Origin: an uncultured Acidobacteriota bacterium
Lineage (GTDB): Bacteria > Acidobacteriota > Polarisedimenticolia > Polarisedimenticolales > DASRJG01
DNA: 64,000 nt
Direction of reading: 5' to 3'
Assembly: GCA_964619965.1 (NCBI GenBank)
Contig: CAZUGP010000058.1
Span: 5,198-69,197 of the forward strand
Each line of letters begins with the position of its first letter. Within the stretch, counting starts at the first letter, position 1. The notes below the pieces were generated by a model, which saw only the letters and a program-made list of their open reading frames with translations, searched no databases and was not told the DNA's origin. Position numbers and translations under genes: made by a program. This document shows, one piece after another, positions 1-64,000 of the stretch.

Positions 1-531
1 ATGAAAGCGGAACAGCGCGCGCGCCAGCCGAGCCTCGCGCTCGCGCGCGGCGCTCGCCATCGATGAGAACACGACCCCCGCGCCGATCACGATTTGCGGG
101 TCACGCTGGAAGCACCAGTTGGGTAGGGGTGGGACCTCGAACAGGTCGGTGACGTCCATCGCCTGCGCGGCCCCGGACGGGAGCCGCAACCCGCCGACGA
201 GCACGGCTGCCAACTCCTCGGAAGGGGTGTCCTGGAGCCGCGCGCGAAGTGCCGTCGATCCCGGGGGCAGCATCGCGGAGAGCGCATAGGCCCTCGCGCC
301 CGGATCGCTCAACACGTCCTCGAGCAGATCCTGGGCGTCGACGACGTCGACCCCCAACACCTGGAGGGCACGCCGGAACAGCCCGTGCTCCTCTCGCGCA
401 CGATCCCCGTAAAGGATGTCGTCGAAGAGCAGCTCTTCCATCATCGACGGAACCATGGCGTCGACCTCGGGGCCGGGCTGGTGCACCAACACCGTGCGAA
501 GGCGGCCGACTTCCGAAGTGACGTTCACCAT
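1..531 (-). CDS. arcA: arginine deiminase, N-terminal 177 codons (gene runs off the left edge)
   Basis: Absent from the ORF track because there is no stop inside the window. Manual minus-strand translation from ATG (complement 529..531) gives MVNVTSEVGRLRTVLVHQPG...ELLFDDILY...FEVPPLPNWCFQRDP...ARALFRFH. This is colinear with the arginine deiminase N-terminal region (LLFDD and PPLPNxxFxRD blocks). Confidence 0.85.
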   Translation of the reverse strand, partial: MVNVTSEVGRLRTVLVHQPGPEVDAMVPSMMEELLFDDILYGDRAREEHGLFRRALQVLGVDVVDAQDLLEDVLSDPGARAYALSAMLPPGSTALRARLQDTPSEELAAVLVGGLRLPSGAAQAMDVTDLFEVPPLPNWCFQRDPQIVIGAGVVFSSMASAAREREARLARALFRFH

Positions 532-555
532 GCACGCTCCTCACCCGCGGATAGG

Positions 556-1587
556 CTATTGCCACCGGAACAGGCTCAAGGCGACGGCGAACGCGATGGC
601 CCCCCAGAGGCAAAGGATGCCGAGCTCGCCAGCGACCGACAGCAGCGTTGCGCCGTCTATCATGACGGACCGCAAGGCGTCGTTCAGCGCCGTCAGAGGT
701 AACAGCCGGATGACCGGGCGCATCGCGTCGGGAAAGCGCGATGGGGAAAAAAAGACCCCCGAGAAGATCCACATCGGCAACATCACGAAGTTCATGAGCC
801 CCGACACCCCCTCGATCGTGCGCGGCCGTGCGGCGACCAAAAGGCCGATTCCGGTGAAGGCCATTGCGCCCAACCCGGAGACGACGGCGAGCGCCAAGAG
901 CGAGCCGTTGACCGGAACCCCGAAGGCCAGGTGAGCGAAGCCGACGAGAACGGCGACTTCGGGGATGAGGAATACCATGCGCCCCAACATCTGCCCCAGC
1001 AGATAGTCGCGCTTGCGCATCGGGGTCGCGACGAGACGCTTGAGCAGTCCGCGGGAACGCGCGGTGACGATCGAAAACCCGATCCCCCACATCCCGGTGC
1101 CCATGAGGTTCATGCCGAGAAGCCCCGGGACGAGAAAGTCGATGTAGCGCGAGCCCTTCTCGGTCATCTCCCGCAGCGCGGTCCTCCGCGGGTCGACGCG
1201 CCCCGCAAAGCGCTGCAACGCCGCATCAGCTGCCAGACGCGCGACCCGGCTTTCATCGCGCGTGGGATCGAACCAGTACGTGGTGGTCTCGCCCGGGATG
1301 ACGACGAGCGCGACCCTCCCCGTGCGCAGGCTCTCGCGCGCCTCCTCCTCGGGGAGCACCGTCGCCTGAAGGCCGGGATCGGCGCCCAGCGCGCGTGCGG
1401 CCTCGGAGGCCAAGGGGCCGTTGGCGACTGCGACCGCCAAGGGGCCGGGAGCCTTCGAGCGAAACGCGATGCCTAGGGCGAGCGAGAGGAGGACCGGAAA
1501 AACGAGCACCCAAAAAATGGCCTCCGGCTCGCGCACGAACTCGAGGAACTTGACGCGCGAAAGATGGACTAGGGGAGGCCAGCGCAC
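556..1587 (-). CDS. ABC-2 type transporter permease
   Basis: 343-aa ORF with several hydrophobic segments and an ABC-2 permease-like layout. It starts 4 nt after the stop of the upstream ATPase gene, so they share an operon. Confidence 0.85.
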   Translation of the reverse strand: MRWPPLVHLSRVKFLEFVREPEAIFWVLVFPVLLSLALGIAFRSKAPGPLAVAVANGPLASEAARALGADPGLQATVLPEEEARESLRTGRVALVVIPGETTTYWFDPTRDESRVARLAADAALQRFAGRVDPRRTALREMTEKGSRYIDFLVPGLLGMNLMGTGMWGIGFSIVTARSRGLLKRLVATPMRKRDYLLGQMLGRMVFLIPEVAVLVGFAHLAFGVPVNGSLLALAVVSGLGAMAFTGIGLLVAARPRTIEGVSGLMNFVMLPMWIFSGVFFSPSRFPDAMRPVIRLLPLTALNDALRSVMIDGATLLSVAGELGILCLWGAIAFAVALSLFRWQ

Positions 1588-1591
1588 GACG

Positions 1592-2515
1592 TCAATTGTC
1601 CCGAAGGTGGCGCCCGGTCATCACGACGAAAACGTCCTCGAGCGTGGCGTGGTGCGTCGTGAGGCGTGTCAAGGCTAAAGACTGCGCGGCGAGCTCCTGC
1701 AGGAGCGCGGGGATGGCCCGGTGGACCTCGTGCACGGTCAACGAGACGATGGCTCCGTCGATCCGAAGGTCCTTGACGTCGACGAGGCCGCGCAGCCTTT
1801 CGAGATCCGGGCGGGTCTCCGTTTCGATCTCTAAGACGTGCTCGGCGCCGAGCTGGGCCACCAGCCCGGCCGGCGTGTCGAGCGCGATCACCTTGCCTCG
1901 ATCGACGATGGCGATGCGGTCGCAGAGCCGCTCCGCCTCCTCCATGTAGTGCGTCGTCAGAAGCACGGTGCCGCCTCTGGCCTTCACGTCGGCGATGACG
2001 TCCCAAACCTGCCGCCGTGCCTGCGGGTCGAGGCCCGTGGTCGGCTCGTCGAGAAACAGGATCTCGGGGTCGCCGACCAAGGCCACGGCGAGCGAGAGGC
2101 GCTGCTTCTGGCCCCCGGACAGTTTCCGGACCCAGGAATTCTCCTTCTCCTCGAGCCGGACGATGCGCATGACCTCCTGAGGCTTGAGTCCCTTCGCGTA
2201 GAAGCTCCGAAAGAGCGCGATCGTCTCCTTCACGGTCAGCTTCTCGGACAACTGGGTCTCTTGGAGCTGGATGCCGATCCGCTCGCGCAAGAAGCGCCTC
2301 TCTTGGGACCAGCCGCGGCCGAGCACGCGCACCGTGCCTGCGTCCGGCTCGTTCAACCCCTCGAGGATCTCGACGGTCGTCGTCTTCCCCGCGCCGTTCG
2401 GCCCCAGGAGACCGAAGCACTCCCCAGCGCGAATCGCAAGGTCGATCCCGTCGACCGCGACGACGTTACCGTACCTCTTGACGAGGCCTTCACAGGAGAT
2501 CGCTACTTCCGGCAT
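1592..2515 (-). CDS. ABC transporter ATP-binding protein
   Basis: Walker A GPNGAGKTT, signature LSGGQKQRL, Walker B ILFLDEPTTGLD. Start moved to the internal ATG (MPEVAISCEGLVKRYG), the usual N-terminus for this family. The ORF-track start at 2542 is also possible. Confidence 0.9.
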   Translation of the reverse strand: MPEVAISCEGLVKRYGNVVAVDGIDLAIRAGECFGLLGPNGAGKTTTVEILEGLNEPDAGTVRVLGRGWSQERRFLRERIGIQLQETQLSEKLTVKETIALFRSFYAKGLKPQEVMRIVRLEEKENSWVRKLSGGQKQRLSLAVALVGDPEILFLDEPTTGLDPQARRQVWDVIADVKARGGTVLLTTHYMEEAERLCDRIAIVDRGKVIALDTPAGLVAQLGAEHVLEIETETRPDLERLRGLVDVKDLRIDGAIVSLTVHEVHRAIPALLQELAAQSLALTRLTTHHATLEDVFVVMTGRHLRDN

Positions 2516-2536
2516 GGAGCCGCATATCATAGCCCG

Positions 2537-3715
2537 GTGCATCGAGCCGTGGCCCGCGCCGCATCCGTCGCTTTCATCCTCGGGGTGGCTTCCCGCGTTC
2601 CGGCGGAGCCGCCGGTCCTCGTCCCTTGCGACGATCCTCCCGCGGCTGTCGCCGCGCTCGGCTCCAGCACTGAAATCGAGGCGTATGGGATCGCCCCCGG
2701 CGCGTCCGTTTCGGTCGTGGCGATGCCGTCGACCGGCGGGGGGGCCCGCTCGGAGCTTCGATTCGCCAGGGGTGCAAACGAGCCACGCGTCTTGCAGCTC
2801 GCAGGCCGGGTCTTAGGCCTCGCCGTTCTCGGCGACGGGAGCGTCACCTACGCGGTCGTCCGCGTCGCCGATCGCAAGGGGGCGGTCAAGAGCGTCGACC
2901 TCTTGCTCGTGGATCCGACGACCGCGCGCGCGACCTCCGGAGTCACTCTCCCGGCCACCGCCCGCGGGCTGGCCATCGGGGCGGACGGCTCGACCCTCTT
3001 GGTCGCTTCCCGGGACGAGATCCGGACGTTTCAGCTGCCGGGCTTGGCGAGCGGCCGTCTGTATCGGGTGCAGGGCGACAACGTCGGTGTCGCCCCGATC
3101 GCGGGCTCGTCTTACGTCGTCGTCGCCCAGCCCTCGCGGGTCGTTCTCGCCGACCTCGCGGCGCCCCAAGGGCGCGACGGCCTCGCGCTTACGGCCGAGA
3201 CCGCCGCCCCGGTTCCGTTCCGTGGGTTGTTGGGGTCGACAGGCGATCTCGGTCCGATCGTCCTTGCGGATGGCGGTCGCGCGTTTTGTGTTCGGGCGGG
3301 CGAACTCCCCGCCACGCCACCTGTTTCCGAAAAGGCTGCGGATCCCGCTCCACCACCCATTCGCGCGCCGGTACCACCCGCTCCATCGACGATCCCCGCT
3401 CCGGTCGACGCCGCTCCGCGGGAGCTCCCGGCCGGCCCCGGCGTAGTCGTCGGCGTGCTGACCGGGCCTTCGTTAGCCGATGCCGCGATGGTTGTTTTTC
3501 TCGGGCCGGACAACGTTCTTCACGAAGCGGCTCGCGCGGTGCCGGACGATCAGGGCCGGTTCACCGCGTCCGGATTGCCGGCCGGGGTCTACCGGATCGT
3601 CGCTTCCGGAAAGGGCGGCCGCGTGCTAATCTGCGACCCCCCCTTCATCACGATTCGGGTGGGCATAGACGGCGCGGTCGAGGCCCCGATGCTGAAGGTC
3701 CTCCGCGCGCAATGA
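2537..3715 (+). CDS. hypothetical secreted protein with a C-terminal carboxypeptidase-regulatory-like domain
   Basis: 3' part of the 1838..3715 ORF; the upstream part is antisense to the ABC ATPase. GTG at 2537 gives a signal-like N-terminus (VHRAVARAASVAFILGVA). The C-terminus GRFTASGLPAGVYRIVASG is typical of CarboxypepD_reg-like folds. Start is uncertain. Confidence 0.5.
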   Translation: MHRAVARAASVAFILGVASRVPAEPPVLVPCDDPPAAVAALGSSTEIEAYGIAPGASVSVVAMPSTGGGARSELRFARGANEPRVLQLAGRVLGLAVLGDGSVTYAVVRVADRKGAVKSVDLLLVDPTTARATSGVTLPATARGLAIGADGSTLLVASRDEIRTFQLPGLASGRLYRVQGDNVGVAPIAGSSYVVVAQPSRVVLADLAAPQGRDGLALTAETAAPVPFRGLLGSTGDLGPIVLADGGRAFCVRAGELPATPPVSEKAADPAPPPIRAPVPPAPSTIPAPVDAAPRELPAGPGVVVGVLTGPSLADAAMVVFLGPDNVLHEAARAVPDDQGRFTASGLPAGVYRIVASGKGGRVLICDPPFITIRVGIDGAVEAPMLKVLRAQ

Positions 3716-3791
3716 AACCTCGGTCCCGGCGGGACGTAGAAAACGCCGGCCGTCACGAGAAGCAAACCGAAGACTCCAAGGAGATCCCATC

Positions 3792-5825
3792 ATGCGTCGA
3801 CTCTCGTTCCTCCTCGCCGCCCTTTGCGTCGCGGCGCCGTCCCTGGCCGCAGGTGCCCCCGCCTCCGACGTCGGTGCGGCGGTCAAGTCCGCGATGGACC
3901 TCAAGGCGGACCCCTGCCAGGACTTCTATCAATACGCCTGCGGCACGTGGAGAGAAACGACCAAGCTCCCCGCCGATGAGACGCGCTGGGGCCGTGGCTT
4001 CAGCGAGATCGGCGAGCGCAACCGCACGGTCAACCGCGAGATCTTGGAAGACGCCGCCAAGAACCCGGGAGACGATCCGAACCGCCAGAAGCTCGGCTGG
4101 TTCTACTCAACGTGCATGGACGAGGCCGGGATCGCCGCGGCGGGCACGAAGCCGATCGAAGGGTGGATGAAAGACGCCGCCAAGGTCAAGAACCAGACGA
4201 GCCTGATGGAGACCGCCGGCAAGATGCACGCCGCAGGCATCCCGGGCCTGTTCGGGCTAGGCGTGGAGGCCGATTTCAAGAACCCGAACACGAACATCGC
4301 GCACATGTTCCAAGGGGGTCTCGGCCTTCCGGACCGCGACTACTACCTCAAGGACGACGAGGCCAAAAAGAAGATTCGCGAGCAGTACGTCGCGTTCGTC
4401 GCCAAGATGTTCGAGATGTACGGTCAGAAGACCGACGCGTCCCAAGCGATCGCGGGCCGGGTCCTCGCCTTCGAGACGGAGCTTGCAAAGAACTCCCGCC
4501 CGCGCGCCGAGTTGCGCGATCCCGACAAGATCTACAACAAGCTCGACCGCGATGGGCTGCAGAAGCTCACGCCGAAGCTCGATTGGGAGGGGTACTTCAA
4601 GGCGACCGGGCACCCGGAGGTCACGCAGATCAACGTCGCGGTCCCCGAGTTCTTCCAGGGGCTCGAAAAGCTCGCCGGCGCAACGGACGCGCCGACGCTT
4701 CAGGCCTATCTGCAGTGGAACGTGCTCCGGAACGCGGCCCCCGCGCTGCCGAAGGCTTTCGACGAGGAGAACTTCAACTTCTACGGCAAGACGCTTAGAG
4801 GTCAGAAGGAGCAGCAGGCTCGTTGGAAGCGCTGCGTGGCGCAGGCCGACGGGGCCTTGGGAGAGATCCTGGGCCAGGAGTTCATCAAGAAGCAGTTCCC
4901 CGGGGACAGCAAGAAGATCGCGCGCGAGCTGATCGAGACGATCCAGACCGCCTTCGCGAACAACCTCCCGGGGCTCGAGTGGATGGACGACACGACGCGC
5001 CAGCGCGCCCTCGGGAAGAAGGGGGCGATCGTCAACAAGATCGGTTACCCCGACAAGTGGAAGGACTACACGAAGCTCAAGATCAAAAAGGGCGACTACT
5101 TCGGCAACCGTGTTGCGTCGGATCGATTCGAATTCGAGCGCGAGGCGGCGAAGGTCGGCAAGCCGGTCGACAAGACCGAGTGGGGGATGACGCCCCCCGC
5201 AGTCAACGCCTATTACAACCCGCTGAACAACGAGATGGCGTTCCCGGCCGGGATCCTGCAGCCGCCCTTCTTCTCGAAGGACTTCCCCCCCGCCATGAAT
5301 TACGGCGGCATCGGCATGGTGATGGGCCACGAGCTGACGCACGGCTTCGACGACCAGGGCCGGAAGTTCGATGCGCAGGGAAAGCTCACCGAATGGTGGG
5401 AGCCCAGCGTGTCGGCGAAATTCGAGGAGCGCGCGTCCTGCATCGAGAAGCAGTACGGGAATTTCGAGGTGCAGCCGGACCTCAAGCTGAACGGGAAGCT
5501 CACGTTAGGCGAGAACATCGCCGACAACGGCGGCATCAAACAAGCCTACTCGGCGTACAAGGCCTACGAGGCGAAGCACCCGGGCGCGGAGAAGGCTGCG
5601 GTCGAGGGTCTGACAAATGACCAGCTCCTGTTCGTCGCGTTCGCGCAGACCTGGTGCTCGCTCGCGACCCCGGAGATCGAGCGCGTGAACGTGATGACCG
5701 ATCCGCACTCGCCGCCTCGATTCAGGGTCATCGGCCCGCTCGTCAACTACGCGCAGTTCGCGGAAACGTTCCACTGTGCGGAGGGGACTGCGATGCGTCC
5801 GGCGAACGTCTGTGAGGTTTGGTAG
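3792..5825 (+). CDS. M13 family zinc metallopeptidase (PepO / endothelin-converting-enzyme-like)
   Basis: Signal peptide MRRLSFLLAALCVAAPSLA, HELTHGFD zinc motif, GENIADNGG motif, AAGGAG RBS upstream. Confidence 0.93.
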   Translation: MRRLSFLLAALCVAAPSLAAGAPASDVGAAVKSAMDLKADPCQDFYQYACGTWRETTKLPADETRWGRGFSEIGERNRTVNREILEDAAKNPGDDPNRQKLGWFYSTCMDEAGIAAAGTKPIEGWMKDAAKVKNQTSLMETAGKMHAAGIPGLFGLGVEADFKNPNTNIAHMFQGGLGLPDRDYYLKDDEAKKKIREQYVAFVAKMFEMYGQKTDASQAIAGRVLAFETELAKNSRPRAELRDPDKIYNKLDRDGLQKLTPKLDWEGYFKATGHPEVTQINVAVPEFFQGLEKLAGATDAPTLQAYLQWNVLRNAAPALPKAFDEENFNFYGKTLRGQKEQQARWKRCVAQADGALGEILGQEFIKKQFPGDSKKIARELIETIQTAFANNLPGLEWMDDTTRQRALGKKGAIVNKIGYPDKWKDYTKLKIKKGDYFGNRVASDRFEFEREAAKVGKPVDKTEWGMTPPAVNAYYNPLNNEMAFPAGILQPPFFSKDFPPAMNYGGIGMVMGHELTHGFDDQGRKFDAQGKLTEWWEPSVSAKFEERASCIEKQYGNFEVQPDLKLNGKLTLGENIADNGGIKQAYSAYKAYEAKHPGAEKAAVEGLTNDQLLFVAFAQTWCSLATPEIERVNVMTDPHSPPRFRVIGPLVNYAQFAETFHCAEGTAMRPANVCEVW

Positions 5826-5842
5826 AAGCGTCGACTCCGAGC

Positions 5843-6271
5843 ATGCCGCTGACGATCGCCGACGGAATCGAGATTCCCGACGACGCCTTGGCGTTCACCG
5901 CGTCGCGAAGCGGCGGTCCCGGCGGCCAGCACGTCAACAAGACGTCAAGCCGTGTGACGCTCCGCTTCGACGTCGCCCATTCGCCCTCTCTCCCGGACGG
6001 CGTTCGCTCCCGGCTTCTTGCCGCCTTGGGGGGGCGCGTTGCGGCCGATGGGACGGTGCGGGTCGTCTGCCAGGCCTCACGCAGCCAGTACGCCAACCGC
6101 AAGACGGCCGAGCGCCGCCTCGAGGCGCTCTTGGCCTCCGCCCTCGTCCCCGTGGCAGAGCGCTTTCAGACGAAGATCCCGCGCGCGGAGAAGCGGCGTC
6201 GCATCGAATCCAAGAAACACCGGGGAGGGATCAAACGGGCCCGTTCCGTTCCCGACGAGCACGAGGACTAG
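5843..6271 (+). CDS. arfB: alternative ribosome-rescue factor ArfB (peptidyl-tRNA hydrolase, RF-1 domain)
   Basis: SGGPGGQHVNKTSSRV GGQ motif with a basic C-terminal tail (KRRRIESKKHRGGIKRAR). Start taken at the internal ATG (MPLTIADG). Confidence 0.85.
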   Translation: MPLTIADGIEIPDDALAFTASRSGGPGGQHVNKTSSRVTLRFDVAHSPSLPDGVRSRLLAALGGRVAADGTVRVVCQASRSQYANRKTAERRLEALLASALVPVAERFQTKIPRAEKRRRIESKKHRGGIKRARSVPDEHED

Positions 6272-7605
6272 CGCCACCCGGAGGCCAGAAGCGCGGCGAC
6301 GACGATCGACGCGGTTGCGGCGGTTGGCACCGAAAGCGGAGTGACGGTGGGGCGGCCGCGCAGCAGGGCTCGCGCGAGAAGCCAGAGGGAAAACGCGACG
6401 CACACGAGCGCGAATGCATCGTGGCTTCTGGCGTAAACCGTGGTGCCCCCGGCGGAGAGCGCGACGGTACCGGTCGGCACGCCGGCAAAACGGCCCTGGC
6501 GATCGATGAAGCCGGAGAGTCCCGTTTTTCCCGATCGAACGTACGCGATGCGGTTCTCGATCGCGCGCATCATGCAAACGCGCAACATCTGTTCCTGGAT
6601 CACGCCGTCGTCTTCGCCGTCGCCCGTCAGGTTGACGAGGAAACGCGCGCCCTTGCGCCCGGCATCCGCGACGAGCGGTGGGTAGGTGATCGAGACGCCG
6701 GTTGTGGCCGCGAACGGGAGCATTCCGTCCTTCCAAGGAAGCGCGAAGAGCGTCATGTGGGACCCAGTCCCCCGCAGGGTTCCCGAGCCATCCACGAGGG
6801 ACACGGCGCTCGTCTTGCCCCCGAAGAGGATCGCCGCCTGCTTTCCTGCCGCGAGCCTCGCCACGTCGTCGAGAATCGCGCGCTCGGGCCACACGATGAG
6901 GTCGGCATGTCCCGGCGGAAAGCTCGCCACGATGCCGGGCGGAACGAGCGCCAATCGCGGACCCTTCGTCTCGTTCGCCGCGCCGAGCCTGAATACACCG
7001 TACGCGATCGCGGCCGCGAACGCTGCGGCGATCGCGATCGCGGGAATCGCGACCCTGCGCTGACGCAGCACGACGCGCGGCCGCCACGCGGCGCCTTTCA
7101 ACGCGAAGAGAGCGTCGGCGCACAGGCCGTTGACCGCGGCGACGAGAAAGGAGATTCCATAGACCCCGGTGAGATCGGCGATTTGCACGAGAGGCGAAAA
7201 CCGGACTTGCGAATAGCCGAGGGCGAAGGGGTCGAAGTGACCGGAAGCCAGAAGCAACCGCGCCCACTCGACCGCGACCCAAACGACGGGCAAGGTGATC
7301 GATCGTGGGAGACCCAGGCGCTGGATCGGCCGTGCGAGGAGAGGGAACAGCGCCCATGCGGGGACGAACAACAGCGCCATCGCCGGCGGAACGAACACGA
7401 TCCAGCAGAGGTAGCCGACCACCAGGAAGTACAGCGGGGAGACCCTCGGCTTTTCCGGGTCCATGTAGAGAACGGTCCACGGGACGAGCGCGATGTAGGG
7501 CAGGAGGACGAGGCTGGGTGCGATCACGTAGGCGCTGAACAGCGCGACTCCTAAGAGGCCAAGCCCTCCCTCGATCGCGAGACTCCGCAGGCGGAAACGC
7601 AACAA
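6268..7605 (-). CDS. apolipoprotein N-acyltransferase-like membrane protein (Lnt-like, catalytic residues apparently not conserved)
   Basis: Polytopic N-terminal membrane domain plus a C-terminal CN-hydrolase-like domain. DLIVWPERAI aligns with the Lnt Glu block. The blocks expected to carry Lys and Cys read SHMTLFALP and SITYPP. TTG start is uncertain. Last gene of the pxpBCA operon. Confidence 0.7.
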   Translation of the reverse strand: MLRFRLRSLAIEGGLGLLGVALFSAYVIAPSLVLLPYIALVPWTVLYMDPEKPRVSPLYFLVVGYLCWIVFVPPAMALLFVPAWALFPLLARPIQRLGLPRSITLPVVWVAVEWARLLLASGHFDPFALGYSQVRFSPLVQIADLTGVYGISFLVAAVNGLCADALFALKGAAWRPRVVLRQRRVAIPAIAIAAAFAAAIAYGVFRLGAANETKGPRLALVPPGIVASFPPGHADLIVWPERAILDDVARLAAGKQAAILFGGKTSAVSLVDGSGTLRGTGSHMTLFALPWKDGMLPFAATTGVSITYPPLVADAGRKGARFLVNLTGDGEDDGVIQEQMLRVCMMRAIENRIAYVRSGKTGLSGFIDRQGRFAGVPTGTVALSAGGTTVYARSHDAFALVCVAFSLWLLARALLRGRPTVTPLSVPTAATASIVVAALLASGWR

Positions 7606-7626
7606 GAGCCCCTCGAACCGCGCAGT

Positions 7627-8364
7627 CTACGACCGGCGTCCCCGTCCGGCCAGAGCGGCAACGGTGAAGCCGGCCCCCTCCAATCCGCGGCGCACCGCGG
7701 TTGCGATCTCGACCGCGCCGGGCGTGTCGGCGTGAACGCAGATGGTGTCGCATCCCCCGTGGCCTGCGAGCCGGATCGCCTGAGCCGCGGCCACCTCGGC
7801 ATCCGTGATGAGCGCCCCGGCCCGCGCGCGGGGAACGAGCGTCCCGCTCGCTGTGTACGCCCGGTCGGCGAAGCCCTCGGCCGCGACCCGAAATCCAAGA
7901 TCACGCCAGACTTGAAGAGAAGGCGACCCGGCGAGACCGACGAGGACGAGTGCTTCGGACACCGAGAGGACACCCTCGGCCACGGCGATCGCGAGCTCGC
8001 GCCTCGCGGCCGCGTCGTTGTAGAGAGCTCCGTGAGGCTTGACGTGGGTGACCGCAACCCCCAGCGCGTCGGCAACGCGGACGAGCGCCGCGACTTGCGC
8101 CGCGATCGCCAGGGAGAGCTCGGGCGGTGCCAAGGGTGTCGTCACCCGCCCGAAACCCGCGCGATCCGGGTAGCTCGGGTGCGCGCCGATCGCGACGCCG
8201 CGGCGCAAGGCCAGGCCCACGGCCTCGCGCATCGTGTCGTCGTTCCCCGCGTGTCCGCCGCACGCGATGTTCGCCGAGGTGATCAGCGCGTAGAGAGGTT
8301 CCTCGCCCGGCCCTTCGCCGACGTCCGCATTGAGGTCGATCGTGTGGTCAAAGGAAGAGGGCAT
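7627..8364 (-). CDS. pxpA: 5-oxoprolinase subunit A (LamB/YcsF family)
   Basis: MPSSFDHTIDLNADVGEG...ANIACGGHAGN hallmark. Start moved to the internal ATG at 8364, overlapping the pxpC stop by 17 nt. Confidence 0.9.
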   Translation of the reverse strand: MPSSFDHTIDLNADVGEGPGEEPLYALITSANIACGGHAGNDDTMREAVGLALRRGVAIGAHPSYPDRAGFGRVTTPLAPPELSLAIAAQVAALVRVADALGVAVTHVKPHGALYNDAAARRELAIAVAEGVLSVSEALVLVGLAGSPSLQVWRDLGFRVAAEGFADRAYTASGTLVPRARAGALITDAEVAAAQAIRLAGHGGCDTICVHADTPGAVEIATAVRRGLEGAGFTVAALAGRGRRS

Positions 8365-9283
8365 CGAGCGCCTCCTCTTGATCCGCAAGGAGCGCGTGCG
8401 CCGCCTCGAGGGAGACCGCCTCGAATCGCAGCGCATCGCGCGGCCGCAGCCCCCCCAACCGGGAGAGGTCGGCGGCGATCACGTTCGCGATCTTCGGGTA
8501 GCCTCCCGTCGTTTGGTGCTCGACGAACAGCACGATCGGAAGCCCTCCCGACGGGATCTGGATCGCTCCCAACGGCACGCCTTCGGTGACGAGCTCGCGC
8601 GATTCCCGTTGCTCGATTCGCGGTCCCGTCAGCCTGATCCCCATTCGGTCGCAAGCCTCGCAGACGCGCCACTCGGCCGCGTACAGGGTCTCGTGCCCCT
8701 CCCGACTGAACCAGGAAGCCTGCGGCCCTTCGGTCACCCGAAACGGCTCGCCGGAGCGATAGCCGGGAATCGCCGACGGGTCGACCGCGCGGTCGAACGG
8801 AAGGCCTCGGACGGAAGCGCCGAGCTCGAGCCGATCCCCCGCGCGCAGGGCCCGCCCCTCAAAGCCGCCTAAGCCTGTGAGCAGATGCGTCGAGGCGCTC
8901 CTCAAGACGGATGGTACGGCGAGTCCGCCGCGAACGCAAAGGTACGCTCGTGCCCCGCCGCGCATCCCGCTGCAGACGAGCGCGTCACCCGCGCCGACCG
9001 CGAATGACCGCCACGGCACGACCGGTCGATCGCCGAGGCGCGCCCCCGCATCGACGCCGGCCAAGGCGACGACGCCGTCACCCTCGAAACGAAACGATCC
9101 CCCGACGATCGTCATCTCGAGCGCCGCGGCGCCGTCGTCGTTTCCGACGAGCCGGTTTCCGACCCGGAGAGCGAGCGCGTCCGCGGCTCCGGACGCCGAC
9201 ACCCCCGCCGCCGCGTGACCGGGCCGCCCGAGGTCCTGCACCGTGGTGAGGAATCCGGGCCGCTCGACGCGGATCGCGTTCAC
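8348..9283 (-). CDS. pxpC: 5-oxoprolinase subunit C (KipA / allophanate hydrolase subunit 2-like)
   Basis: MNAIRVERPGFLTTVQDLGRPGHAAAGVSASGAADALALRVGNRLVGN is typical of PxpC. 4-nt overlap with pxpB. Confidence 0.9.
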   Translation of the reverse strand: MNAIRVERPGFLTTVQDLGRPGHAAAGVSASGAADALALRVGNRLVGNDDGAAALEMTIVGGSFRFEGDGVVALAGVDAGARLGDRPVVPWRSFAVGAGDALVCSGMRGGARAYLCVRGGLAVPSVLRSASTHLLTGLGGFEGRALRAGDRLELGASVRGLPFDRAVDPSAIPGYRSGEPFRVTEGPQASWFSREGHETLYAAEWRVCEACDRMGIRLTGPRIEQRESRELVTEGVPLGAIQIPSGGLPIVLFVEHQTTGGYPKIANVIAADLSRLGGLRPRDALRFEAVSLEAAHALLADQEEALDALFL

Positions 9284-9936
9284 GGCTGGCCACCCGCAGA
9301 TTCGAAGCGGACGCGATCGCCGGGGACCAAGGTCGCCGAGGCCTCGCGCGTGGGATCGAAGAGGATGAAATCGGTGCGGCCGATGACGTTCCAGCCACCG
9401 GGCGAACCGAAGGGGTAGATCCCGGCCTGCGGCCCGGCGATCGCCACGCTCCCGGCGGGGACGCGCGTTCGCGGTGCTTCGCGGCGCGGGGTGTGGAGGC
9501 GCTCCGGCAGCCCGGCGAGATAGGGGAACCCCGGCAAGAATCCGATGAAGCGGACTTCGTAGGCCGCCCCGGCGTGCGCCGCGACGACCGCTTCCGCGGA
9601 GAGACCGGTGGCGCGCGCGACCTCATCGAGATCCGGACCCTCCTCGCCGCCGTACCGGACGGGAATCGAGTGCGACCGCGCCTCGCGCTCCGGCCGGCTC
9701 GAAAGGGATCCCAAGCGTCTCCCGAGCTCGCCAATTAGCGCCTCGGGGTCGCACCGCAACGGATCGTAGCGGACCAGGAGGGTCGCGTACGCCGGACTGA
9801 GGTCGACGATCGCGTCGGGCGGGTCTTCGCGGAGCCAAGCGTGGAGAACGCGCACGTCCCGTCCCGAAGCCTCGGTGATCGCGTCGTCGAACACGACGAG
9901 CAGGCTCCGGTCGCTAGCATGCACGAGACGAGCCAC
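9280..9936 (-). CDS. pxpB: 5-oxoprolinase subunit B (KipI / allophanate hydrolase subunit 1-like)
   Basis: Family-typical blocks LLVVFDD...VDLSPAYATLLVRYDP and GFLPGFPYL. Start set to GTG at 9936, preceded by GGGGAGGG. The ORF-track ATG at 10032 would overlap the divergent dsbA start. Confidence 0.85.
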   Translation of the reverse strand: MARLVHASDRSLLVVFDDAITEASGRDVRVLHAWLREDPPDAIVDLSPAYATLLVRYDPLRCDPEALIGELGRRLGSLSSRPEREARSHSIPVRYGGEEGPDLDEVARATGLSAEAVVAAHAGAAYEVRFIGFLPGFPYLAGLPERLHTPRREAPRTRVPAGSVAIAGPQAGIYPFGSPGGWNVIGRTDFILFDPTREASATLVPGDRVRFESAGGQP

Positions 9937-10030
9937 GAGACCCTCCCCAACGTTCGACGCGGCCGCATTATCCCCGCAATGGGGTGGCGCGATCGACGGG
10001 GCGACGTAGAATCGTGCGCGAGGTGTTCCC

Positions 10031-10843
10031 ATGAACTTGAGGCGATGCGCGGTCTTGGCGTTTTTCGTATCCGCGGCCGTTCATGCCGCGGACCAATCCA
10101 CACAACCCTTGCCTGTGACCGGAAACCCCGTCGACTCCCCGGCCCGCGTCAAGAGCGGACAGGTGTTCGCCAGCACGGACGTCGACCTCCCGCCGGCCCT
10201 AGGCCCGCAGCCGGCCAAGGTCACCGTGATCGTCTTCAGCGACTTTCAATGTCCTGTCTGCCGGCGCTCGGCGGATGCCACGCAACAGATCGCCGAGGAG
10301 TTCCCGGGCGAAGTGCGCGTCGAGTTCTGGCAAAACGCGCTCGCCATGCATGCGAATGCCGAGAACGCCGCGGTCGCGTCCTTGGCCGCGCACCGGCAGG
10401 GAAAATTCTGGGAGTACCACGACGAGGTGTTCCGCAATCAGGGCCACCTCGACTACGCGAGCCTCGCTCGCTACGCCGAGCAACTGGGACTCGACCTCGA
10501 ACGATTCAAGTCCGATTACGCGGCTCCCGAGCTTCGCCTTAGGGTCAAGGCCGAGTCGGCTTTCGCCAATCAGTTCAGTGCGAAGAGCACTCCCGCTTTC
10601 ATGGTGAACGGGAAGGTGCATATCGGGTGGGGCAGCTGGTTGGGCTTCAAGGCCGACGTCGAGCGGGAGCTGGCAAGGGCCAGGAAGCTCGAGGCACCAG
10701 GGACGACGATCGAACAGATCGCCGATCAGCGAGCGCAGGCGCAGATCGAAGACCCCGACCTTCTTGGCAGCTATCGCGAGCTCGTGCTTCGCGCCGCGCC
10801 GGATTCGTCGAAGAAGAAGCAGAAGAAGGCGAAGAAGGCGTAA
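10031..10843 (+). CDS. DsbA-family thiol:disulfide oxidoreductase, secreted
   Basis: Signal peptide, thioredoxin-fold active site FQCPVCRR, lysine-rich tail KKKQKKAKKA. Confidence 0.85.
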   Translation: MNLRRCAVLAFFVSAAVHAADQSTQPLPVTGNPVDSPARVKSGQVFASTDVDLPPALGPQPAKVTVIVFSDFQCPVCRRSADATQQIAEEFPGEVRVEFWQNALAMHANAENAAVASLAAHRQGKFWEYHDEVFRNQGHLDYASLARYAEQLGLDLERFKSDYAAPELRLRVKAESAFANQFSAKSTPAFMVNGKVHIGWGSWLGFKADVERELARARKLEAPGTTIEQIADQRAQAQIEDPDLLGSYRELVLRAAPDSSKKKQKKAKKA

Positions 10844-10848
10844 CGCGA

Positions 10849-12975
10849 TCAGTTCACCGCCCGGTAGGGACGGTGGTCACGATAGAGCGCGACGCGCGAC
10901 TGGATTTCGTCGACGATCGTTGTTTGGTCCGCGGCGCGGGCCAAGGCCAAGGCCTCCTGCGCCGTCGCCACCGCCTCGTCGAAGCGCCGCGATTCGGCGT
11001 ACGCCGCGGCCAAAGTGCCCAGATAACCCACGACCTTGCGGTCGGTGAGAGCGCAGGCCTGTTCGGCCAATCGAACGGCTTTTGCGCCGTTTCTCAGTCG
11101 CGGGTCGTCGTCGGTCGCGTGGATCCAAGCCAGAGTGTTGAGGGCGGTCGTCGAATTCGGTTGGATCTTAAGGACCTGCTCGAAATGAGCCATCGCCTTT
11201 TTCGACTTGCCGGCGCGCAGCAAGACCAAACCGAGGGCGCTGTGCGCCTCGACGAGATCGGGCTTGATGCGGAGCGCTTCCTCGAGATGCGGGACGGCCT
11301 CGGCTTCCTTCCCGATCCGGCCCAACGCGAACGCGAGTTTGAGCTGTGCCGAGGCGAGGTCTCCGCTGGCAACGGGTACGGGTTTCCCTGATTTCTGCGC
11401 CTCGGTGAGAATGTCGACGATCGTCGCGTACCGCTCCACGGCGTCCGCCGGCCGGTGCTCGTGGCTCGCGATCAGCGCCAGCTGCTCGTGTGCAGCGATG
11501 AGTCCCGGCCGGCTGCGGACGACATCGAGCAGCTCCTTCTCGGCCTCCGCGACGACGTCCGAGTGAAACAGGGCATTCGCTCTCTCGAGCCGTTCGAAAG
11601 TCGGTATGAAGTCCTTCGGATCTTCCAACCCCGGATCAAACGCGGAGGTGGAGGGCGCCGCACCACCACCGACATAGCCTAGGGACTGAAGCCGCACCAC
11701 CGTGTCGGGGTCGACCGTCGCATGGGCGTCCGCCTTTGATTCCGATTCGAACTCCTGCAGCATCCCCTCCAAACGCTCCCGCAACCGCTCGGCGACCAGC
11801 GGCTCGCTGTCGAAGACGTTGGTCTTCTCGCCGGCGTCTTTGGTCAGGTCGTAGAGCTCCTGCCGGGGAGCCCGGATGTATTTCCAGGGGCCTTCGAGTA
11901 CGCCGTAGAGGGGGCTGCATTGGAACTGCGCGGCCACCAGCGACTCGCAGTAGAGCGCTCGCGGCCCGCCGGGCACCGGCCGCCCCTCCAGCGGACGGCG
12001 CAAGCTCACCCCGTGCATCACCGCCTTGGGCTCCAAACCGACCAGATCCAGCACCGTCGGCACGAGATCGACCAGACTGACCCTGCCCTCGAACCGGCTG
12101 CCGCTACGGCCTCGGGGTGCCCGGATGACCAGGGGAACGTGTTGCGCGACTTGATAGATGAAAAATCCGTGTGACTTCTCGCCATGCTCGCCAACGCTCT
12201 CGCCGTGGTCGGCTGTGATCACGAGCAGTGTGTTGTCGTACGCGCCCAACGCGCGGAGCCGAGAGAGGACCTGGCCGATCCAATCGTCGACGTAGGCGAT
12301 TTCCCCGGCGTAGGGGTCATCCGCGTAGGCCGACGCGAACGGCTCCGGCGGTAAGTAGGGGAGGTGGGGGTCGTAGTAGTGAAGGAACAGGAAGAACGGT
12401 TTCCCGGCGTGTTGCTCCAACCAGGCCAAGGCCGGGCGGCTGACCTCTTCGGCCGTGCGCTCGGCGTGCGATGACGCGATCACGGCTCTTCTCGTGAATT
12501 GGCAGTCGTAGGTCTCAAAGCCCTGATTGAGACCAAACACCGTATCCAATGGAAACGCGCCGACGAACGCTGCCGTCTGGTAGCCGGCGTCCCGGAGGAT
12601 CTCGGCCAAAGTCACGCTCGAGTCGGCCAGTCCGATGCCGTTGTTGAGGCGTGCTCCATGGGTCGGTGGATAGGTCCCCGTCAACATGGACCCGTGCGCC
12701 GGTGTGGTCAGGGGAATGGGGGTTGACGCCTGTTCGAACAGGACGCCGTCTTCGGCCACCGCATCGATGTGAGGCGTCGTTTTCCGCTTGTAGCCGTAAC
12801 CGCTCAGGTGATCCGCACGGCAGGTATCGATGCTGATCAGCACGACGTTGCGGACGCCGTCGATCCGGGAATACCGGTAGAAGAAATGCCACCCCGTGAG
12901 ACCCGCGATGAGAATGGAGACGGCAATCACCGGGAACGCCCGCCGGAATCGACGGGGGCGGGGCACGTCCTGCAT
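10849..12975 (-). CDS. sulfatase-like (alkaline phosphatase superfamily) enzyme fused to C-terminal TPR repeats
   Basis: N-terminal anchor, then ISIDTCRADHLSGYGY and PLTTPAHGSMLTG (sulfatase-family blocks with Thr in the nucleophile position). The C-terminal third is TPR-like. The ATG at 12975 overlaps the upstream stop by 1 nt (TGATG). Confidence 0.85.
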   Translation of the reverse strand: MQDVPRPRRFRRAFPVIAVSILIAGLTGWHFFYRYSRIDGVRNVVLISIDTCRADHLSGYGYKRKTTPHIDAVAEDGVLFEQASTPIPLTTPAHGSMLTGTYPPTHGARLNNGIGLADSSVTLAEILRDAGYQTAAFVGAFPLDTVFGLNQGFETYDCQFTRRAVIASSHAERTAEEVSRPALAWLEQHAGKPFFLFLHYYDPHLPYLPPEPFASAYADDPYAGEIAYVDDWIGQVLSRLRALGAYDNTLLVITADHGESVGEHGEKSHGFFIYQVAQHVPLVIRAPRGRSGSRFEGRVSLVDLVPTVLDLVGLEPKAVMHGVSLRRPLEGRPVPGGPRALYCESLVAAQFQCSPLYGVLEGPWKYIRAPRQELYDLTKDAGEKTNVFDSEPLVAERLRERLEGMLQEFESESKADAHATVDPDTVVRLQSLGYVGGGAAPSTSAFDPGLEDPKDFIPTFERLERANALFHSDVVAEAEKELLDVVRSRPGLIAAHEQLALIASHEHRPADAVERYATIVDILTEAQKSGKPVPVASGDLASAQLKLAFALGRIGKEAEAVPHLEEALRIKPDLVEAHSALGLVLLRAGKSKKAMAHFEQVLKIQPNSTTALNTLAWIHATDDDPRLRNGAKAVRLAEQACALTDRKVVGYLGTLAAAYAESRRFDEAVATAQEALALARAADQTTIVDEIQSRVALYRDHRPYRAVN

Positions 12976-13445
12976 CAAACCGGCTCGAACACCACGCGCT
13001 CCGGGTTGTCTCCCGCATGAAACGCGAAGTAGGTCTCGACCGTCACCTCGGGGAACGTCTCGCGCAAACGCGAGGCAGCGCGCCTCAAGTCAAGTATCTG
13101 CCGCTCACGGAGGTCGATCGTGAACGAGAATCGCTTGTGCTGTTTGTACCACGCGCAGTCCTGGTGGGCGATCGCGACGATACGCCTCGTCCCGTGCGCC
13201 TGGATGAGAGACTCCAGCCGCCGCCTCAGGAAATTGAAGTCCTTCGGCACGAGGTCGAACAGGGTGAGCGGCTCGATCCCCCCCGGGACGGCCAGGAAGT
13301 CGGCGTGCAGATCCGCCTTCAAGTGGTTGATGGTGAAATCCTGGATTTGAGCCCGCCAGCGGCCGTCGACGCACGAGATGATCGCGGTGTCCGGTCGCTT
13401 CGGGTTCCAGGGGACCGTGCTCTCGAAGATCGTCTCGACAGCCAT
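12975..13445 (-). CDS. hypothetical 156-aa protein with a beta-carbonic-anhydrase-like CxDxR...HxxC signature
   Basis: ISCVDGR (C25, D27, R29) and AHQDCAW (H94, C97). Translationally coupled to the sulfatase-like gene. The functional call is speculative. Confidence 0.6.
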   Translation of the reverse strand: MAVETIFESTVPWNPKRPDTAIISCVDGRWRAQIQDFTINHLKADLHADFLAVPGGIEPLTLFDLVPKDFNFLRRRLESLIQAHGTRRIVAIAHQDCAWYKQHKRFSFTIDLRERQILDLRRAASRLRETFPEVTVETYFAFHAGDNPERVVFEPV

Positions 13446-13458
13446 CGCGCGCTACCGT

Positions 13459-13561
13459 TCCGCAGCCTTGGAGTAGGGGACACTCCCCTTTTTCTTGTCA
13501 AAGCGGTATCCGAGGAGCTTTGTAAGAAAAAGGGGAGTGTCCCCTACTCCAAGGCTGCGGA
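13459..13561 (-). terminator. 103-nt perfect hairpin (38-bp arms, 27-nt loop) directly after the flotillin stop; possible terminator or REP/MITE-like element
   Basis: I checked all 38 base pairs by hand: 13459..13496 pairs with 13524..13561 without mismatch. It starts 4 nt after the flotillin stop codon and ends 14 nt before the next start codon. Each arm contains the sub-hairpin AGGGGA-CAC-TCCCCT. Confidence 0.6.
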
Positions 13562-13564
13562 GCA

Positions 13565-15103
13565 TTAGGCGGGCTTCCTTCCGCTGGCGGGCGCCGAGCG
13601 CGACTCGGCCTCGTTGGCGGCGGCGTCGGTCTTGGCCTGCACCAGCCGCACGACGTCGATGCCGAACTGGTCCTTCAGCATGGCGAGCATGGCGGTCATG
13701 CCGCCGCCCACGGTCCCCATGACCTTGCCGATGCCGCCACCGCCGCCCGCGCCGTTTCCCATCTCGATGATGTTGATCTTGTCGATCCCCGCGAGCTGGG
13801 TGGCGAAAGCCTGCGCCAGCTCGGGCATCTTCTCGACGAGCATGTTGAGGACCGCGGCTTCGTTGAAGTTCTTCCAGGCCTCGGACTTCTTCTGGAGTCC
13901 TTCCGCCTCTGCCAGGAGCTTCTTCTTGATGACCTCGGCCTCGGCCTCGCCGACCGCCAGGACTTTGGCGGCCTCGGCGCGGCCGATCCGCTCGATCTTC
14001 GCGGCCTGTCCCGCGCCCTCGTACTCGAGCTCCTTCTGGGTCGCCTCGGCCTTGATGATCGTCGCCTGCTTCTGTCCCTCGGCGCGGAGGATCGCCGCCT
14101 GGCGCTCCGCTTCGGCGGGCTTCACGACGGTGGCTTGCAGCTCCTTCTCTTTGCGGAGCGCCTCCTGCTCCTGGACGAGAACCTCCTGCGCCTTCCTCAC
14201 CTGGTCGATGCGCGTCTCTTGCTCGGTGACCTTCTGCTTGGCGATCGCGGTCGCCAACGGTCCGGCCTGTTGGGCTTCGGCTTGCTTCCCTTGCACCGCC
14301 GCGTTGAACTCGGCCTGGCGGGTCTCCTTGTCGCGCAGCGACTGCGCGATCGTCACGTCGGCCTCGTAACGCTTCGTCTTTCCTTCCTGGTCGGCGTTCG
14401 CCGATTGGATCATCGCGTCTCGCTGGGCCAGCGCCTCGCCGATGACCGCGTCGCGCTTGACCTCGGCCGTCCGCTTCTTCCCCAAGGCGTCCAGATAGCC
14501 CTCATCATCGCTGATCTGTTGGATGGTCAGAATGTCGATGTTGACGCCCATCTTCTTGAGATCGACCGCCGCCTCGTCGGTCATCTTCTGCGCGAAGGCC
14601 TGCCGGTCGGCGTTGATCTCCTCGACCGTCAGCGTCCCCAAGATCGCCCGGAGGTGTCCTTCGAGCGTCTGAAAGATGACCCCCTTGATCTGCTCCACCG
14701 TCATGCCGAGGAACCTCTCGGCGGCCGAGCGCAGCGACATGTCGTCGCCGGCGATCTTGACGTTGGCCACGGCCTCGACCGTGACGGGCACGCCTTCTTT
14801 CGTGTAGGCGCGATGGATCTTCAACGGGATCGAGATGATGTTCAGGGAGAGGTAGGCGACTTGCTCGAGCACCGGGACGCGGAGCGCGGCGCCGCCTCGC
14901 ACCACGCGGAACCCGACCCTGGTGCGCTGTCCCTTCTCGTCGATCAGCGTCTGCTTCCGCCCGTAGAAGATCGCGACCTGCGAGGGTGGGACCTTGATGT
15001 AGTTGCGGGCGAACAGCGCCATCGCCGCGAAGATGCCCAAGAGTCCCAGGAGGACCGCGATGGCGATCGTGATCGCCGAGAAACCGCCGATGAGACCGCT
15101 CAC
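13565..15103 (-). CDS. flotillin-like SPFH/band-7 protein
   Basis: N-terminal TM segment, an SPFH domain (VAIFYGRK...TKEGVPVTVEAVANVKI), and a long Ala/Glu/Lys/Gln-rich coiled coil. The GTG start at 15103 overlaps the NfeD stop (GTGA). The upstream 104 codons of the track ORF overlap nfeD. Confidence 0.9.
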   Translation of the reverse strand: MSGLIGGFSAITIAIAVLLGLLGIFAAMALFARNYIKVPPSQVAIFYGRKQTLIDEKGQRTRVGFRVVRGGAALRVPVLEQVAYLSLNIISIPLKIHRAYTKEGVPVTVEAVANVKIAGDDMSLRSAAERFLGMTVEQIKGVIFQTLEGHLRAILGTLTVEEINADRQAFAQKMTDEAAVDLKKMGVNIDILTIQQISDDEGYLDALGKKRTAEVKRDAVIGEALAQRDAMIQSANADQEGKTKRYEADVTIAQSLRDKETRQAEFNAAVQGKQAEAQQAGPLATAIAKQKVTEQETRIDQVRKAQEVLVQEQEALRKEKELQATVVKPAEAERQAAILRAEGQKQATIIKAEATQKELEYEGAGQAAKIERIGRAEAAKVLAVGEAEAEVIKKKLLAEAEGLQKKSEAWKNFNEAAVLNMLVEKMPELAQAFATQLAGIDKINIIEMGNGAGGGGGIGKVMGTVGGGMTAMLAMLKDQFGIDVVRLVQAKTDAAANEAESRSAPASGRKPA

Positions 15104-15663
15104 AGCGAACCCCCCGGAGCCCGCGCCGCGGCGCGCTCCACGATGATCGAATCGCCCCGTAGATCCGTGACGACGACCTCCGTTCCCGGGGCGATGGCCC
15201 CGCCGTCCTTCGATCGCGCGATCTGCGTCGTTCGCTCCCCGCCGTACTCCAGCGTGACCTGTCCCATCCCTCCCTGCGGGATGCCGATCGTCACTTCGGC
15301 CGTCTTTCCGATGAGGCGCGACATCTGCACCTCGCTCGACGCTTGCTGGGAGTACAGGATCTTCGCGAACTGGTAGACGATCCCGGACATGACCGCGCCG
15401 GTGACGACACCGCACCCGGCGGCCGCGGGGTGTTGGAGGCCGTAGTAGCGGGCGACCACGCCGCCGACGCCGAAGGCGGTGAGAAACGAGGCCATGATGC
15501 GCGCGCTGAAGATGCCCGGGCCGGCCTCGTGGCCGATGTCCCCGTGGCCGCCACCCATGTCTCCGGCGTGGAGGTCATGATCGCCGCCGAACACGTCGCC
15601 GACGAAGAGCATCACGAGCAGAAAGAGCAGCCCGAAAGCCCCGATCGCAGCATAGAGGAGCAT
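15100..15663 (-). CDS. NfeD-family membrane protein (flotillin partner)
   Basis: TM segments plus a C-terminal OB-like block (GKTAEVTIGIPQGGMGQVTLEYGGERTTQIARS). Classic nfeD-flotillin pairing. Confidence 0.8.
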   Translation of the reverse strand: MLLYAAIGAFGLLFLLVMLFVGDVFGGDHDLHAGDMGGGHGDIGHEAGPGIFSARIMASFLTAFGVGGVVARYYGLQHPAAAGCGVVTGAVMSGIVYQFAKILYSQQASSEVQMSRLIGKTAEVTIGIPQGGMGQVTLEYGGERTTQIARSKDGGAIAPGTEVVVTDLRGDSIIVERAAARAPGGSL

Positions 15664-15694
15664 GCCTGACGCTACCTTTCAGCCGAGCGGATTG

Positions 15695-17788
15695 TCAATG
15701 CAGCTGCTGCGAAAGGAAGGTGTAAGCCAACGCCCACATGTGCGCGGCCTGCTTATTGTCGGCGGCGCCGCCATGGCCGCCCTCGATGTTTTCGAAGTAG
15801 CGGACGTCGTAACCCATCCCCTTCATCCTGGCCATCATCTTGCGCGCATGGCCCGGATGCACGCGGTCATCGCGGGTGGATGTCATGAACAGGATCGGCG
15901 GGTAATTCTGGCCTGCCGCGACGTTCTGGTAGGGGGAAAAGGTCTTGATGAACTCCCACTCCTCCGGCTTGTCCGGATCGCCGTACTCCGCCATCCACGA
16001 GGCACCCGCCAAAAGATGCGAGTACCGCTTCATGTCCAAGAGGGGCACCTGACACACCGCTGCGCCGATGAGCTGCGGGTAGAGCGTGATCATGTTGCCG
16101 ACCAGGAGTCCGCCGTTGCTTCCCCCCTCGATGCCCAAGTGCTTCACGGACGTCACGTTGCGCGCGACCAAGTCCTGCGCCACCGCGGCGAAGTCCTCGT
16201 AGGCGCGCGGACGATTCTGCTTGAGCGCCGCCTGGTGCCATCGCGGTCCGTACTCCCCGCCGCCGCGGATGTTGGCGAGCACGTAGACGCCGCCCTGGCT
16301 CAGCCACGCCCGTCCTACCGTGCCGCTGTAGCGGGGAACTTGCGAGATCTCGAAGCCGCCGTAGCCCGTGAGGAGCGTGGGGCGCGTGCCATCCAGCTTG
16401 AGGCCTTCGCGGGACACCTGGAAGTAGGGAATGCGCGTCCCATCCTTCGAGGTCGCGAAATGCTGACCGATCGCGAGGTCTGTGGCATCGAAGAACGCCG
16501 GCGACTCCTTGAGCTTCATCAAGGGCTTGCCGATCGCGCCGTGGTTCAGCGTCGTCGGCGTGAGGAAATCCGTGACGGTCATGAAGACGTCGTCGGACTC
16601 GTCGGGATCGACCCCGTTGGCCGACACGCTGCCGAACGCAGGTGCTCCCTTGAGCGGCTGCCGCTGCCAATCACCCTTCCCCGCGTTCCGGCCGGGAGTC
16701 AGCACGTAGAGGCGGTTCTTGACGTCGTCCAAAACGTCGAGGATCAGGTGGTGCCGGGTCCAGTTGTATCCTTCCAGCGAGGTCGTGGCCGTGGGCTCGA
16801 ACAGAACGATGAGCTGGCGCTTACCCGCCATGAAGTCGTCGAAGCGCGCGGCGAGCAGGGACCCGGCGGCGTAGGTCTTGCCGCCCACGGTCCACGCTGT
16901 CCGAGGCTTCACCACGAGCCATTCGCGCGCGACGGAAATCTCGGCATCGTCTTGGACCTCTATCCTGCGCTTTGCGCCATCCTTCCCGAGCAGATAGGTC
17001 TCGCTGGTGAAGAACGACGGGGAACGGACGACGAAGTCGCGCGTAAACCCCGGGGTGGGGTCGTGGTAGGCCGACGCCGCGATGTCGCTTTCCAGGCCCT
17101 CGTAGACGGTTTTCGCCGCAGACAGCGGAGTGCCGCGCTTCCAGAGCTTGGCGATGCGCGGGTATCCGGAGGTCGTCATCGAACCGGGGCCGAAATCCGT
17201 GCTGACGAAGACGGCGTCGCGATCGATCCAACCGGCGCCGCCTTTGGCCTCTTCGAGCTGAAATCCGCCGACGACGAAAGTCTTCGTGTCGACGTCGAAC
17301 TCACGGGTCACGGTGGCGTCCGCGCCTCCTCTGGAGAGCGCGATCAGGCATCGCCGGTTCCCGGGCTTCAGGAACTCGGCCCCTTTGAAAACCCAGTTCT
17401 CCTTCTCGGCCTTGGAAAGAGCGTCGACGTCGAGAACCGGCTCCCACTTGGGATTGGCCTTGCGATATTCCGCCAAGGTGGTCCGGCGCCAAAGGCCGTG
17501 GGAGTGCTCGGCGTCGCGCCAGAAGTTGTAGTAGTACGCGCCATGTTTGGTGACGTACGGGATCTTCGCATTCGAGTCCATGATGGCGAGGAGATCGGCC
17601 TCCAACGTCTTGAAGGATGCCCCGGACTCCAGCTCCTTGGCCGTCTCGGCGTTCCGCTCACGCACCCAAGCGAGCGCGGCGTCCCCGGTCACGTCCTCCA
17701 GCCAAAGGTTGGGATCGTCCTCGGCCGCTATCGCCGGAGCGCCGGACTGAGCGAGGACCAGGGCCAGCGCGATCCAAGTCCACTTCAT
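15695..17788 (-). CDS. prolyl oligopeptidase family serine peptidase (S9A), secreted
   Basis: Signal peptide MKWTWIALALVLAQSGAPAIA, beta-propeller N-domain, catalytic GGSNGGLL serine motif, C-terminal His block (GHGG). Confidence 0.93.
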   Translation of the reverse strand: MKWTWIALALVLAQSGAPAIAAEDDPNLWLEDVTGDAALAWVRERNAETAKELESGASFKTLEADLLAIMDSNAKIPYVTKHGAYYYNFWRDAEHSHGLWRRTTLAEYRKANPKWEPVLDVDALSKAEKENWVFKGAEFLKPGNRRCLIALSRGGADATVTREFDVDTKTFVVGGFQLEEAKGGAGWIDRDAVFVSTDFGPGSMTTSGYPRIAKLWKRGTPLSAAKTVYEGLESDIAASAYHDPTPGFTRDFVVRSPSFFTSETYLLGKDGAKRRIEVQDDAEISVAREWLVVKPRTAWTVGGKTYAAGSLLAARFDDFMAGKRQLIVLFEPTATTSLEGYNWTRHHLILDVLDDVKNRLYVLTPGRNAGKGDWQRQPLKGAPAFGSVSANGVDPDESDDVFMTVTDFLTPTTLNHGAIGKPLMKLKESPAFFDATDLAIGQHFATSKDGTRIPYFQVSREGLKLDGTRPTLLTGYGGFEISQVPRYSGTVGRAWLSQGGVYVLANIRGGGEYGPRWHQAALKQNRPRAYEDFAAVAQDLVARNVTSVKHLGIEGGSNGGLLVGNMITLYPQLIGAAVCQVPLLDMKRYSHLLAGASWMAEYGDPDKPEEWEFIKTFSPYQNVAAGQNYPPILFMTSTRDDRVHPGHARKMMARMKGMGYDVRYFENIEGGHGGAADNKQAAHMWALAYTFLSQQLH

Positions 17789-17807
17789 GAATGCCTCCAG
17801 GTTGCGC

Positions 17808-19253
17808 CTATTGGGGTGGCTGATTCGTGCCCAGTGTAGCCGAGGTGCACGGATCGGCGTCCGGATACGCCATCCCGGAGAACGAATCGAGAGTCGCTTG
17901 GATGTCGCCGACGTCGATCGATCCGTCCGGGACGCCCGCCTTTTGGTCGTCCGCGTAACGGCTGCAATGCGTGAAGACGTTTTGCGAGCCGTCGAGGACG
18001 CAGAGGATGTCGAAGAGGTTCACGCTGCCCTGGCCGTTCGCGTTCCCCCAGCCTCCCGTCGTGACGGATCCGGAGGCGACCGCCGCGCCGCCGGTCAGCT
18101 CGGCCGTCACGGCGTAGGTTTTGGCGGGGACGATCGCGCGGTCCCCGACCTCGATCGTGCCCCACTGCGCGGATGACCGGAAGACGGGCGTAGCGGACAG
18201 CTGGCCGGCCGCATCGACGTATTTCGGCAAACAGGCCAGGCCCGCCGAGCTTACCCGAAGCGCGACCGACGAAAGACCGGCGGGCGGCGTTACGGCGAGG
18301 TGGCGTGAGCCCTCGGCGATCACGCTGACGCAGGGCAGCCCTCCCGTATCGATCGGGCAGGCGCGCGCGAAAACGGCCAGGCTGCTGCCGACCAACCGCT
18401 CGGTGCCGGGAACGTTGCCGACACCTACCGGCACGTTGACGAGGCGCGGGGTCGGGTCGGCCATCGCCAGGGTCGTCGACCCGCCGCCATCAAGATTGAT
18501 GGCGTCCGTGACGCCGTAGTCGGAATGCAGCAGGTCGGCGAGCTCTCCGGTCGTCAGTCCTTCGCTGACGCCGGTCTGGCGGCCGTCGACGGTGAGCAGG
18601 ATGAGTTTGTTGCCCGGAGCGATGCCGATAGCGGTACGCGGATTGAGCGTGATGTCGAATGTCGCCGAGCCCGCGACGTTTAGCCCATTGCTGAGGATCT
18701 GCTCGTTGCCGCACACGGCGTTGTGAAGCACAACCGGCGGGTCCGTCGCATAGCCCGTGACGTCCCCCACGGCCTGATACACGAGGGTCGCGGTGTTGCT
18801 CGCTCCGATGTTGAACGCCGGGAGATCGTTTTGGAAGGCGCCGCCCAAGTTCCTCTCGAAGGGCGCGTAGGCGTGCCCTTCCGCGCCGCTCGTCGCGGAG
18901 GACGCCGCCAAACCGATCAACGAGGTGGTACCCGTGCCGTCGTCGGGGAAGGGTGTGAAGAAGTGCGCGTTGACGGCGAGCTGAGCGGACTGCGCCGCGA
19001 GGAACTGGCGCGTCGTCTGGATGATCGTGTCACGGGGTCCGCTCTGGGGCGTCACGCGAAAACCGATCGTCGGGTTGTCCAGATCGATCGTGATGACGTG
19101 AATCCTCAGCGGCCGCGGCGAGCTCTCCGTTCGATCCGTGTGCATGACGCCGAAGAACGGATAGGTGACCGTTTCGGATGCGTAAGAGAGTCCGGCCGAC
19201 GAGAAGGTGAGGGCGAGAACCAGTACGACTGCGATCCGGCGACGGTTGATCAT
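17808..19253 (-). CDS. phosphodiester glycosidase (NAGPA/DUF2233-like) with C-terminal dockerin-like repeats
   Basis: Real gene is the 3' 481 codons of the 886-aa track ORF. Start MINRRRIAVVLVLAL has a GAGGAG RBS. LTVDGRQTGVSEGLTTGELADLL...AINLDGGGSTTL is typical of the family. The C-terminus carries two D/N-x-D-G-type repeats. Confidence 0.75.
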   Translation of the reverse strand: MINRRRIAVVLVLALTFSSAGLSYASETVTYPFFGVMHTDRTESSPRPLRIHVITIDLDNPTIGFRVTPQSGPRDTIIQTTRQFLAAQSAQLAVNAHFFTPFPDDGTGTTSLIGLAASSATSGAEGHAYAPFERNLGGAFQNDLPAFNIGASNTATLVYQAVGDVTGYATDPPVVLHNAVCGNEQILSNGLNVAGSATFDITLNPRTAIGIAPGNKLILLTVDGRQTGVSEGLTTGELADLLHSDYGVTDAINLDGGGSTTLAMADPTPRLVNVPVGVGNVPGTERLVGSSLAVFARACPIDTGGLPCVSVIAEGSRHLAVTPPAGLSSVALRVSSAGLACLPKYVDAAGQLSATPVFRSSAQWGTIEVGDRAIVPAKTYAVTAELTGGAAVASGSVTTGGWGNANGQGSVNLFDILCVLDGSQNVFTHCSRYADDQKAGVPDGSIDVGDIQATLDSFSGMAYPDADPCTSATLGTNQPPQ

Positions 19254-19270
19254 GAGCTCCTCGACTCCCG

Positions 19271-21133
19271 CTAGGGACGCTGCTCGTGGAGCGGCGGCAC
19301 AACGTCCTGCTCGGCTCCCAGGGTCGTCATCACGAACAGGAACAGGCGCTCGGCTTGGGTCATCAGGGCGTAGCGGTCGAGCACCTCGCGCGCGACGTCG
19401 GGGCGGTTGGTGATGAGGCCGTCCACGCCTAGGCCGATCATGCGGATCATGCGGGACGGATCGTCCACCGTCCACACGTAGACTGGCTTCCCCGCGCGAT
19501 GCGCCGCCCGTAGGAAGCGGCGGTTCGCCATGGACTTTTCGACGGCGAGAAAATCCGCGGGCACGCGGCTCAAATCGCCGGCGGCCTTCGCCGAGAGCAG
19601 GCCCGAGGTCCAGGCCGGGCGCAGGCGCTTCATCTTCTGGACCATGTCGAGGCTCAACGACATGGTGACGATGTCGTTCTCCATCCCGGCGGCCTCGACG
19701 AGCTCGACGACCTTCTCTTCCAAGCGCTGGTCGTGGCCGTAGTCTTTCAGCTCGATGTCGACGCGCGACACGCCCTTGCAAGCCGCGAGCGCCTCGGCCA
19801 GCGTGGGCACCCGCTCGTCCCTGAATCGGGGATCGAAATAGCTTCCGATGTCGACGGCGCGCAGCTGCTCGGCCGTCGAATCCCAGATCTTGAGCGGGGA
19901 TCCGCCGACCTTCATCAAGTCGCTGTCGTGCACGACGACCACGACACCGTCTGAAGACTCCTGCACGTCGAGCTCGACATAGTCGGTGTGCATTTGGCCG
20001 GCGAGCCGGAACGCGGTCAGGGTGTTCTCGGGGGCGGAAGCGGCGGCTCCACGATGCGCGAAGACGGTCACGGATCGGTCGGTCCATGCGGACCGCATCA
20101 GGACGTACGCGGCCCCCGTGGCAAGCATCACGGCCAAGACGAGCAAGCCGGGGAGGGCGCGAAAGGGCACGCGCCATCGGCCTCCCTCGATCGTGAGGTC
20201 GTCGCCCGACCGCTGCGGCAGCCGCGCGTTGGCCCCCCCGCCGTTGACGGCGTAAGCGCGCACCACGATCCACGCGAATAACGCCGCGATGAAGACCCCC
20301 ACGGCGAGCGAGGCGGCACCCCAGGCGACCGCCAGTCCGCCGACGAAGAGCAAGAGGCCGCCCACACGGCCGCCGACCGCCGGTGCGATCGCGCGCCCGA
20401 TGACGTGCGCCCCCCACGTGGTGACGAGAGGGAGCGCGATGGCAAGCGCCGCCCACGCTGCGAGCCAAGAGGCTGCGGCCTTGCGGCGGCCGTTCATGCG
20501 GCGCGCGCTCTCCGCGAACGCGCGCACCGGCAGCACGCCTTCAAAGACGACGAGCGGAAGGACGAGCAGCCAGCTCAGGGCCTTTCTCACCAGGACGAGT
20601 GCTAAGAGGACGACGACCGCGGCGACGATCGCGGCCGCGGCGTAAAACGCCGGCGGGCGATCGGTGAGATAGAAGTTGATGTCGTGCCCGGTCAAGAGCG
20701 CCCAATACGTCACGCCGAGCACCGCGGCGAACGGCACGACGATCGTCAGCACGCGCACGACGATCATGGCGGTCAAGCGAAGAATGGCGAACGCGTGCGC
20801 CGCGGCATGGGCGATCGCGTCGCGCACGCGCAGCTGCGAATTCCGCAGCGCCCCGAGAACGATCGTCATCAGGCAGGCCTGTTCCAAGGCGGTGACGGCA
20901 ATGACCAAGGCCCCGATGAGTACGAGTGCCAGCGCACCCGGCCGTGTCGTGAAGAAGAAGAGGGCGATGTCGACGTCGGCGACCGCGGTCGCCCCGGTCC
21001 GCCGGATCAAAAGGCGCAACAGCACGCCGATCAACGGGGTCAGGAGCGCGAACGCGATCGCCTTGTAGACGATGTCGGTCGCGGCCAGCGTGCGCCACGC
21101 ACGGAGGACCGGTCGATTCTTGGTGCCGGGCAT
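19271..21133 (-). CDS. glycerophosphodiester phosphodiesterase with a large N-terminal polytopic membrane domain
   Basis: GDPD catalytic block FAHRGAAASAPENTLTAF...YVELDVQESSDGVVVVVHD. Start at the internal ATG (MPGTKNRP), preceded by GAGGAG. Confidence 0.88.
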   Translation of the reverse strand: MPGTKNRPVLRAWRTLAATDIVYKAIAFALLTPLIGVLLRLLIRRTGATAVADVDIALFFFTTRPGALALVLIGALVIAVTALEQACLMTIVLGALRNSQLRVRDAIAHAAAHAFAILRLTAMIVVRVLTIVVPFAAVLGVTYWALLTGHDINFYLTDRPPAFYAAAAIVAAVVVLLALVLVRKALSWLLVLPLVVFEGVLPVRAFAESARRMNGRRKAAASWLAAWAALAIALPLVTTWGAHVIGRAIAPAVGGRVGGLLLFVGGLAVAWGAASLAVGVFIAALFAWIVVRAYAVNGGGANARLPQRSGDDLTIEGGRWRVPFRALPGLLVLAVMLATGAAYVLMRSAWTDRSVTVFAHRGAAASAPENTLTAFRLAGQMHTDYVELDVQESSDGVVVVVHDSDLMKVGGSPLKIWDSTAEQLRAVDIGSYFDPRFRDERVPTLAEALAACKGVSRVDIELKDYGHDQRLEEKVVELVEAAGMENDIVTMSLSLDMVQKMKRLRPAWTSGLLSAKAAGDLSRVPADFLAVEKSMANRRFLRAAHRAGKPVYVWTVDDPSRMIRMIGLGVDGLITNRPDVAREVLDRYALMTQAERLFLFVMTTLGAEQDVVPPLHEQRP

Positions 21134-21249
21134 GTCGTCTCCTCGGTCTCGCCATATTCGCACGGGTGCTGGAAAATCCCTGGCGCGGGGTCGGATTGGC
21201 CGTAGACTCCATGCGCCATACCCCTCCACACCGGAGAGAGGAGGACCCG

Positions 21250-21855
21250 ATGAAGCCGACTAGGAATCAGTTCGCTCTCGCCGGACTCGCGATGACCCTT
21301 GGCATCGTTACGTCATGCTCGAACGGATCGAACGACATGATGCAAGGCGGCCAGGGAGCCGTAAAGATCGTGATGTCGGCGTCCGCCGCGGCGCCGGTTG
21401 CAGCGGCCGTCACGGATGGCGGCGGATCGACGACCGATCGCCCACTCAAGGCGGCCAACGTCACCTTCGCAAGCATTCTCGCCCGCAACCTCGACGGCCA
21501 GCTCATCGACGTCACCATCGAATTGCCGGTGACCGTGGACCTGCTCGGTCTCGTCAGCGGCGGGTCGTTCACGCTCCCGGCAGGATTCCTGCCGCCCGGA
21601 ACGTACGATCAGCTCGTGATCGTCATCACCGAGGTCGAGCTCACTCTGGCGAACGATACGGTGATCACGATCGATCCGCCCGGCGGCTGGACCGCGGTGA
21701 TCCCAGTGAGAGAGACATTCACCGTCGCCGAAGGCCAGACGACCACCGTCAACATCAATTTCCGCGCCGACGGGTCGCTCCGCTGGCTCAACGAGCACTG
21801 GGAGTTCCACCCCGAGTTCGACTGCGAAAACCACGACGGCGGGGACGACGACTGA
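21250..21855 (+). CDS. lipoprotein, DUF4382-like
   Basis: Start MKPTRNQFALAGLAMTLGIVTSC (lipobox-like VTSC) with a GGAGAGAGGAGG RBS. The pattern of beta-strand-rich segments resembles DUF4382. Confidence 0.7.
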   Translation: MKPTRNQFALAGLAMTLGIVTSCSNGSNDMMQGGQGAVKIVMSASAAAPVAAAVTDGGGSTTDRPLKAANVTFASILARNLDGQLIDVTIELPVTVDLLGLVSGGSFTLPAGFLPPGTYDQLVIVITEVELTLANDTVITIDPPGGWTAVIPVRETFTVAEGQTTTVNINFRADGSLRWLNEHWEFHPEFDCENHDGGDDD

Positions 21856-21942
21856 TCGTCCGCCGGGGGGCGAGACTCGGGTAACGGGTTGTCGGTACGC
21901 AACGCAATTGGTGCCGAATCGACGATCTTGGGGTGCCTCTCC

Positions 21943-21971
21943 TTGACGGCCTCGGTTGGTCGCCGGATACT
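21943..21971 (+). promoter_or_regulatory. putative sigma70-type promoter of the phd/relE operon
   Basis: TTGACG (21943..21948), 17-nt spacer, GATACT (21966..21971), about 58 nt upstream of the antitoxin ATG. The same architecture is conserved at 26669..26697. Confidence 0.45.
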
Positions 21972-22028
21972 TCCGACTGAAGGCCGGTGCATCCGAGAAT
22001 CCGTATGTGCCGACGCGGAGGCCAATCG

Positions 22029-22289
22029 ATGACCCACAAGACCGCCGCAGAGGTTGGGGCGAAGCTCCCCGAGAATCTGAAGAGCGTCGAAACAACCGGC
22101 GAACCGGTCGCAATCGAAAGCGACGGCCGTACGGTGGCGGTCCTCGTGTCGGCGGAGGACTTTGCGCTCTTGCAACGGCTCCGCGAACAGGAAGAGGACC
22201 GCATCGATAACGCCGCGGCGGACGCGGCGCTTGCCGAGCCCGGGGAGAGCATTCCCCACGAGGTCGTAAAGGCTGAGCTAGGTCTGTAA
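22029..22289 (+). CDS. type II antitoxin, Phd/YefM family
   Basis: MTHKTAAEVGAKLPENLKSVETTGEPVAIESDGRTVAVLVSAEDFALLQRL is a Phd/YefM-like N-domain. It lies 5 nt upstream of the RelE-like toxin. Confidence 0.85.
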   Translation: MTHKTAAEVGAKLPENLKSVETTGEPVAIESDGRTVAVLVSAEDFALLQRLREQEEDRIDNAAADAALAEPGESIPHEVVKAELGL

Positions 22290-22294
22290 CGCCG

Positions 22295-22552
22295 GTGCTC
22301 TACCGGATCGAGTGGCGCCCCGTCGCGCGACGTCAGCTTCGCAAGCTCCCCACAGCCGTCGCGCAACGAGTCTTTGCCCTCGTTGACTCGCTCGCCAAGA
22401 ACCCGCGCCCGGAGGGATGCCGCAAGCTCGCCGGCTTCGATGCCCGCTTCCGGGTTCGCTCAGGTGACTACCGAGCCATCTACGAAGTGCGGGACACGGT
22501 GCTCGTAGTGCTCGTCGTCACCGTCGGCCACCGTCGCGACGTCTACCGCTAA
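22295..22552 (+). CDS. type II toxin, RelE/ParE family
   Basis: 85 aa with a GTG start. Family pattern: YRIEW...A.RQLRKLP......V...LAKNPRPEGCRKL...FRVRSGDYRAIYEV....LVVLVVTVGHRRDVYR. Confidence 0.88.
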   Translation: MLYRIEWRPVARRQLRKLPTAVAQRVFALVDSLAKNPRPEGCRKLAGFDARFRVRSGDYRAIYEVRDTVLVVLVVTVGHRRDVYR

Positions 22553-22584
22553 GGACGTCTCCCCCGATGAGGTAGCCTCTCCGC

Positions 22585-24219
22585 GTGGAACGAGGCGGGA
22601 AATCGAGAGCCGTAGCACGCCTTGCTTTGCTCGCGGGCGTTGCGGTGGTCGGCGTCTACCTGGCGCACGTCGTTTCGTATTGGCAGCAGATCAACGACGA
22701 CGCCTTCATCACGTTCCGGTACAGCAAGTTCCTGGCCTTAGGACGCGGTCCGTACTTCAACGTCGGGGAGCACGTCGAGGGGTACACCAACCCGCTGCTG
22801 ATGATCGTCATGAGCGCTTGGCTCGCCGTTTTCGGCGACGCCAACGTGCTCGTCGCGGCCAAAGTGATCGGGGTCGCGGCAGGCGTCGCCAGCCTCATCT
22901 TCACTTGGCTCTTGTGCCGCAGGTGGCTTCGGAGCGTGCCCGCGCTGGCGCCGTTCGCAACACTTCTCGCCTGGCTCGCGCCGGCGCTCGTCGCAACCCA
23001 GGCGGAGTTTGCTCTCAACAGCACGACGGGCCTCGAAACGACGCTTTTTGCCGCGGGGATCATGGCGGGTTTGTGCCTTGGCCTTTCGGCCGAGGAAGCC
23101 AATCGCTGGCGGGGCGCGGGCGCGGTGTTCGCGCTCGCCGTTTGGACTCGACCCGAGGGCGCGGCCGTTTTCTTTCTGGTGATGGGTGCGAGACTCGTCG
23201 GAGGCGCTTTTGGCAGCACGGCAGCGCGCCGCCGCTGGCTGTTGGACGCGGGCATCGGCGCCGCGGCAGTGATCACGTTGTTGCTTCTGCGCTTTTCGCT
23301 CTACGACGGCGAGCTGGTGCCCAACACGTACCACGCGAAACTCGGTGGCATGACGGGCCGATCGACGGCGTTCGGCTATGTGACGGGTCTCGTCCGGTGG
23401 CATTTGGCCTGGGTGGGGTGGTTGCCGATTCCTCTGGCACTCGTCTTGGCACCTCGCGACCTGCGCCGCTGGGTATTGCCGCCACTGTGCGTCCTAGGCT
23501 TCGGTGTGGTCGCGATCTTCCTCACCGGCCCCGATTGGATGCCGGGCTACCGCTTGCTCGTGCCGTACCTGCCGTTGTGGGGCGCCCTCTCGGCGCTCGG
23601 TCTGTGTCTCGTCGCGAAGAGCTTAGGATCTAGGCCGCAGTGGATCGGCGCGACGCTTCTTTTGGCGATGATCGTGGGCCTATTCGCGTGGCAGCATCCG
23701 GTGCGCTCGAGCTTCAGAAACTACCTCGTCACCCGTGCGCGCGGCTATCGCGAGGGGCACGTCGCCCTGGCCGATTGGCTGCACGACCGCGCGCGGGCAG
23801 GGGAGACCGCGGCGCTCATGGACATCGGCATCGTGGGGTTTAGAGACATCGACCTCAACATCCTCGACCTGACGGGGTTGACCGATCGGACGATCGCTAA
23901 CTCCCCCGGAGGGTTTCTCAAGAAGCGTTATCCATTGTCGTACGTCTTGGACCGCAAGCCTGAGTTCGTGGTCGTCGTGTACACGGGACCGGAGACGATC
24001 CGGACGGATCGCCCCATGTCGCTGGTCCCGTGGACCGAGATCGAGGGCCGGCTGGTGAATGATCCCACCTTCAACGCGCTCTACGTCCGTCGGCGCGCCG
24101 CCGATCCGGGCGCGGACCTGCTCCTACAGCTGGCCGCGCACTACGGCGCCGAGCGAGTCTTCCGCCACGCGTATCCTCGAAGGAGCTACTTCCTCTTCGC
24201 CTACGCACTGCACCCGTAA
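22585..24219 (+). CDS. GT-C fold polytopic membrane glycosyltransferase (ArnT/PMT-like; family unresolved), paralog 1
   Basis: About 12 hydrophobic segments. First-loop acidic motif [37 protein letters not shown]. Soluble C-terminal domain. Paralogous to 24224..26053. Confidence 0.75.
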
Positions 24220-24223
24220 CGGT

Positions 24224-26053
24224 TCACTCAAAGGGCGCTTCCGCTCCGTGCATTGCGGCGGCTTTTCGGATCGCGTCCAGATCGTGGGCGCTTTGAAACT
24301 GAAGTCGTGGAAACCTGAGCCGGGCCTGCTCGATCCCCTGAGGCAGCCACGCGACCAGGTAATGCGAGTCGTCCACCATCGCAAAGTGCCGCTCGCGCTC
24401 TTTCCCGTACAAGCTGTCGAGCTGCCGCCACAGCCGCGGATTGTCGGAGCCCCACAACAGGTGGGCGGACTCCTCGACCCAAAGGTCCACGCCACTCTCA
24501 CGCGCGTAGTCCCAGGTTGCGCTCTTCCCGTGGGCCGACATCTCGCGAACGAACGGGGAGTGCGCGACGTGGGCGTCCGTCAATCCGAGCTGATCGAGCA
24601 CGCGCAGGTTGGTGTAGTAGGGGATCGCGCCGACGCAATTCAAGGCGACGTACGTGTCCCGCGGAATCGTCCCGCGGGCGAGCAAATCGTTGAGCCATCG
24701 CGCCTCGGGGATCATCGTTGCCAGGAACAGCTCGTGCTCCTCCTGTCGGATGCCGACGAAATGCCGCGTGGTCTCGCGAACCAGATCGCGGTGCGCTCCG
24801 GCGATTGCGCGCAGCAGCGGGAGCCGGTAGATCGGGCTCCGAGTCGGGTCGAGAAACTCCACGGCTCCTGCGGTCTTACCGAGCCGCAATCCTGGGAAAC
24901 CGGGAACGTACGCGTCCGGGAACTGGACGTGCGCACGGTAGGGCAGCTCGACGATTCCGGCTGTTACGAGTGCTGCGCCTGCGAGCGTCAATGCCGTTGA
25001 CCGCCGCGTCGTCGCCAGTTGCCTGACGCCGTCGTACAGAAGTAAGTAAAGGAAAGGGAAGTAGAGGTCGAGCGGCCGATACTCGAAGTGGTCTCCGCCG
25101 ATCGAGGCGATGTAGATCGCATGGGGGATGACGATCGCCCCGAAAACAACGGGCGTGACGAGACTCGACCGCTTCTTGTGAAACAACAGCGCGGCGACGA
25201 CGAGCGGCACCCAGAGGTAGACGGCGTACTCGAGGCCGAACGAGGCGAGGTACCGGCCGCCCATGGACCACCAAGTCCGGCCATCGACCTTGGCATAGTA
25301 GGTATTGGGGAACCACTCGCCGTAGTAGGCCAGGCGGAAGAGGGTGTGAGCGACGACGACACCCGCGCAGATCGCAAACGAGCGAATCGTCCACGTCAAG
25401 CGGGCGCTTGTCCGCCGCCAGCGATAGAGGCAGACGGCGCCGAAGGCGCACGCGGCGACGAGAACCCCGTCAGGCCGCGTGAGGCATGCGAGCGCGAACA
25501 GCAACGCCCCGAGGGGAGGCACCCGCGCGGCGCCGTGCTGCAGCTCCCCATCCTCGTGGATCAGCCGCAGCGCTCCGGCGACGACGAGCAGCTCGAACAG
25601 CCGCGTCTCCAATCCGCTCGTCGACCAGACCGCAACACTTCGGGTGAGCGCGAGCAAGACCAACGGGATGAGGATCAGATAGGCGTTGCGTCCGTCGGGA
25701 CGATCGCGCCAAACGAACCGCGCGAGCGCGGCCCACATCCCCACGGTGGCGGCGATCGACACGATCGACGCAGCGAACTCAGGAGCGATGCCCACGACCC
25801 GGCCCGCTGCGAGCAACAGCACCCAGAGCAGGTTCGTGTACCCCTCGACCCGCTCGAACCCGGGATTGAACACGAGACCGTGACCCTCGGCCAGGTTCCG
25901 TGCGTAACGAAAGGAGATGAACGCATCATCGGTCAAAAACCGGTACCAGCCGGCGTGGGCGAGAAGCAAGATCAACGAGACGCCGAGTGCGACCAGTAAA
26001 GGCCACGGCGCGTTTCTTCCCGGGAGGTCGGTCGGTTGGGTCTTCACGGCCAC
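24224..26053 (-). CDS. GT-C fold polytopic membrane glycosyltransferase, paralog 2
   Basis: LTDDAFISFRYARNLAEGHGLVFNPGFERVEGYTNLLW matches paralog 1. Shared C-terminal block LD.(L/T)GLTD..(I/V)A(N/H)SP. GTG start. Convergent with paralog 1 with a 4-nt gap. Confidence 0.75.
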   Translation of the reverse strand: MAVKTQPTDLPGRNAPWPLLVALGVSLILLLAHAGWYRFLTDDAFISFRYARNLAEGHGLVFNPGFERVEGYTNLLWVLLLAAGRVVGIAPEFAASIVSIAATVGMWAALARFVWRDRPDGRNAYLILIPLVLLALTRSVAVWSTSGLETRLFELLVVAGALRLIHEDGELQHGAARVPPLGALLFALACLTRPDGVLVAACAFGAVCLYRWRRTSARLTWTIRSFAICAGVVVAHTLFRLAYYGEWFPNTYYAKVDGRTWWSMGGRYLASFGLEYAVYLWVPLVVAALLFHKKRSSLVTPVVFGAIVIPHAIYIASIGGDHFEYRPLDLYFPFLYLLLYDGVRQLATTRRSTALTLAGAALVTAGIVELPYRAHVQFPDAYVPGFPGLRLGKTAGAVEFLDPTRSPIYRLPLLRAIAGAHRDLVRETTRHFVGIRQEEHELFLATMIPEARWLNDLLARGTIPRDTYVALNCVGAIPYYTNLRVLDQLGLTDAHVAHSPFVREMSAHGKSATWDYARESGVDLWVEESAHLLWGSDNPRLWRQLDSLYGKERERHFAMVDDSHYLVAWLPQGIEQARLRFPRLQFQSAHDLDAIRKAAAMHGAEAPFE

Positions 26054-26155
26054 CGTGGATTTGCGCCGAGGGCTTCGTAATCATCACCGCGTCGCCCGGT
26101 TGCCAGCGGGTTGCACCGCGCAACTGTCCGCTGCAGTGTTGTCAGGCGACGCTCC

Positions 26156-26323
26156 TCAACGGTACACGTCGGAACGGTGGCGGACCGCGCTGATATCGAC
26201 AACATGCCCGGGATCCGATACGAGGCGTTCGATCCGACGAAAGACCCGAGTCCGTGTCGGCTCGCCCAACCGCTCCAGTTCCTTGCGCGCGCTTCGCGCG
26301 AACGTAATGGAGTATCTCGCCAT
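26156..26323 (-). pseudogene. RelE/ParE-like toxin with an in-frame internal deletion (55 codons)
   Basis: Absent from the ORF track because it is under 60 aa. Manual translation: MARYSITFARSARKELERLGEPTRTRVFRRIERLVSDPGHVVDISAVRHRSDVYR. The N-terminal roughly 38 aa and the C-terminal RHRSDVYR match RelE/ParE, but the central roughly 30 aa (the ...RVGDYR... core) is missing. The ATG overlaps the antitoxin stop (TAATG). Confidence 0.6.
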
Positions 26324-26511
26324 TACCGGCGCTTGCTGGGAAGGCGAAGCCGTCGCCGGACGCTTGCTAGAGTCTCTCGGGGCTCTTTGGCCCGCGATTT
26401 TGCGATGGCAACGTCGTAGAAGTCCTCCCAGAGTTCGGCGTTCTTCTTGAGGTCGATGAGCACCGCAGTCTTCTCGCCGTCATCGTCGACCAAGAACTGA
26501 ACACCTCGCAT
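26323..26511 (-). CDS. small antitoxin-like protein (62 aa), partner of the deleted RelE-like gene
   Basis: MRGVQFLVDDDGEKTAVLIDLKKNAELWEDFYDVAIAKSRAKEPRETLASVRRRL is a typical short antitoxin pattern. AAGGGAG RBS, start at the internal ATG at 26511, and stop-start overlap with the toxin remnant. Confidence 0.65.
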   Translation of the reverse strand: MRGVQFLVDDDGEKTAVLIDLKKNAELWEDFYDVAIAKSRAKEPRETLASVRRRLRLPSKRR

Positions 26512-26539
26512 GGTTGCTCCCTTCGACATCCCGCCTGCG

Positions 26540-26545
26540 ATTATA
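26540..26545 (-). promoter_or_regulatory. possible -10 box (TATAAT) for the 26511 antitoxin operon
   Basis: Perfect TATAAT on the minus strand, 28 nt upstream of the ATG. I found no convincing -35. Confidence 0.3.
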
Positions 26546-26668
26546 CCCGCAGAGCGCCAGAGATCTCCGCGGACAATGCCGGTTACGTGTCGGGTCCGGG
26601 GCACGGTGGCCGGGTTATCGGCCTGCAACGGAAGTGCCCCCGAATCGGGGCTTCCTGAGTGCCTCGCC

Positions 26669-26697
26669 TTGACGGTCACCTATGGTCACCGGATACT
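26669..26697 (+). promoter_or_regulatory. putative sigma70-type promoter of the second phd copy, with tandem GGTCACC repeats in the spacer
   Basis: TTGACG (26669..26674), 17-nt spacer, GATACT (26692..26697). GGTCACC occurs at 26674..26680 and 26684..26690, which may be operator half-sites. Confidence 0.45.
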
Positions 26698-26752
26698 CCC
26701 GGTGCACGCAGCGCATCCGAGAGTTCGAATGTTCCGGACAGGAGACCAAGCG

Positions 26753-27013
26753 ATGACCCACAAGACTGCCGCGGAGGTTGGCGCGAATCTCCCCGAGAAC
26801 CTCAAGAGCGTCGAAGCAACTGGCGAGCCCGTCGCTATCGAAACCGACGGCCGCACGGTGGCGGTCCTCATATCTGCCGAGGACTTCGTGCTGTTGGAGC
26901 GGCTCCGCGGAGAGGAAGAGGACCGGCTCGACAACGCGGCGGTGGACGCCGCTCGCGACGAGCCGGGTGAAAATATTCCCTGGGAGCGCATCAAAGCCGA
27001 CCTCGGACTCTGA
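26753..27013 (+). CDS. type II antitoxin, Phd/YefM family (paralog of 22029..22289; orphan)
   Basis: 86 aa. By my position-by-position count, 69 of 86 residues are identical to the first copy. The downstream toxin is reduced to a stub. Confidence 0.85.
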   Translation: MTHKTAAEVGANLPENLKSVEATGEPVAIETDGRTVAVLISAEDFVLLERLRGEEEDRLDNAAVDAARDEPGENIPWERIKADLGL

Positions 27014-27016
27014 CGG

Positions 27017-27079
27017 GTGGCCTATCGGATCGCGTTGCTTCCGGCCGCTCTGCGCGACATCAACAGCCTATCCCGCAAG
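27017..27079 (+). pseudogene. 5' stub of a RelE/ParE toxin gene (about 21 homologous codons)
   Basis: GTG 3 nt after the antitoxin stop, then VAYRIALLPAALRDINSLSRK, which aligns with MLYRIEWRPVARRQLRKLPTA of the intact toxin. Homology ends at the RBS and start of the N-acetyltransferase gene. Confidence 0.6.
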
Positions 27080-27090
27080 CGGAGGACGCG

Positions 27091-27870
27091 ATGCGGGTGG
27101 ATGCGTACCTCGATCGTATCGGTTACGAGGGCCCGAGGGTCAAGACGGCGGAGACCCTGACGCAGCTCCATCGCGCCCAGATGCTTTCAGTCCCGTTCGA
27201 GAACCTGGACATCCACCTCGGCATCCCGATCGGCCTATCGGTGTCGGACTTCTACGCGAAGATCGTGACGCGCCGGCGCGGGGGATACTGCTACGAGCTC
27301 AACGGACTGTTCGCGTGGCTGCTGTCCGAGTTAGGGTTTCGCGTGTCGCTGCTTTCCGGGCGCGTCGTCTCTTCGGGGCAGCTCAGCCCGGAGTTCGACC
27401 ACCTGCTCCTTCTCGTCGAGCACGACGGCCAGTGGATCGCAGATGTCGGATTCGGTGACTCGTGCCTGGAGCCGCTCCGCGTGGATCCCGCTCTCGATGA
27501 CGAGCAGAACGGGAGTGGGTACTCGATCGCGCATGCGGAGGGCGCGTGGACGGTACGGAGACGCCGTGAGCAGGCCTGGGAGCCTCAGTACATGTTTTCG
27601 CTGACCCCACGACGCCTCGACGAATTCGCGGCGAGGAACTGGTTCCAGCAGACCTCTCCGGAGTCGCACTTCACGCGGAGCACGATCTGCTCCCTGGCGA
27701 TGCGCACCGGCCGCATCAGCCTGTCGGGCCGACGGCTCATCGTCACCACCGGGGATTGTCGGGAGGACCGGGAGGTACGCAGCGTGGAGGAGTACCGGGG
27801 CCTTTTGATGAGCGAGTTCGGAATCGCGCTCGGTGAGCGGGACGCTGATGTTCTCTTCGGTGATCCTTAG
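27091..27870 (+). CDS. arylamine N-acetyltransferase (NAT)
   Basis: MRVDAYLDRIGYEG...LSVPFENLDIH, catalytic Cys block RRGGYCYELN, His/Asp blocks FDHLLLLV and ADVGFGD. GGAGGA RBS. Confidence 0.9.
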   Translation: MRVDAYLDRIGYEGPRVKTAETLTQLHRAQMLSVPFENLDIHLGIPIGLSVSDFYAKIVTRRRGGYCYELNGLFAWLLSELGFRVSLLSGRVVSSGQLSPEFDHLLLLVEHDGQWIADVGFGDSCLEPLRVDPALDDEQNGSGYSIAHAEGAWTVRRRREQAWEPQYMFSLTPRRLDEFAARNWFQQTSPESHFTRSTICSLAMRTGRISLSGRRLIVTTGDCREDREVRSVEEYRGLLMSEFGIALGERDADVLFGDP

Positions 27871-28143
27871 CTACTTGGTGTCGCGGCCGTACGGCACGCA
27901 TCCCGTCGCGCAGGCGACGTACGCGTAGCAAGAGTTGCTGTACACGTGGCCGTCGCTGCAGATCACCGGGTCCCACAAAGCGAAACAAGCAATGCCTTTT
28001 CGCGGGCAGCCGCTCCCAGCCCCGCCACCGCCGCGAGCGGGCTTGGCCGCCGCGGCCGGGCTCGTGGCGAGGAGCGTGAGCACGCCGAACACGAACACGC
28101 CGAGTAGACTCGCCAGGAGTGTTCCTCGAAGAAGCTTTCTCAC
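27871..28143 (-). CDS. small secreted Kazal-like cysteine-rich protein (90 aa)
   Basis: GTG start preceded by AAGGAGGA. Signal peptide VRKLLRGTLLASLLGVFVFGVLTLLATSPAAAA. The mature part has 6 Cys, with DPVICSDGHVYSNSCYAYVAC resembling the Kazal core PVCG.DG.TY.N.C. Confidence 0.65.
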   Translation of the reverse strand: MRKLLRGTLLASLLGVFVFGVLTLLATSPAAAAKPARGGGGAGSGCPRKGIACFALWDPVICSDGHVYSNSCYAYVACATGCVPYGRDTK

Positions 28144-28423
28144 CGGGTCCTCCTTGTGAAAGGTGATTCGAATTCTACCCGGGCATTCAAGATGCGGCAT
28201 GCCGACGAAAAGCGCTTGCGACGGGGAGCAGCATTCCGCTTTCCCAGCCCGCGCATTTCGCGATACTTTCGTCGATTTCCGGTGGCCGGAACCACGGAAG
28301 GGGAGTCGATCGTCGATCCTGGCCGATCCTAGGAGGCCGTTTTCCTGGGGAGAGGCCTGCCGGCACGCTCGAATCGCCGTACCGCGACAAAAACATCGCC
28401 GATTTGACCTTTCACCGGCGAGA

Positions 28424-29140
28424 TCACTGGACCAAGCTCTCCAAGCGCCCGACATACCTAGACGTGTGCGCCGTGCGGCTTAGCACTCTGCGCAGTGATC
28501 CTCGCCACGCTTCGCGGCCTTCCTTGACGAGGAACACGGTCATCGCGAGAGCGCCGACGGGGTCCGCCCACCACCATCCGAACATCGTGTTCAATGCGAC
28601 GCTCGACAACGTGATGAGCGATAACCAAAAACACGCCGTCGCCTGAAACGCGTCGGCTTCGAGGGCGCGACTCTCCAGCGCCGTTGCGGCCCGCCGTTTC
28701 GCGCGCGCAAGCCAGAACATCACGCCCAGGGAGATCGACGTCAATCCGATTCCGACGACGCTCGGTTGCGGCCGTGCATGCGTCCAGAGCGTCCACACCG
28801 CGTCGCCGGCAACATACGCGGCCAGCAGGAACAGTGATCCCGCGACCAGCCGATGGGCGGTTCGGTCGAGGCGTTCGATCGCCGCCGGGCTCGCGGTCCG
28901 TCGTTCCGCCGTCAGACGCCAGATCAGCACCGCGCCCGAGGCACTCTCGACGAGACTGTCGAGGCCGAATCCCAGGAGCGCCACGCTGCCCGATGCCAGC
29001 GCGGCCGCCACGCCGACGCCCGCTTCGATGAGACACCAACCGACGGTCAGGTATTCGAGCCGCAGCGCCCGCGCAATGAAAAACGTCCTCTGGCCAGTTG
29101 GTGGGGTCGCATCTGCGGGTCGCGCTTCGGTCATCGACAC
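28424..29140 (-). CDS. cation diffusion facilitator-like membrane protein (TMD-only)
   Basis: Six hydrophobic segments with acidic residues in TM2 and TM5-like positions (GFGLDSLVES, ALEADAFQ), followed by ADPVGAL...KEGREAWRG. The exact 3' end is uncertain. Confidence 0.65.
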   Translation of the reverse strand: MSMTEARPADATPPTGQRTFFIARALRLEYLTVGWCLIEAGVGVAAALASGSVALLGFGLDSLVESASGAVLIWRLTAERRTASPAAIERLDRTAHRLVAGSLFLLAAYVAGDAVWTLWTHARPQPSVVGIGLTSISLGVMFWLARAKRRAATALESRALEADAFQATACFWLSLITLSSVALNTMFGWWWADPVGALAMTVFLVKEGREAWRGSLRRVLSRTAHTSRYVGRLESLVQ

Positions 29141-29518
29141 AACCTCCGGAGCCTAGTCCCCACTACCGTAGCCTAGCTGGGGTATTCAGGAACCTCCCGA
29201 AGGCGGCGCGCGTAGAACACGGCAGCAGCGGCCCGCGCGCAACGGGCGAGGGAGATGCATGAGAATCGTCGTCATCGCCGTCGTGTGGACCCTCACGACG
29301 ATCGCAGGGTCGGCGGCGCCAGGCGGGAATACGAGATTGCGTTGCAGAAGGACCCGAATCGGGAGTCGGTGCAGAACAAGCTGAAGCGGTACAAAGTGTG
29401 AGCGCACTGCGATCGGGTAACGGATGAAAGTGCTAGCCATCCATGGTGGTTCCGAAATTGTCCACCCCGGGATGACTCCCGGTGGAGTGCACAAACGCCG
29501 GCAGGCGTGGCCACGGCG

Positions 29519-29960
29519 CTACGTGCTCTTCGGCCGAATCTTCCCGCCCAGAAAATCGCCAAGAACTGTGACGACTCCGAGTTCGCGCGCCCAGTGCTCG
29601 AGATAGCCACGGTCCAACTCGGCGCCCTGGACCGCCACGATGCCTGCCGCGTCGCCGAGTTGCCTCTCGGATGGCGTGATGTGATTCCAATAAAGCTTGT
29701 GAAGGAGCGTGTCCTCGGCGGTCGCGATCCACGCCGGCTCTCCGAACAAGGTCACCCGCAGGCGTCGCGCGAACATATTCTCCTCGAACGGAACCCGCCG
29801 GAGCATCCAGAAATCGACCTTGAGCGCGGACCGCCGATCGATCGCGTTGAACATATGGTTGCTTCGAAACGCGCCGCGCACGGAGGCCGCTTCGAGGGCA
29901 CGGAAGACCGATCCCGTTGAGCCGCCGCAGGCAATCGGCGAGGAGCTCGCGCTCAGTCAA
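29519..29960 (-). pseudogene. nucleotidyltransferase-like gene remnant (frameshifted, internally deleted)
   Basis: A TTG at 29960 overlaps the upstream stop and gives LTERELLADCLRRLNGIGLP in one frame. The 120-aa ORF (GTG at 29881) continues in another frame: FRSNHMFNAIDRRSALKVDFW...AEDTLLHKLYW...SERQLGDAAGIVAVQGAELDRGYLEHWARELGV. The segment expected to carry the GS...D.D nucleotidyltransferase motif is absent. Confidence 0.45.
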
Positions 29961-30186
29961 CGGGGTCACCGGCCTGGCGTTCCCCCTGTCCGCGAATGAG
30001 AGCAAGGCGGGCACGCAGCTGGCGTTCGACCTCGGCGTCGTCGGCATTCGGGCGCCGCGAGCGGATTCCCTCTCGTGCCACATCGCACGCGAGCTCGTGG
30101 AGGGAAAGCGCTATCCCGAGGCGCTGTTCGCCGGTCATCCGTCGGTACCTGGCGATCTGTTCCTCGAGCGCGGCTTGCGGGTTCAT
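29953..30186 (-). CDS. hypothetical small helical protein (77 aa), upstream partner of the nucleotidyltransferase-like remnant
   Basis: MNPQAALEEQIARYRRMTGEQRLGIALSLHELACDVAREGIRSRRPNADDAEVERQLRARL. Its stop overlaps the TTG of the downstream remnant. Confidence 0.55.
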   Translation of the reverse strand: MNPQAALEEQIARYRRMTGEQRLGIALSLHELACDVAREGIRSRRPNADDAEVERQLRARLALIRGQGERQAGDPVD

Positions 30187-30260
30187 CGAGTCATTCTACT
30201 ACCCGCGATGGAAGGTGGTGCTCCGCTGTATCATCGTCGCTACGGAGATCATCCAATCCC

Positions 30261-32729
30261 GTGAGGCCCGCGATCTTTGTGCTTGGGCTGGTCTTGTTGC
30301 TGCCCGCGAGGGCGGCGACGGTTGTGGTGTCGGTTCGGGAGCGAGGAGCCGGGCCGATAGCCGAACAGCGGGTCGTCATCGAGCCCACCGGCACTCCCGG
30401 CGGGCTTCCGACATGGAATCGCGCTCGGATTCAGTTGCGCGTCACTGGAGCGGACGGGAAGGCCGTCTTCGAGCAGATCCCGGTCGGACGTTACACGCTC
30501 AACCTCGAGGGGATCGCTCAGCCGGGCCTGATCAACCCCGCGGCGAATCCGCTCGCCCCGCCGCCACAGATCACGATCGCCGCGGACGGAGACAAGGTCC
30601 AGGTTGAGATCGAGGTCTGGCGGGGGAGTCTCCTCCGCGCCGAAGTTCTTGTGGACCGCGCCAACATTCCGCGGGGTGCCAAGGTGGTCTTGCGAAGCCT
30701 CGACGGGCAGCCCACGGCAGATCTCCGCCTCGATGCTCAGGGGCGCGTCGAACGGCTTCTTCTCCCGGGACGCTATGAGGCGGAGCTCGCAATCCCGCCG
30801 GGGTATCTGTTGATGGATCTCGTCTGGAACGGAGAGTCCCTTCCCGGCCACGTCGCCCGCTTCGATGTCCGCGAGGACCCACGCCCGCAGAACGTGAGCT
30901 GGTACCTGAGCACGCCATGCCTGATCACCGGCAAGGTGGCGGACGCCTCCGGAGAATGCCCCGTCCAGCTGGTCGCCACCCTGAAGCAGCCCGGCCCGTG
31001 GATCGTCGCGGCGACGCAGCGAGGTGGATCCACCTTTCAGTTGGTGCCCCATCAAGAATGGGTCGCAAACAGCAAATGCATTTACCGCCTCTGGCTGCCC
31101 GACGGCCAATGGATCGTGCAGCCGCAAGGCGAGTACTTGCTGACCGCAGAGCCCGCATCGGCCGACGTCACGATCGCGCCCGGCGAAACGCGAACGCTCG
31201 ACTTCCAGCTCGAGACGAAAGAAGGCGACGGCCTCAAGAAGGGCCAGCCTCTCATTGTCAGCGTCCGTTCGCCTGAGGGCTGGGGAATCGTAGGAGCGGT
31301 CGTCGAAATCTGGCCACCAGACGAAGACACGCTCTCGGCCACCCCAGTCAGAACCGGTAAGACGGAAGGGTACGCGGGATCCGTGTCGTTTCGGGACCTC
31401 GCCGCCGGAAACTACCGAGTGGCTGCGGGGGCCGACGACTTCCTCGAAGGAACCGCCACGGTGGAGGATTACAACCCGAAAGCGAAGGAACCGACAAGCG
31501 TCACGGTGACGCTGCGCGCAGGCGCCAAGCTGCACGCGCGCGCTGTGGATGACAGGGACCGTCCGGTCCAAGGCGTGGAGCTGAGCTACACGCGCCTCTC
31601 GCCACTCCCCAAGTTGGCCCTCGCCAACGAGGGCATCGCGGCGAAAAAGCGACAGGGCACAGGGCTCTCCGACGTCACGGGGCACATCGAGATTCCGGGT
31701 CTCTACACCGGCGATTACCGCGTCCTAGCCCGCATGACGGGGGAGCAAGCCGCAACCCGCTTCGTCGTCCTTCGACAGGGCGGCGCGAAACACACCCGCT
31801 CGATCGAGGTGCGTCTCAACGAGGGCGAGCGCTCCGACGTGGATCTTCTCGTGCTGCCCGCGGCGAGTCTCTCCGGGCGCCTGGCCTGCGCAGACCGCGG
31901 CACGATGCCGCCGAAGGTATCGTTCCGGATCTTTCCGGCAGGCTCGCGCGTTGAAAACCTCTGGACCGAGAAGGAACTCAAGGCGGACGCGGCGAGCGCA
32001 CAAGACGACGTGGTGCTGCGCGGGGATGGAGCGGATCTCTTCCACTTGGGACCCTTGCCGCTGGGCGAGTATCACGTGGCCGCCCGTCCCGACGGCCAGG
32101 TCTACTGGAGCTGGGCGTCGAACGAGCTCGTGCCGGATCGCGCGACGGTCTTTCCGGTCGCCGAAGCCGCGACCCTGGATACGGGGGTCGTCGAGATCGA
32201 GTGTGGGCCGCTCGTGGCCGTGGTGCCGGACATCCTGTCCAAGGAGCCGGTACCCGATCTGCATCTCGGCGCCGTGCGCGCGACATTGCGTCGATCATCC
32301 GACAAGAAGAATCCGCGAAGCGTAAGCGCGGACGTCGAGGTGCACGCCGCCCGCGCGTTCCTCCGCCGACTGCAGGAAGGCAAGTTCATGACAGCGGTAA
32401 CCGTGGAGCACCCGTACCTGATCCCGCCGTCGATCTCCGTGCCGGAGCGGGAGCTCCCGCTCACTCGTGGAAGCTTCGCCGAGATCCACGTGGACTTCGA
32501 CCGGCTCGGAGGGTTGGTGGACGTGCGGGGAGACGGAAAGGTCGCGCGCATGACACCCGAAGAAGGGAGCCCGGTGGTCCGCGCCGTAGCAAGCCAAAAG
32601 GCCACCTTCCCCGGGACGCCTCCCGGCACCTACCGCGTCGAACTGTGCGGCGATCCCGATTGCGCTTCCGTGACCGCCGCATGGAAGGGCGTTGTCGTGC
32701 GGGCGGGGAGGACGACGTTCTTGCCGTGA
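30261..32729 (+). CDS. large secreted protein built from repeated carboxypeptidase-regulatory-like / Ig-like domains
   Basis: GTG start gives the signal peptide VRPAIFVLGLVLLLPARA. At least seven repeats follow the pattern ...G.A/V.F..(I/L)P.G.Y.(L/V)... (for example GKAVFEQIPVGRYTLNL, FRDLAAGNYRVAAG, GLYTGDYRVLAR, LPLGEYHVAAR, PPGTYRVELC). Confidence 0.75.
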   Translation: MRPAIFVLGLVLLLPARAATVVVSVRERGAGPIAEQRVVIEPTGTPGGLPTWNRARIQLRVTGADGKAVFEQIPVGRYTLNLEGIAQPGLINPAANPLAPPPQITIAADGDKVQVEIEVWRGSLLRAEVLVDRANIPRGAKVVLRSLDGQPTADLRLDAQGRVERLLLPGRYEAELAIPPGYLLMDLVWNGESLPGHVARFDVREDPRPQNVSWYLSTPCLITGKVADASGECPVQLVATLKQPGPWIVAATQRGGSTFQLVPHQEWVANSKCIYRLWLPDGQWIVQPQGEYLLTAEPASADVTIAPGETRTLDFQLETKEGDGLKKGQPLIVSVRSPEGWGIVGAVVEIWPPDEDTLSATPVRTGKTEGYAGSVSFRDLAAGNYRVAAGADDFLEGTATVEDYNPKAKEPTSVTVTLRAGAKLHARAVDDRDRPVQGVELSYTRLSPLPKLALANEGIAAKKRQGTGLSDVTGHIEIPGLYTGDYRVLARMTGEQAATRFVVLRQGGAKHTRSIEVRLNEGERSDVDLLVLPAASLSGRLACADRGTMPPKVSFRIFPAGSRVENLWTEKELKADAASAQDDVVLRGDGADLFHLGPLPLGEYHVAARPDGQVYWSWASNELVPDRATVFPVAEAATLDTGVVEIECGPLVAVVPDILSKEPVPDLHLGAVRATLRRSSDKKNPRSVSADVEVHAARAFLRRLQEGKFMTAVTVEHPYLIPPSISVPERELPLTRGSFAEIHVDFDRLGGLVDVRGDGKVARMTPEEGSPVVRAVASQKATFPGTPPGTYRVELCGDPDCASVTAAWKGVVVRAGRTTFLP

Positions 32730-32732
32730 GAA

Positions 32733-32778
32733 TTGGAGCCGGCACCCAGACTTGAACTGGGGACCTGCTGATTACGAA
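32733..32778. repeat. 46-nt perfect copy of the 3' part of tRNA-Thr(CGU) (att-like, distal copy)
   Basis: ttggagccggcacccagacttgaactggggacctgctgattacgaa is identical to 35067..35112. Cross-checked through the shared RNQQVPSSSLGAGS translation of two minus-strand track ORFs. No acceptor 5' strand or D-arm follows, so it is not a tRNA gene. Confidence 0.9.
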
Positions 32779-32980
32779 GTGGCCTGTTACCGGGTGATAA
32801 CGCTCGGAACGGCGACATGTCTCAAAGGCGCTGGGCGTAATTTGGGCACAACGAAACGGCGAGCGAAGCCCAAAGCACGCGGGCTCGTCTACCCGCCCGG
32901 ACGATGTCACCGCCTTGACTCCGGAGTTGTCTGAGGGAACGTTTCGAGAGGCCGATCCGCTTTCGCCTGGGGAGAATTCC

Positions 32981-34309
32981 ATGCCTCGATCAGCCGTGCG
33001 CGTCCTCCGGTTCTCGCTTGTGGCGTTCGGGATCATCGCCTTGATTCCCCCCTCGTTTTCGGGGCCGAAGGTGCCGGTGCCGAGGATCGTCCAGCCTCCC
33101 GACCGGTTCTTCCAGGAGGGCAGCAACCTGGCGGTAGACGTGGGGTACGACGGAGCGGACAACGGGTCGAAGCAACGTCGCTCGGACATGTCGATTCAGC
33201 TGATCGTTGACGGAGCCCTGATCGAGCAGCGAACCTTGCCATCGGACAGCGAGGTCAGCACCTTCACGGTTCCCGTCAACGCCGAAGACCCGATCAGCTT
33301 GATCCAGGTCTGTATCCAGCAAGGGAGCTCAGGATCCGACAATCGGGTGTGTCGACAAGTGCGAGCAGCAGGGATCGGGGATTTCGACCGCGTCCGTCGC
33401 TCGCTGGAAGAGATGAACGAGATTTCCGACGCCGTGGTGCGTTACTCCGTCTTGCGACTCGGGTATCGCGGCGTTCCACAATCGCTCGAACAGCTTGTTC
33501 CGGATTTTCTCGACCGCGTGCCATCGGCCAGTCCGTTCTCCACGCCCTACCAGTACACGGCCACCGATGAGCACTTCACGCTTCGCCTCGTGATTCCCGG
33601 TCGCGTCGAGATCCGCAACGAAGATGGCACGTTCACGAATCTGCCTAGGGGAGCGATCACGGTTCGTGAAGCGGCCCGACTTACACGGCAGCAACTCGTG
33701 GAGCTTGCCCAGTCGGTGGAGTCGTATCGCGTCGACTACAACCGCTTCCCGGAACGGATCGAGGACTTGGCCCCCATCTACCGGCGATTCATACCCGTGG
33801 TGGATCCCTACGGGCATCCCTATGTGTTTTCACTCGCACCCGATGCGTACGTACTGACTGGTCTGGGGAGGGATGGGCTGCCGGGGGGCGAGGGGTTCGA
33901 TGCGGACAGCAAAGTGACCAACGGCATGCAGCTCGTGGCGACGACGCCCTACCGGGGCCGCTACGAGTATCTTCGACGCACATTCATGGACATGTCTCAG
34001 GTCTCGGCGGCGTTGTCGTATTTCCAGGAACAGACCGGAACGTGGCCGAACTCGCTTTCTGAGCTTGTGGGCGGCCCATGGTTCTCGTGGCCGCGTGTGT
34101 TCTCAGACGACTGCGGGAACCCGTACGACTACCACGTGTTCGACACTGGTTTCGGTAATCGGGAGTACCGACTTCGGGCGTTTGGATGCAATGGCGTTCC
34201 GTACACCGATCCGTTCGAGAGCCTCTTGTACTTCTCGGCGGACACTGCCGGATACGTCTCGGCGCCGGGGTGGAGATTCGCCTATCGCTGGCCGGGGCTG
34301 TTTGACTGA
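32981..34309 (+). CDS. signal-anchored protein with three tandem GspG-like (type II secretion pseudopilin globular) modules
   Basis: Start MPRSAVRVLRFSLVAFGIIALIPPSFS with a GGGGAGAA RBS. Modules end in SPFSTPYQYTATDEHFTLRLV, VDPYGHPYVFSLAPDAYVLTGLGRDGLPGGEGFDAD and DDCGNPYDYHVFDTGFGNREYRLRAFGCNG. Compare the T2SS-G pattern DPWG.PY.Y....Y.L.S.G.DG..GG.G.D.D. There is no prepilin G/FTLIE leader. Confidence 0.7.
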   Translation: MPRSAVRVLRFSLVAFGIIALIPPSFSGPKVPVPRIVQPPDRFFQEGSNLAVDVGYDGADNGSKQRRSDMSIQLIVDGALIEQRTLPSDSEVSTFTVPVNAEDPISLIQVCIQQGSSGSDNRVCRQVRAAGIGDFDRVRRSLEEMNEISDAVVRYSVLRLGYRGVPQSLEQLVPDFLDRVPSASPFSTPYQYTATDEHFTLRLVIPGRVEIRNEDGTFTNLPRGAITVREAARLTRQQLVELAQSVESYRVDYNRFPERIEDLAPIYRRFIPVVDPYGHPYVFSLAPDAYVLTGLGRDGLPGGEGFDADSKVTNGMQLVATTPYRGRYEYLRRTFMDMSQVSAALSYFQEQTGTWPNSLSELVGGPWFSWPRVFSDDCGNPYDYHVFDTGFGNREYRLRAFGCNGVPYTDPFESLLYFSADTAGYVSAPGWRFAYRWPGLFD

Positions 34310-34394
34310 CGAAGACCCGGGGCGTTTCCTCTCCTCCACGACCCGCGGTGATGCCATAATCGCGCGAGACTTCACCGAGAAAGGGGAGGCCAGG

Positions 34395-34685
34395 ATGCTC
34401 CGTGACGATGTCCTTGCGAAAATCGCGGCGCAGCGGGAGTCGCTGGACCGATTTCACGTCAAGACTCTGGCCGTATTCGGGTCGGTTGCGCGAGGCGAAG
34501 CTCGAGCCGAAAGCGACGTGGACCTGCTCGTCGAGTTCAGCGTTCAGGTCGGCCTTTTCGAGTTCGTGCGCCTGAAGCGGTTTCTCGAAGAGATTCTCGG
34601 CGCCCGAGTCGATCTCGTTACGCCCGGAGCGCTCAAGCCGCAGCTCCGCCAAGCCGTGTTGCGGGAGGCGGTCCGTGCCGCCTAG
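34395..34685 (+). CDS. nucleotidyltransferase-domain antitoxin (MNT)
   Basis: GSVARGEARAESDVDLLVEF minimal nucleotidyltransferase motif. AAAGGGGAGG RBS. 11-nt overlap with the HEPN gene. Confidence 0.88.
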   Translation: MLRDDVLAKIAAQRESLDRFHVKTLAVFGSVARGEARAESDVDLLVEFSVQVGLFEFVRLKRFLEEILGARVDLVTPGALKPQLRQAVLREAVRAA

Positions 34686-35016
34686 AGACTGGCGCATTCG
34701 CATCGAGGACATCATCGAGGCTGCGACTGCCATCGCAGGCTATGTCCAGGGACTCTCTTACGAGGAGTTCGCGAACGATCGCAAGACGGTCGATGCAGTA
34801 GTCCGCAATCTCGAAGTGATTGGCGAGGCCGCGCGGCACGTTCCCGATACCGAGAAAGAGCGATTTCCGGAACTGCCGTGGGCGGACATGGCGGACATGC
34901 GGAACGTGCTCATCCACGAGTACTTCGGCGTCGATCTCACGATCCTTTGGAAGACCGCGAGCGTCGACCTGCCGGCGATTCTCCCAGCTCTGACACGAGT
35001 CATCGAGGGCTCGTAG
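34675..35016 (+). CDS. HEPN-domain toxin (DUF86/HepT-like)
   Basis: GTG start. RNVLIHEY (Rx4H HEPN motif). Classic MNT-HEPN gene order. Confidence 0.88.
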   Translation: MPPRDWRIRIEDIIEAATAIAGYVQGLSYEEFANDRKTVDAVVRNLEVIGEAARHVPDTEKERFPELPWADMADMRNVLIHEYFGVDLTILWKTASVDLPAILPALTRVIEGS

Positions 35017-35067
35017 TCGGACCGAGCCGGGCTCTCCATTTGTCCCCGGGATCCACGTTCCTTGATT

Positions 35068-35143
35068 TGGAGCCGGCACCCAGACTTGAACTGGGGACCT
35101 GCTGATTACGAATCAGCCGCTCTACCAACTGAGCTATGCCGGC
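35068..35143 (-). tRNA. tRNA-Thr (anticodon CGT), CCA encoded
   Basis: Hand-folded cloverleaf: acceptor GCCGGCA/TGCCGGC, D-stem GCTC/GAGC, anticodon stem GCTGA/TCAGC with loop TTCGTAA, variable AGGTC, T-stem CCCAG/CTGGG with loop TTCAAGT, discriminator T, CCA. 76 nt. Confidence 0.92.
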
Positions 35144-35250
35144 ATCGGACGGAAAGCAACGCGCATTTCTAGCAGAGTCGGCAGGTCCGGGCAACACAGG
35201 ACGACTCCCGCGATTCGACGGCCGAACGAGCCTCGACTAGGATTTGTCGG

Positions 35251-36093
35251 ATGCTCGATCGGTTGGCGGCTTCATTCGTTCGGCGCATTCTCCATCCTCC
35301 GCCACCCGAGTCGTGGCCGCTTCCTGCCGCGCTCTCGGCGCAGGCGGAAGATGTCTCGATACCCGCGGCCACGCTCCCGCTGAAGGCGTGGCTCGTGCGC
35401 CCGTCTGGACGCCCCGCGGGGACCGTCGCTTTCGTGCACGGCTGGGGGCATGACGGCGGGCGCATGGCGGGACTTTCGGGGCACGTCGTGGCGCGCGGGA
35501 TGAGCGCGTTGCTCGTCGATCTACCGGGACACGGACGCACGGGAGCGGTCGAAAGCTATAACGCGGCGCTGATGGTCGATGACTTGCGCGCGGTGAGGGA
35601 TTGGATCGCGAAGCGGGCGGGGCTGCTCGCGCTGCCCGCGGCGATCGTGGGCTTTTCGTTCGGGGGGCTCGGCGCGTACGTCGCGGCGTCGCGCGACGCG
35701 CGATGGGCCGCGCTGGTCGTGCTCGCCGCGCCGCTCGGGGCGATGGCTGCGGCGCGGCTGTACCTCGATGACAAGGGACTCCCCGGCCGCTGGCTCGATG
35801 GGATGGTGCGGCGCTCGTTCACCCGCAGCGTCGGCATCGACCCGGATACCTTCGATGCGGAGCGGAACCTCGGTTCGATCCGGGTTCCCGTGATGGTTGT
35901 GCACGGAGAAGAGGACGAAGTCGTCCCGGTTTGGCATGCGGAGCGGGTCGCCGCGGCGGTGCCGGTGGGTCTTGCAACCGTGGTGCGGGTGCCCGGCGCG
36001 AATCACAGCGCCGTGCTCGTCGACGATGTCGTCGGCGAGCGTGTCTCGGAGTTTCTCCTGACGCAGCTGACGCGGGCGGGGGAGAGATCGTGA
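35251..36093 (+). CDS. alpha/beta hydrolase
   Basis: FVHGWGHDGG and the nucleophile elbow GFSFGG. C-terminal VHGEEDEVVP...H block. Confidence 0.85.
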   Translation: MLDRLAASFVRRILHPPPPESWPLPAALSAQAEDVSIPAATLPLKAWLVRPSGRPAGTVAFVHGWGHDGGRMAGLSGHVVARGMSALLVDLPGHGRTGAVESYNAALMVDDLRAVRDWIAKRAGLLALPAAIVGFSFGGLGAYVAASRDARWAALVVLAAPLGAMAAARLYLDDKGLPGRWLDGMVRRSFTRSVGIDPDTFDAERNLGSIRVPVMVVHGEEDEVVPVWHAERVAAAVPVGLATVVRVPGANHSAVLVDDVVGERVSEFLLTQLTRAGERS

Positions 36094-37058
36094 AGACTCG
36101 GCCGTTGGGGCGCACGGGGATCGAGGTGTCGGAGATCGGCTTCGGCGCGTGGGGGCTCGGAGCGACGATGTGGCGCGGCGTTGCGGATGACGTCGCGCTG
36201 GCAGCCGTTCGTGCCGCCGTCGAGGCCGGCGTGAACTTCATCGATACCGCGTTGGCGTACGGCGACGGTCACAGCGAGCGGCTCATCGCGAAGGCACGAA
36301 CCAGCGCCGTCGTCGCGACGAAGATCCCGCCGCAAGATGGGGACTGGCCCGCGGCGGAGACGTCGCAGATCGCGGATGTCTTTCCCGCGGCGTATGTGCG
36401 GACGTGTACCGAGACCTCGCTGCGCAACTTAGGGAGCGACTCGATCGCGCTGCAACAGCTCCACGTCTGGCACGACCGCTGGCTCGATCAGCCGGCGTGG
36501 GCCGCGACGAGGCGCGAGATGGAGCGGCTCGTCGCTGAAGGGAAGGTGGTGCACTGGGGGATCTCGATCAACGACCACGCGCCCGAAACGGCGCTCCGGG
36601 CGCTTGGCGATCCGCTGTTTTCGACCGCCCAGGTGATCTACAACATCTTCGATCGCTCACCCGAGAGGAAGCTGTTCGCTCTAGCGCGCGAGCGGAACCT
36701 CGGGATCATCGTGCGCGTGCCGTTCGATGAGGGGACGTTAACCGGCGCCATCGGACCGAGCACCCGCTTCCCGGAAGGGGACTGGCGTCACCAGTACTTC
36801 CGGGGGGAACGGCGGGCCGAGGCGGCGCGACGGGCCGAGGCGCTCGCTACGCTCCTGGGCGACGAAGCGAGGACCCTCCCCGAGCTCGCATTGCGATTCG
36901 TGCTTTCGCAACCCCAGGTTTCGACCGTGATTCCCGGAATGCGACGGCCCCAACACGCCTTTGCCAACGTCGCCGTCTCGGACGGACGGCGGCTCAGCCC
37001 GGCGCTCCTCGAACGGCTGAAAGACCACGCTTGGACGAAAAACTGGTACCGTGAATGA
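36090..37058 (+). CDS. aldo/keto reductase
   Basis: GTG start overlaps the upstream stop (GTGA). VKTRPLGRTGIEVSEIGFGAWGLG...FIDTALAYGDGHSERLI is a typical AKR N-terminus. Confidence 0.88.
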   Translation: MKTRPLGRTGIEVSEIGFGAWGLGATMWRGVADDVALAAVRAAVEAGVNFIDTALAYGDGHSERLIAKARTSAVVATKIPPQDGDWPAAETSQIADVFPAAYVRTCTETSLRNLGSDSIALQQLHVWHDRWLDQPAWAATRREMERLVAEGKVVHWGISINDHAPETALRALGDPLFSTAQVIYNIFDRSPERKLFALARERNLGIIVRVPFDEGTLTGAIGPSTRFPEGDWRHQYFRGERRAEAARRAEALATLLGDEARTLPELALRFVLSQPQVSTVIPGMRRPQHAFANVAVSDGRRLSPALLERLKDHAWTKNWYRE

Positions 37059-37099
37059 CCTGTGTTCGCGCTGGGCGCAAACGGCCCGCGCAAGGAGAG

Positions 37100-37792
37100 A
37101 TGATGAGACGGAAACGGTCCGTTCCGATTTTGGTTCTCGCGACGGGAGTGATTCTAAGCGGCGTCGTTGCCGCCGCGATCCCGGAGAGCTCACCGCAGCC
37201 GAAGGAAAGCGAGCCGCCGCAGGAAGCCGCAACGCCCAAGGACGCCCCAGCGCCCAAGGAGCCCGCGCGGCATCCGCAGCCGGCTGGATCCCTGACGGTC
37301 GTGAAGCCGTTTAAGCAAGTCGAGCTCAAGCCCGAGCACAAGGTTCTGGCGGCCCTAGCCGGAAAGTGGTCGGCCAACGTGCATCTATTCACGGGCCCAT
37401 TCCCCCGCGAGAAAGACGTCGTCGGCACCGCCGAAGGGAAGCTGCTGATGAACGGGCTTTTCGTTCAGGTCTCGCATGCGGAAAAGCGGATGAAGCAGCC
37501 GTTCGAGGAGACGATCATCTTCGGTTTCGACGAAGTCGTAGGCAAGTACACGTCCGATACCTTGGAAACCACGTCGACCGCGGTCATCCACCACGTCGGG
37601 ACGTACGATGCCGAGAAGAAGCAGCTCGTCCTCTCCTCGCATTACAGCGACCAGAAGACGAGACAGCTGACCATCTCGAGAACGGTCACGACGTTCGTCA
37701 ACGCAAGCACCTGGACCTACGAGGAGTACATCTCGCACCGTGCCGGCGAGGCGGAAACTCAGATGGTGCTCATCACCTTTACGCGCCAGTGA
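37100..37792 (+). CDS. secreted DUF1579-like protein
   Basis: Start MMRRKRSVPILVLATGVILSG with an AAGGAGAG RBS. A Pro/Glu-rich linker precedes a lipocalin-like C-terminal domain (LAGKWSANVHLFTGP...GKLLMNGLFV). Confidence 0.65.
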   Translation: MMRRKRSVPILVLATGVILSGVVAAAIPESSPQPKESEPPQEAATPKDAPAPKEPARHPQPAGSLTVVKPFKQVELKPEHKVLAALAGKWSANVHLFTGPFPREKDVVGTAEGKLLMNGLFVQVSHAEKRMKQPFEETIIFGFDEVVGKYTSDTLETTSTAVIHHVGTYDAEKKQLVLSSHYSDQKTRQLTISRTVTTFVNASTWTYEEYISHRAGEAETQMVLITFTRQ

Positions 37793-37889
37793 TCGGTCGG
37801 CGGCTCCTCGCGGGCCGCCTCCTCGATCGGCTCCGGGAACACGGCCCAAGGTTCTACTCCAGTTCGTGAAGCTCCGCTATCGTGGCGCC

Positions 37890-38531
37890 ATGCGATTCGA
37901 AAGGGTCCTACGGCTGCTTGCGGATGCGCAGCTTGCGGAGCTTCCAGGGCCTAGCGCCCAGTCGAAGATGGCCCCGCGCCCTCGCCGGTTCTGGGTGCCC
38001 GGTGTCGTTCCGGCGGGCGCGCGCGCGGCCGCCGGGCTCGCGCTGCTGTACCCGAAGGGCGGCGACACGGCGCTCTTGCTGACGGTGCGCGGGGCGCACC
38101 TGGCCAACCACCAAGGGCAGGTCTCGCTACCCGGCGGCGCGGTCGAGCCGGGTGAGAGCATCGAGGACGCGGCGCTGCGCGAGGCCGAAGAGGAGGTGGG
38201 CATCGCGCGCGCCGGCGTCAACATCCGGCTTCGCCTGACACCCCTGCACATTCCGGTCAGTGGCTACGTCCTGCATCCCGTCGTCGCCACGGCTGAATCG
38301 CCCCCGACCGTACGGCCGTGCGCGGCCGAGGTGGAACGGATCGTCGAGCTTCCGCTCTCCGGGCTCGCCAATGGCTTCGGGCTGACGGTCGAGCTGCGCG
38401 AGCGCGGAGGATCCGCAGTCGAGGTGCCCTACTTCGAGCTGGGAGGCGCCAAGCTGTGGGGAGCCACGGCGATGGTCGTCGCGGAGCTGCTGGCCGTGCT
38501 GCACGTTCCCGTCGACCCGTGGAAGCGATAA
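37890..38531 (+). CDS. Nudix hydrolase (CoA pyrophosphatase-like)
   Basis: Nudix box GGAVEPGESIEDAALREAEEEVGI. Start at the internal ATG (MRFERV). Confidence 0.85.
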   Translation: MRFERVLRLLADAQLAELPGPSAQSKMAPRPRRFWVPGVVPAGARAAAGLALLYPKGGDTALLLTVRGAHLANHQGQVSLPGGAVEPGESIEDAALREAEEEVGIARAGVNIRLRLTPLHIPVSGYVLHPVVATAESPPTVRPCAAEVERIVELPLSGLANGFGLTVELRERGGSAVEVPYFELGGAKLWGATAMVVAELLAVLHVPVDPWKR

Positions 38532-38567
38532 AGGGGAGTGTCCCCTTTCTCAGTGTCCCCTTTATCG
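38526..38567. terminator. bidirectional hairpin between convergent genes (12-bp stem) containing the AAAGGGGAGTGTCCCCT core
   Basis: cgataaagggga (38526..38537) pairs with tcccctttatcg (38556..38567). An alternative short hairpin is AAGGGGA-GTG-TCCCCTT. AGTGTCCCCTTT occurs twice in tandem. The element overlaps both stop codons. Confidence 0.6.
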
Positions 38568-38795
38568 GCGAGTTCCGTGACAGCGGAGGCACTCGTCTCC
38601 TAGAGGATGGCGCGAAGACTGCGGGACCGCGCCTTCGGAGCCGTGGCAGCTCAAACAGGTGGTCGCGCTCTCGAACACCGCGTGGACGTCATCGACTGGG
38701 AGCAGCGGCGGCTGCCGGCTCGACAGCGCGAGCCACGCGATAAACCCCGCCGCGGCGACGATCGCGGCCAGAACGATCCACTGCTTGCGGTTCAT
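38562..38795 (-). CDS. membrane-anchored dihaem c-type cytochrome (77 aa)
   Basis: Start MNRKQWIVLAAIVAAAGFIAWL with a GGGAGGG RBS. Two CxxCH motifs (CLSCH, CLRCH). The rest of the 222-aa track ORF is upstream shadow. Confidence 0.7.
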   Translation of the reverse strand: MNRKQWIVLAAIVAAAGFIAWLALSSRQPPLLPVDDVHAVFESATTCLSCHGSEGAVPQSSRHPLGDECLRCHGTRR

Positions 38796-38897
38796 GCACC
38801 CTCCCGCGGAAGCGCGGCGATTATAGGCGTCGCTCCCGTTGCACGGCGGAACTTGCAACGCGACGGTGTACCATCCGCCCCCCTCGAGGGATTCGCC

Positions 38898-41489
38898 ATG
38901 CGCCGACTCGTTCTCGCTACCGCGATCCTCATCACCGCGGCGCCGAGCGGGGCCGCCGAGCAGACGTTGGGCAACGGCCTGCGCGTCATTCTGATTCCGC
39001 ACCGCGCGAACCCGATGGTGGCGTCGGCCGTCATCGTCGGCGCGGGCGTTCTCGACGAGCCGCAAGAGGCCTCGGGCGCGTCGCACTTTCTCGAGCACCT
39101 GCTGTTCAACGGGACGGAGACGCGTTCGCAGCGGCAGCTGTACGACGATGTCGACCGGCTGGGCGCGTACAACAACGCAACGACGCGGGAGGATCACACG
39201 CTCTTCACGTTGCTCGTCCAAAAGGAGCACGCGGAGAAAGGGCTCGCGATCCAGGCCGACATGCTGTTCCGGTCGACGATCCCCGCCGAGAACTTCGAGA
39301 AAGAGCGCAAGATCGTCCTCGAGGAGTTGGCGCGCGACCGTAGCGATCCGTCGTACGACGTCCAGGCCGGGTTCCGCTCCTTGGCGTATGCGGGGACTCC
39401 CATCGCGCGACCGGTCCTGGGGACGGAGGCCTCGCTCGGCGCGATCACCAGAGAGCAGGTGCTGGCCTACTACAAGGCGCGCTACGTGCCGGGGAACATG
39501 ACGCTCCTCGTGATGGGGGACTTCGAGATTCCGGAGATGTTGGATGTCGTGAAGCGCACGTTCGGCGCCGCGGGGCCTGCGCCGTTGCCGAAGACTGTCG
39601 CTTCGAGCTGGCCCGAAAAGCGTGCGGACAACGTGGAGATCACGACCGCCGAGACGGAGCCGGCGCGCCTCTTGGCCGCCTTTCCGTTTCCGGCCGCGCC
39701 GTGGGACAAAACGACCGAGGCCGCCTCTGTGCTCCTCGCCGCGGCCGCGGACGGGAAGGACTCACCGCTCGCGCTCGCACTCCTACGCCGCGGAGTGAAG
39801 GCGAACTCCCCGAGCCTTGGCATCGAATCGCGCCGGGCCCCTTGGTCGACCGTCCTCCTCGACACCAGGGTCGAGCGGGGGACCGACCCGAAAGCGGTGC
39901 TCGATGCGCTCTGCGACGCGATCCGGGCCACGCGCCCGGGCGGCGAAGCGCGTCAACGTATCGACCGCGTGCTCGCCAAGACCACGTCGGACGACACCAT
40001 CGCGCGCGATCAGATCCACTATTTCGCGATGCTGCGCTCGTCGTCGATCTTAGGGTCGCCGCGAGGGTCGGTGGAAGACGAAGCCGCAAGGCGTGCCGCT
40101 TTAGGACCCGCGGATTGGGACGCCGCCTCGGCGCGCTTGATCGAAGGCCTGCCGGCGGTCCGCGCGAGATTCACCGGTCCCGGCCTCACCGCCAAGCGGC
40201 TGTCATGGTCTCCGCCGGCCGACGTAGCTCCCCCGGTCGAAGGGTCGGCTGCGGCGCGTGTGGGGACGCTCGCGAACGGGCTCCGATACGTCGTGCGCGA
40301 ATCGTCCGACTCGGACGTCGTCGCGATGCACCTTTCGTTCGTTCCGCGCTCGGCCGGCGAACCCACCGGGCGAGACGGGATCACCGATCTTCTCCACCGC
40401 ATCATGGCGCGTGCGACTCTCGTTCACGATCCCGCGGCGCTCGACGACCGGCTCTCACGGCTCGGGGCGCGCGTCAAGGCGGTCGACGATCCGTCGGTTC
40501 CCTTCGACGATTACTACACGAGCTCGGAGTTCTCGTGGCTGCGTTTGGAGGTCCCTGCGTCCCAGTGGCGGGAAGCGGTCGGGATTCTCGCCGAGATGGT
40601 GCGATTTCCGGCGATCGGCGCCGACGCGCTCGACGAGGCCCGTCGCGACATGCGGGAGCGCGTGACGCGGCGTGACGGTGCGCCGCGCGAGACGGCTTTT
40701 GCCGCGCTCGACACCCTCTTGGCGCCCGGGCATCCGCTGACACGGCCCGTCTACGGAACGGAAGGCTCGCTCCAGTCGATCACGCTCGATGACCTGAAGT
40801 CGCATCACGCAGCCTTCGCCGCCGGGAGCCGCACGATCGTAACCGTCATCGGCCCGATCGACGCCGACGATCTGGTGCGCGCGCTCCAGGCGGATTTCGG
40901 TCCGCTCCCCGCAGGTCCGGCGGCGGTCGCGACCGCGGTCCCGCCGGTTCTGCAGCGGACTTCGCAGAGCGAGGTGAAGCTCGGCAAGAGCCAGTCCTAT
41001 CTCGTCATGGGGACCGTCCTTAACGTCCCGCCCGAAGATCGCGCCGCGCTGACGATCGCGGTCTCCTTGCTCTCGGACCGGCTGGCCTTCGACCTGCGCG
41101 AGACGAAGGGTCTCGCGTACTCGATCGGCGCGTCGCTCCGTCCGTGGGGAGGTCGGACGCGCTTCGACGTGGCGATGGGGACACGCGCCGAAAACCTCGA
41201 CGAAGCCAAGGCTGGAATCGTAAGCGGCGTTCGCGCCTTTCGTGAGGCGACCCCTACCGCCGCCGAAGTCGAGCGGGCGGTCAACGTCGCGCGCGGCGCG
41301 GCGCTGATGCGGCGCATGACACGGATCAGCCTCGCCTACGAGGCGGGGATCGAGGCGATGCGCGGACAGCAGCCCGGGGACGAGCGCCGGTTCGTCGATT
41401 CGTTGCGAGGGGTCTCAGCCACAGACGTCAAGCGCGCGACGGCTGAGTACTTGGACCCCGACCGGCTGGCCGTCGCCGTCGTCCGTTGA
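38898..41489 (+). CDS. M16 (pitrilysin/insulinase) family zinc peptidase, double-length fused form
   Basis: Signal peptide MRRLVLATAILITAAPSGA, inverted zinc motif HFLEH followed by NGTETRS...ATTREDHTLF. A second M16-like half has no HxxEH. Confidence 0.88.
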   Translation: MRRLVLATAILITAAPSGAAEQTLGNGLRVILIPHRANPMVASAVIVGAGVLDEPQEASGASHFLEHLLFNGTETRSQRQLYDDVDRLGAYNNATTREDHTLFTLLVQKEHAEKGLAIQADMLFRSTIPAENFEKERKIVLEELARDRSDPSYDVQAGFRSLAYAGTPIARPVLGTEASLGAITREQVLAYYKARYVPGNMTLLVMGDFEIPEMLDVVKRTFGAAGPAPLPKTVASSWPEKRADNVEITTAETEPARLLAAFPFPAAPWDKTTEAASVLLAAAADGKDSPLALALLRRGVKANSPSLGIESRRAPWSTVLLDTRVERGTDPKAVLDALCDAIRATRPGGEARQRIDRVLAKTTSDDTIARDQIHYFAMLRSSSILGSPRGSVEDEAARRAALGPADWDAASARLIEGLPAVRARFTGPGLTAKRLSWSPPADVAPPVEGSAAARVGTLANGLRYVVRESSDSDVVAMHLSFVPRSAGEPTGRDGITDLLHRIMARATLVHDPAALDDRLSRLGARVKAVDDPSVPFDDYYTSSEFSWLRLEVPASQWREAVGILAEMVRFPAIGADALDEARRDMRERVTRRDGAPRETAFAALDTLLAPGHPLTRPVYGTEGSLQSITLDDLKSHHAAFAAGSRTIVTVIGPIDADDLVRALQADFGPLPAGPAAVATAVPPVLQRTSQSEVKLGKSQSYLVMGTVLNVPPEDRAALTIAVSLLSDRLAFDLRETKGLAYSIGASLRPWGGRTRFDVAMGTRAENLDEAKAGIVSGVRAFREATPTAAEVERAVNVARGAALMRRMTRISLAYEAGIEAMRGQQPGDERRFVDSLRGVSATDVKRATAEYLDPDRLAVAVVR

Positions 41490-41501
41490 CGGAGGGAGAC
41501 C

Positions 41502-42509
41502 ATGAAGGTACGCCCCGCACACGCGTCGGCTCCCACCAGAATCGATCTCGCCGGCGGGACGCTCGACATTTGGCCCATCTCGCAGCTGATCGAGGACGCG
41601 GTCACGGTCAACCTCGCCGTACGGCTCAAGGCAGAGGCGAGCGTGGCGCCTCGTTCCGACCGGCGCGTTGCGGTCGTTTCCGTCGATCGGGGCCGCAAGG
41701 TCGCGCACGGTCTGCCGCTTTCCGCTTCGGCGTTTCGCGGACCGCTCTCGTGGCTGATCCGGCTGACGGATGCGTTCGCCCCGGGGATCCCCTTGACGCT
41801 GACCTGCCGGGCGGAGGCGCCGGCTGGCGCGGGACTCGGCGGATCCTCGGCGTTGGGTATCGCGGTCGGGGCGGCGCTCGCCGAGGCGACGGGGGAGCGG
41901 CTCTCGAAAGATGCGTTGCTGCGGCGGGTCATGAACTTGGAGACGCGCGAGATCGGGGTGCCGACCGGAAACCAGGACTACCTCGCGGCGCTGTGGGGCG
42001 GGCTGGCCGCGTACCGGCACCGCATCGATGGCGTGGCGAGGCAGCCTTTGCCTGACGCGAAAGCGCTCGAGAGCCGGCTCGTGCTTGCCTACACCGGGGA
42101 ACCGCGGCAATCTGGGTTCAGCAATTGGGACATGTTCCGCCGCTACGTCGAGAAGGACCTGGCGACGAGGCGGCGCATGGAAACGATCGCAAAGCTGGCG
42201 CGCGCGATGCGCGACGCGCTTTTGGCCGGCGATCTCGATGAGGCCGGGCGCCTGCTCGGCGAGGAAGGCCGGCTGCGCTACAGCCTCGCGCCGTCGGTTG
42301 CGACCGAAGCGCTTCGCGCGGCCGACGGTGCCGCGCGTCGGGCGGGCGCTTTGGGAGCGAAGGTGTGCGGCGCGGGCGGCGGGGGTTGCATGGTGGCCTT
42401 CACGCGCGATGGGAAGCGCGACGCGGTCGCCGACGCGATCGCGCGAACAGGAGCCAGCCTGCTCGACGTGCGGGTCGCGCGCCGCGGCGTGGCGCTCAGC
42501 GGACCGTGA
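41502..42509 (+). CDS. GHMP-family sugar kinase (HddA/fucokinase-like)
   Basis: APTRIDLAGGTLDIWPI N-terminal motif and the GHMP motif PAGAGLGGSSALGIAVGAAL. 12 nt downstream of the M16 gene. Confidence 0.8.
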   Translation: MKVRPAHASAPTRIDLAGGTLDIWPISQLIEDAVTVNLAVRLKAEASVAPRSDRRVAVVSVDRGRKVAHGLPLSASAFRGPLSWLIRLTDAFAPGIPLTLTCRAEAPAGAGLGGSSALGIAVGAALAEATGERLSKDALLRRVMNLETREIGVPTGNQDYLAALWGGLAAYRHRIDGVARQPLPDAKALESRLVLAYTGEPRQSGFSNWDMFRRYVEKDLATRRRMETIAKLARAMRDALLAGDLDEAGRLLGEEGRLRYSLAPSVATEALRAADGAARRAGALGAKVCGAGGGGCMVAFTRDGKRDAVADAIARTGASLLDVRVARRGVALSGP

Positions 42510-42981
42510 CGGGGATCGTCAGCTCGGCCTTGGCCGGAGCACAGTAGCCAGAGGCGGCGACACAATAGAAATAGCTCAGCTTGGCGCGGATCTCGTGCAG
42601 GCCCTTCTTCGCCTGCCCGTCGAGATGCAAAGTGATCGTCAGCGGGTCGACGCCCCCGTGAAAGTAGTTCGAGTCCAGTTGATCGGCCGGGGGTGCGGCC
42701 GCGTTGCCCAACGACTGTTCCGCCGCGTCCACCAATCCCGGAACTGCCGGAACTTGCAGCTTGATCTTCGGGTATCTGTTCATCTTGATTCCCGGCTTCG
42801 GCTCGATCCTAACGGTAACCGACGCGTCGGACCCGGCACGGACGGCGTCAGGGGAGACCGCGAGGGCGACTTCGACCGGCGCCTCGGAAGCGGCCGAACG
42901 CCCGGCGGGCGCAGCCCCGGCTCGAGAATCCGCAAGAATCAGGATCGCGAGAAAAAAGCCCAGACTCTTCATCCACTTCAT
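42496..42981 (-). CDS. secreted DsbD-N-terminal-like (PF11412-like) domain protein
   Basis: Start MKWMKSLGFFLAILILA. Ig-like pattern ending in LSYFYCVAASGYCAPAKAELTIPVTV, which resembles the DsbD alpha / DsbC-corrector domain. Convergent 14-nt overlap with the GHMP kinase gene. Confidence 0.55.
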   Translation of the reverse strand: MKWMKSLGFFLAILILADSRAGAAPAGRSAASEAPVEVALAVSPDAVRAGSDASVTVRIEPKPGIKMNRYPKIKLQVPAVPGLVDAAEQSLGNAAAPPADQLDSNYFHGGVDPLTITLHLDGQAKKGLHEIRAKLSYFYCVAASGYCAPAKAELTIPVTVR

Positions 42982-43101
42982 TCTAAAGGGTGGCCGACCG
43001 CGGCGCCACGCGATCCCCGGAGGCAACCCCCGGTTGTCGGCCCCACTTTGTGGGGGTACACTCTCTCTGGCTTCGACCGTCTCGTGCAGGGAGAGAATTC
43101 C

Positions 43102-43758
43102 ATGACGACGAAGAGCTTCGGTCGCGTCTTCTTGGTGCTCGCCACCGTCGGACCGCTCGCTCCAGCGGCGTTCGCGGACGAGATCGTCCACTTCACGAAC
43201 GGCGCCGAGATGACCGTGCGTTCCCACACGGTCGAACAAAACAAGCGCACCGTGCGGCTCGACCTCGGCGGAAACAGCTTCATCGCCTTTCCCATGTCGA
43301 TGGTCGACAAGATCGTCAGCGCCGGGCAGGACGTGTTCTTGAACCCCGTGTTTCATCCTTCCAATCAAGCGATCGCCGGAGGTTCCGGCGGCGCGGGGTC
43401 GGAAAACGCGTCTCGCGGCGCCGCTCCGATCAATACGTCCGGCGGTCGGCCGGTCCCGAACCCGCGTCAGGGCGCGATGCTGGGTGAGGCTGCCGACCCC
43501 GTTCCGGCGCCCTCGATGGCAGGTCAGCAAGTCGATCGCACCGTCGCCACCACTCGACGCGTCTTCAACCCCGCCTTCCCGGCCCCGCAGGGCGGGCAAC
43601 CCCAGGTGATCATGCCGCCGGGGATGGCGAAGGCGCCGGTGGTAAGGGCTTTCGCTCCGATCGGTTCTGCGGAGCCGCCTACCCCACCTCCCAGCGTCAC
43701 CCCCGACGAGCAACCACAAAGCGACCCCCCTGCCGAGGATCCACCCGATTCGCCCTGA
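43102..43758 (+). CDS. hypothetical secreted protein with a Pro/Gly-rich C-terminal half
   Basis: Start MTTKSFGRVFLVLATVGPLAPAAFA, a small beta-rich domain, then a low-complexity tail. Confidence 0.6.
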   Translation: MTTKSFGRVFLVLATVGPLAPAAFADEIVHFTNGAEMTVRSHTVEQNKRTVRLDLGGNSFIAFPMSMVDKIVSAGQDVFLNPVFHPSNQAIAGGSGGAGSENASRGAAPINTSGGRPVPNPRQGAMLGEAADPVPAPSMAGQQVDRTVATTRRVFNPAFPAPQGGQPQVIMPPGMAKAPVVRAFAPIGSAEPPTPPPSVTPDEQPQSDPPAEDPPDSP

Positions 43759-43762
43759 GACG

Positions 43763-44323
43763 ATGGGAATCGTACTCGGAGTCACCGGCCCGAACGCCGC
43801 GGGCAAGGGCGAGGTATCCGCGTACCTGGGCACGCTGGGCTTTGCGGTGCACTCCCTTTCCGACATCGTCCGCGAGGAGGCCGCCCTTCGCGGATTGAAA
43901 CCGGAGCGCGAGCATCTCATCCGGATCGGCACGCTCTTGAGGGAGCAGGGCGGCCCGGGGGTTCTCGCGGAGCGAATGATCCCAAGGCTGGGAGCGCGGG
44001 ACGTCGTCGATTCGATCCGTAATCCAGCCGAGGTTGCGGCGTTAAGACGCGTGAACGGTTTTGTGCTCATCGGCGTCGACGCACCGGACCTCTTGCGCTT
44101 TGAGCGGTCGCGTGTGCGGGCGCGGCCGGGCGATCCGGAATCGTTCGCGCAGTTTGCGGCTCGCGAGCGGCAGGAGAACAGCGCGAACCCGGCGGGTCAG
44201 CAGCTCCGCGCGACCTTCGCGCTCGCGGATCGCGTCCTTCACAACAAGGGTGATCTCCCCGCGCTGCAGCTTTCGGTCGATAGCCTGCTCCACGAGTTCG
44301 GCGCGATCCCCAAGGTGCGTTGA
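43763..44323 (+). CDS. P-loop nucleoside/nucleotide kinase-like protein (dephospho-CoA-kinase/adenylate-kinase-related)
   Basis: Walker A GVTGPNAAGKG. Size and layout match small NMP-kinase-like proteins. Ends 1 nt before the dxs start. Confidence 0.6.
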   Translation: MGIVLGVTGPNAAGKGEVSAYLGTLGFAVHSLSDIVREEAALRGLKPEREHLIRIGTLLREQGGPGVLAERMIPRLGARDVVDSIRNPAEVAALRRVNGFVLIGVDAPDLLRFERSRVRARPGDPESFAQFAARERQENSANPAGQQLRATFALADRVLHNKGDLPALQLSVDSLLHEFGAIPKVR

Positions 44324-44324
44324 G

Positions 44325-46271
44325 ATGGACGACGTCGTTCAAGATGGCTTCGAGGCGCTTGCCGGCGACGAACACGGCACCCGCAAAGGCGCGATTCTCG
44401 ACCGCGTGGCGGAACCCGCCGACCTGAAGGCGCTCTCCCCGGTCGAGCTAGAGACGCTCTGCGCCGAGATCCGCGAGTACATCGTGGACGTCGTGTCACA
44501 AAAAGGGGGGCACCTCGGGGCGAGCCTCGGCGTCGTGGAGCTGACCGTCAGCCTCGCGCGCGTGCTCGATCTCCCCAACGACCGCGTCGTATGGGACACG
44601 GGTCACCAGGCCTATGTGCACAAGGTGCTCACCGGCCGCAAGGATGCGCTCTGGGGGATTCGACAGTACGGCGGCATCTCCGGGTTCTTGAAGCGCGCGG
44701 AAAGTCCTTACGACACCTTCGGCGCGGGGCATGCCTCGACGGCGATCTCCGCCGCTTTGGGCCTCGCGGCGGCTCGCGACCTCGTCGGGGGACGACACAA
44801 AGTCGTCGCGATCATGGGCGATGGAGCGATGACCGGCGGTCTCGCCTACGAGGCCCTCAACAATGCGGGCCATTCCGCGCGCGACCTGCTCGTCATCCTG
44901 AACGACAACGGCATGTCGATTTCGCCGAACGTCGGCGCGCTCGCGCATTACCTGACGAACATCCAGACCAACCCACGCCTCCGCCGGCTGCGCAAGGAGA
45001 GCCTCGAGGTGATGGGGCGGCTTCCACGGGTGGGCGGGACGGCTCGATCCTTGGCGACGCGCCTCGAGGCGGCGATCAAGACGGCACTCGTGCCGGGCGG
45101 GCTCTTCGAGGCGCTCGGTTTCAACTACATCGGCCCGGTCGACGGGCACGATCTCAGGATGCTCCTCGCCCTCCTCCCGAAGGTGCTCGACCGGCCGGGG
45201 CCGGTGCTCCTGCACGTCATGACGCGAAAAGGCAAGGGACTCCCGGCGGCGGAGGCCGATCACGAGGGATTCCACGGCGTGGCGCCGTTCGACAAGGTGA
45301 CCGGGAAGGCGAGTCCCGCCGTTTCTTCCGGGCGGCCCGGTTACACCGCGGTGTTCGGCCAGGCGATGGTCGAGGCCGCAGCCCATTTTCCGAAGCTGGT
45401 CGCGATCACCGCCGCGATGCCATCGGGCACGGGACTCAACGCCTTCAGGGAGAAATTCCCGAGCCGCTTCTACGACGTCGGGATCGCGGAGGCGCACGGG
45501 GTCTGTTTCGCGGCGGGTATGGCGTGCGAGGGGGCGAGACCCGTCGCGGCGGTTTATTCGACGTTTCTCCAGCGGGCGTTCGACCAAGTAGTCCACGACG
45601 TCGCGTTGCAGCACGTCCCTGTGATTTTCGCGATCGATCGTGCGGGGGTGGTCGGCGCCGACGGTCCGACGCACCACGGCGTTCTCGACCTGTCGTACAT
45701 GCGCTGCGTCCCCGGCATGGTCGTGTCGGCGCCGAAGGACGGCAACGAGCTGCGCGATCTGCTGTGGACGGCGCTCTCGCAAGAGACCGCTCCCTTCGCG
45801 ATCCGTTACCCGCGCGACACCGTGCCTCACGGGTTCGACCCGGCGCGCCAGCCTGAGATCCTCCCCATCGGCTCGTGGGAGATCTTGGACGAAGGTCACG
45901 ACGTCATGCTCCTCGCCGTCGGGGCCATGGTCGAAAGCGCGCAGGCGGCGTGCCGGGAGCTTCGGACGCTCGGACTTTCGGCGGGGGTTGTGAACTGCCG
46001 GTTCGTCAAGCCTCTCGATCACGCCACGCTCGAACGAGCGCGGCGGATGGCGAAGCTCCTCGTGACGATTGAGGAGAACAACCTGCCTGGAGGATTCGGC
46101 GAAGGCGTTTTGGAGGCGTTGGCCCTCGAGGGGCTGTCCCGCGATGCGGTCCTACGATTGGGACTTGCGGACGATTTCGTCACCCATGGCTCGCGCGCCG
46201 AGCTTCTGGCAGAGGTCGGTTTGGACGCCGCCGGGATTCTGAGTCGCGTTCGCGCCGCCGTGGCTCGATGA
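44325..46271 (+). CDS. dxs: 1-deoxy-D-xylulose-5-phosphate synthase
   Basis: GGHLGASLGVVELTVSL...VWDTGHQAYVHKVLTGR and GDGAMTGGLAYEALNNAG TPP-binding blocks. Start at the internal ATG (MDDVVQDG). Confidence 0.93.
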   Translation: MDDVVQDGFEALAGDEHGTRKGAILDRVAEPADLKALSPVELETLCAEIREYIVDVVSQKGGHLGASLGVVELTVSLARVLDLPNDRVVWDTGHQAYVHKVLTGRKDALWGIRQYGGISGFLKRAESPYDTFGAGHASTAISAALGLAAARDLVGGRHKVVAIMGDGAMTGGLAYEALNNAGHSARDLLVILNDNGMSISPNVGALAHYLTNIQTNPRLRRLRKESLEVMGRLPRVGGTARSLATRLEAAIKTALVPGGLFEALGFNYIGPVDGHDLRMLLALLPKVLDRPGPVLLHVMTRKGKGLPAAEADHEGFHGVAPFDKVTGKASPAVSSGRPGYTAVFGQAMVEAAAHFPKLVAITAAMPSGTGLNAFREKFPSRFYDVGIAEAHGVCFAAGMACEGARPVAAVYSTFLQRAFDQVVHDVALQHVPVIFAIDRAGVVGADGPTHHGVLDLSYMRCVPGMVVSAPKDGNELRDLLWTALSQETAPFAIRYPRDTVPHGFDPARQPEILPIGSWEILDEGHDVMLLAVGAMVESAQAACRELRTLGLSAGVVNCRFVKPLDHATLERARRMAKLLVTIEENNLPGGFGEGVLEALALEGLSRDAVLRLGLADDFVTHGSRAELLAEVGLDAAGILSRVRAAVAR

Positions 46272-46783
46272 GCGCGCGCCACACGCCGCACTCCGGAGGC
46301 GCCCGAGCGATCGGGGGCCTGGCGTTTGGATTGCTGACCGTCAGCGATACGCGTGGGACGGGGGACGATGTTTCGGGGGGCGTGCTGCGCGAGCTCGTCC
46401 TAGCGTCGGGACACCGCGTGCAGGGAACCGCGATCGTGCCCGACGATCCCGCGGCCGTGCGCGGCCAAATCCTTCAGTGGACGCTCGACCCGGCCTGCGA
46501 CGTGATCGTCTCGACAGGCGGCACGGGGCTGTCGGCACGCGATCGCACCGTCGAGGCGGTCGCCACGCTCTTCGACGTGAGGATCGACGGATTCGGCGAG
46601 TTGTTCCGGCTGCTCTCGTTCGAGGAGATCGGTAGCGCCGCGATGTTGAGCCGCGCCCAGGCCGGCGTCGTCCGGGGCAAGCCGGTGTTCCTCCTCCCCG
46701 GCTCGCCTGCGGCGGTAAGGCTCGCGCTCACGCGCCTCGTCCTACCGGAGATCGCGCACGTCGTGGACGAGCTTCGTCGCTAG
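46268..46783 (+). CDS. moaB: molybdenum cofactor biosynthesis protein B (MoaB/MogA family)
   Basis: LTVSDTR...VIVSTGGTGLSARDRT...LLPGSPAAV are family blocks. 4-nt overlap with dxs. Confidence 0.85.
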   Translation: MSARHTPHSGGARAIGGLAFGLLTVSDTRGTGDDVSGGVLRELVLASGHRVQGTAIVPDDPAAVRGQILQWTLDPACDVIVSTGGTGLSARDRTVEAVATLFDVRIDGFGELFRLLSFEEIGSAAMLSRAQAGVVRGKPVFLLPGSPAAVRLALTRLVLPEIAHVVDELRR

Positions 46784-47058
46784 TTCTGGAACTTCGGGTC
46801 GGGCGGGGGCTCCGAGGTCGTGACGGTGCCGAAACGCTGCTCGTAGCGCGCGAGGTTTTCCGCAAGTGCCGAGACCATGCGTTTCAGGTGGCCCGGGCTG
46901 ACGATGACCCTCGCGTTCACGATCCCCTCGGGAGGGCACACGTTGATGAAGTCGATGACGAATTCCTCACGGCCGTGGCGGACCACCATCTGGTTCGCGT
47001 ACACGCCGCGGAGGATCTCCTCCGGGATCTTGATGTGGATTTCACGCTCGTCGGCCAT
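46780..47058 (-). CDS. DUF3467-like protein
   Basis: 92 aa. GVYANQMVVRHGREEFVIDFINV...ARVIVSPGHLKRMVSAL is typical of DUF3467. Confidence 0.75.
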   Translation of the reverse strand: MADEREIHIKIPEEILRGVYANQMVVRHGREEFVIDFINVCPPEGIVNARVIVSPGHLKRMVSALAENLARYEQRFGTVTTSEPPPDPKFQN

Positions 47059-47132
47059 GGCGGCTCCTCCGCGGTTATCCTATCCCGGCCTGCTAATGTG
47101 GGCACGGGTCGATCGACCGCAAGGAGCAAATC

Positions 47133-47405
47133 ATGGCTACCGTGACATGCACACGCTGCAAGAACGAGGCGCCGGGCCTCGAACGTGCGCCGCTTCCGGG
47201 CGAGGCGGGGCAGGTCATTCTCGCGAATGTCTGCGCCACCTGTTGGAAGGAGTGGCTCGGGACGCAGGTCAAGTACATCAACGAGTATCGACTCAGTCCC
47301 TTAGACCCGCGTCACTTCGAGTTCCTGCTCGAGCAAGCCCGCGCCTTCCTGATGCTCCCGGGAGCGGAAGCCGGGGCGCCTGAGCCGGGAACGCCGCGCC
47401 CATGA
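47133..47405 (+). CDS. yggX: Fe(2+)-trafficking / oxidative-damage protection protein YggX-like
   Basis: 90 aa. C..C......L...P.PGE.G..I...(V/I)C..CW.EW...Q...INEYRL pattern. AAGGAG RBS. Confidence 0.75.
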   Translation: MATVTCTRCKNEAPGLERAPLPGEAGQVILANVCATCWKEWLGTQVKYINEYRLSPLDPRHFEFLLEQARAFLMLPGAEAGAPEPGTPRP

Positions 47406-48589
47406 CGAGCGGGCTCAACACCCGGTTGGCGGCCGCCATCGACGGACTGGCCAAAGACGGCGTCTACAAGACGCTCAATCACTTAGACAGCCCGCAGTCG
47501 GCGTGGGTGACGATGGAGGGTCGCGGTCGCGTCCTCATCCTCTCCTCGAACAACTACGTCGGGCTCTGCGATGTCCCCGAGGTGATCGAGGCGGGGAAGG
47601 CGGCTCTCGACCGCTTCGGTGCCGGCACCGGATCGGTCCGGTTCATCTGCGGCACGTTCACGATCCACCGCGAGCTCGAGGCGGAGCTTGCGCGCTTCGT
47701 CGGAACGGAGGCCGCGCTCTCCTACGTGTCCTGCTGGACGGCGAACGAAGGCCTGATGCCGACGGTGCTCGACGAGCAGGACGCGGTCATCTCGGATGCG
47801 CTGAACCACGCGAGCATCATCGACGGCGTGAGGCTGTGCAAGGCTTCGCGCCGTGTCTACAAGCACGCGGACATGGCCGAGCTTGCGGCCATCCTGAAGG
47901 AGACGAGCTCCGCGCGGACGCGATTCATCATTACCGACGGCGTGTTCAGCATGGAAGGAGATATCGCCAATCTTCCCGAGATCGTAGCCTTAGCGCGAGC
48001 TCACGATGCCGTGGTCGCGATCGACGACTCCCACGCCACCGGCGTACTGGGAAAAACCGGCCGTGGCACCGCCGAGCATTACGGGCTGGTCGGCGAGGTG
48101 GATGTCATCACGTCGACGCTCGGGAAGGCGTTGGGCGGTGCCGCCGGTGGATTCACGGCGGGGTCTTCGGTCCTCGTCGACTACCTGATCCAAAGGTCGC
48201 GCCCGCAGTTGTTCTCGAACGCCCTTCCCCCGACCGTCGCGGCGAGCGCCTTGGCTGCGGTGCGCTATCTGACGGCGCACCCGGAGCGCGTGGCGCGCTT
48301 GAACGACAACGCGCGCTATTTTCGTGCGAGTCTCAAGGAGATCGGGCTGCGCCCGCTGGCGGGCGAGACGCCGATCGTCCCGATCATCTTGGGAGAAACG
48401 GCCAAGGCGATGCGCGCGAGCGCGATGATGCTGGACGAGGGTGTATTCGTCACCGGCTTCGGCTATCCCGTCGTGCCGCAAGGGGAGGCGCGTGTCCGGT
48501 GTCAGGTTTCGGCTGCGCACACCAGAGATGACCTGGATTTCGCGTTGGCCGCGTTCAAGCGAGTCGGAACGAAGCTAGGGCTGATCTGA
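47402..48589 (+). CDS. kbl: glycine C-acetyltransferase (2-amino-3-ketobutyrate CoA ligase)
   Basis: SVRFICGTFTIHRELE...SDALNHASIIDGVRLCKA...TDGVFSMEGDIA...TLGKALGG (PLP lysine block). Confidence 0.9.
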   Translation: MTSGLNTRLAAAIDGLAKDGVYKTLNHLDSPQSAWVTMEGRGRVLILSSNNYVGLCDVPEVIEAGKAALDRFGAGTGSVRFICGTFTIHRELEAELARFVGTEAALSYVSCWTANEGLMPTVLDEQDAVISDALNHASIIDGVRLCKASRRVYKHADMAELAAILKETSSARTRFIITDGVFSMEGDIANLPEIVALARAHDAVVAIDDSHATGVLGKTGRGTAEHYGLVGEVDVITSTLGKALGGAAGGFTAGSSVLVDYLIQRSRPQLFSNALPPTVAASALAAVRYLTAHPERVARLNDNARYFRASLKEIGLRPLAGETPIVPIILGETAKAMRASAMMLDEGVFVTGFGYPVVPQGEARVRCQVSAAHTRDDLDFALAAFKRVGTKLGLI

Positions 48590-48733
48590 GGCGGGCGCCT
48601 CGAACGTCACCAAGACTTCCTGGTCGGTGAGTCGCTGGAGCTGCGCGATACGCCAGCCGAGGTCGAGCTGCCGCCGTACGCGCTCGTCATCCCTGGGCTC
48701 CAAACCGTAAGGAAGGGGAAGCTGGAGCTGCAT
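48575..48733 (-). CDS. possible small protein (52 aa), unknown function
   Basis: Absent from the ORF track. Manual translation: MQLQLPLPYGLEPRDDERVRRQLDLGWRIAQLQRLTDQEVLVTFEAPASDQP. 41 of 52 codons end in G or C by my count, which is coding-like. There is no clear SD. The 3' end overlaps the kbl stop region by 15 nt. Confidence 0.3.
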   Translation of the reverse strand: MQLQLPLPYGLEPRDDERVRRQLDLGWRIAQLQRLTDQEVLVTFEAPASDQP

Positions 48734-48784
48734 TCTTTTGATCTCGGTCAATGCGGGCGCCTCCTAGGCTAGGAGAATATCCGT

Positions 48785-48813
48785 TTGACGAAGGCGTGGC
48801 CATACCGTACCTT
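48785..48813 (+). promoter_or_regulatory. putative sigma70-type promoter upstream of erpA
   Basis: TTGACG (48785..48790), 17-nt spacer, TACCTT (48808..48813), 28 nt upstream of the ATG. Confidence 0.4.
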
Positions 48814-48841
48814 TTGAGAGTTCACAGCGGAGGATTCGACC

Positions 48842-49165
48842 ATGATTCAGCTCAGCGAGCGGGCCGTCAGCAAGGTGAAGGAACTCCTGACGACGGACAA
48901 CAAGACCGGCTACGGGCTTCGCGTCGCGGTCCAGGGCGGCGGGTGCTCGGGTTTCCAGTACGGGCTGACTTTCGACAACGAAGAAAAGCCGAACGACAAC
49001 GTCCTCGAGATCGACGGTCTCAAGGTCTACGTCGATGCCATGTCGGGGATGTACTTAGACGGCGTCAAGATCGACTACATCGAGAGCCTCGAGGGGTCGG
49101 GGTTCAAGATCGAAAATCCGAACGCCAGCGGCAGCTGCGGCTGCGGCCAGAGTTTCCAGGCCTGA
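48842..49165 (+). CDS. erpA: iron-sulfur cluster insertion protein (A-type carrier, ErpA/IscA family)
   Basis: GGGCSGFQY and C-terminal SCGCGQSF cysteine ligands. 107 aa. Confidence 0.92.
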   Translation: MIQLSERAVSKVKELLTTDNKTGYGLRVAVQGGGCSGFQYGLTFDNEEKPNDNVLEIDGLKVYVDAMSGMYLDGVKIDYIESLEGSGFKIENPNASGSCGCGQSFQA

Positions 49166-49179
49166 CGATCCTCCCATCG

Positions 49180-50319
49180 TTGGAGCGGGTCGAGGGTGCG
49201 CTCGCGAGTTATGCGCAAACGAGCGCACTTTCCCGCGGCCGCCGTCACCTTGAAGCCCATCACGGCTACCGGTCGCTCTATCAGAGAGATCGCGACCGCA
49301 TCGTGCACGCGCGGGCGTTTCGCCGACTCGAATACAAGACGCAGGTGTTCGTCAATCACGAGGGGGATCACTACCGCACGCGGCTGACGCACTCGATCGA
49401 GGTCTCACAGATCGGGAGGACCGTCGCGCGCGCGCTCGGCCTGAACGAGGATCTGGTGGAGTCGTTGGCGCTCTCGCATGATCTCGGCCATACGCCGTTC
49501 GGTCACTTGGGCGAGGACGTGCTCGACACGTTCATGAAAGGGCACGGCGGGTTCAACCACAACCGGCAGACGCTGCGGATCGTCGAGCTCTTGGAAGAGC
49601 GATATCCCGATTTTCCCGGCCTGAACCTGACGTTCGAGGTGCGCGAGGGGATCGCAAAGCATTCCGGCCCGATCGCCGCCAGAGCACCGGAGTTCGCGGA
49701 ATACGAGCCTGCCCGGCAGCCGCCGCTGGAGGCGCAGCTGATCGATCTCGTCGACGAGATCGCGTACAACCATCACGACATCGACGACGGTCTGTCGTCG
49801 GGGCTCTTAGAAACCGAGGCCTTGGCCGACGCGGTGCCGCTCTTCGGCGAACCGCTCCTCAGAGCGCGCTCCCGCTGGCCGCAGTCCGACCCGCGCCGCG
49901 TCAGGACGGTCGCGCTTCGCGGGTTGATCAACGTCCTCGTGACCGACCTCATCGAGACGACGGCGTCGGCCATTCTCGCGGCGGGTGTCGCTTCACTCGA
50001 GGACGTCAGGAACGCCGGTCGCCTTCTGTCCGGTCTCTCGCCCGGCGTCTCCGATCAGAACCGCGCGCTCAAGTCCTACCTCAAGACCCACCTGTACGAG
50101 CACCACCGGATCGAGCGCATGAAGGACAAGGCGGGACGCGTGCTGCACGCGCTTTGCGAGCGCTATCTCGAGAACCCGAAGCTACTCCCCGACGACGCGC
50201 GGCGCCGGACCGAGGCCGAAGGGGTGCATCGCGCCATCGCCGACTACATCGCCGGGATGACCGATCGTTACGCCACCGAGGAATACCAGCGCCTTTTCGA
50301 TCCGACCCTGCGGGTCTGA
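49180..50319 (+). CDS. dgt: deoxyguanosinetriphosphate triphosphohydrolase-like HD-domain protein
   Basis: SRGR...YQRDRDRIVHARAFRRLEYKTQVF...RTRLTHSIEV...HDLGHTPFGH. TTG at 49180 is the first plausible start in frame, so the start is uncertain. Confidence 0.88.
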   Translation: MERVEGALASYAQTSALSRGRRHLEAHHGYRSLYQRDRDRIVHARAFRRLEYKTQVFVNHEGDHYRTRLTHSIEVSQIGRTVARALGLNEDLVESLALSHDLGHTPFGHLGEDVLDTFMKGHGGFNHNRQTLRIVELLEERYPDFPGLNLTFEVREGIAKHSGPIAARAPEFAEYEPARQPPLEAQLIDLVDEIAYNHHDIDDGLSSGLLETEALADAVPLFGEPLLRARSRWPQSDPRRVRTVALRGLINVLVTDLIETTASAILAAGVASLEDVRNAGRLLSGLSPGVSDQNRALKSYLKTHLYEHHRIERMKDKAGRVLHALCERYLENPKLLPDDARRRTEAEGVHRAIADYIAGMTDRYATEEYQRLFDPTLRV

Positions 50320-50334
50320 CACCAGGAGACCACC

Positions 50335-51804
50335 ATGGACCAGGTCGTTCCGCCCGAGCCCGGACGGCTGCTGATCGACGGACAGTGGGCGGACGCTCGC
50401 TCCGGCAAGACGTTCGCGACCGTCAACCCCGCCGACGAGAGCGTGATCACCCACGTGGCCGAGGCGGGTGACGAGGACGTCGACGCCGCCGTTGCGGCGG
50501 CGCGCAGGGCGCTGGAATCCGGACCGTGGAAGCGAATGTCCGCGGCGGACCGGGGCAAGGTTCTCTGGCGGATGGGCGAGTTGATCCTCGAGCGCTTGGC
50601 GCACCTGTCGCTCCTCGAGACCTTGGATACCGGAAAGACGTTGTTCGATTCGGGCAAGATCGAGCTGCCCATGGCCGCGCAGATCTTCCAGTTTTACGCG
50701 GGCGCCGCCTCGAAGATCGCGGGGAAGACGCCTTCCAGCCGGTCCGACGCTTTCCTGTTCACACTGAAGGAACCCGTCGGCGTCGTCGCTGCGATCGTGC
50801 CCTGGAACTTCCCGTTCCTCCTCTCTTCGTGGAAAGTCGCTCCGGCGCTCGCCGCCGGATGCTGCGTGATCCTGAAGCCGGCGAGCCAGACGCCGCTCAC
50901 GGCCCTCGAGCTGGGAAAGATCGGGCTCGACGCCGGTCTTCCTCCGGGCGTGCTCCAGGTGCTCCCCGGCGCCGGCGCGGGAGCAGGCCTGGCGCTGGTG
51001 CGCCACGCCGGGGTCGACAAGATCGCGTTCACCGGGAGCACCTCGGTCGGGAAGACGATTCTTCGCGAGGCCGCGGCTACCTTGAAGCGAGTATCTGTCG
51101 AGCTGGGCGGAAAATCCCCGAACATCGTCTTTGCCGACGCCGACCAGGAAGCCGCGATGCGCGGCGCCTTCAACGGCATCTTCTACAACAAGGGCGAAGT
51201 GTGCGCGGCCGGCTCGCGCCTGTTCGTCCAAAAATCGATCCACGATGACTTCGTCGCGCAGCTCGCCGAGCGCACCGACGCGATCGTCTTGGGCGACCCC
51301 CGCGAGAAGGGCACGCGCATGGGGCCTGTCGTTTCGGCCGGTCAGATGGACACGGTGCTCGGGTACATCGCCTCCGGGAAGAAAGACGGCGCGCGAATCG
51401 CCGCCGGTGGACGGCGCGCGTCTGAGGTCAACGGCGGCCGAGGGTATTTCGTGAGGCCGACCGTGTTCGACGGCGTCTTACCGGAAATGAAGATCGCGCG
51501 CGAGGAGATCTTCGGACCCGTGCTCTCCGTCCTTGCGTTCGACGACGTGGACGACGTCATCGCGTCGGCCAACGGCTCGATCTACGGGCTCGCCGCCGGC
51601 ATCTTCACGAAGGACGTCGCGAAGGCGCACAAGGTGGCGCGCGCGATCCGGGCGGGCACCGTCTGGGTGAACACCTACAACCTCTACGACCCGTCCCTGC
51701 CGTTCGGCGGCTTCAAGCAGAGCGGATTCGGACGCGATCTGGGAGACGAGGCGTTGGAAGGTTACCTCGAGACGAAGAGCGTGTGGATCGACCTGGGGCG
51801 CTGA
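50335..51804 (+). CDS. NAD(P)-dependent aldehyde dehydrogenase
   Basis: PWNFP, ELGGKSP, and the catalytic Cys block KGEVCAAGSRLFV. Confidence 0.92.
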   Translation: MDQVVPPEPGRLLIDGQWADARSGKTFATVNPADESVITHVAEAGDEDVDAAVAAARRALESGPWKRMSAADRGKVLWRMGELILERLAHLSLLETLDTGKTLFDSGKIELPMAAQIFQFYAGAASKIAGKTPSSRSDAFLFTLKEPVGVVAAIVPWNFPFLLSSWKVAPALAAGCCVILKPASQTPLTALELGKIGLDAGLPPGVLQVLPGAGAGAGLALVRHAGVDKIAFTGSTSVGKTILREAAATLKRVSVELGGKSPNIVFADADQEAAMRGAFNGIFYNKGEVCAAGSRLFVQKSIHDDFVAQLAERTDAIVLGDPREKGTRMGPVVSAGQMDTVLGYIASGKKDGARIAAGGRRASEVNGGRGYFVRPTVFDGVLPEMKIAREEIFGPVLSVLAFDDVDDVIASANGSIYGLAAGIFTKDVAKAHKVARAIRAGTVWVNTYNLYDPSLPFGGFKQSGFGRDLGDEALEGYLETKSVWIDLGR

Positions 51805-51805
51805 G

Positions 51806-52837
51806 TTGCGCGCCGTCGTCATCCGCGAACACGGTGGTCCGGAGGTTCTAAAGTTCGAGGAACGGCCCGAGCCGATGCCCGGGTTTCGGGAAGTTCGCAT
51901 CCGGGTCCGTGCGGTCGGCCTCAACCATCTCGATCTCTGGGTGAGAAACGGCGTGCCGGGGCACGCGTTTCCGCTCCCGATCGTCCCCGGGTGCGACATA
52001 GCGGGTGTGGTCGATGCGCTCGGACCGGGGGCTTCGGGAGTTGCCGCCGGCGACGAGGTCGTCGTGGCGCCGGGCCTCTCCTGCGGCCGCTGTCCCGTCT
52101 GTCGCGCGGGGAAGGACGCCCTCTGCCGGACCTACGGCATCCTCGGCGAGTCGCGGGACGGCGGTTGCCAGGAGTGCCTTGTCGTTCCCGACGAGGGTGT
52201 CGTCCCGAAACCGGCCGGCCTCGATTGGACACAAGCCGCCGCGGTCCCACTGACGTTTCTCACCGCATGGCACATGCTGAAGGCGCGTGCCTGCCTGGAA
52301 CCGGGAGAACGGGTGCTCGTTCACGCCGCGGGATCCGGCGTCTCGGTAGCGGCGATCCAGATCGCGACGTTTCTCGGGGCGCGGGTCATCACGACAGCCG
52401 GGAGCGATGAGAAGTGCTCGCGCGGGGTAGCGCTCGGGGCGGAGGAGGCGGTCAACTATCGCACCGCGGATTTCGCGAAAGAGGTCCGGCGTTTTTCGGG
52501 CGGGCGCGGCGTCGATGTCGTGGTCGATCACGTCGGGGTCGACACATTCGATCGGTCCCTTCGCTGTCTCGCCAAAGGCGGCCGCTACGTCACGTGCGGC
52601 GCAACGTCCGGTTTCGAATTGAAGTCTGACTTCCGGCTCGTATTCTTCAAGAGCTTATCCATCCTGGGGTCCACCATGGGCGCCGCCCACGAGCTTGCGA
52701 CCGTCCTCTCCCTCGTCGCTTCGGGGCGCCTCCGCCCGGTCATCGACCGGGTGTTCCCGCTCGAGCAGGTCGCGGAGGCCCACCGGCGCCTCGCGGCTCG
52801 CGACGCGTTCGGAAAGGTCGTTCTCACGGTTCCGTGA
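51806..52837 (+). CDS. zinc-type alcohol dehydrogenase / quinone oxidoreductase (MDR family)
   Basis: TTG start 1 nt after the ALDH stop. GVNHLDLWVRNG, CGRCPVCRAG structural-zinc-like block, GAGSGVS Rossmann motif. Confidence 0.88.
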   Translation: MRAVVIREHGGPEVLKFEERPEPMPGFREVRIRVRAVGLNHLDLWVRNGVPGHAFPLPIVPGCDIAGVVDALGPGASGVAAGDEVVVAPGLSCGRCPVCRAGKDALCRTYGILGESRDGGCQECLVVPDEGVVPKPAGLDWTQAAAVPLTFLTAWHMLKARACLEPGERVLVHAAGSGVSVAAIQIATFLGARVITTAGSDEKCSRGVALGAEEAVNYRTADFAKEVRRFSGGRGVDVVVDHVGVDTFDRSLRCLAKGGRYVTCGATSGFELKSDFRLVFFKSLSILGSTMGAAHELATVLSLVASGRLRPVIDRVFPLEQVAEAHRRLAARDAFGKVVLTVP

Positions 52838-52899
52838 GGCTCGGGCGTTTGTGGTGCCTCGACACGGTAGTATGGGCCCGCAAGTGAGGTGGCGGCGCC

Positions 52900-53277
52900 A
52901 TGGCAGGTGAGAGAATCCTCGTCGTCGATGACGAGGCCGAGATCGTCGAGCTTCTCCGAGACGTGCTGAGCGCTGAGGGCTACGTCGTGGACGCAGCCCG
53001 AGATGCCGCCTCGTCGCTTCAGCTCATCCGCGAGAACATCTACGAGGTCGCCCTACTCGATTTCAATCTGCCCGACATGGACGGCGTGATGCTGCACCAC
53101 CAGATTCGCCAGATGGACGCCGAGCTCGCGTCGCGGACGATCTTCATGTCGGGCCTGCTGCAATCGGACGGAAATCTTGGCTATTACATGTCGCAGAGCG
53201 GAGGGTTCCTTGCGAAGCCCTTCGACATCCGCGACGTCCTTCGCCAGGTGCGCGCCGTGCTCGGCGACGGATCGTAA
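52900..53277 (+). CDS. single-domain response regulator (CheY-like receiver)
   Basis: ILVVDDE, LLDFNLPDMDG (phospho-acceptor Asp), FMSG, AKPF. Confidence 0.88.
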   Translation: MAGERILVVDDEAEIVELLRDVLSAEGYVVDAARDAASSLQLIRENIYEVALLDFNLPDMDGVMLHHQIRQMDAELASRTIFMSGLLQSDGNLGYYMSQSGGFLAKPFDIRDVLRQVRAVLGDGS

Positions 53278-53288
53278 ACAGGCTCGCG

Positions 53289-53792
53289 CTACGCCGGCGT
53301 CCCGGAAGCGCGCCGGCGCCCGGAAACCGGCCGTCGTGCGGGACGAAACATCTTCCCAATGGCGACATTGATCGGATTGGCGCGCGGCAAGAAGGAGAGC
53401 GGAGGACGCTTGCGCCAGCCCATGAGCCCGAGCTCGCGAACGATGTCGGGGTGATTCCTCTGCACCGAGAGGCCCTTGACGAAAGCCGCGAACGCCTCTT
53501 TCCGGCGGTCCGACAAGAGCAGGACGCGCCCGTAGTTCCAGAACAGATCCGCGTTGAAGAACTCGAGAGCGATCGCCTGGCGGCAGAGTTCCGTGCCCTC
53601 GCGCACCCGGTTCCCGTCCCGCGCGAGGCAGAAACCGTAGTAAGAGAGGTAGCGTGCCTGCGGTGCGCCCGCGCCGAGGCGTTTTCCGAGCGCAAGCGCC
53701 GCCTCGAACAGCGCGAGTGCCTCGAGGCTGCGCCCGTCGTTCAGCGCCACGAGGCCGCGCTGGAACCTCGTCTCCGCCGCCTGGACAAGCAT
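53289..53792 (-). CDS. TPR-like repeat protein
   Basis: Start MLVQAAETRF preceded by AAGGAGGA. Helical repeat pattern (EALALFEAALALGKRL..., RKEAFAAFVKGLSVQRNHPD). Confidence 0.65.
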   Translation of the reverse strand: MLVQAAETRFQRGLVALNDGRSLEALALFEAALALGKRLGAGAPQARYLSYYGFCLARDGNRVREGTELCRQAIALEFFNADLFWNYGRVLLLSDRRKEAFAAFVKGLSVQRNHPDIVRELGLMGWRKRPPLSFLPRANPINVAIGKMFRPARRPVSGRRRASGTPA

Positions 53793-53897
53793 CGATCCTC
53801 CTTGCGTGACCTTGGAGGAGTATCGAGTCGGAAGGGCCCCGCGGGCCAGTCCTCGTTTCGTGAGGTCGATCACGGGAACGTAAAGTGGCGGAAAAAG

Positions 53898-55808
53898 CTA
53901 TCCGTTGACACCGTCGACGATCGGCTGGTTGATCTCGATGGTGTGCTTCTCGCGCAGGTTCTCGAGGAGGCCCCGCATCAATTGGTTACGGCGTTCCTCC
54001 AACAACTGGTCGCGCAGCGCCGCCTTGTCCGCCTCGAACCTCTTCGGGTCGAACGCATCGTGCCGCGTGATCTCGTAGGCGATCGCGCCGCCGGGCGCGG
54101 CTGCCGATCCCTTGGTGCCGATCGTGCTTCCCGCGCCGAAGAGCGCTGCGTCGAGTTCCGGGACGCGGCCGACCCCGGGAAGATCGACGCCCGCCGAGAG
54201 GTCGCCGCTCTTCTTGACGTCGAGCTTCATCGGCTTCGCTCCTTCGGCCAACGTGGAGCCGGCCGCGATTCGGCGCGCCACGAGGACCGCGGCCTGCCGT
54301 CCCCGCTCGTTCAGCAGGTCCTTCCTGACCTGGCTTTCGACTTCCACGAGCGGACGCACCGCGGATGGGACGATCTCGGTGCACGCGACGACGGCGAGAC
54401 CGCGTGCGACACCCAACGGTGATGACACCTGGCCCGGTTGCATGGATGAGACGACGCCGGTGAACTCTGGGGAGGGGCCGAGGTCGGACGCGAGGTCGTC
54501 GCTGGACACGAGGCGCTCCTCGATCTTGAGCCCGGCCTTCGTCGCGACCGCGTCTAGGTCCTCAGGCTTCTTGATCTCGCTAGCGATCCGTTGTGCCTCA
54601 GCAGAGGCCAAATCCTGGGCTCTTTTGAGCTCGAGACGACGGCGGATGGCGTCTTTTACTTCGGCCAACGGGGTCGTTCCCGCGGCGCGCGCCTCCTCGA
54701 CCCGAAGGACGTGGAACCCGTATTCCGTCTCGACGACCGGAGCGAGCTGCCCGGGGGGAGTCGCGAAGGCGGCGTCGTCGAACGGTTTCACCATCGCGCC
54801 GCGGCCGAACCAGCCGAGATCGCCCCCTTGCGCGGCCGAGACCGTGTCTTGCGATAGCGAGCGCGCGAGTCCGGCGAAATCCTCGCCTTTCTGGGCACGG
54901 GCCAAAACCGACGTGGCGAGGTCGCGGACAGAAGCTTTGTCGGCCGCGCTCGTTCCCGAGGGGAGCTTGAAGAGGACGTGACGCACCCGGCGCTGCTCCG
55001 GCCGTGTGTACTCGGACGTATGGCCGTCGTAGTCGGCCTTGACATCCGCGTCCGAGACGTTCGTTTTCGCGACTTGCGATTGGCGATCGATCACGACGAG
55101 ACGGACCCGGCGGGCCTCCGACCTCTTGTAATCACCCTGGTGCGACGTGTACCACGCCTGCAGGGCGGCGTCGTCGACGCTCGTGTCGGAGGGTACGGAC
55201 GACGACGGGACGAAGACGTAGTCGGCCGCAGCGCGTACGTTGCGCGAGCGCCACGCCTGCTCGATCTCCGCATCCGAGGTGCGCGCCGAGGCGGTCATCA
55301 CCGCGAGCCACTGCTTCGCCAGGATGTCGTCGGCGAGTCGGCGCTCGAACCCTTCGACGCCTCCCTCGAAGCTCTGACCGATGAAGTCCGCGTACCTTTC
55401 CTTGCCGACGAAGTTACCGGACGGGTCCTTGAAATTGGGATTCTCCAGGATGGCCTTGGAGATGGCGCTCTTCGTCGCGACGAGGCCGAGGGAGCGCGCC
55501 TCCGTCAGGACGAGCCGGCGATCCACCAAGCTCTGGATCGCCTGCGAGCCGAGTCTCAGATTCTTCTTCATGGGCTCGAACTGCTCTCCGAGCATCTTTC
55601 GATAGTAGTCGTCCTGGGTGCGAGCGAGCTCCATGAACTCTTGGGTGGAGATCGACTGACCGTCAACGCGCGCCGCCCATTCGGACGACATGTCGCCGCG
55701 CGTCGCCCGTGGGTCGAAGTAGGAGCCCAAGTACATCAGCATGGCGAGGGCGACGACGACGAGCACCCACTTGAGGTGCTTCAGATTGTCGCGCATGACG
55801 TTGAGCAT
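53898..55808 (-). CDS. ppiD: periplasmic chaperone / peptidyl-prolyl isomerase PpiD-like
   Basis: Start MLNVMRDNLKHLKWVLVVVALAMLMY (N-terminal anchor), SurA-N-like region, and a parvulin block (ARSLSQDTVSAAQGGDLGWFGRGAMVKPFDDAAF). Confidence 0.85.
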   Translation of the reverse strand: MLNVMRDNLKHLKWVLVVVALAMLMYLGSYFDPRATRGDMSSEWAARVDGQSISTQEFMELARTQDDYYRKMLGEQFEPMKKNLRLGSQAIQSLVDRRLVLTEARSLGLVATKSAISKAILENPNFKDPSGNFVGKERYADFIGQSFEGGVEGFERRLADDILAKQWLAVMTASARTSDAEIEQAWRSRNVRAAADYVFVPSSSVPSDTSVDDAALQAWYTSHQGDYKRSEARRVRLVVIDRQSQVAKTNVSDADVKADYDGHTSEYTRPEQRRVRHVLFKLPSGTSAADKASVRDLATSVLARAQKGEDFAGLARSLSQDTVSAAQGGDLGWFGRGAMVKPFDDAAFATPPGQLAPVVETEYGFHVLRVEEARAAGTTPLAEVKDAIRRRLELKRAQDLASAEAQRIASEIKKPEDLDAVATKAGLKIEERLVSSDDLASDLGPSPEFTGVVSSMQPGQVSSPLGVARGLAVVACTEIVPSAVRPLVEVESQVRKDLLNERGRQAAVLVARRIAAGSTLAEGAKPMKLDVKKSGDLSAGVDLPGVGRVPELDAALFGAGSTIGTKGSAAAPGGAIAYEITRHDAFDPKRFEADKAALRDQLLEERRNQLMRGLLENLREKHTIEINQPIVDGVNG

Positions 55809-55996
55809 GGACGTTTCTCCGGTGACGCGTCGGGCAAAGCACGAATGGTAGTCCAGCGTGGGGTGCGTCATCAACACGGAGGAGGCTCAGAAGGTGCGCG
55901 GGGCCCGCCTTCGGTGGTTTCGGGCGGGAGCGCGTGTTAGATTCGCGCCGACCCGGGCAGGCAGGCTGCCGACCCCGGCGGAGGACGGTCCCCCGC

Positions 55997-57451
55997 ATGC
56001 CCGTAGAACCACAAAGGCCCAGGGTCCTTCTCGACTGGTTCACCGTCAGCTACCGCAGCGTCGCGGCCGGGGTCGTCCTGTTGATCGTCGCGCTCCTCGC
56101 CGTAGGCTGGTACCTCTTCTTCTTCGCGCCGAGCAAGCCCCGCCAGGAGGCGCAGGAGGCGATCGTCCGCGCGGAGAAGCGTCTGGCGGAAGCGTCGCGC
56201 TATGCGGGCGCCGACCACCTCGACGAGGTCCGCGGGAGCGCCCGGTCCGCCCTCGCGGAAGGGCGCGACGCATTCCAGCGTAGCCAGTACGACGACGCCC
56301 GTGTCGCAGCGATCCGGTCGGAGAACTTCTCCCAAAAGGCGATCGACATGGCACGGGGGGAGGGAACGGCGTCGAAGGAAGTCCAGATCTACAAGATGGA
56401 GGGGGACGTCCGCGTGAAGCGCGCGGGGGAATTCAACTGGGAGTCGGCGGATCGCAAAATGGTCCTGCAGGTCGGGGACCAATTGAAAACCGCCGGGTCG
56501 GGCTCGGTCCAACTCATCTACTTCGATGGGACGCTGACGACGATCACCCCCGGGTCGCTCTTGGAGATCCGGGAAATCCACGAAGACCCGACGACGAAGG
56601 TGAGACGCGTCAGCGAGAAGTTGAACTGGGGCGAGGCTTTGGCCTCGACGCAGAAGAAGAACGTCGATGGGTCGTTTCACGAGGTCGCGACCTCGAACGT
56701 GTCCGCGCGCTCCGAAGAAGCCGGCGAGTTTCGTGTCGTGTCCGACAAGGAATCGCAAGCGGCGGCCGTCGATGTTTTTCGAGGACGCGTGCAGATCGCT
56801 TCGGGAGGGCGCGTCGAACGTCTCGAGCCGGGAGAGCGGATTCGAGCCGACGCGTCCGGTCAGCTCCAGGCGAAGGAGATCCTGCCCGCGGTCCCGCGCC
56901 TCGTCGCCCCCGCCGATCAGAAGATCTTCGTCCACGAGGATCCGTTGAAGGCGATCACCACGCTCGCGTGGGACAAGACCGCCGGCGCGGCCCGCTACCA
57001 TCTGGTGATCTCGGACCGTTCCCTCTTTACGGCCGCGCTCTATGACGCGGACCGCGCGGAAACGTCGGTTCAGCTCGACGGTATCCAGCCGGGGGCGTAC
57101 TACTGGAAGGTCGCCTCCGTCACGGCGGCGGGTGTTCGCGGCCCCTACAGCGAACCGTGGCGATTCCGGGTGACCTCGCAGAGCCTCCACGATCGGGAGG
57201 ACAGCACCCCCCCGATCCTGGAGATCACGGAGAACGTTCAGTCCGGGCCCATGCTGATCCTCAACGGACGGACCGAACCCGGGGCCCTGTTGTGGGTGGA
57301 CAACGAAAAGGTCGAGGTGACGGACAATGGGACCTTCTACGCTGTCATCCGGCTCCGCAAGGAGGGTGTCAACGAGGTCCTGCTCTTGGCCCAGGATGCG
57401 TCCGGCAACGTCAACAAGCTGACCCACCGCGCGTACGTCGATCCCTACTGA
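55997..57451 (+). CDS. membrane-anchored FecR-domain protein with C-terminal FN3/Ig-like domains
   Basis: Start MPVEPQRP, a TM segment, a FecR-like block (GDVRVKRAGEFNWESADRKMVLQVGDQLKTAGSGSVQLIYFDGTLTTITPGSLLEI), then an FN3-like block (YHLVISD...PGAYYWKVASV). Confidence 0.7.
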   Translation: MPVEPQRPRVLLDWFTVSYRSVAAGVVLLIVALLAVGWYLFFFAPSKPRQEAQEAIVRAEKRLAEASRYAGADHLDEVRGSARSALAEGRDAFQRSQYDDARVAAIRSENFSQKAIDMARGEGTASKEVQIYKMEGDVRVKRAGEFNWESADRKMVLQVGDQLKTAGSGSVQLIYFDGTLTTITPGSLLEIREIHEDPTTKVRRVSEKLNWGEALASTQKKNVDGSFHEVATSNVSARSEEAGEFRVVSDKESQAAAVDVFRGRVQIASGGRVERLEPGERIRADASGQLQAKEILPAVPRLVAPADQKIFVHEDPLKAITTLAWDKTAGAARYHLVISDRSLFTAALYDADRAETSVQLDGIQPGAYYWKVASVTAAGVRGPYSEPWRFRVTSQSLHDREDSTPPILEITENVQSGPMLILNGRTEPGALLWVDNEKVEVTDNGTFYAVIRLRKEGVNEVLLLAQDASGNVNKLTHRAYVDPY

Positions 57452-57469
57452 GATTGGCGACCGGTTTTC

Positions 57470-57499
57470 TTGCTTTTCTTCGTTTCCGGCGACTAGATT
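57470..57499 (+). promoter_or_regulatory. putative promoter of the mre operon
   Basis: TTGCTT (57470..57475), 18-nt spacer, TAGATT (57494..57499), 52 nt upstream of the mreB ATG. Confidence 0.35.
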
Positions 57500-57551
57500 A
57501 CCGATTCCAACATCGGCGCGGCCGACGCGCCGGGTATGGCGAGGCGCTCCC

Positions 57552-58583
57552 ATGTCGTTGTCTCCTTCTTCTTTCTTGTCGATGTTCTCGAACGACCTCG
57601 CGATCGACTTGGGCACGGCGAATTCGCTCGTCTACTCGAAGGGACGCGGGATCGTCGTCAGCGAGCCGTCGATCGTCGCCGTCAACCAGAAGACGGGCAA
57701 GGTCGAGGCCGTCGGCAAGGAAGCCAAGGAGATGCTCGGTCGCACACCCGGGAACATCATCGCCATCCGGCCGATGAAGGACGGCGTGATCGCGGACTTC
57801 GAGCATACCGAGCGGATGCTCTCGTATTTCATCGAGAAGGCTCACAACCGGAAGTTCGGCGTGCGGCCCCGTATCGTCATCGGCGTTCCGAGCGAGATCA
57901 CCCAGGTCGAAAAGCGCGCCGTGCGCGACTCCGCAATGCGCGCCAAGGCGACCGAGGTCTATCTCGTCGAGCAGGCGATGATGGCGGCGATCGGCGCCGG
58001 GCTACCCATCACCGAGCCCACCGGCAACATGGTCCTCGATATCGGTGGCGGCACATCGGACGTCGCCGTCATCTCGATGGCCGGCATCGTCTATGCCCGT
58101 TCCGTCCGCGTGGCCGGCAACGAAATGGACGATGCGATCATCCAGTACATCAAGCGCAAGTACAACCTCCTCATCGGTGAGCGGACCGCCGAGGAGGTCA
58201 AGATGAAGCTTGGCTCGGCGTTCCCGCTCGACGAGGAGCTCACGCTGGAGATCAAAGGGCGCGACCTGGTAGAAGGAGTCCCGAAGACGATCGTGGTCTC
58301 GGACGAGGAGATCCGCGAGTCGTTGGCCGAGACCGTCGCGACCATCATCGAGGCCGTCCGCGCGGCGCTGGAGCAAACGCCTCCGGAGCTCTCGGCGGAC
58401 ATCGTCGACCGCGGCATCGTCTTAACCGGCGGAGGGGCGCTTCTCAAGAACCTCGACAAGCGACTCCGCGAGGAGACGGGTCTCCCGGTCTCGATCGCCG
58501 ACGACCCGTTGACGTCGGTCGTGATGGGCACGGGCAAGATGCTCACCGACTTCGATCTCCTCAGGCGGGTTGCGCTCGACTAG
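57552..58583 (+). CDS. mreB: rod shape-determining protein MreB
   Basis: MFSNDLAIDLGTANSLVY...DIGGGTSDVAV... are actin-like ATPase motifs. The N-terminal extension is comparable with E. coli MLKKFRGMFSNDLSIDLG. Confidence 0.95.
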   Translation: MSLSPSSFLSMFSNDLAIDLGTANSLVYSKGRGIVVSEPSIVAVNQKTGKVEAVGKEAKEMLGRTPGNIIAIRPMKDGVIADFEHTERMLSYFIEKAHNRKFGVRPRIVIGVPSEITQVEKRAVRDSAMRAKATEVYLVEQAMMAAIGAGLPITEPTGNMVLDIGGGTSDVAVISMAGIVYARSVRVAGNEMDDAIIQYIKRKYNLLIGERTAEEVKMKLGSAFPLDEELTLEIKGRDLVEGVPKTIVVSDEEIRESLAETVATIIEAVRAALEQTPPELSADIVDRGIVLTGGGALLKNLDKRLREETGLPVSIADDPLTSVVMGTGKMLTDFDLLRRVALD

Positions 58584-58631
58584 CATGTAGCGCGCGGCGG
58601 ATTAGGTCTCCGCGCGTTCGAGGCGATCTCC

Positions 58632-59489
58632 ATGGCGGCCGTTTCTCCCGCCCGTGCCAACGCCCTCCTCCTGGGGGTCATGTCGTTCGCGCAGCTGCTG
58701 CTGATGGCTGCCTCCGTGCGCGCCGGCATGGCCGCGTCCGTGGTATCCGCCGTCGTCGGCGCCGCCTCCCGTCCCGCCGTCTCGGCCGAGCGCTCGGTCT
58801 CCGGCATCCTCGTGGACGTCGTCCACTTCTTCCGCGACGTGCACGCGGACACGGTCGAGAACGTGAAGCTCCGCCGCGAGGTCACGCGCCTTTCGGGCGA
58901 GTACGAGCGAACGCGGGAGCTCGCCCAAGAGAACACCCGGCTGCGAAGGCTGCTCGGCATGCGCGAGGATCTGGTGCCGAAGTCGATCGGCGCCTCGGTC
59001 GTGACGTCGCGCCTCGGAGGACAATCCCGCGTCATGTTGGTGGACCGCGGGGCTTCGGACGGCGTTCGTCCGGACATGGCGGTCGTCGCGTGGGGAGGAG
59101 CGGTCGGGCGCGTCGTCAGCGTCGAAAGAGGATTCGCCCGCGTCCGCCTGCTGTCCGATCCGAACAGCGGCGCGTCCGGAGTGATCGTCCGGAGCCGCGC
59201 CGAAGGGATGATCGTCGGGCGGGGCAGCGAACCCATGGAGATGATCTACGTTCCCAAGTACGCCGACGTCGTCGTGGGGGACCGCATCGTCACCTCGGGG
59301 CTCGACGGCGTCTTCCCCCGCGGGTTCGGGCTCGGTCGCGTCACTGTCATCGGGGAGCCGGTCGGAGCGAGCAAGTCGATTCGGCTGGAGTCGGAGGTCG
59401 ACGATCACTCCGTCGAGGACGTTTTGATTCTCCTCGAGCCATCGGGCACGCGATTGCTGACCACTGACGAGCCGGAGGCCGCCCCGTGA
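58632..59489 (+). CDS. mreC: rod shape-determining protein MreC
   Basis: N-terminal anchor, coiled coil (LRREVTRLSGEYERTRELAQENTRLRRLL), beta-barrel repeats (VVAWGGAVGRVVSV, DRIVTSGLDGVFPRGFGLGRV). Sits between mreB and mreD. Confidence 0.9.
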   Translation: MAAVSPARANALLLGVMSFAQLLLMAASVRAGMAASVVSAVVGAASRPAVSAERSVSGILVDVVHFFRDVHADTVENVKLRREVTRLSGEYERTRELAQENTRLRRLLGMREDLVPKSIGASVVTSRLGGQSRVMLVDRGASDGVRPDMAVVAWGGAVGRVVSVERGFARVRLLSDPNSGASGVIVRSRAEGMIVGRGSEPMEMIYVPKYADVVVGDRIVTSGLDGVFPRGFGLGRVTVIGEPVGASKSIRLESEVDDHSVEDVLILLEPSGTRLLTTDEPEAAP

Positions 59490-59992
59490 TCGTCCTGTTC
59501 GCCCTCCTGGGAATCGGACTCTCGCTCGGGTTCGAGCTGGGCGTGGGCCGCTTTGCGCCGGGAGTCACGCATTACGTCGGGTTGATGACGCTCCCACTGG
59601 CGGCCTATGCGCTTCGCACCTCCCAGCGCTCGGCCATGATGGTCGGTTGCGCGTCGGGCCTCCTCGAGGACTACTGGATCGAGCCGCGCCTCTTCGGGTT
59701 GAACGGTCTGGTGAAGACGATCCTGGGGTGGGCCCTAGGCGGCATCGGCGCCCGGTTCGACCTGAACAATTTTTGGGGACGTTGCGCGTCCGGGGCCTCG
59801 CTCCACCTCGTCGATGCGGGGCTCCAGACCGCATTGCGACGTCTGTTCGGGGAGGCCGTGGTCCCGCTGACTGCAGCCTCCCTGGGAATCCGCGCGATCG
59901 CCGGCGGGTTGCTGACGGCCGCAGTTTTGACCGTCGTGAGCAAGTTCGGGGCGAGCCGTCGCCCGACCCGACAAAAGAGCCGGAAGGCGTAA
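59486..59992 (+). CDS. mreD: rod shape-determining protein MreD
   Basis: Small polytopic membrane protein. 4-nt overlap with mreC. Canonical position. Confidence 0.8.
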   Translation: MIVLFALLGIGLSLGFELGVGRFAPGVTHYVGLMTLPLAAYALRTSQRSAMMVGCASGLLEDYWIEPRLFGLNGLVKTILGWALGGIGARFDLNNFWGRCASGASLHLVDAGLQTALRRLFGEAVVPLTAASLGIRAIAGGLLTAAVLTVVSKFGASRRPTRQKSRKA

Positions 59993-59995
59993 CCC

Positions 59996-61873
59996 ATGGA
60001 CTACCGAGAGCGCTGGGAGCTGAAGGAATACCAGAGCGAGCAGCGGCTCGGCCGTCGCGCGATGCTCCTCCACGCCGTCATCGTGATGGTGCTCGCGGGC
60101 TTTCTCGGCGTGTTCTGGTACTTGCAGATCGTCAAGGGGGGCGAGTTCGCTTTGCTCGCCGAGAACAACCGGCTCCGCCGTATCGCGCTTCCGCCAATGC
60201 GTGGGGTCGTCCTCGACCGCCGGGACGAAGTCTTGGCGTCGACGCGTCCCGCGCTGAACCTCGTGCTCGTGCGTGAAGGGCTGTCCGACGCGGAGGGGCA
60301 GCTGAAGCGTCTCGAAGGCGTCCTCGGCATCCCGTCCGTCGATTTGCAGGCGCGCCTCCTCGCGATGCGCCACCGCCCGACGTTCGAACCGCTCGTCATC
60401 AAGGAAGACGTGCATCTTGCCGAGATCGCCAAAGTCGAAGCACGCCGGGAGTGGTTCCCCTCCGTCGAGGTCGAGCAGTCGACGCTCCGCGACTACCCCG
60501 ACGGTCCGGCGGTCGCGCACGCCGTGGGCTACGTCGGCGAAGTGAACGAGGCACAGCTCGCCAAGATCGCCGACGGCTCCCTCCAGCAGGGGGACATCGT
60601 CGGCAAGACGGGCGTCGAGCGCGAGTACGACGAGATCCTGCGGGGTCGTCGCGGGTGGAAGCTCCAGACCGTCAACAGCCTCGGCCGGCCCTTTGGCGCA
60701 TCGCAGCCGGGTCGCGTTCCCGAGGATGGGCTTCCGCTTCACCTGACGATCGACAAGCGCATGCAGCGCAAGCTCGTCGAGTCGCTCGCCGACGAGGTCG
60801 GCTCGGGGATCTTCATGAACCCGAAAACGGGCGAGGTCCTGGCGCTCGCGTCGACTCCCGGCTACGACCCGAACGTGTTCACGGCGCCCGTCTCGCGCAC
60901 GACCTGGACCGCGCTGATCAGCGATCCTCGCCATCCTCTGAACGATCGGGCGATCTCGTCGTTCTACGCGCCCGGCTCGACCTTCAAAGTCCTGATGGCG
61001 ATCGTGGGATTGGAGACCGGCGCGATCACCCCTCAGACCGTGGTGTCGTGTCCCGGCTCGGTGATGATCTACAACCGGCGCTTCATGTGCTGGAAGAAAG
61101 GGGGGCACGGAACGGTCGACGTCCACCATGCGCTCGTCCATTCGTGCAACGTCTTTTACTACTTGCTCGGCAAGAAGGTCGGCATCGACGCCATCACCAA
61201 GTACGCCAAGATGTTCGGAATCGGCGAGCTCTCCGGCATCGACATTCCGGGCGAGAGCCGCGGCACTCCTCCGTCGGTGGAATGGAAGCAGCGCATCCAC
61301 AAGGAGCCTTGGTACCCGGGTGACACGATTTCGGTGTCGATCGGGCAAGGGCTTCTCGCCGTCACTCCCGTTCAGATGGCGACGATGATCTCGGCGGTCG
61401 CGAACGGCGGAACGCTCGTCCGGCCGCATTTGGCCAGAAACGCCACGTCGCGATCCGTCAAGATCCCCGTGTCCGCGTCCACTCTCGCCCTGATTCGTGA
61501 CGCGTTGGCGGACGTCGTCGAGGAAGGGACCGCGACTCGCGCGCAGCTGGGACCGATTCTCGTCGCCGGGAAAACCGGGACGGCGCAAGTGTTCAAGAGA
61601 TCCGTTGGCGTCGACGCCGACAAGCAACCGAAGAACGAGCGCGATCATGCGTGGTTCATAGGATACGCACCCGCGGAGAACCCCGAGATAGCGTTCGCGA
61701 TCGTCATCGAGCACGGTGGCCACGGCGGAACGACGGCCGCGCCCGTCGCGCGGCAGGTGCTCGAGGTCTTCTTCGAAGACAGGCTTCCCCGCCGGGACGA
61801 GGTCCCCGCGCTCCGGGCGGACCTGACCGCCCACCCCGAGGCGCAAAGTGCTGCGGCGTCGACTTCTCGATAG
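59996..61873 (+). CDS. mrdA: penicillin-binding protein 2 (elongasome transpeptidase)
   Basis: PRGVVLDRRDEVLA..., SxxK block PGSTFKV, SxN block HSCN, KTG block GKTGTAQ. Confidence 0.93.
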   Translation: MDYRERWELKEYQSEQRLGRRAMLLHAVIVMVLAGFLGVFWYLQIVKGGEFALLAENNRLRRIALPPMRGVVLDRRDEVLASTRPALNLVLVREGLSDAEGQLKRLEGVLGIPSVDLQARLLAMRHRPTFEPLVIKEDVHLAEIAKVEARREWFPSVEVEQSTLRDYPDGPAVAHAVGYVGEVNEAQLAKIADGSLQQGDIVGKTGVEREYDEILRGRRGWKLQTVNSLGRPFGASQPGRVPEDGLPLHLTIDKRMQRKLVESLADEVGSGIFMNPKTGEVLALASTPGYDPNVFTAPVSRTTWTALISDPRHPLNDRAISSFYAPGSTFKVLMAIVGLETGAITPQTVVSCPGSVMIYNRRFMCWKKGGHGTVDVHHALVHSCNVFYYLLGKKVGIDAITKYAKMFGIGELSGIDIPGESRGTPPSVEWKQRIHKEPWYPGDTISVSIGQGLLAVTPVQMATMISAVANGGTLVRPHLARNATSRSVKIPVSASTLALIRDALADVVEEGTATRAQLGPILVAGKTGTAQVFKRSVGVDADKQPKNERDHAWFIGYAPAENPEIAFAIVIEHGGHGGTTAAPVARQVLEVFFEDRLPRRDEVPALRADLTAHPEAQSAAASTSR

Positions 61874-62939
61874 GCTCGACGTCCCGACGATCGCGGCTGC
61901 GTTGGCGCTCGCCGCGGTCGGCATGACGGCGATCGCGTCGGCCACCGCCTTTCAGCCCGGCCGCTCGGGCCTGTGGAAGGCCCAGCTCGCCTGGCTCGGC
62001 ATCGCCTCTTTGGCGGCCGTCGTCGTAATCGCGGTCGACTACCACATTTGGGCGGAGTTCTCGCTCAGCCTCCATGCGGTGGCTGTGGCGATGCTCGCGG
62101 CGGTGCTTCTTTTCGGCAAGGAGGTCGGCGGCAACCGGTCGTGGCTCGCGATGGGCCCTGTGACGTTCCAACCGTCCGAGTTCGCGAAGTGGACGACCTG
62201 TCTCGCCATCGCGGCGTTTCTCGCCAAGAGGGTCCACGAACGCCTGCGCTTCCTCCAAGCGTTGCAGCTTGCGGTGATCATCGGCGTTCCCATGCTCCTG
62301 ATCCTGAAGCAGCCCGACATGGGTACGGCGCTGACGTTCGTGCCGATCTCTCTGGCCGCCGTTTTGCTCGGCGGGCTTCGTTGGCGCTTCGTCGCCGGTG
62401 CGATGTGCGCCGTCGCCCTCCTGGCCCCTGTCGGTTGGCGGCACCTCAAGCCCTACCAAAAAGAGCGCATCTTCACGGTCATCGACCCGAGTCGCGATCT
62501 GTCCGGCGTCGGGTACCAGGTCCGCCAGTCGAAGATCGCCGTCGGCTCCGGACGCCTCACCGGAAAAGGGCTGTTCAAGGGGACGCAGACGCGGCTCAAT
62601 TTTCTTCCGGCCCAGCACACCGACTTCGTGCTCGCCGTCATCGCGGAGGAGCTGGGCTTCATCGGCGCCGCGGGTGTTCTCGCGCTGCTCTACTACCTTC
62701 TCTATCGCGGTCTCCTCGCCGCGCGCTCGTCCCAAGACCGGCTGGGGACCTATCTGAGCTTGCTGGTCGTGTCCTGGCTGACGGGGCAGGCGGCCATCAA
62801 CATCGGGATGGTCCTGGGCCTGATGCCGACGATCGGCGTCCCTTTGCCGTTTCTCTCCTACGGCGGGACGGCGCTGATCTCCGTGACATGCGGCGTTGGC
62901 TTGATCGCCAACGTGCGCGGGAGACGATTCGTGAACTAG
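61848..62939 (+). CDS. rodA: peptidoglycan glycosyltransferase RodA (SEDS family)
   Basis: GTG start overlaps mrdA by 26 nt. FQPSEFAK, PDMGTA, LPAQHTDFVLAVIAEELGFIG, PLPFLSYGGT are SEDS blocks. Confidence 0.92.
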   Translation: MLRRRLLDRLDVPTIAAALALAAVGMTAIASATAFQPGRSGLWKAQLAWLGIASLAAVVVIAVDYHIWAEFSLSLHAVAVAMLAAVLLFGKEVGGNRSWLAMGPVTFQPSEFAKWTTCLAIAAFLAKRVHERLRFLQALQLAVIIGVPMLLILKQPDMGTALTFVPISLAAVLLGGLRWRFVAGAMCAVALLAPVGWRHLKPYQKERIFTVIDPSRDLSGVGYQVRQSKIAVGSGRLTGKGLFKGTQTRLNFLPAQHTDFVLAVIAEELGFIGAAGVLALLYYLLYRGLLAARSSQDRLGTYLSLLVVSWLTGQAAINIGMVLGLMPTIGVPLPFLSYGGTALISVTCGVGLIANVRGRRFVN

Positions 62940-62991
62940 GCCCCCTGCTAGAATCCCGCGGCGTACGACCGGACGCGCCCGGGGAAGAACC

Positions 62992-64000
62992 ATGGCCCAG
63001 AGAACCGAATCGACAAGGGACGACGAAACCGCGTTTCGCGAGCTGTTGGCCGGCGTTCAGAAGCCGACCCGGTATATCGGCGGCGAGTGGAACGAAATCG
63101 TCAAGGACCATCGCGGTGTGGCTTTGACGTTCGCCCTGGCATTTCCCGACGTTTACGAGATCGGGATGTCGCACCTGGGTTTCCGGATCCTCTACCCCCT
63201 CTTGAACGCGCGGGAGGACGTCGCCGCCGAGCGGTGTTTTTGCCCCTGGCCCGACATGGCCGACGCGCTGCGACGCCACAACCGCCCGCTGGCGACGCTC
63301 GAGACCGGGACACCGCTCGCCACCATGGACGTCGTCGGCTTCTCGCTGCAATACGAGATGACGTTCACGAACGTCCTGGAGATGCTCGACCTCGCCGGTA
63401 TCCCGCTGCGCTCGGTCCAGCGCGGCGAAGCGGACCCTTTGGTCGTGGCGGGCGGCCCGGTCGTCTTCAACTGCGAACCGGTCGCCGATTTCTTCGACTT
63501 CGTGTTCGTCGGTGACGCGGAAGAGCTGCTCCCGGAGTTTCTCGACACCCTAATGGCGTTGAAGCGCGCGCGCGCTCCACGCGCGGCGCGCGTTCGCGAG
63601 CTCGCCAAGATCCCCGGCATCTATGCGCCCGCGCTGTACGATGTGGAGAACGACAACGGCCTTTCGATTCCCGTGGGCAACGGGCAAGCACCGTACCCGG
63701 TCAAGCGACGGATCGTCTACGACATCGACCGATTCCCGTTCCCCGACCGGATCATCGTGCCGCACGGCGAGATCGTGCACGACCGGGTCTCGATCGAGCT
63801 GATGCGCGGCTGCCCGGTCGGTTGCCGTTTCTGCCAGGCGGGCTACATCTACCGCCCCACGCGCGAGCGCGACCCGAACCAGGTGCGCGACACCGTGATC
63901 CGCAGTGTACGCGCGACCGGGTACGATCAGTTCTCGCTGGCCTCGCTGAACACCGGCGAGTACGGCGCGGTCCAGCCTTTGTTGTTCGACCTGATGGACC
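62992..64000 (+). CDS. B12-binding-domain radical SAM protein (TIGR03960-like), 5' part (runs off the right edge)
   Basis: Absent from the ORF track because there is no stop in the window. Manual translation: MAQRTESTRDDETAFRELLAGVQKPTRYIGGEWNE...SIELMRGCPVGCRFCQAGYIY (CxxxCxxC radical SAM cluster motif). Confidence 0.85.
   Translation, partial: MAQRTESTRDDETAFRELLAGVQKPTRYIGGEWNEIVKDHRGVALTFALAFPDVYEIGMSHLGFRILYPLLNAREDVAAERCFCPWPDMADALRRHNRPLATLETGTPLATMDVVGFSLQYEMTFTNVLEMLDLAGIPLRSVQRGEADPLVVAGGPVVFNCEPVADFFDFVFVGDAEELLPEFLDTLMALKRARAPRAARVRELAKIPGIYAPALYDVENDNGLSIPVGNGQAPYPVKRRIVYDIDRFPFPDRIIVPHGEIVHDRVSIELMRGCPVGCRFCQAGYIYRPTRERDPNQVRDTVIRSVRATGYDQFSLASLNTGEYGAVQPLLFDLMD

Follow-up and report, generated by a model that had tools for sequence, protein, structure and literature searches.

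Within a stretch of 64,000 nt from an uncultured Acidobacteriota bacterium (hereafter the window), two direct repeats bracket 4.3 kb that hold a pair of GT-C glycosyltransferase genes. Each repeat copy, A and B, comprises an upstream regulatory region, a Phd-like antitoxin gene and the 5' end of a toxin gene. The arrangement raises the question of whether a toxin–antitoxin (TA) locus was duplicated around a removable cassette, or whether the copies came to lie near each other in another way. We conclude, with a probability of roughly 70%, that A and B are anciently diverged Phd–ParE modules within a hypervariable cassette array anchored at a tRNA-Thr gene. The features of the region are listed in Table 1.

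Table 1 Features of the interval between the DUF4382 and tRNA-Thr genes and of its borders (window coordinates)
Feature	Position	Strand	Basis or remark
DUF4382 lipoprotein gene, conserved left backbone	21250-21855	+	Pfam DUF4382
Repeat copy A: regulatory region, phdA, parE_A 5' end	21885-22335	+	Local alignment to B
Promoter-like site of module A, TTGACG-N17-GATACT	21943-21971	+	GGTNACC-like repeats in spacer (putative operator)
phdA, antitoxin, 86 aa	22029-22289	+	Pfam PF02604 PhdYeFM_antitox, E = 1.9e-10
parE_A, toxin, 85 aa, intact	22295-22552	+	Pfam PF05016 ParE_toxin, E = 3.6e-12
GTC1, AftB-like GT-C glycosyltransferase paralogue, 544 aa	22585-24219	+	Weak NCBIfam AftB match
GTC2, AftB-like GT-C glycosyltransferase, 609 aa	24224-26053	-	PDB AftB 9dlf, E = 1.8e-11
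tox3, ParE-family toxin, 55 aa, 31-residue internal in-frame deletion	26156-26323	-	N-terminal part of ParE_toxin only, E = 0.004
anti3, putative antitoxin of the third TA pair, 62 aa	26323-26511	-	Pairing with tox3; no family match
Repeat copy B: regulatory region, phdB, parE_B remnant	26611-27062	+	Local alignment to A
Promoter-like site of module B, TTGACG-N17-GATACT	26669-26697	+	Spacer with GGTCACC-TAT-GGTCACC
phdB, antitoxin, 86 aa, now without functional toxin partner	26753-27013	+	Pfam PF02604, E = 8.3e-9
parE_B', remnant, ~21 codons of a B-type ParE	27017-27079	+	Toxin comparison
Arylamine N-acetyltransferase (NAT) gene	27091-27870	+	Pfam Acetyltransf_2, E = 1.7e-69; abuts toxin truncation point
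Cation-efflux (CDF) gene, inside variable interval	28424-29140	-	
164-aa protein and Rv0078B-like antitoxin pair	29433-30186	-	Pfam Rv0078B; 91% and 88% identical to L095 genes
884-aa CarboxypepD_reg-domain protein	30075-32729	+	Ends 4 nt before att copy
att+arm repeat: 46-nt tRNA-Thr 3'-end copy, ~73-nt conserved arm	32733-32855	+	nhmmer E = 6e-42
464-aa protein with T2SS-G-like segment, first gene of att-bounded element	32915-34309	+	
MNT-like nucleotidyltransferase and HepT TA pair beside tRNA	34065-35016	+	NTP_transf_2, E = 9.9e-15; HepT-like, E = 3.7e-27
tRNA-Thr(CGT), 3' end facing variable interval	35068-35143	-	ARAGORN; Rfam tRNA, 70.9 bits
Alpha/beta hydrolase, conserved right backbone	35251-36093	+	Followed by aldo-keto reductase, 36090-37052

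Results

Extent and assembly of the repeat

The first-pass annotation had placed a same-orientation repeat at about 21886-22355 and 26612-27079. Local alignment recovered it with 351/458 identical positions (76.6%), and an ungapped 300-nt core (21989-22288 against 26713-27012) was 79% identical. By segment, identity amounted to 42/59 (71%) upstream of the -35 box, 23/29 in the promoter, 41/58 in the 5'UTR and 208/261 (80%) in phd, with weak similarity at the parE 5' end (37/54, 69%). The longest identical run was 16 nt, followed by runs of 15, 13 and 12 nt. Similarity extends beyond the antitoxin coding sequence, as had been noticed: the alignment reaches ~144 nt upstream, through the promoter, and its upstream portion alone scored 74 against 16.5 ± 2.2 for shuffled sequences (maximum 30). 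Taken by itself, the sequence preceding the -35 box scored 29, a value reached in 1 of 2000 shuffles.

Assembly error does not explain the arrangement of A and B: independent Logan contigs from SRR9952630 reproduced window positions 19904-26942 and 26913-29734; they break inside phdB and overlap there by 30 nt (26913-26942), exactly k-1. Neither GC content nor skew revealed a compositional island between 15 and 34 kb.

The promoter and putative operator region

The TTGACG-N17-GATACT promoter reported earlier is present and identical in both copies, and these two are the only promoter-like sites in 5.6 kb. GGTNACC repeats inside the spacer may serve as an autoregulatory operator. The promoter core was unchanged across six modules from four genomes, and thus the upstream similarity, which family members in other genomes also share, is no signature of duplication. 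The upstream p-distance between A and B (29%) was also smaller than their synonymous p-distance (50%).

Types and age of the Phd–ParE genes

Copy A is predicted to be a type II Phd/YefM–ParE module, with phdA and parE_A in one operon, antitoxin first and 5 nt apart; the ParE_toxin family of its toxin belongs to the RelE/ParE superfamily. Copy B lacks an intact toxin and is an orphan antitoxin locus: toxin likeness is lost after about codon 21 (~27079), and the NAT gene region takes the place of the rest of the gene. ParE_A is 83% identical to ParE2 of the related locus L095 over a 64-residue tblastn segment and 86% identical over the full length, and the A-type orthologous module of L085 and L095 aligns over window positions 21871-22553 at 84%. 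The parE_B' remnant matched ParE of L107 at 13/21 residues, that of L118 at 12/21 and ParE_A at 8/21, and an intact B-type module of L107 is homologous to window positions 26632-27079. The N-terminal half of the antitoxin was equidistant among four modules (84-88% at the nucleotide level). The C-terminal half together with parE grouped copy A with L095_86 and L003, and parE_B' grouped with L107 and L118. Members of this family appear from these comparisons to share a conserved promoter/operator and the N-terminal, DNA-binding half of the antitoxin, and to diverge in the half that binds the toxin and in the toxin itself, which is of A-type or B-type.

The two antitoxins are identical at 69 of 86 residues (80%), exactly the count made earlier. 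Homologues of PhdA at 85-95% identity formed more than 40 clusters, with 91-95% identical proteins in many contigs (95% to P0121), compared with only 80% for PhdB; the nearest other homologues of PhdB were 87% identical, closer to it than PhdA is. Between phdA and phdB, dS was 0.82 and dN/dS 0.14. Recent segmental duplication does not fit these values, as A and B are not mutual closest relatives and their synonymous divergence is high. Judged by sequence, A and B are best described as old, diverged copies of one Phd–ParE family, that is, ordinary paralogues, and a local duplication is not supported.

The segment between the copies

The two genes described in the first-pass annotation as convergent GT-C paralogues are indeed so: GTC1 and GTC2 are 35% identical over ~300 aa and are predicted to adopt a GT-C fold, with an acidic DD motif in GTC2. 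The AF2 model of GTC2 (pLDDT 90.9, pTM 0.91) matched AftB in Foldseek (E = 3.8e-10, TM 0.55), as well as ArnT, ALG9, Emb/EmbB and AglB. Its DD motif aligns with that of AftB (9dlf); these residues, D42 and D43, were invariant in 35 homologues. The NCBIfam AftB equivalog model NF041481 returned 56.9 and 22 bits against a cut-off of 1050 bits, and GTC1 and GTC2 share with AftB the fold and superfamily only. A third TA remnant beside them, earlier called unrelated, is real, and the label holds for the antitoxin anti3 but not for tox3, a ParE-family toxin.

The suspicion that this segment is variable was borne out: relatives do not conserve what lies between the copies. In a sister lineage, two Phd–ParE modules in the same orientation, separated by ~6 kb, enclose cargo of a completely different kind (an IS, a PemK TA, VapBC and a 164-aa/Rv0078B pair). 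L083 encodes a 78% identical orthologue of GTC1, and there the GT-C pair sits ~10 kb away, separating two genes that are direct neighbours in the window. The flanks of the GT-C pairs in the window and L083 have no repeats in common; homology does not extend beyond the two coding regions (22636-26023), and no tRNA-derived att repeat flanking the GT-C cassette was found in the window.

A tRNA-anchored variable interval in related Acidobacteriota

The genomes compared were all MAGs or metagenome contigs. A backbone running from DUF4382 to tRNA-Thr and the hydrolase/AKR genes is conserved across relatives; L095 and L107 both have a DUF4382 orthologue beside the variable interval, and the same tRNA-Thr(CGT) occurs in L085, L088 and L107. 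The interval from DUF4382 to the tRNA spans 1.26 kb (L107), 13.2 kb (window) or ~19 kb (L085 and L095). Proteins of these relatives are only ~70-95% identical and their gene order is scrambled more widely; ordinary rearrangement accounts for part of the differences. Exact-protein look-ups with GTC2, NAT, P0001 and PhdA returned same-sample contigs only and no presence/absence variants. A contig scan with the flanking GDPD protein reached nearest relatives at 74% identity with synteny broken on both sides, and provided no direct indel test.

An Rfam search of 21.7-35.3 kb detected nothing beyond the tRNA. Window positions 32733-32778 are identical (46/46) to the tRNA 3' end at 35067-35112; together with its arm, this copy is 88-91% identical to five copies in L085, and it bounds a 2.3-kb element. 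Ungapped scans tolerating up to 16 mismatches in 47 positions, and nhmmer searches (E < 10) with one profile for att+arm and another for the arm by itself, recovered only this copy and the tRNA; neither A, B nor the GT-C pair has a recognisable att or arm remnant nearby. A direct repeat of the tRNA 3' end is thus present in the window at 32733 and not at either copy.

The Phd–ParE module in relatives is a 0.84-0.91 kb unit bounded by the 46-nt tRNA 3'-end copy and the ~73-nt arm; such bounding of A/B-type modules was seen only in the orthologous loci L085, L106, L117 and L118. In L085, five further att copies bracket both Phd–ParE modules, and the homology with copy A (9841-10524) fills nearly the whole att-bounded unit (9747-10537). 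L117 has two adjacent Phd–ParE cassettes at a pitch of 846/847 nt and three or more extra att copies; the A-type orthologous module is att-bounded on both sides there and in L085. One module lies between two att copies in L118, and in L113 a RelE/HTH pair lies between att copies and is followed by VapBC. L106 keeps the 5' end of anti3 and then carries att+arm just upstream of the phd gene corresponding to phdB; at the anti3|phdB junction the window is ~135 nt shorter, with the gap exactly where L106 has att+arm. Orthology with L085 and L106 therefore suggests that A and B were once att-bounded. The module of L107 has no left att copy. Across 22 copies, the att core was 96.6% identical and the arm 71%. 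A MAFFT alignment of window copy B to the L106 att/arm was rejected as partly spurious, its GGTTRTC...GCAAC motif being the module's own upstream region.

Other genes of the window interval recur in these arrays. The 164-aa/Rv0078B-like pair is also found in L085, L110 and L117 and is att-bounded in relatives, and a homologue of the 464-aa protein comes after an att copy in L119. An 885-aa gene of L117, considered as a homologue of the 884-aa gene, was ruled out as a GT2+PMT_2 fusion versus CarboxypepD_reg. Pfam searches of the scanned island ORFs of the window and related loci detected no integrase; L085 yielded only an IS-type rve transposase.

Discussion

The first-pass annotation explained the repeat by in-place duplication of a TA locus, or by arrival of a cassette with its own copy, and proposed that recombination between the repeats would cleanly delete the glycosyltransferase cassette; on such a model the ~450-nt copies would serve as a substrate for switching the cassette on and off in the population. 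In favour of it, the two copies share their orientation and enclose 4.3 kb, and genomes differ in what lies between two such modules. Over the 58 nt farthest upstream, A and B agree slightly better with each other (69%) than either does with the L095 modules (50-60%), and the Logan assembly graph branches inside phdB. Yet the 30-mer at that branch is absent from phdA, exact-protein look-ups gave no deletion variant, and the dS value, the closer relatives of PhdA elsewhere and the differing toxin types all speak against a local duplication. RecA-dependent exchange has a minimal processing segment of roughly 23-27 bp; with a longest identical run of 16 nt at 77% identity, A and B are a poor substrate for homologous recombination and nowhere reach the perfect identity over ~25 bp or more of a recombination-competent repeat. 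The probable sites of exchange in this region are the 46-nt repeats derived from the tRNA. We regard this explanation as improbable, and reading the repeat as a phase-variable switch for surface modification is unwarranted. If the MAG contig were chimeric, with its join at a repeated TA gene, the break of the Logan contigs inside phdB would be explained, but this is scarcely credible given that the two contigs together reproduce the window across both copies, that base composition is uniform and that synteny with L095, L107 and L117 is maintained to either side.

Plain scattered paralogy, in which A and B were never att-bounded and lie near the tRNA-Thr array by coincidence, would agree with the lack of an att remnant adjoining either copy, with the L107 module and with L003, where an A-type toxin module sits in another context beside a GDPD gene. 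Against it stand the orthologous modules bounded on both sides in L085 and L117, the near-complete filling of the L085 unit by homology to copy A, the coincidence of the window's gap with the L106 att+arm, and the location of both copies inside the DUF4382–tRNA interval; we hold it to be unlikely, though less so than a duplication.

According to the preferred reading, the tRNA-anchored array would have been built by repeated site-specific integration at the tRNA (tandem accretion), with a tyrosine-type integrase acting in trans and with elements that were either mobilised as mini-cassettes or decayed to an addictive TA stub. The interval in related Acidobacteriota is a series of tandem cassettes, each starting with the 46-nt tRNA 3' end and arm and many holding nothing but a TA operon. 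The window array is largely fossilised: A and B would have lost their own att+arm, one repeat is left, two toxins (tox3 and parE_B') are inactivated, and unrelated genes, the AftB-like GT-C pair and a NAT–CDF block, are interleaved. Given the L107 module, the Phd–ParE family may have resided at the tRNA-Thr site before any array. A bolder proposal, which we consider possible but rather doubtful, is that the interval is an active, integron-like and hitherto undescribed cassette system, in which an unlinked integrase captures sub-kilobase TA operons (Phd–ParE, VapBC, RelE/HTH, MNT–HepT and DUF4160/HTH), each with the 46-nt core and 73-nt arm, and stacks and reshuffles them beside the tRNA. If so, the near-perfect conservation of the core (96.6%), compared with the arm (71%), would be due to continuing recombination and not to recent shared ancestry.

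The A/B repeat alone is routine, a case of paralogous TA modules with a common autoregulatory region, and it carries a lesson of method: non-coding conservation can be a family-wide operator/promoter and alone is no proof of recent duplication. The tRNA-side context points to TA modules accumulating as minimal att-bounded units, either mobilised in trans or the last addictive remnants of decayed islands. This bears on the long-standing question of why chromosomal TA loci are numerous, clustered and variable. The array is also a compact, testable system built from a defined core (46 nt), an arm (73 nt) and ~0.85-kb cassettes. Literature searches found no description of a tRNA-anchored TA micro-cassette array, which is not proof of novelty.

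Comparison with known systems

Like type II Phd/YefM–ParE/RelE modules, copy A combines PhdYeFM_antitox and ParE_toxin genes in an antitoxin-first bicistronic operon with a 5-nt gap, and the promoter overlaps repeated GGTNACC motifs, as expected for putative autoregulation. The window copies also resemble such modules in their 'mix and match' evolution, with a conserved DNA-binding and a variable toxin-binding half, and in toxin gene decay that leaves orphan antitoxins; we see no essential difference at the sequence level. The window GT-C proteins resemble mycobacterial AftB (terminal beta-1,2-arabinofuranosyltransferase; PDB 9dlf/9dlh) in predicted GT-C fold, aligned N-terminal DD motif, length of ~600 aa and C-terminal soluble domain, but they are only ~20% identical to it and score far below the equivalog cut-off. 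The substrate of mycobacterial AftB is not expected in an Acidobacteriota host.

Tandem accretion of integrative elements and of cis-mobilizable elements (CIMEs) at the 3' ends of tRNA genes is an established concept (PMC5704250). As in CIMEs (PMC5704250), direct repeats of a tRNA 3' end delimit successive elements here, the elements lack integrase and transfer genes, and TA modules are typical maintenance cargo. The array differs in its extremely small units (0.84-0.94 kb, often a TA operon only), in the stacking of up to five or six units with the same ~73-nt arm on every unit, and in that the loci scanned yielded neither a helper element nor an integrase. With sedentary chromosomal integrons it shares ordered small TA cassettes that carry promoters, a repeated recombination site between them and a cassette order shuffled between relatives. 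Unlike an integron, it has neither an IntI gene nor attI in the loci scanned, and it lacks attC-like sites; what recurs between its cassettes is a tRNA-Thr 3' fragment with an arm, derived from the tRNA gene at which the array is anchored.

A direct repeat of divergent Phd–ParE modules

Pairwise alignment of the two repeat regions, the check suggested with the first-pass annotation, fixed the repeat ends and bore out the direct repeat: copies A and B were identical at 351/458 aligned columns (76.6%) across coding and upstream sequence, and a repeat search returned an ungapped 300-nt core of 79% identity. The antitoxins PhdA and PhdB shared 69 of 86 residues, the same count as previously given. 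Similarity was also found to extend beyond the antitoxin coding sequence, as proposed, with an upstream alignment score of 74 that was far beyond chance (shuffles, 16.5 ± 2.2). The two TTGACG-N17-GATACT sites were the sole promoter-like matches within 5.6 kb. Independent Logan contigs of SRR9952630 reproduced the sequence spanning both copies, which ruled out an assembly artefact. Two of these contigs overlapped by exactly 30 nt (k-1) inside phdB (26913-26942), an assembly-graph branch implying that this 30-mer, absent from phdA, also occurs in some other sequence of the sample.

Both antitoxins matched Pfam PhdYeFM_antitox and ParE_A matched ParE_toxin. The copy B toxin was shrunk to ~21 codons, with the N-acetyltransferase gene beginning at 27091, and the toxin of the third TA pair (tox3) was a ParE-family protein with a 31-residue in-frame deletion; from their sequences, tox3 and the remnant parE_B' are two inactivated toxins. 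The B-type ParE in the related contig L117 was likewise truncated, and this toxin type has decayed there independently of its loss in the window. The window further encoded a 164-aa protein paired with an Rv0078B-like antitoxin, a probable fourth TA-like pair, which was ~90% conserved and att-bounded in L085, L110 and L117; the L085 orthologue of the 164-aa protein showed weak NTP_transf_5 similarity.

Positions of the repeat copies and associated features, with A/B segment identities and interval lengths
Feature	Contig	Position or length	Identity or remark
Copy A (phdA, parE_A)	window	21885-22335	
Copy B (phdB, parE_B')	window	26611-27062	
A vs B, 58 nt upstream of -35 box	window		42/59 (71%)
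A vs B, promoter	window		23/29 (79%)
A vs B, 5'UTR	window		41/58 (71%)
A vs B, phd	window		208/261 (80%)
A vs B, first ~50 nt of parE	window		37/54 (69%)
GTC1; GTC2	window	22585-24219; 24224-26053	convergent
tox3; anti3	window	26156-26323; 26323-26511	
164-aa/Rv0078B pair	window	29433-30186	
Truncated B-type ParE	L117	6008-6196	62 aa instead of 85
GTTGY-N6-GCAAC	window	21895-21912; 26621-26638	
GTTGY-N6-GCAAC	L095	~15825	
Pentanucleotide 5'UTR	L109; L107	~9900-9985; ~9925-9985	
Gene X/sulfatase overlap	window	12975-12978	TGATG stop/start
Convergent GT-C pair	L083	346-3956	77% nt over 3.4 kb
GT2+PMT_2 fusion	L117	1819-4476	
PMT/PMT_2 gene	L107	1-963	
Non-coding stretch	window	28257-28363	75-77% to L095 4279-4377 and 6087-6172; 92% over 40 nt to L109 5327-5366
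46-nt att copy; att+arm	window	32733-32778; 32733-32855	
46-nt copy in tRNA; tRNA-Thr(CGT)	window	35067-35113; 35068-35143	
att copies	L085	3770, 4682, 9700, 10538, 11840	one orientation
A-type orthologue; att-bounded unit	L085	9841-10524; 9747-10537	
att copies; tRNA	L117	5467, 6313, 7160; 11327	
DUF4382 to tRNA	L107	1.26 kb	nothing but one Phd–ParE module
DUF4382 to tRNA	window	13.2 kb	
DUF4382 to tRNA	L085/L095	~19 kb	164-aa/Rv0078B pair, IS, PemK TA and VapBC between two Phd–ParE modules

Kinship of the two copies

Duplication of the TA locus in place had been offered as one origin of the repeat. Synonymous divergence between A and B was high (pS = 0.50, dS ~0.82, dN/dS = 0.14), and PhdA had dozens of homologue clusters at 85-95% in other genomes compared with 80% for PhdB (P0172), whose nearest other homologues (87%) were closer to it than PhdA is. 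Four modules were compared, the two of the window plus L095_85 and L095_86 of a sister lineage. Over the promoter and the N-terminal part of phd they were equidistant at 84-88% nucleotide identity, and the C-terminal half together with parE placed window A with L095_86 and L003. The parE_B' remnant grouped with the toxins that are intact in L107 and L118 (13/21 and 12/21 residues, versus 8/21 for ParE_A). Slightly in favour of a closer A–B relationship, the far-upstream 58 nt were 69% identical between them versus 50-60% to the L095 modules. The synonymous divergence and the closer relatives of PhdA elsewhere contradict duplication in place; judged by sequence kinship, A and B did not arise by duplication at this locus and are ordinary paralogous TA modules.

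The promoter core GCCTTGACGGT.AC....GGT.ACCGGATACTT did not vary among the six modules compared, which came from four genomes, and the upstream divergence of A and B (29%) was below their synonymous divergence (50%); the non-coding similarity thus reflects the conserved regulatory region of the family, with an operator probably lying within the promoter spacer. An inverted repeat, GTTGY-N6-GCAAC, is conserved in the modules of both the window and L095, ~100 nt ahead of the -35 box; it is perfectly palindromic in L095_86, was absent from L107 and L109, and may be a second operator. In L107 and L109 the 5'UTR type of the window modules was replaced by tandem AACGT/AACGC pentanucleotides, with ~9 units in L109.

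For RecA-dependent recombination, ~25 bp of identical sequence is needed, and a divergence of 20% is strongly inhibitory. Since A and B shared no identical run longer than 16 nt, clean deletion between them should be very rare, and the suggested loss of the glycosyltransferase cassette by this route is not plausible.

The GT-C gene pair

The assignment of the two large genes between the copies as GT-C paralogs was upheld. GTC1 and GTC2 shared 35% identity and had no match in Pfam; their similarity to mycobacterial AftB was weak by sequence (PDB 9dlf, E = 1.8e-11, in an alignment that matches the DD motif), scoring far below the NCBIfam AftB cut-off. D42 and D43 were invariant in a 35-sequence alignment, and an AlphaFold model (pLDDT 90.9) had AftB, ArnT, ALG9, EmbA/B and AglB as its best Foldseek matches. 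Sequence and predicted fold together identify both as GT-C enzymes of a large family (> 2,800 matches).

The same convergent pair occurred in L083 exactly between gene X (156 aa) and a sulfatase gene, and in L084 GTC2 came after an unrelated GGDEF–EAL gene; these differing contexts mark the pair as a relocatable two-gene unit. Neither an att copy nor another shared repeat was found at the ends of the pair, which is read as one of the non-cassette blocks interleaved in the window array. Gene X and the sulfatase/TPR gene abut in the window, and yet other genes follow gene X in L003; with the L083 insertion, this marks the gene X/sulfatase junction as a second rearrangement hot spot. Envelope glycosyltransferases recur in the neighbourhood: beside the array or backbone of relatives stand further GT-C-type genes, a GT2+PMT_2 fusion in L117 and a PMT/PMT_2 gene in L107, of families that differ from the AftB-like pair.

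A tRNA-anchored array of TA cassettes

All comparisons of the interval were based on MAGs and metagenome contigs at ~70-95% protein identity. The JAQB* MAGs L085 and L095 shared the sulfatase–flotillin–NfeD ... DUF4382 backbone with the window, and the right backbone (tRNA-Thr(CGT)–hydrolase–aldo-keto reductase) was kept in the window, L085 and L107. In L085/L095, two direct Phd–ParE modules stood ~6 kb apart around cargo quite unlike that of the window, in agreement with the variability expected of this segment. A ~100-nt non-coding stretch between a small ORF and a CDF gene of the window had no match in Rfam; it is possibly a small RNA or a repeat dispersed in these genomes.

The 46-nt 3' end of tRNA-Thr recurred as an identical copy in the window and in five further copies in L085, where these att copies precisely bracketed each Phd–ParE module. 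Every non-tRNA copy ran on into a conserved ~73-nt arm. A pattern scan of JGI metagenomes retrieved ten more contigs with the repeat, and the ~120-nt att+arm unit delimited cassettes in L085, L106 and L110-L119; across 22 copies, the 47-nt core averaged 96.6% identity and the arm 71%. In L117 a B-type and then an A-type Phd–ParE cassette stood side by side at a pitch of 846/847 nt, and in L118 a lone B-type module had an att copy on either side. L113 likewise had att copies on both sides of a RelE/HTH pair, with VapBC next in line; L111 carried DUF4160/HTH and L115 MNT–HepT. In the window, att+arm and the tRNA bounded a 2.3-kb element, which encodes MNT–HepT together with a 464-aa protein.

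The window array would be partly fossilised, with att sites lost, tox3 and parE_B' inactivated and non-cassette genes interleaved. Pointing to this, no att was detectable at copies A and B, the A-type orthologue in L085 nearly fills its att-bounded unit, and L106, orthologous to the window anti3–phdB junction (22/22 anti3 residues, ~88% nucleotide identity), has att+arm at precisely the point where ~135 nt are missing from the window. No integrase was found in the examined loci of the window and its relatives, so present-day activity of the att system is inferred only.

Discussion

The view of the region as a variable locus holds, and its explanation by local duplication, with the repeats as a deletion switch, does not. 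The cassettes that hold a TA operon alone could be true mini-elements or, alternatively, addictive stubs of decayed islands. No description of a tRNA-Thr-anchored TA micro-cassette array was found in the literature searched. Tandem accretion of integrative elements at the 3' ends of tRNA genes and integrase-less, cis-mobilizable elements have been described (PMC5704250), and the array anatomy matches both. Compared with those tandem-accretion elements, the cassettes here are tiny, often a TA operon alone; the array is a variant, of moderate interest, on the tandem-accretion islands already known.
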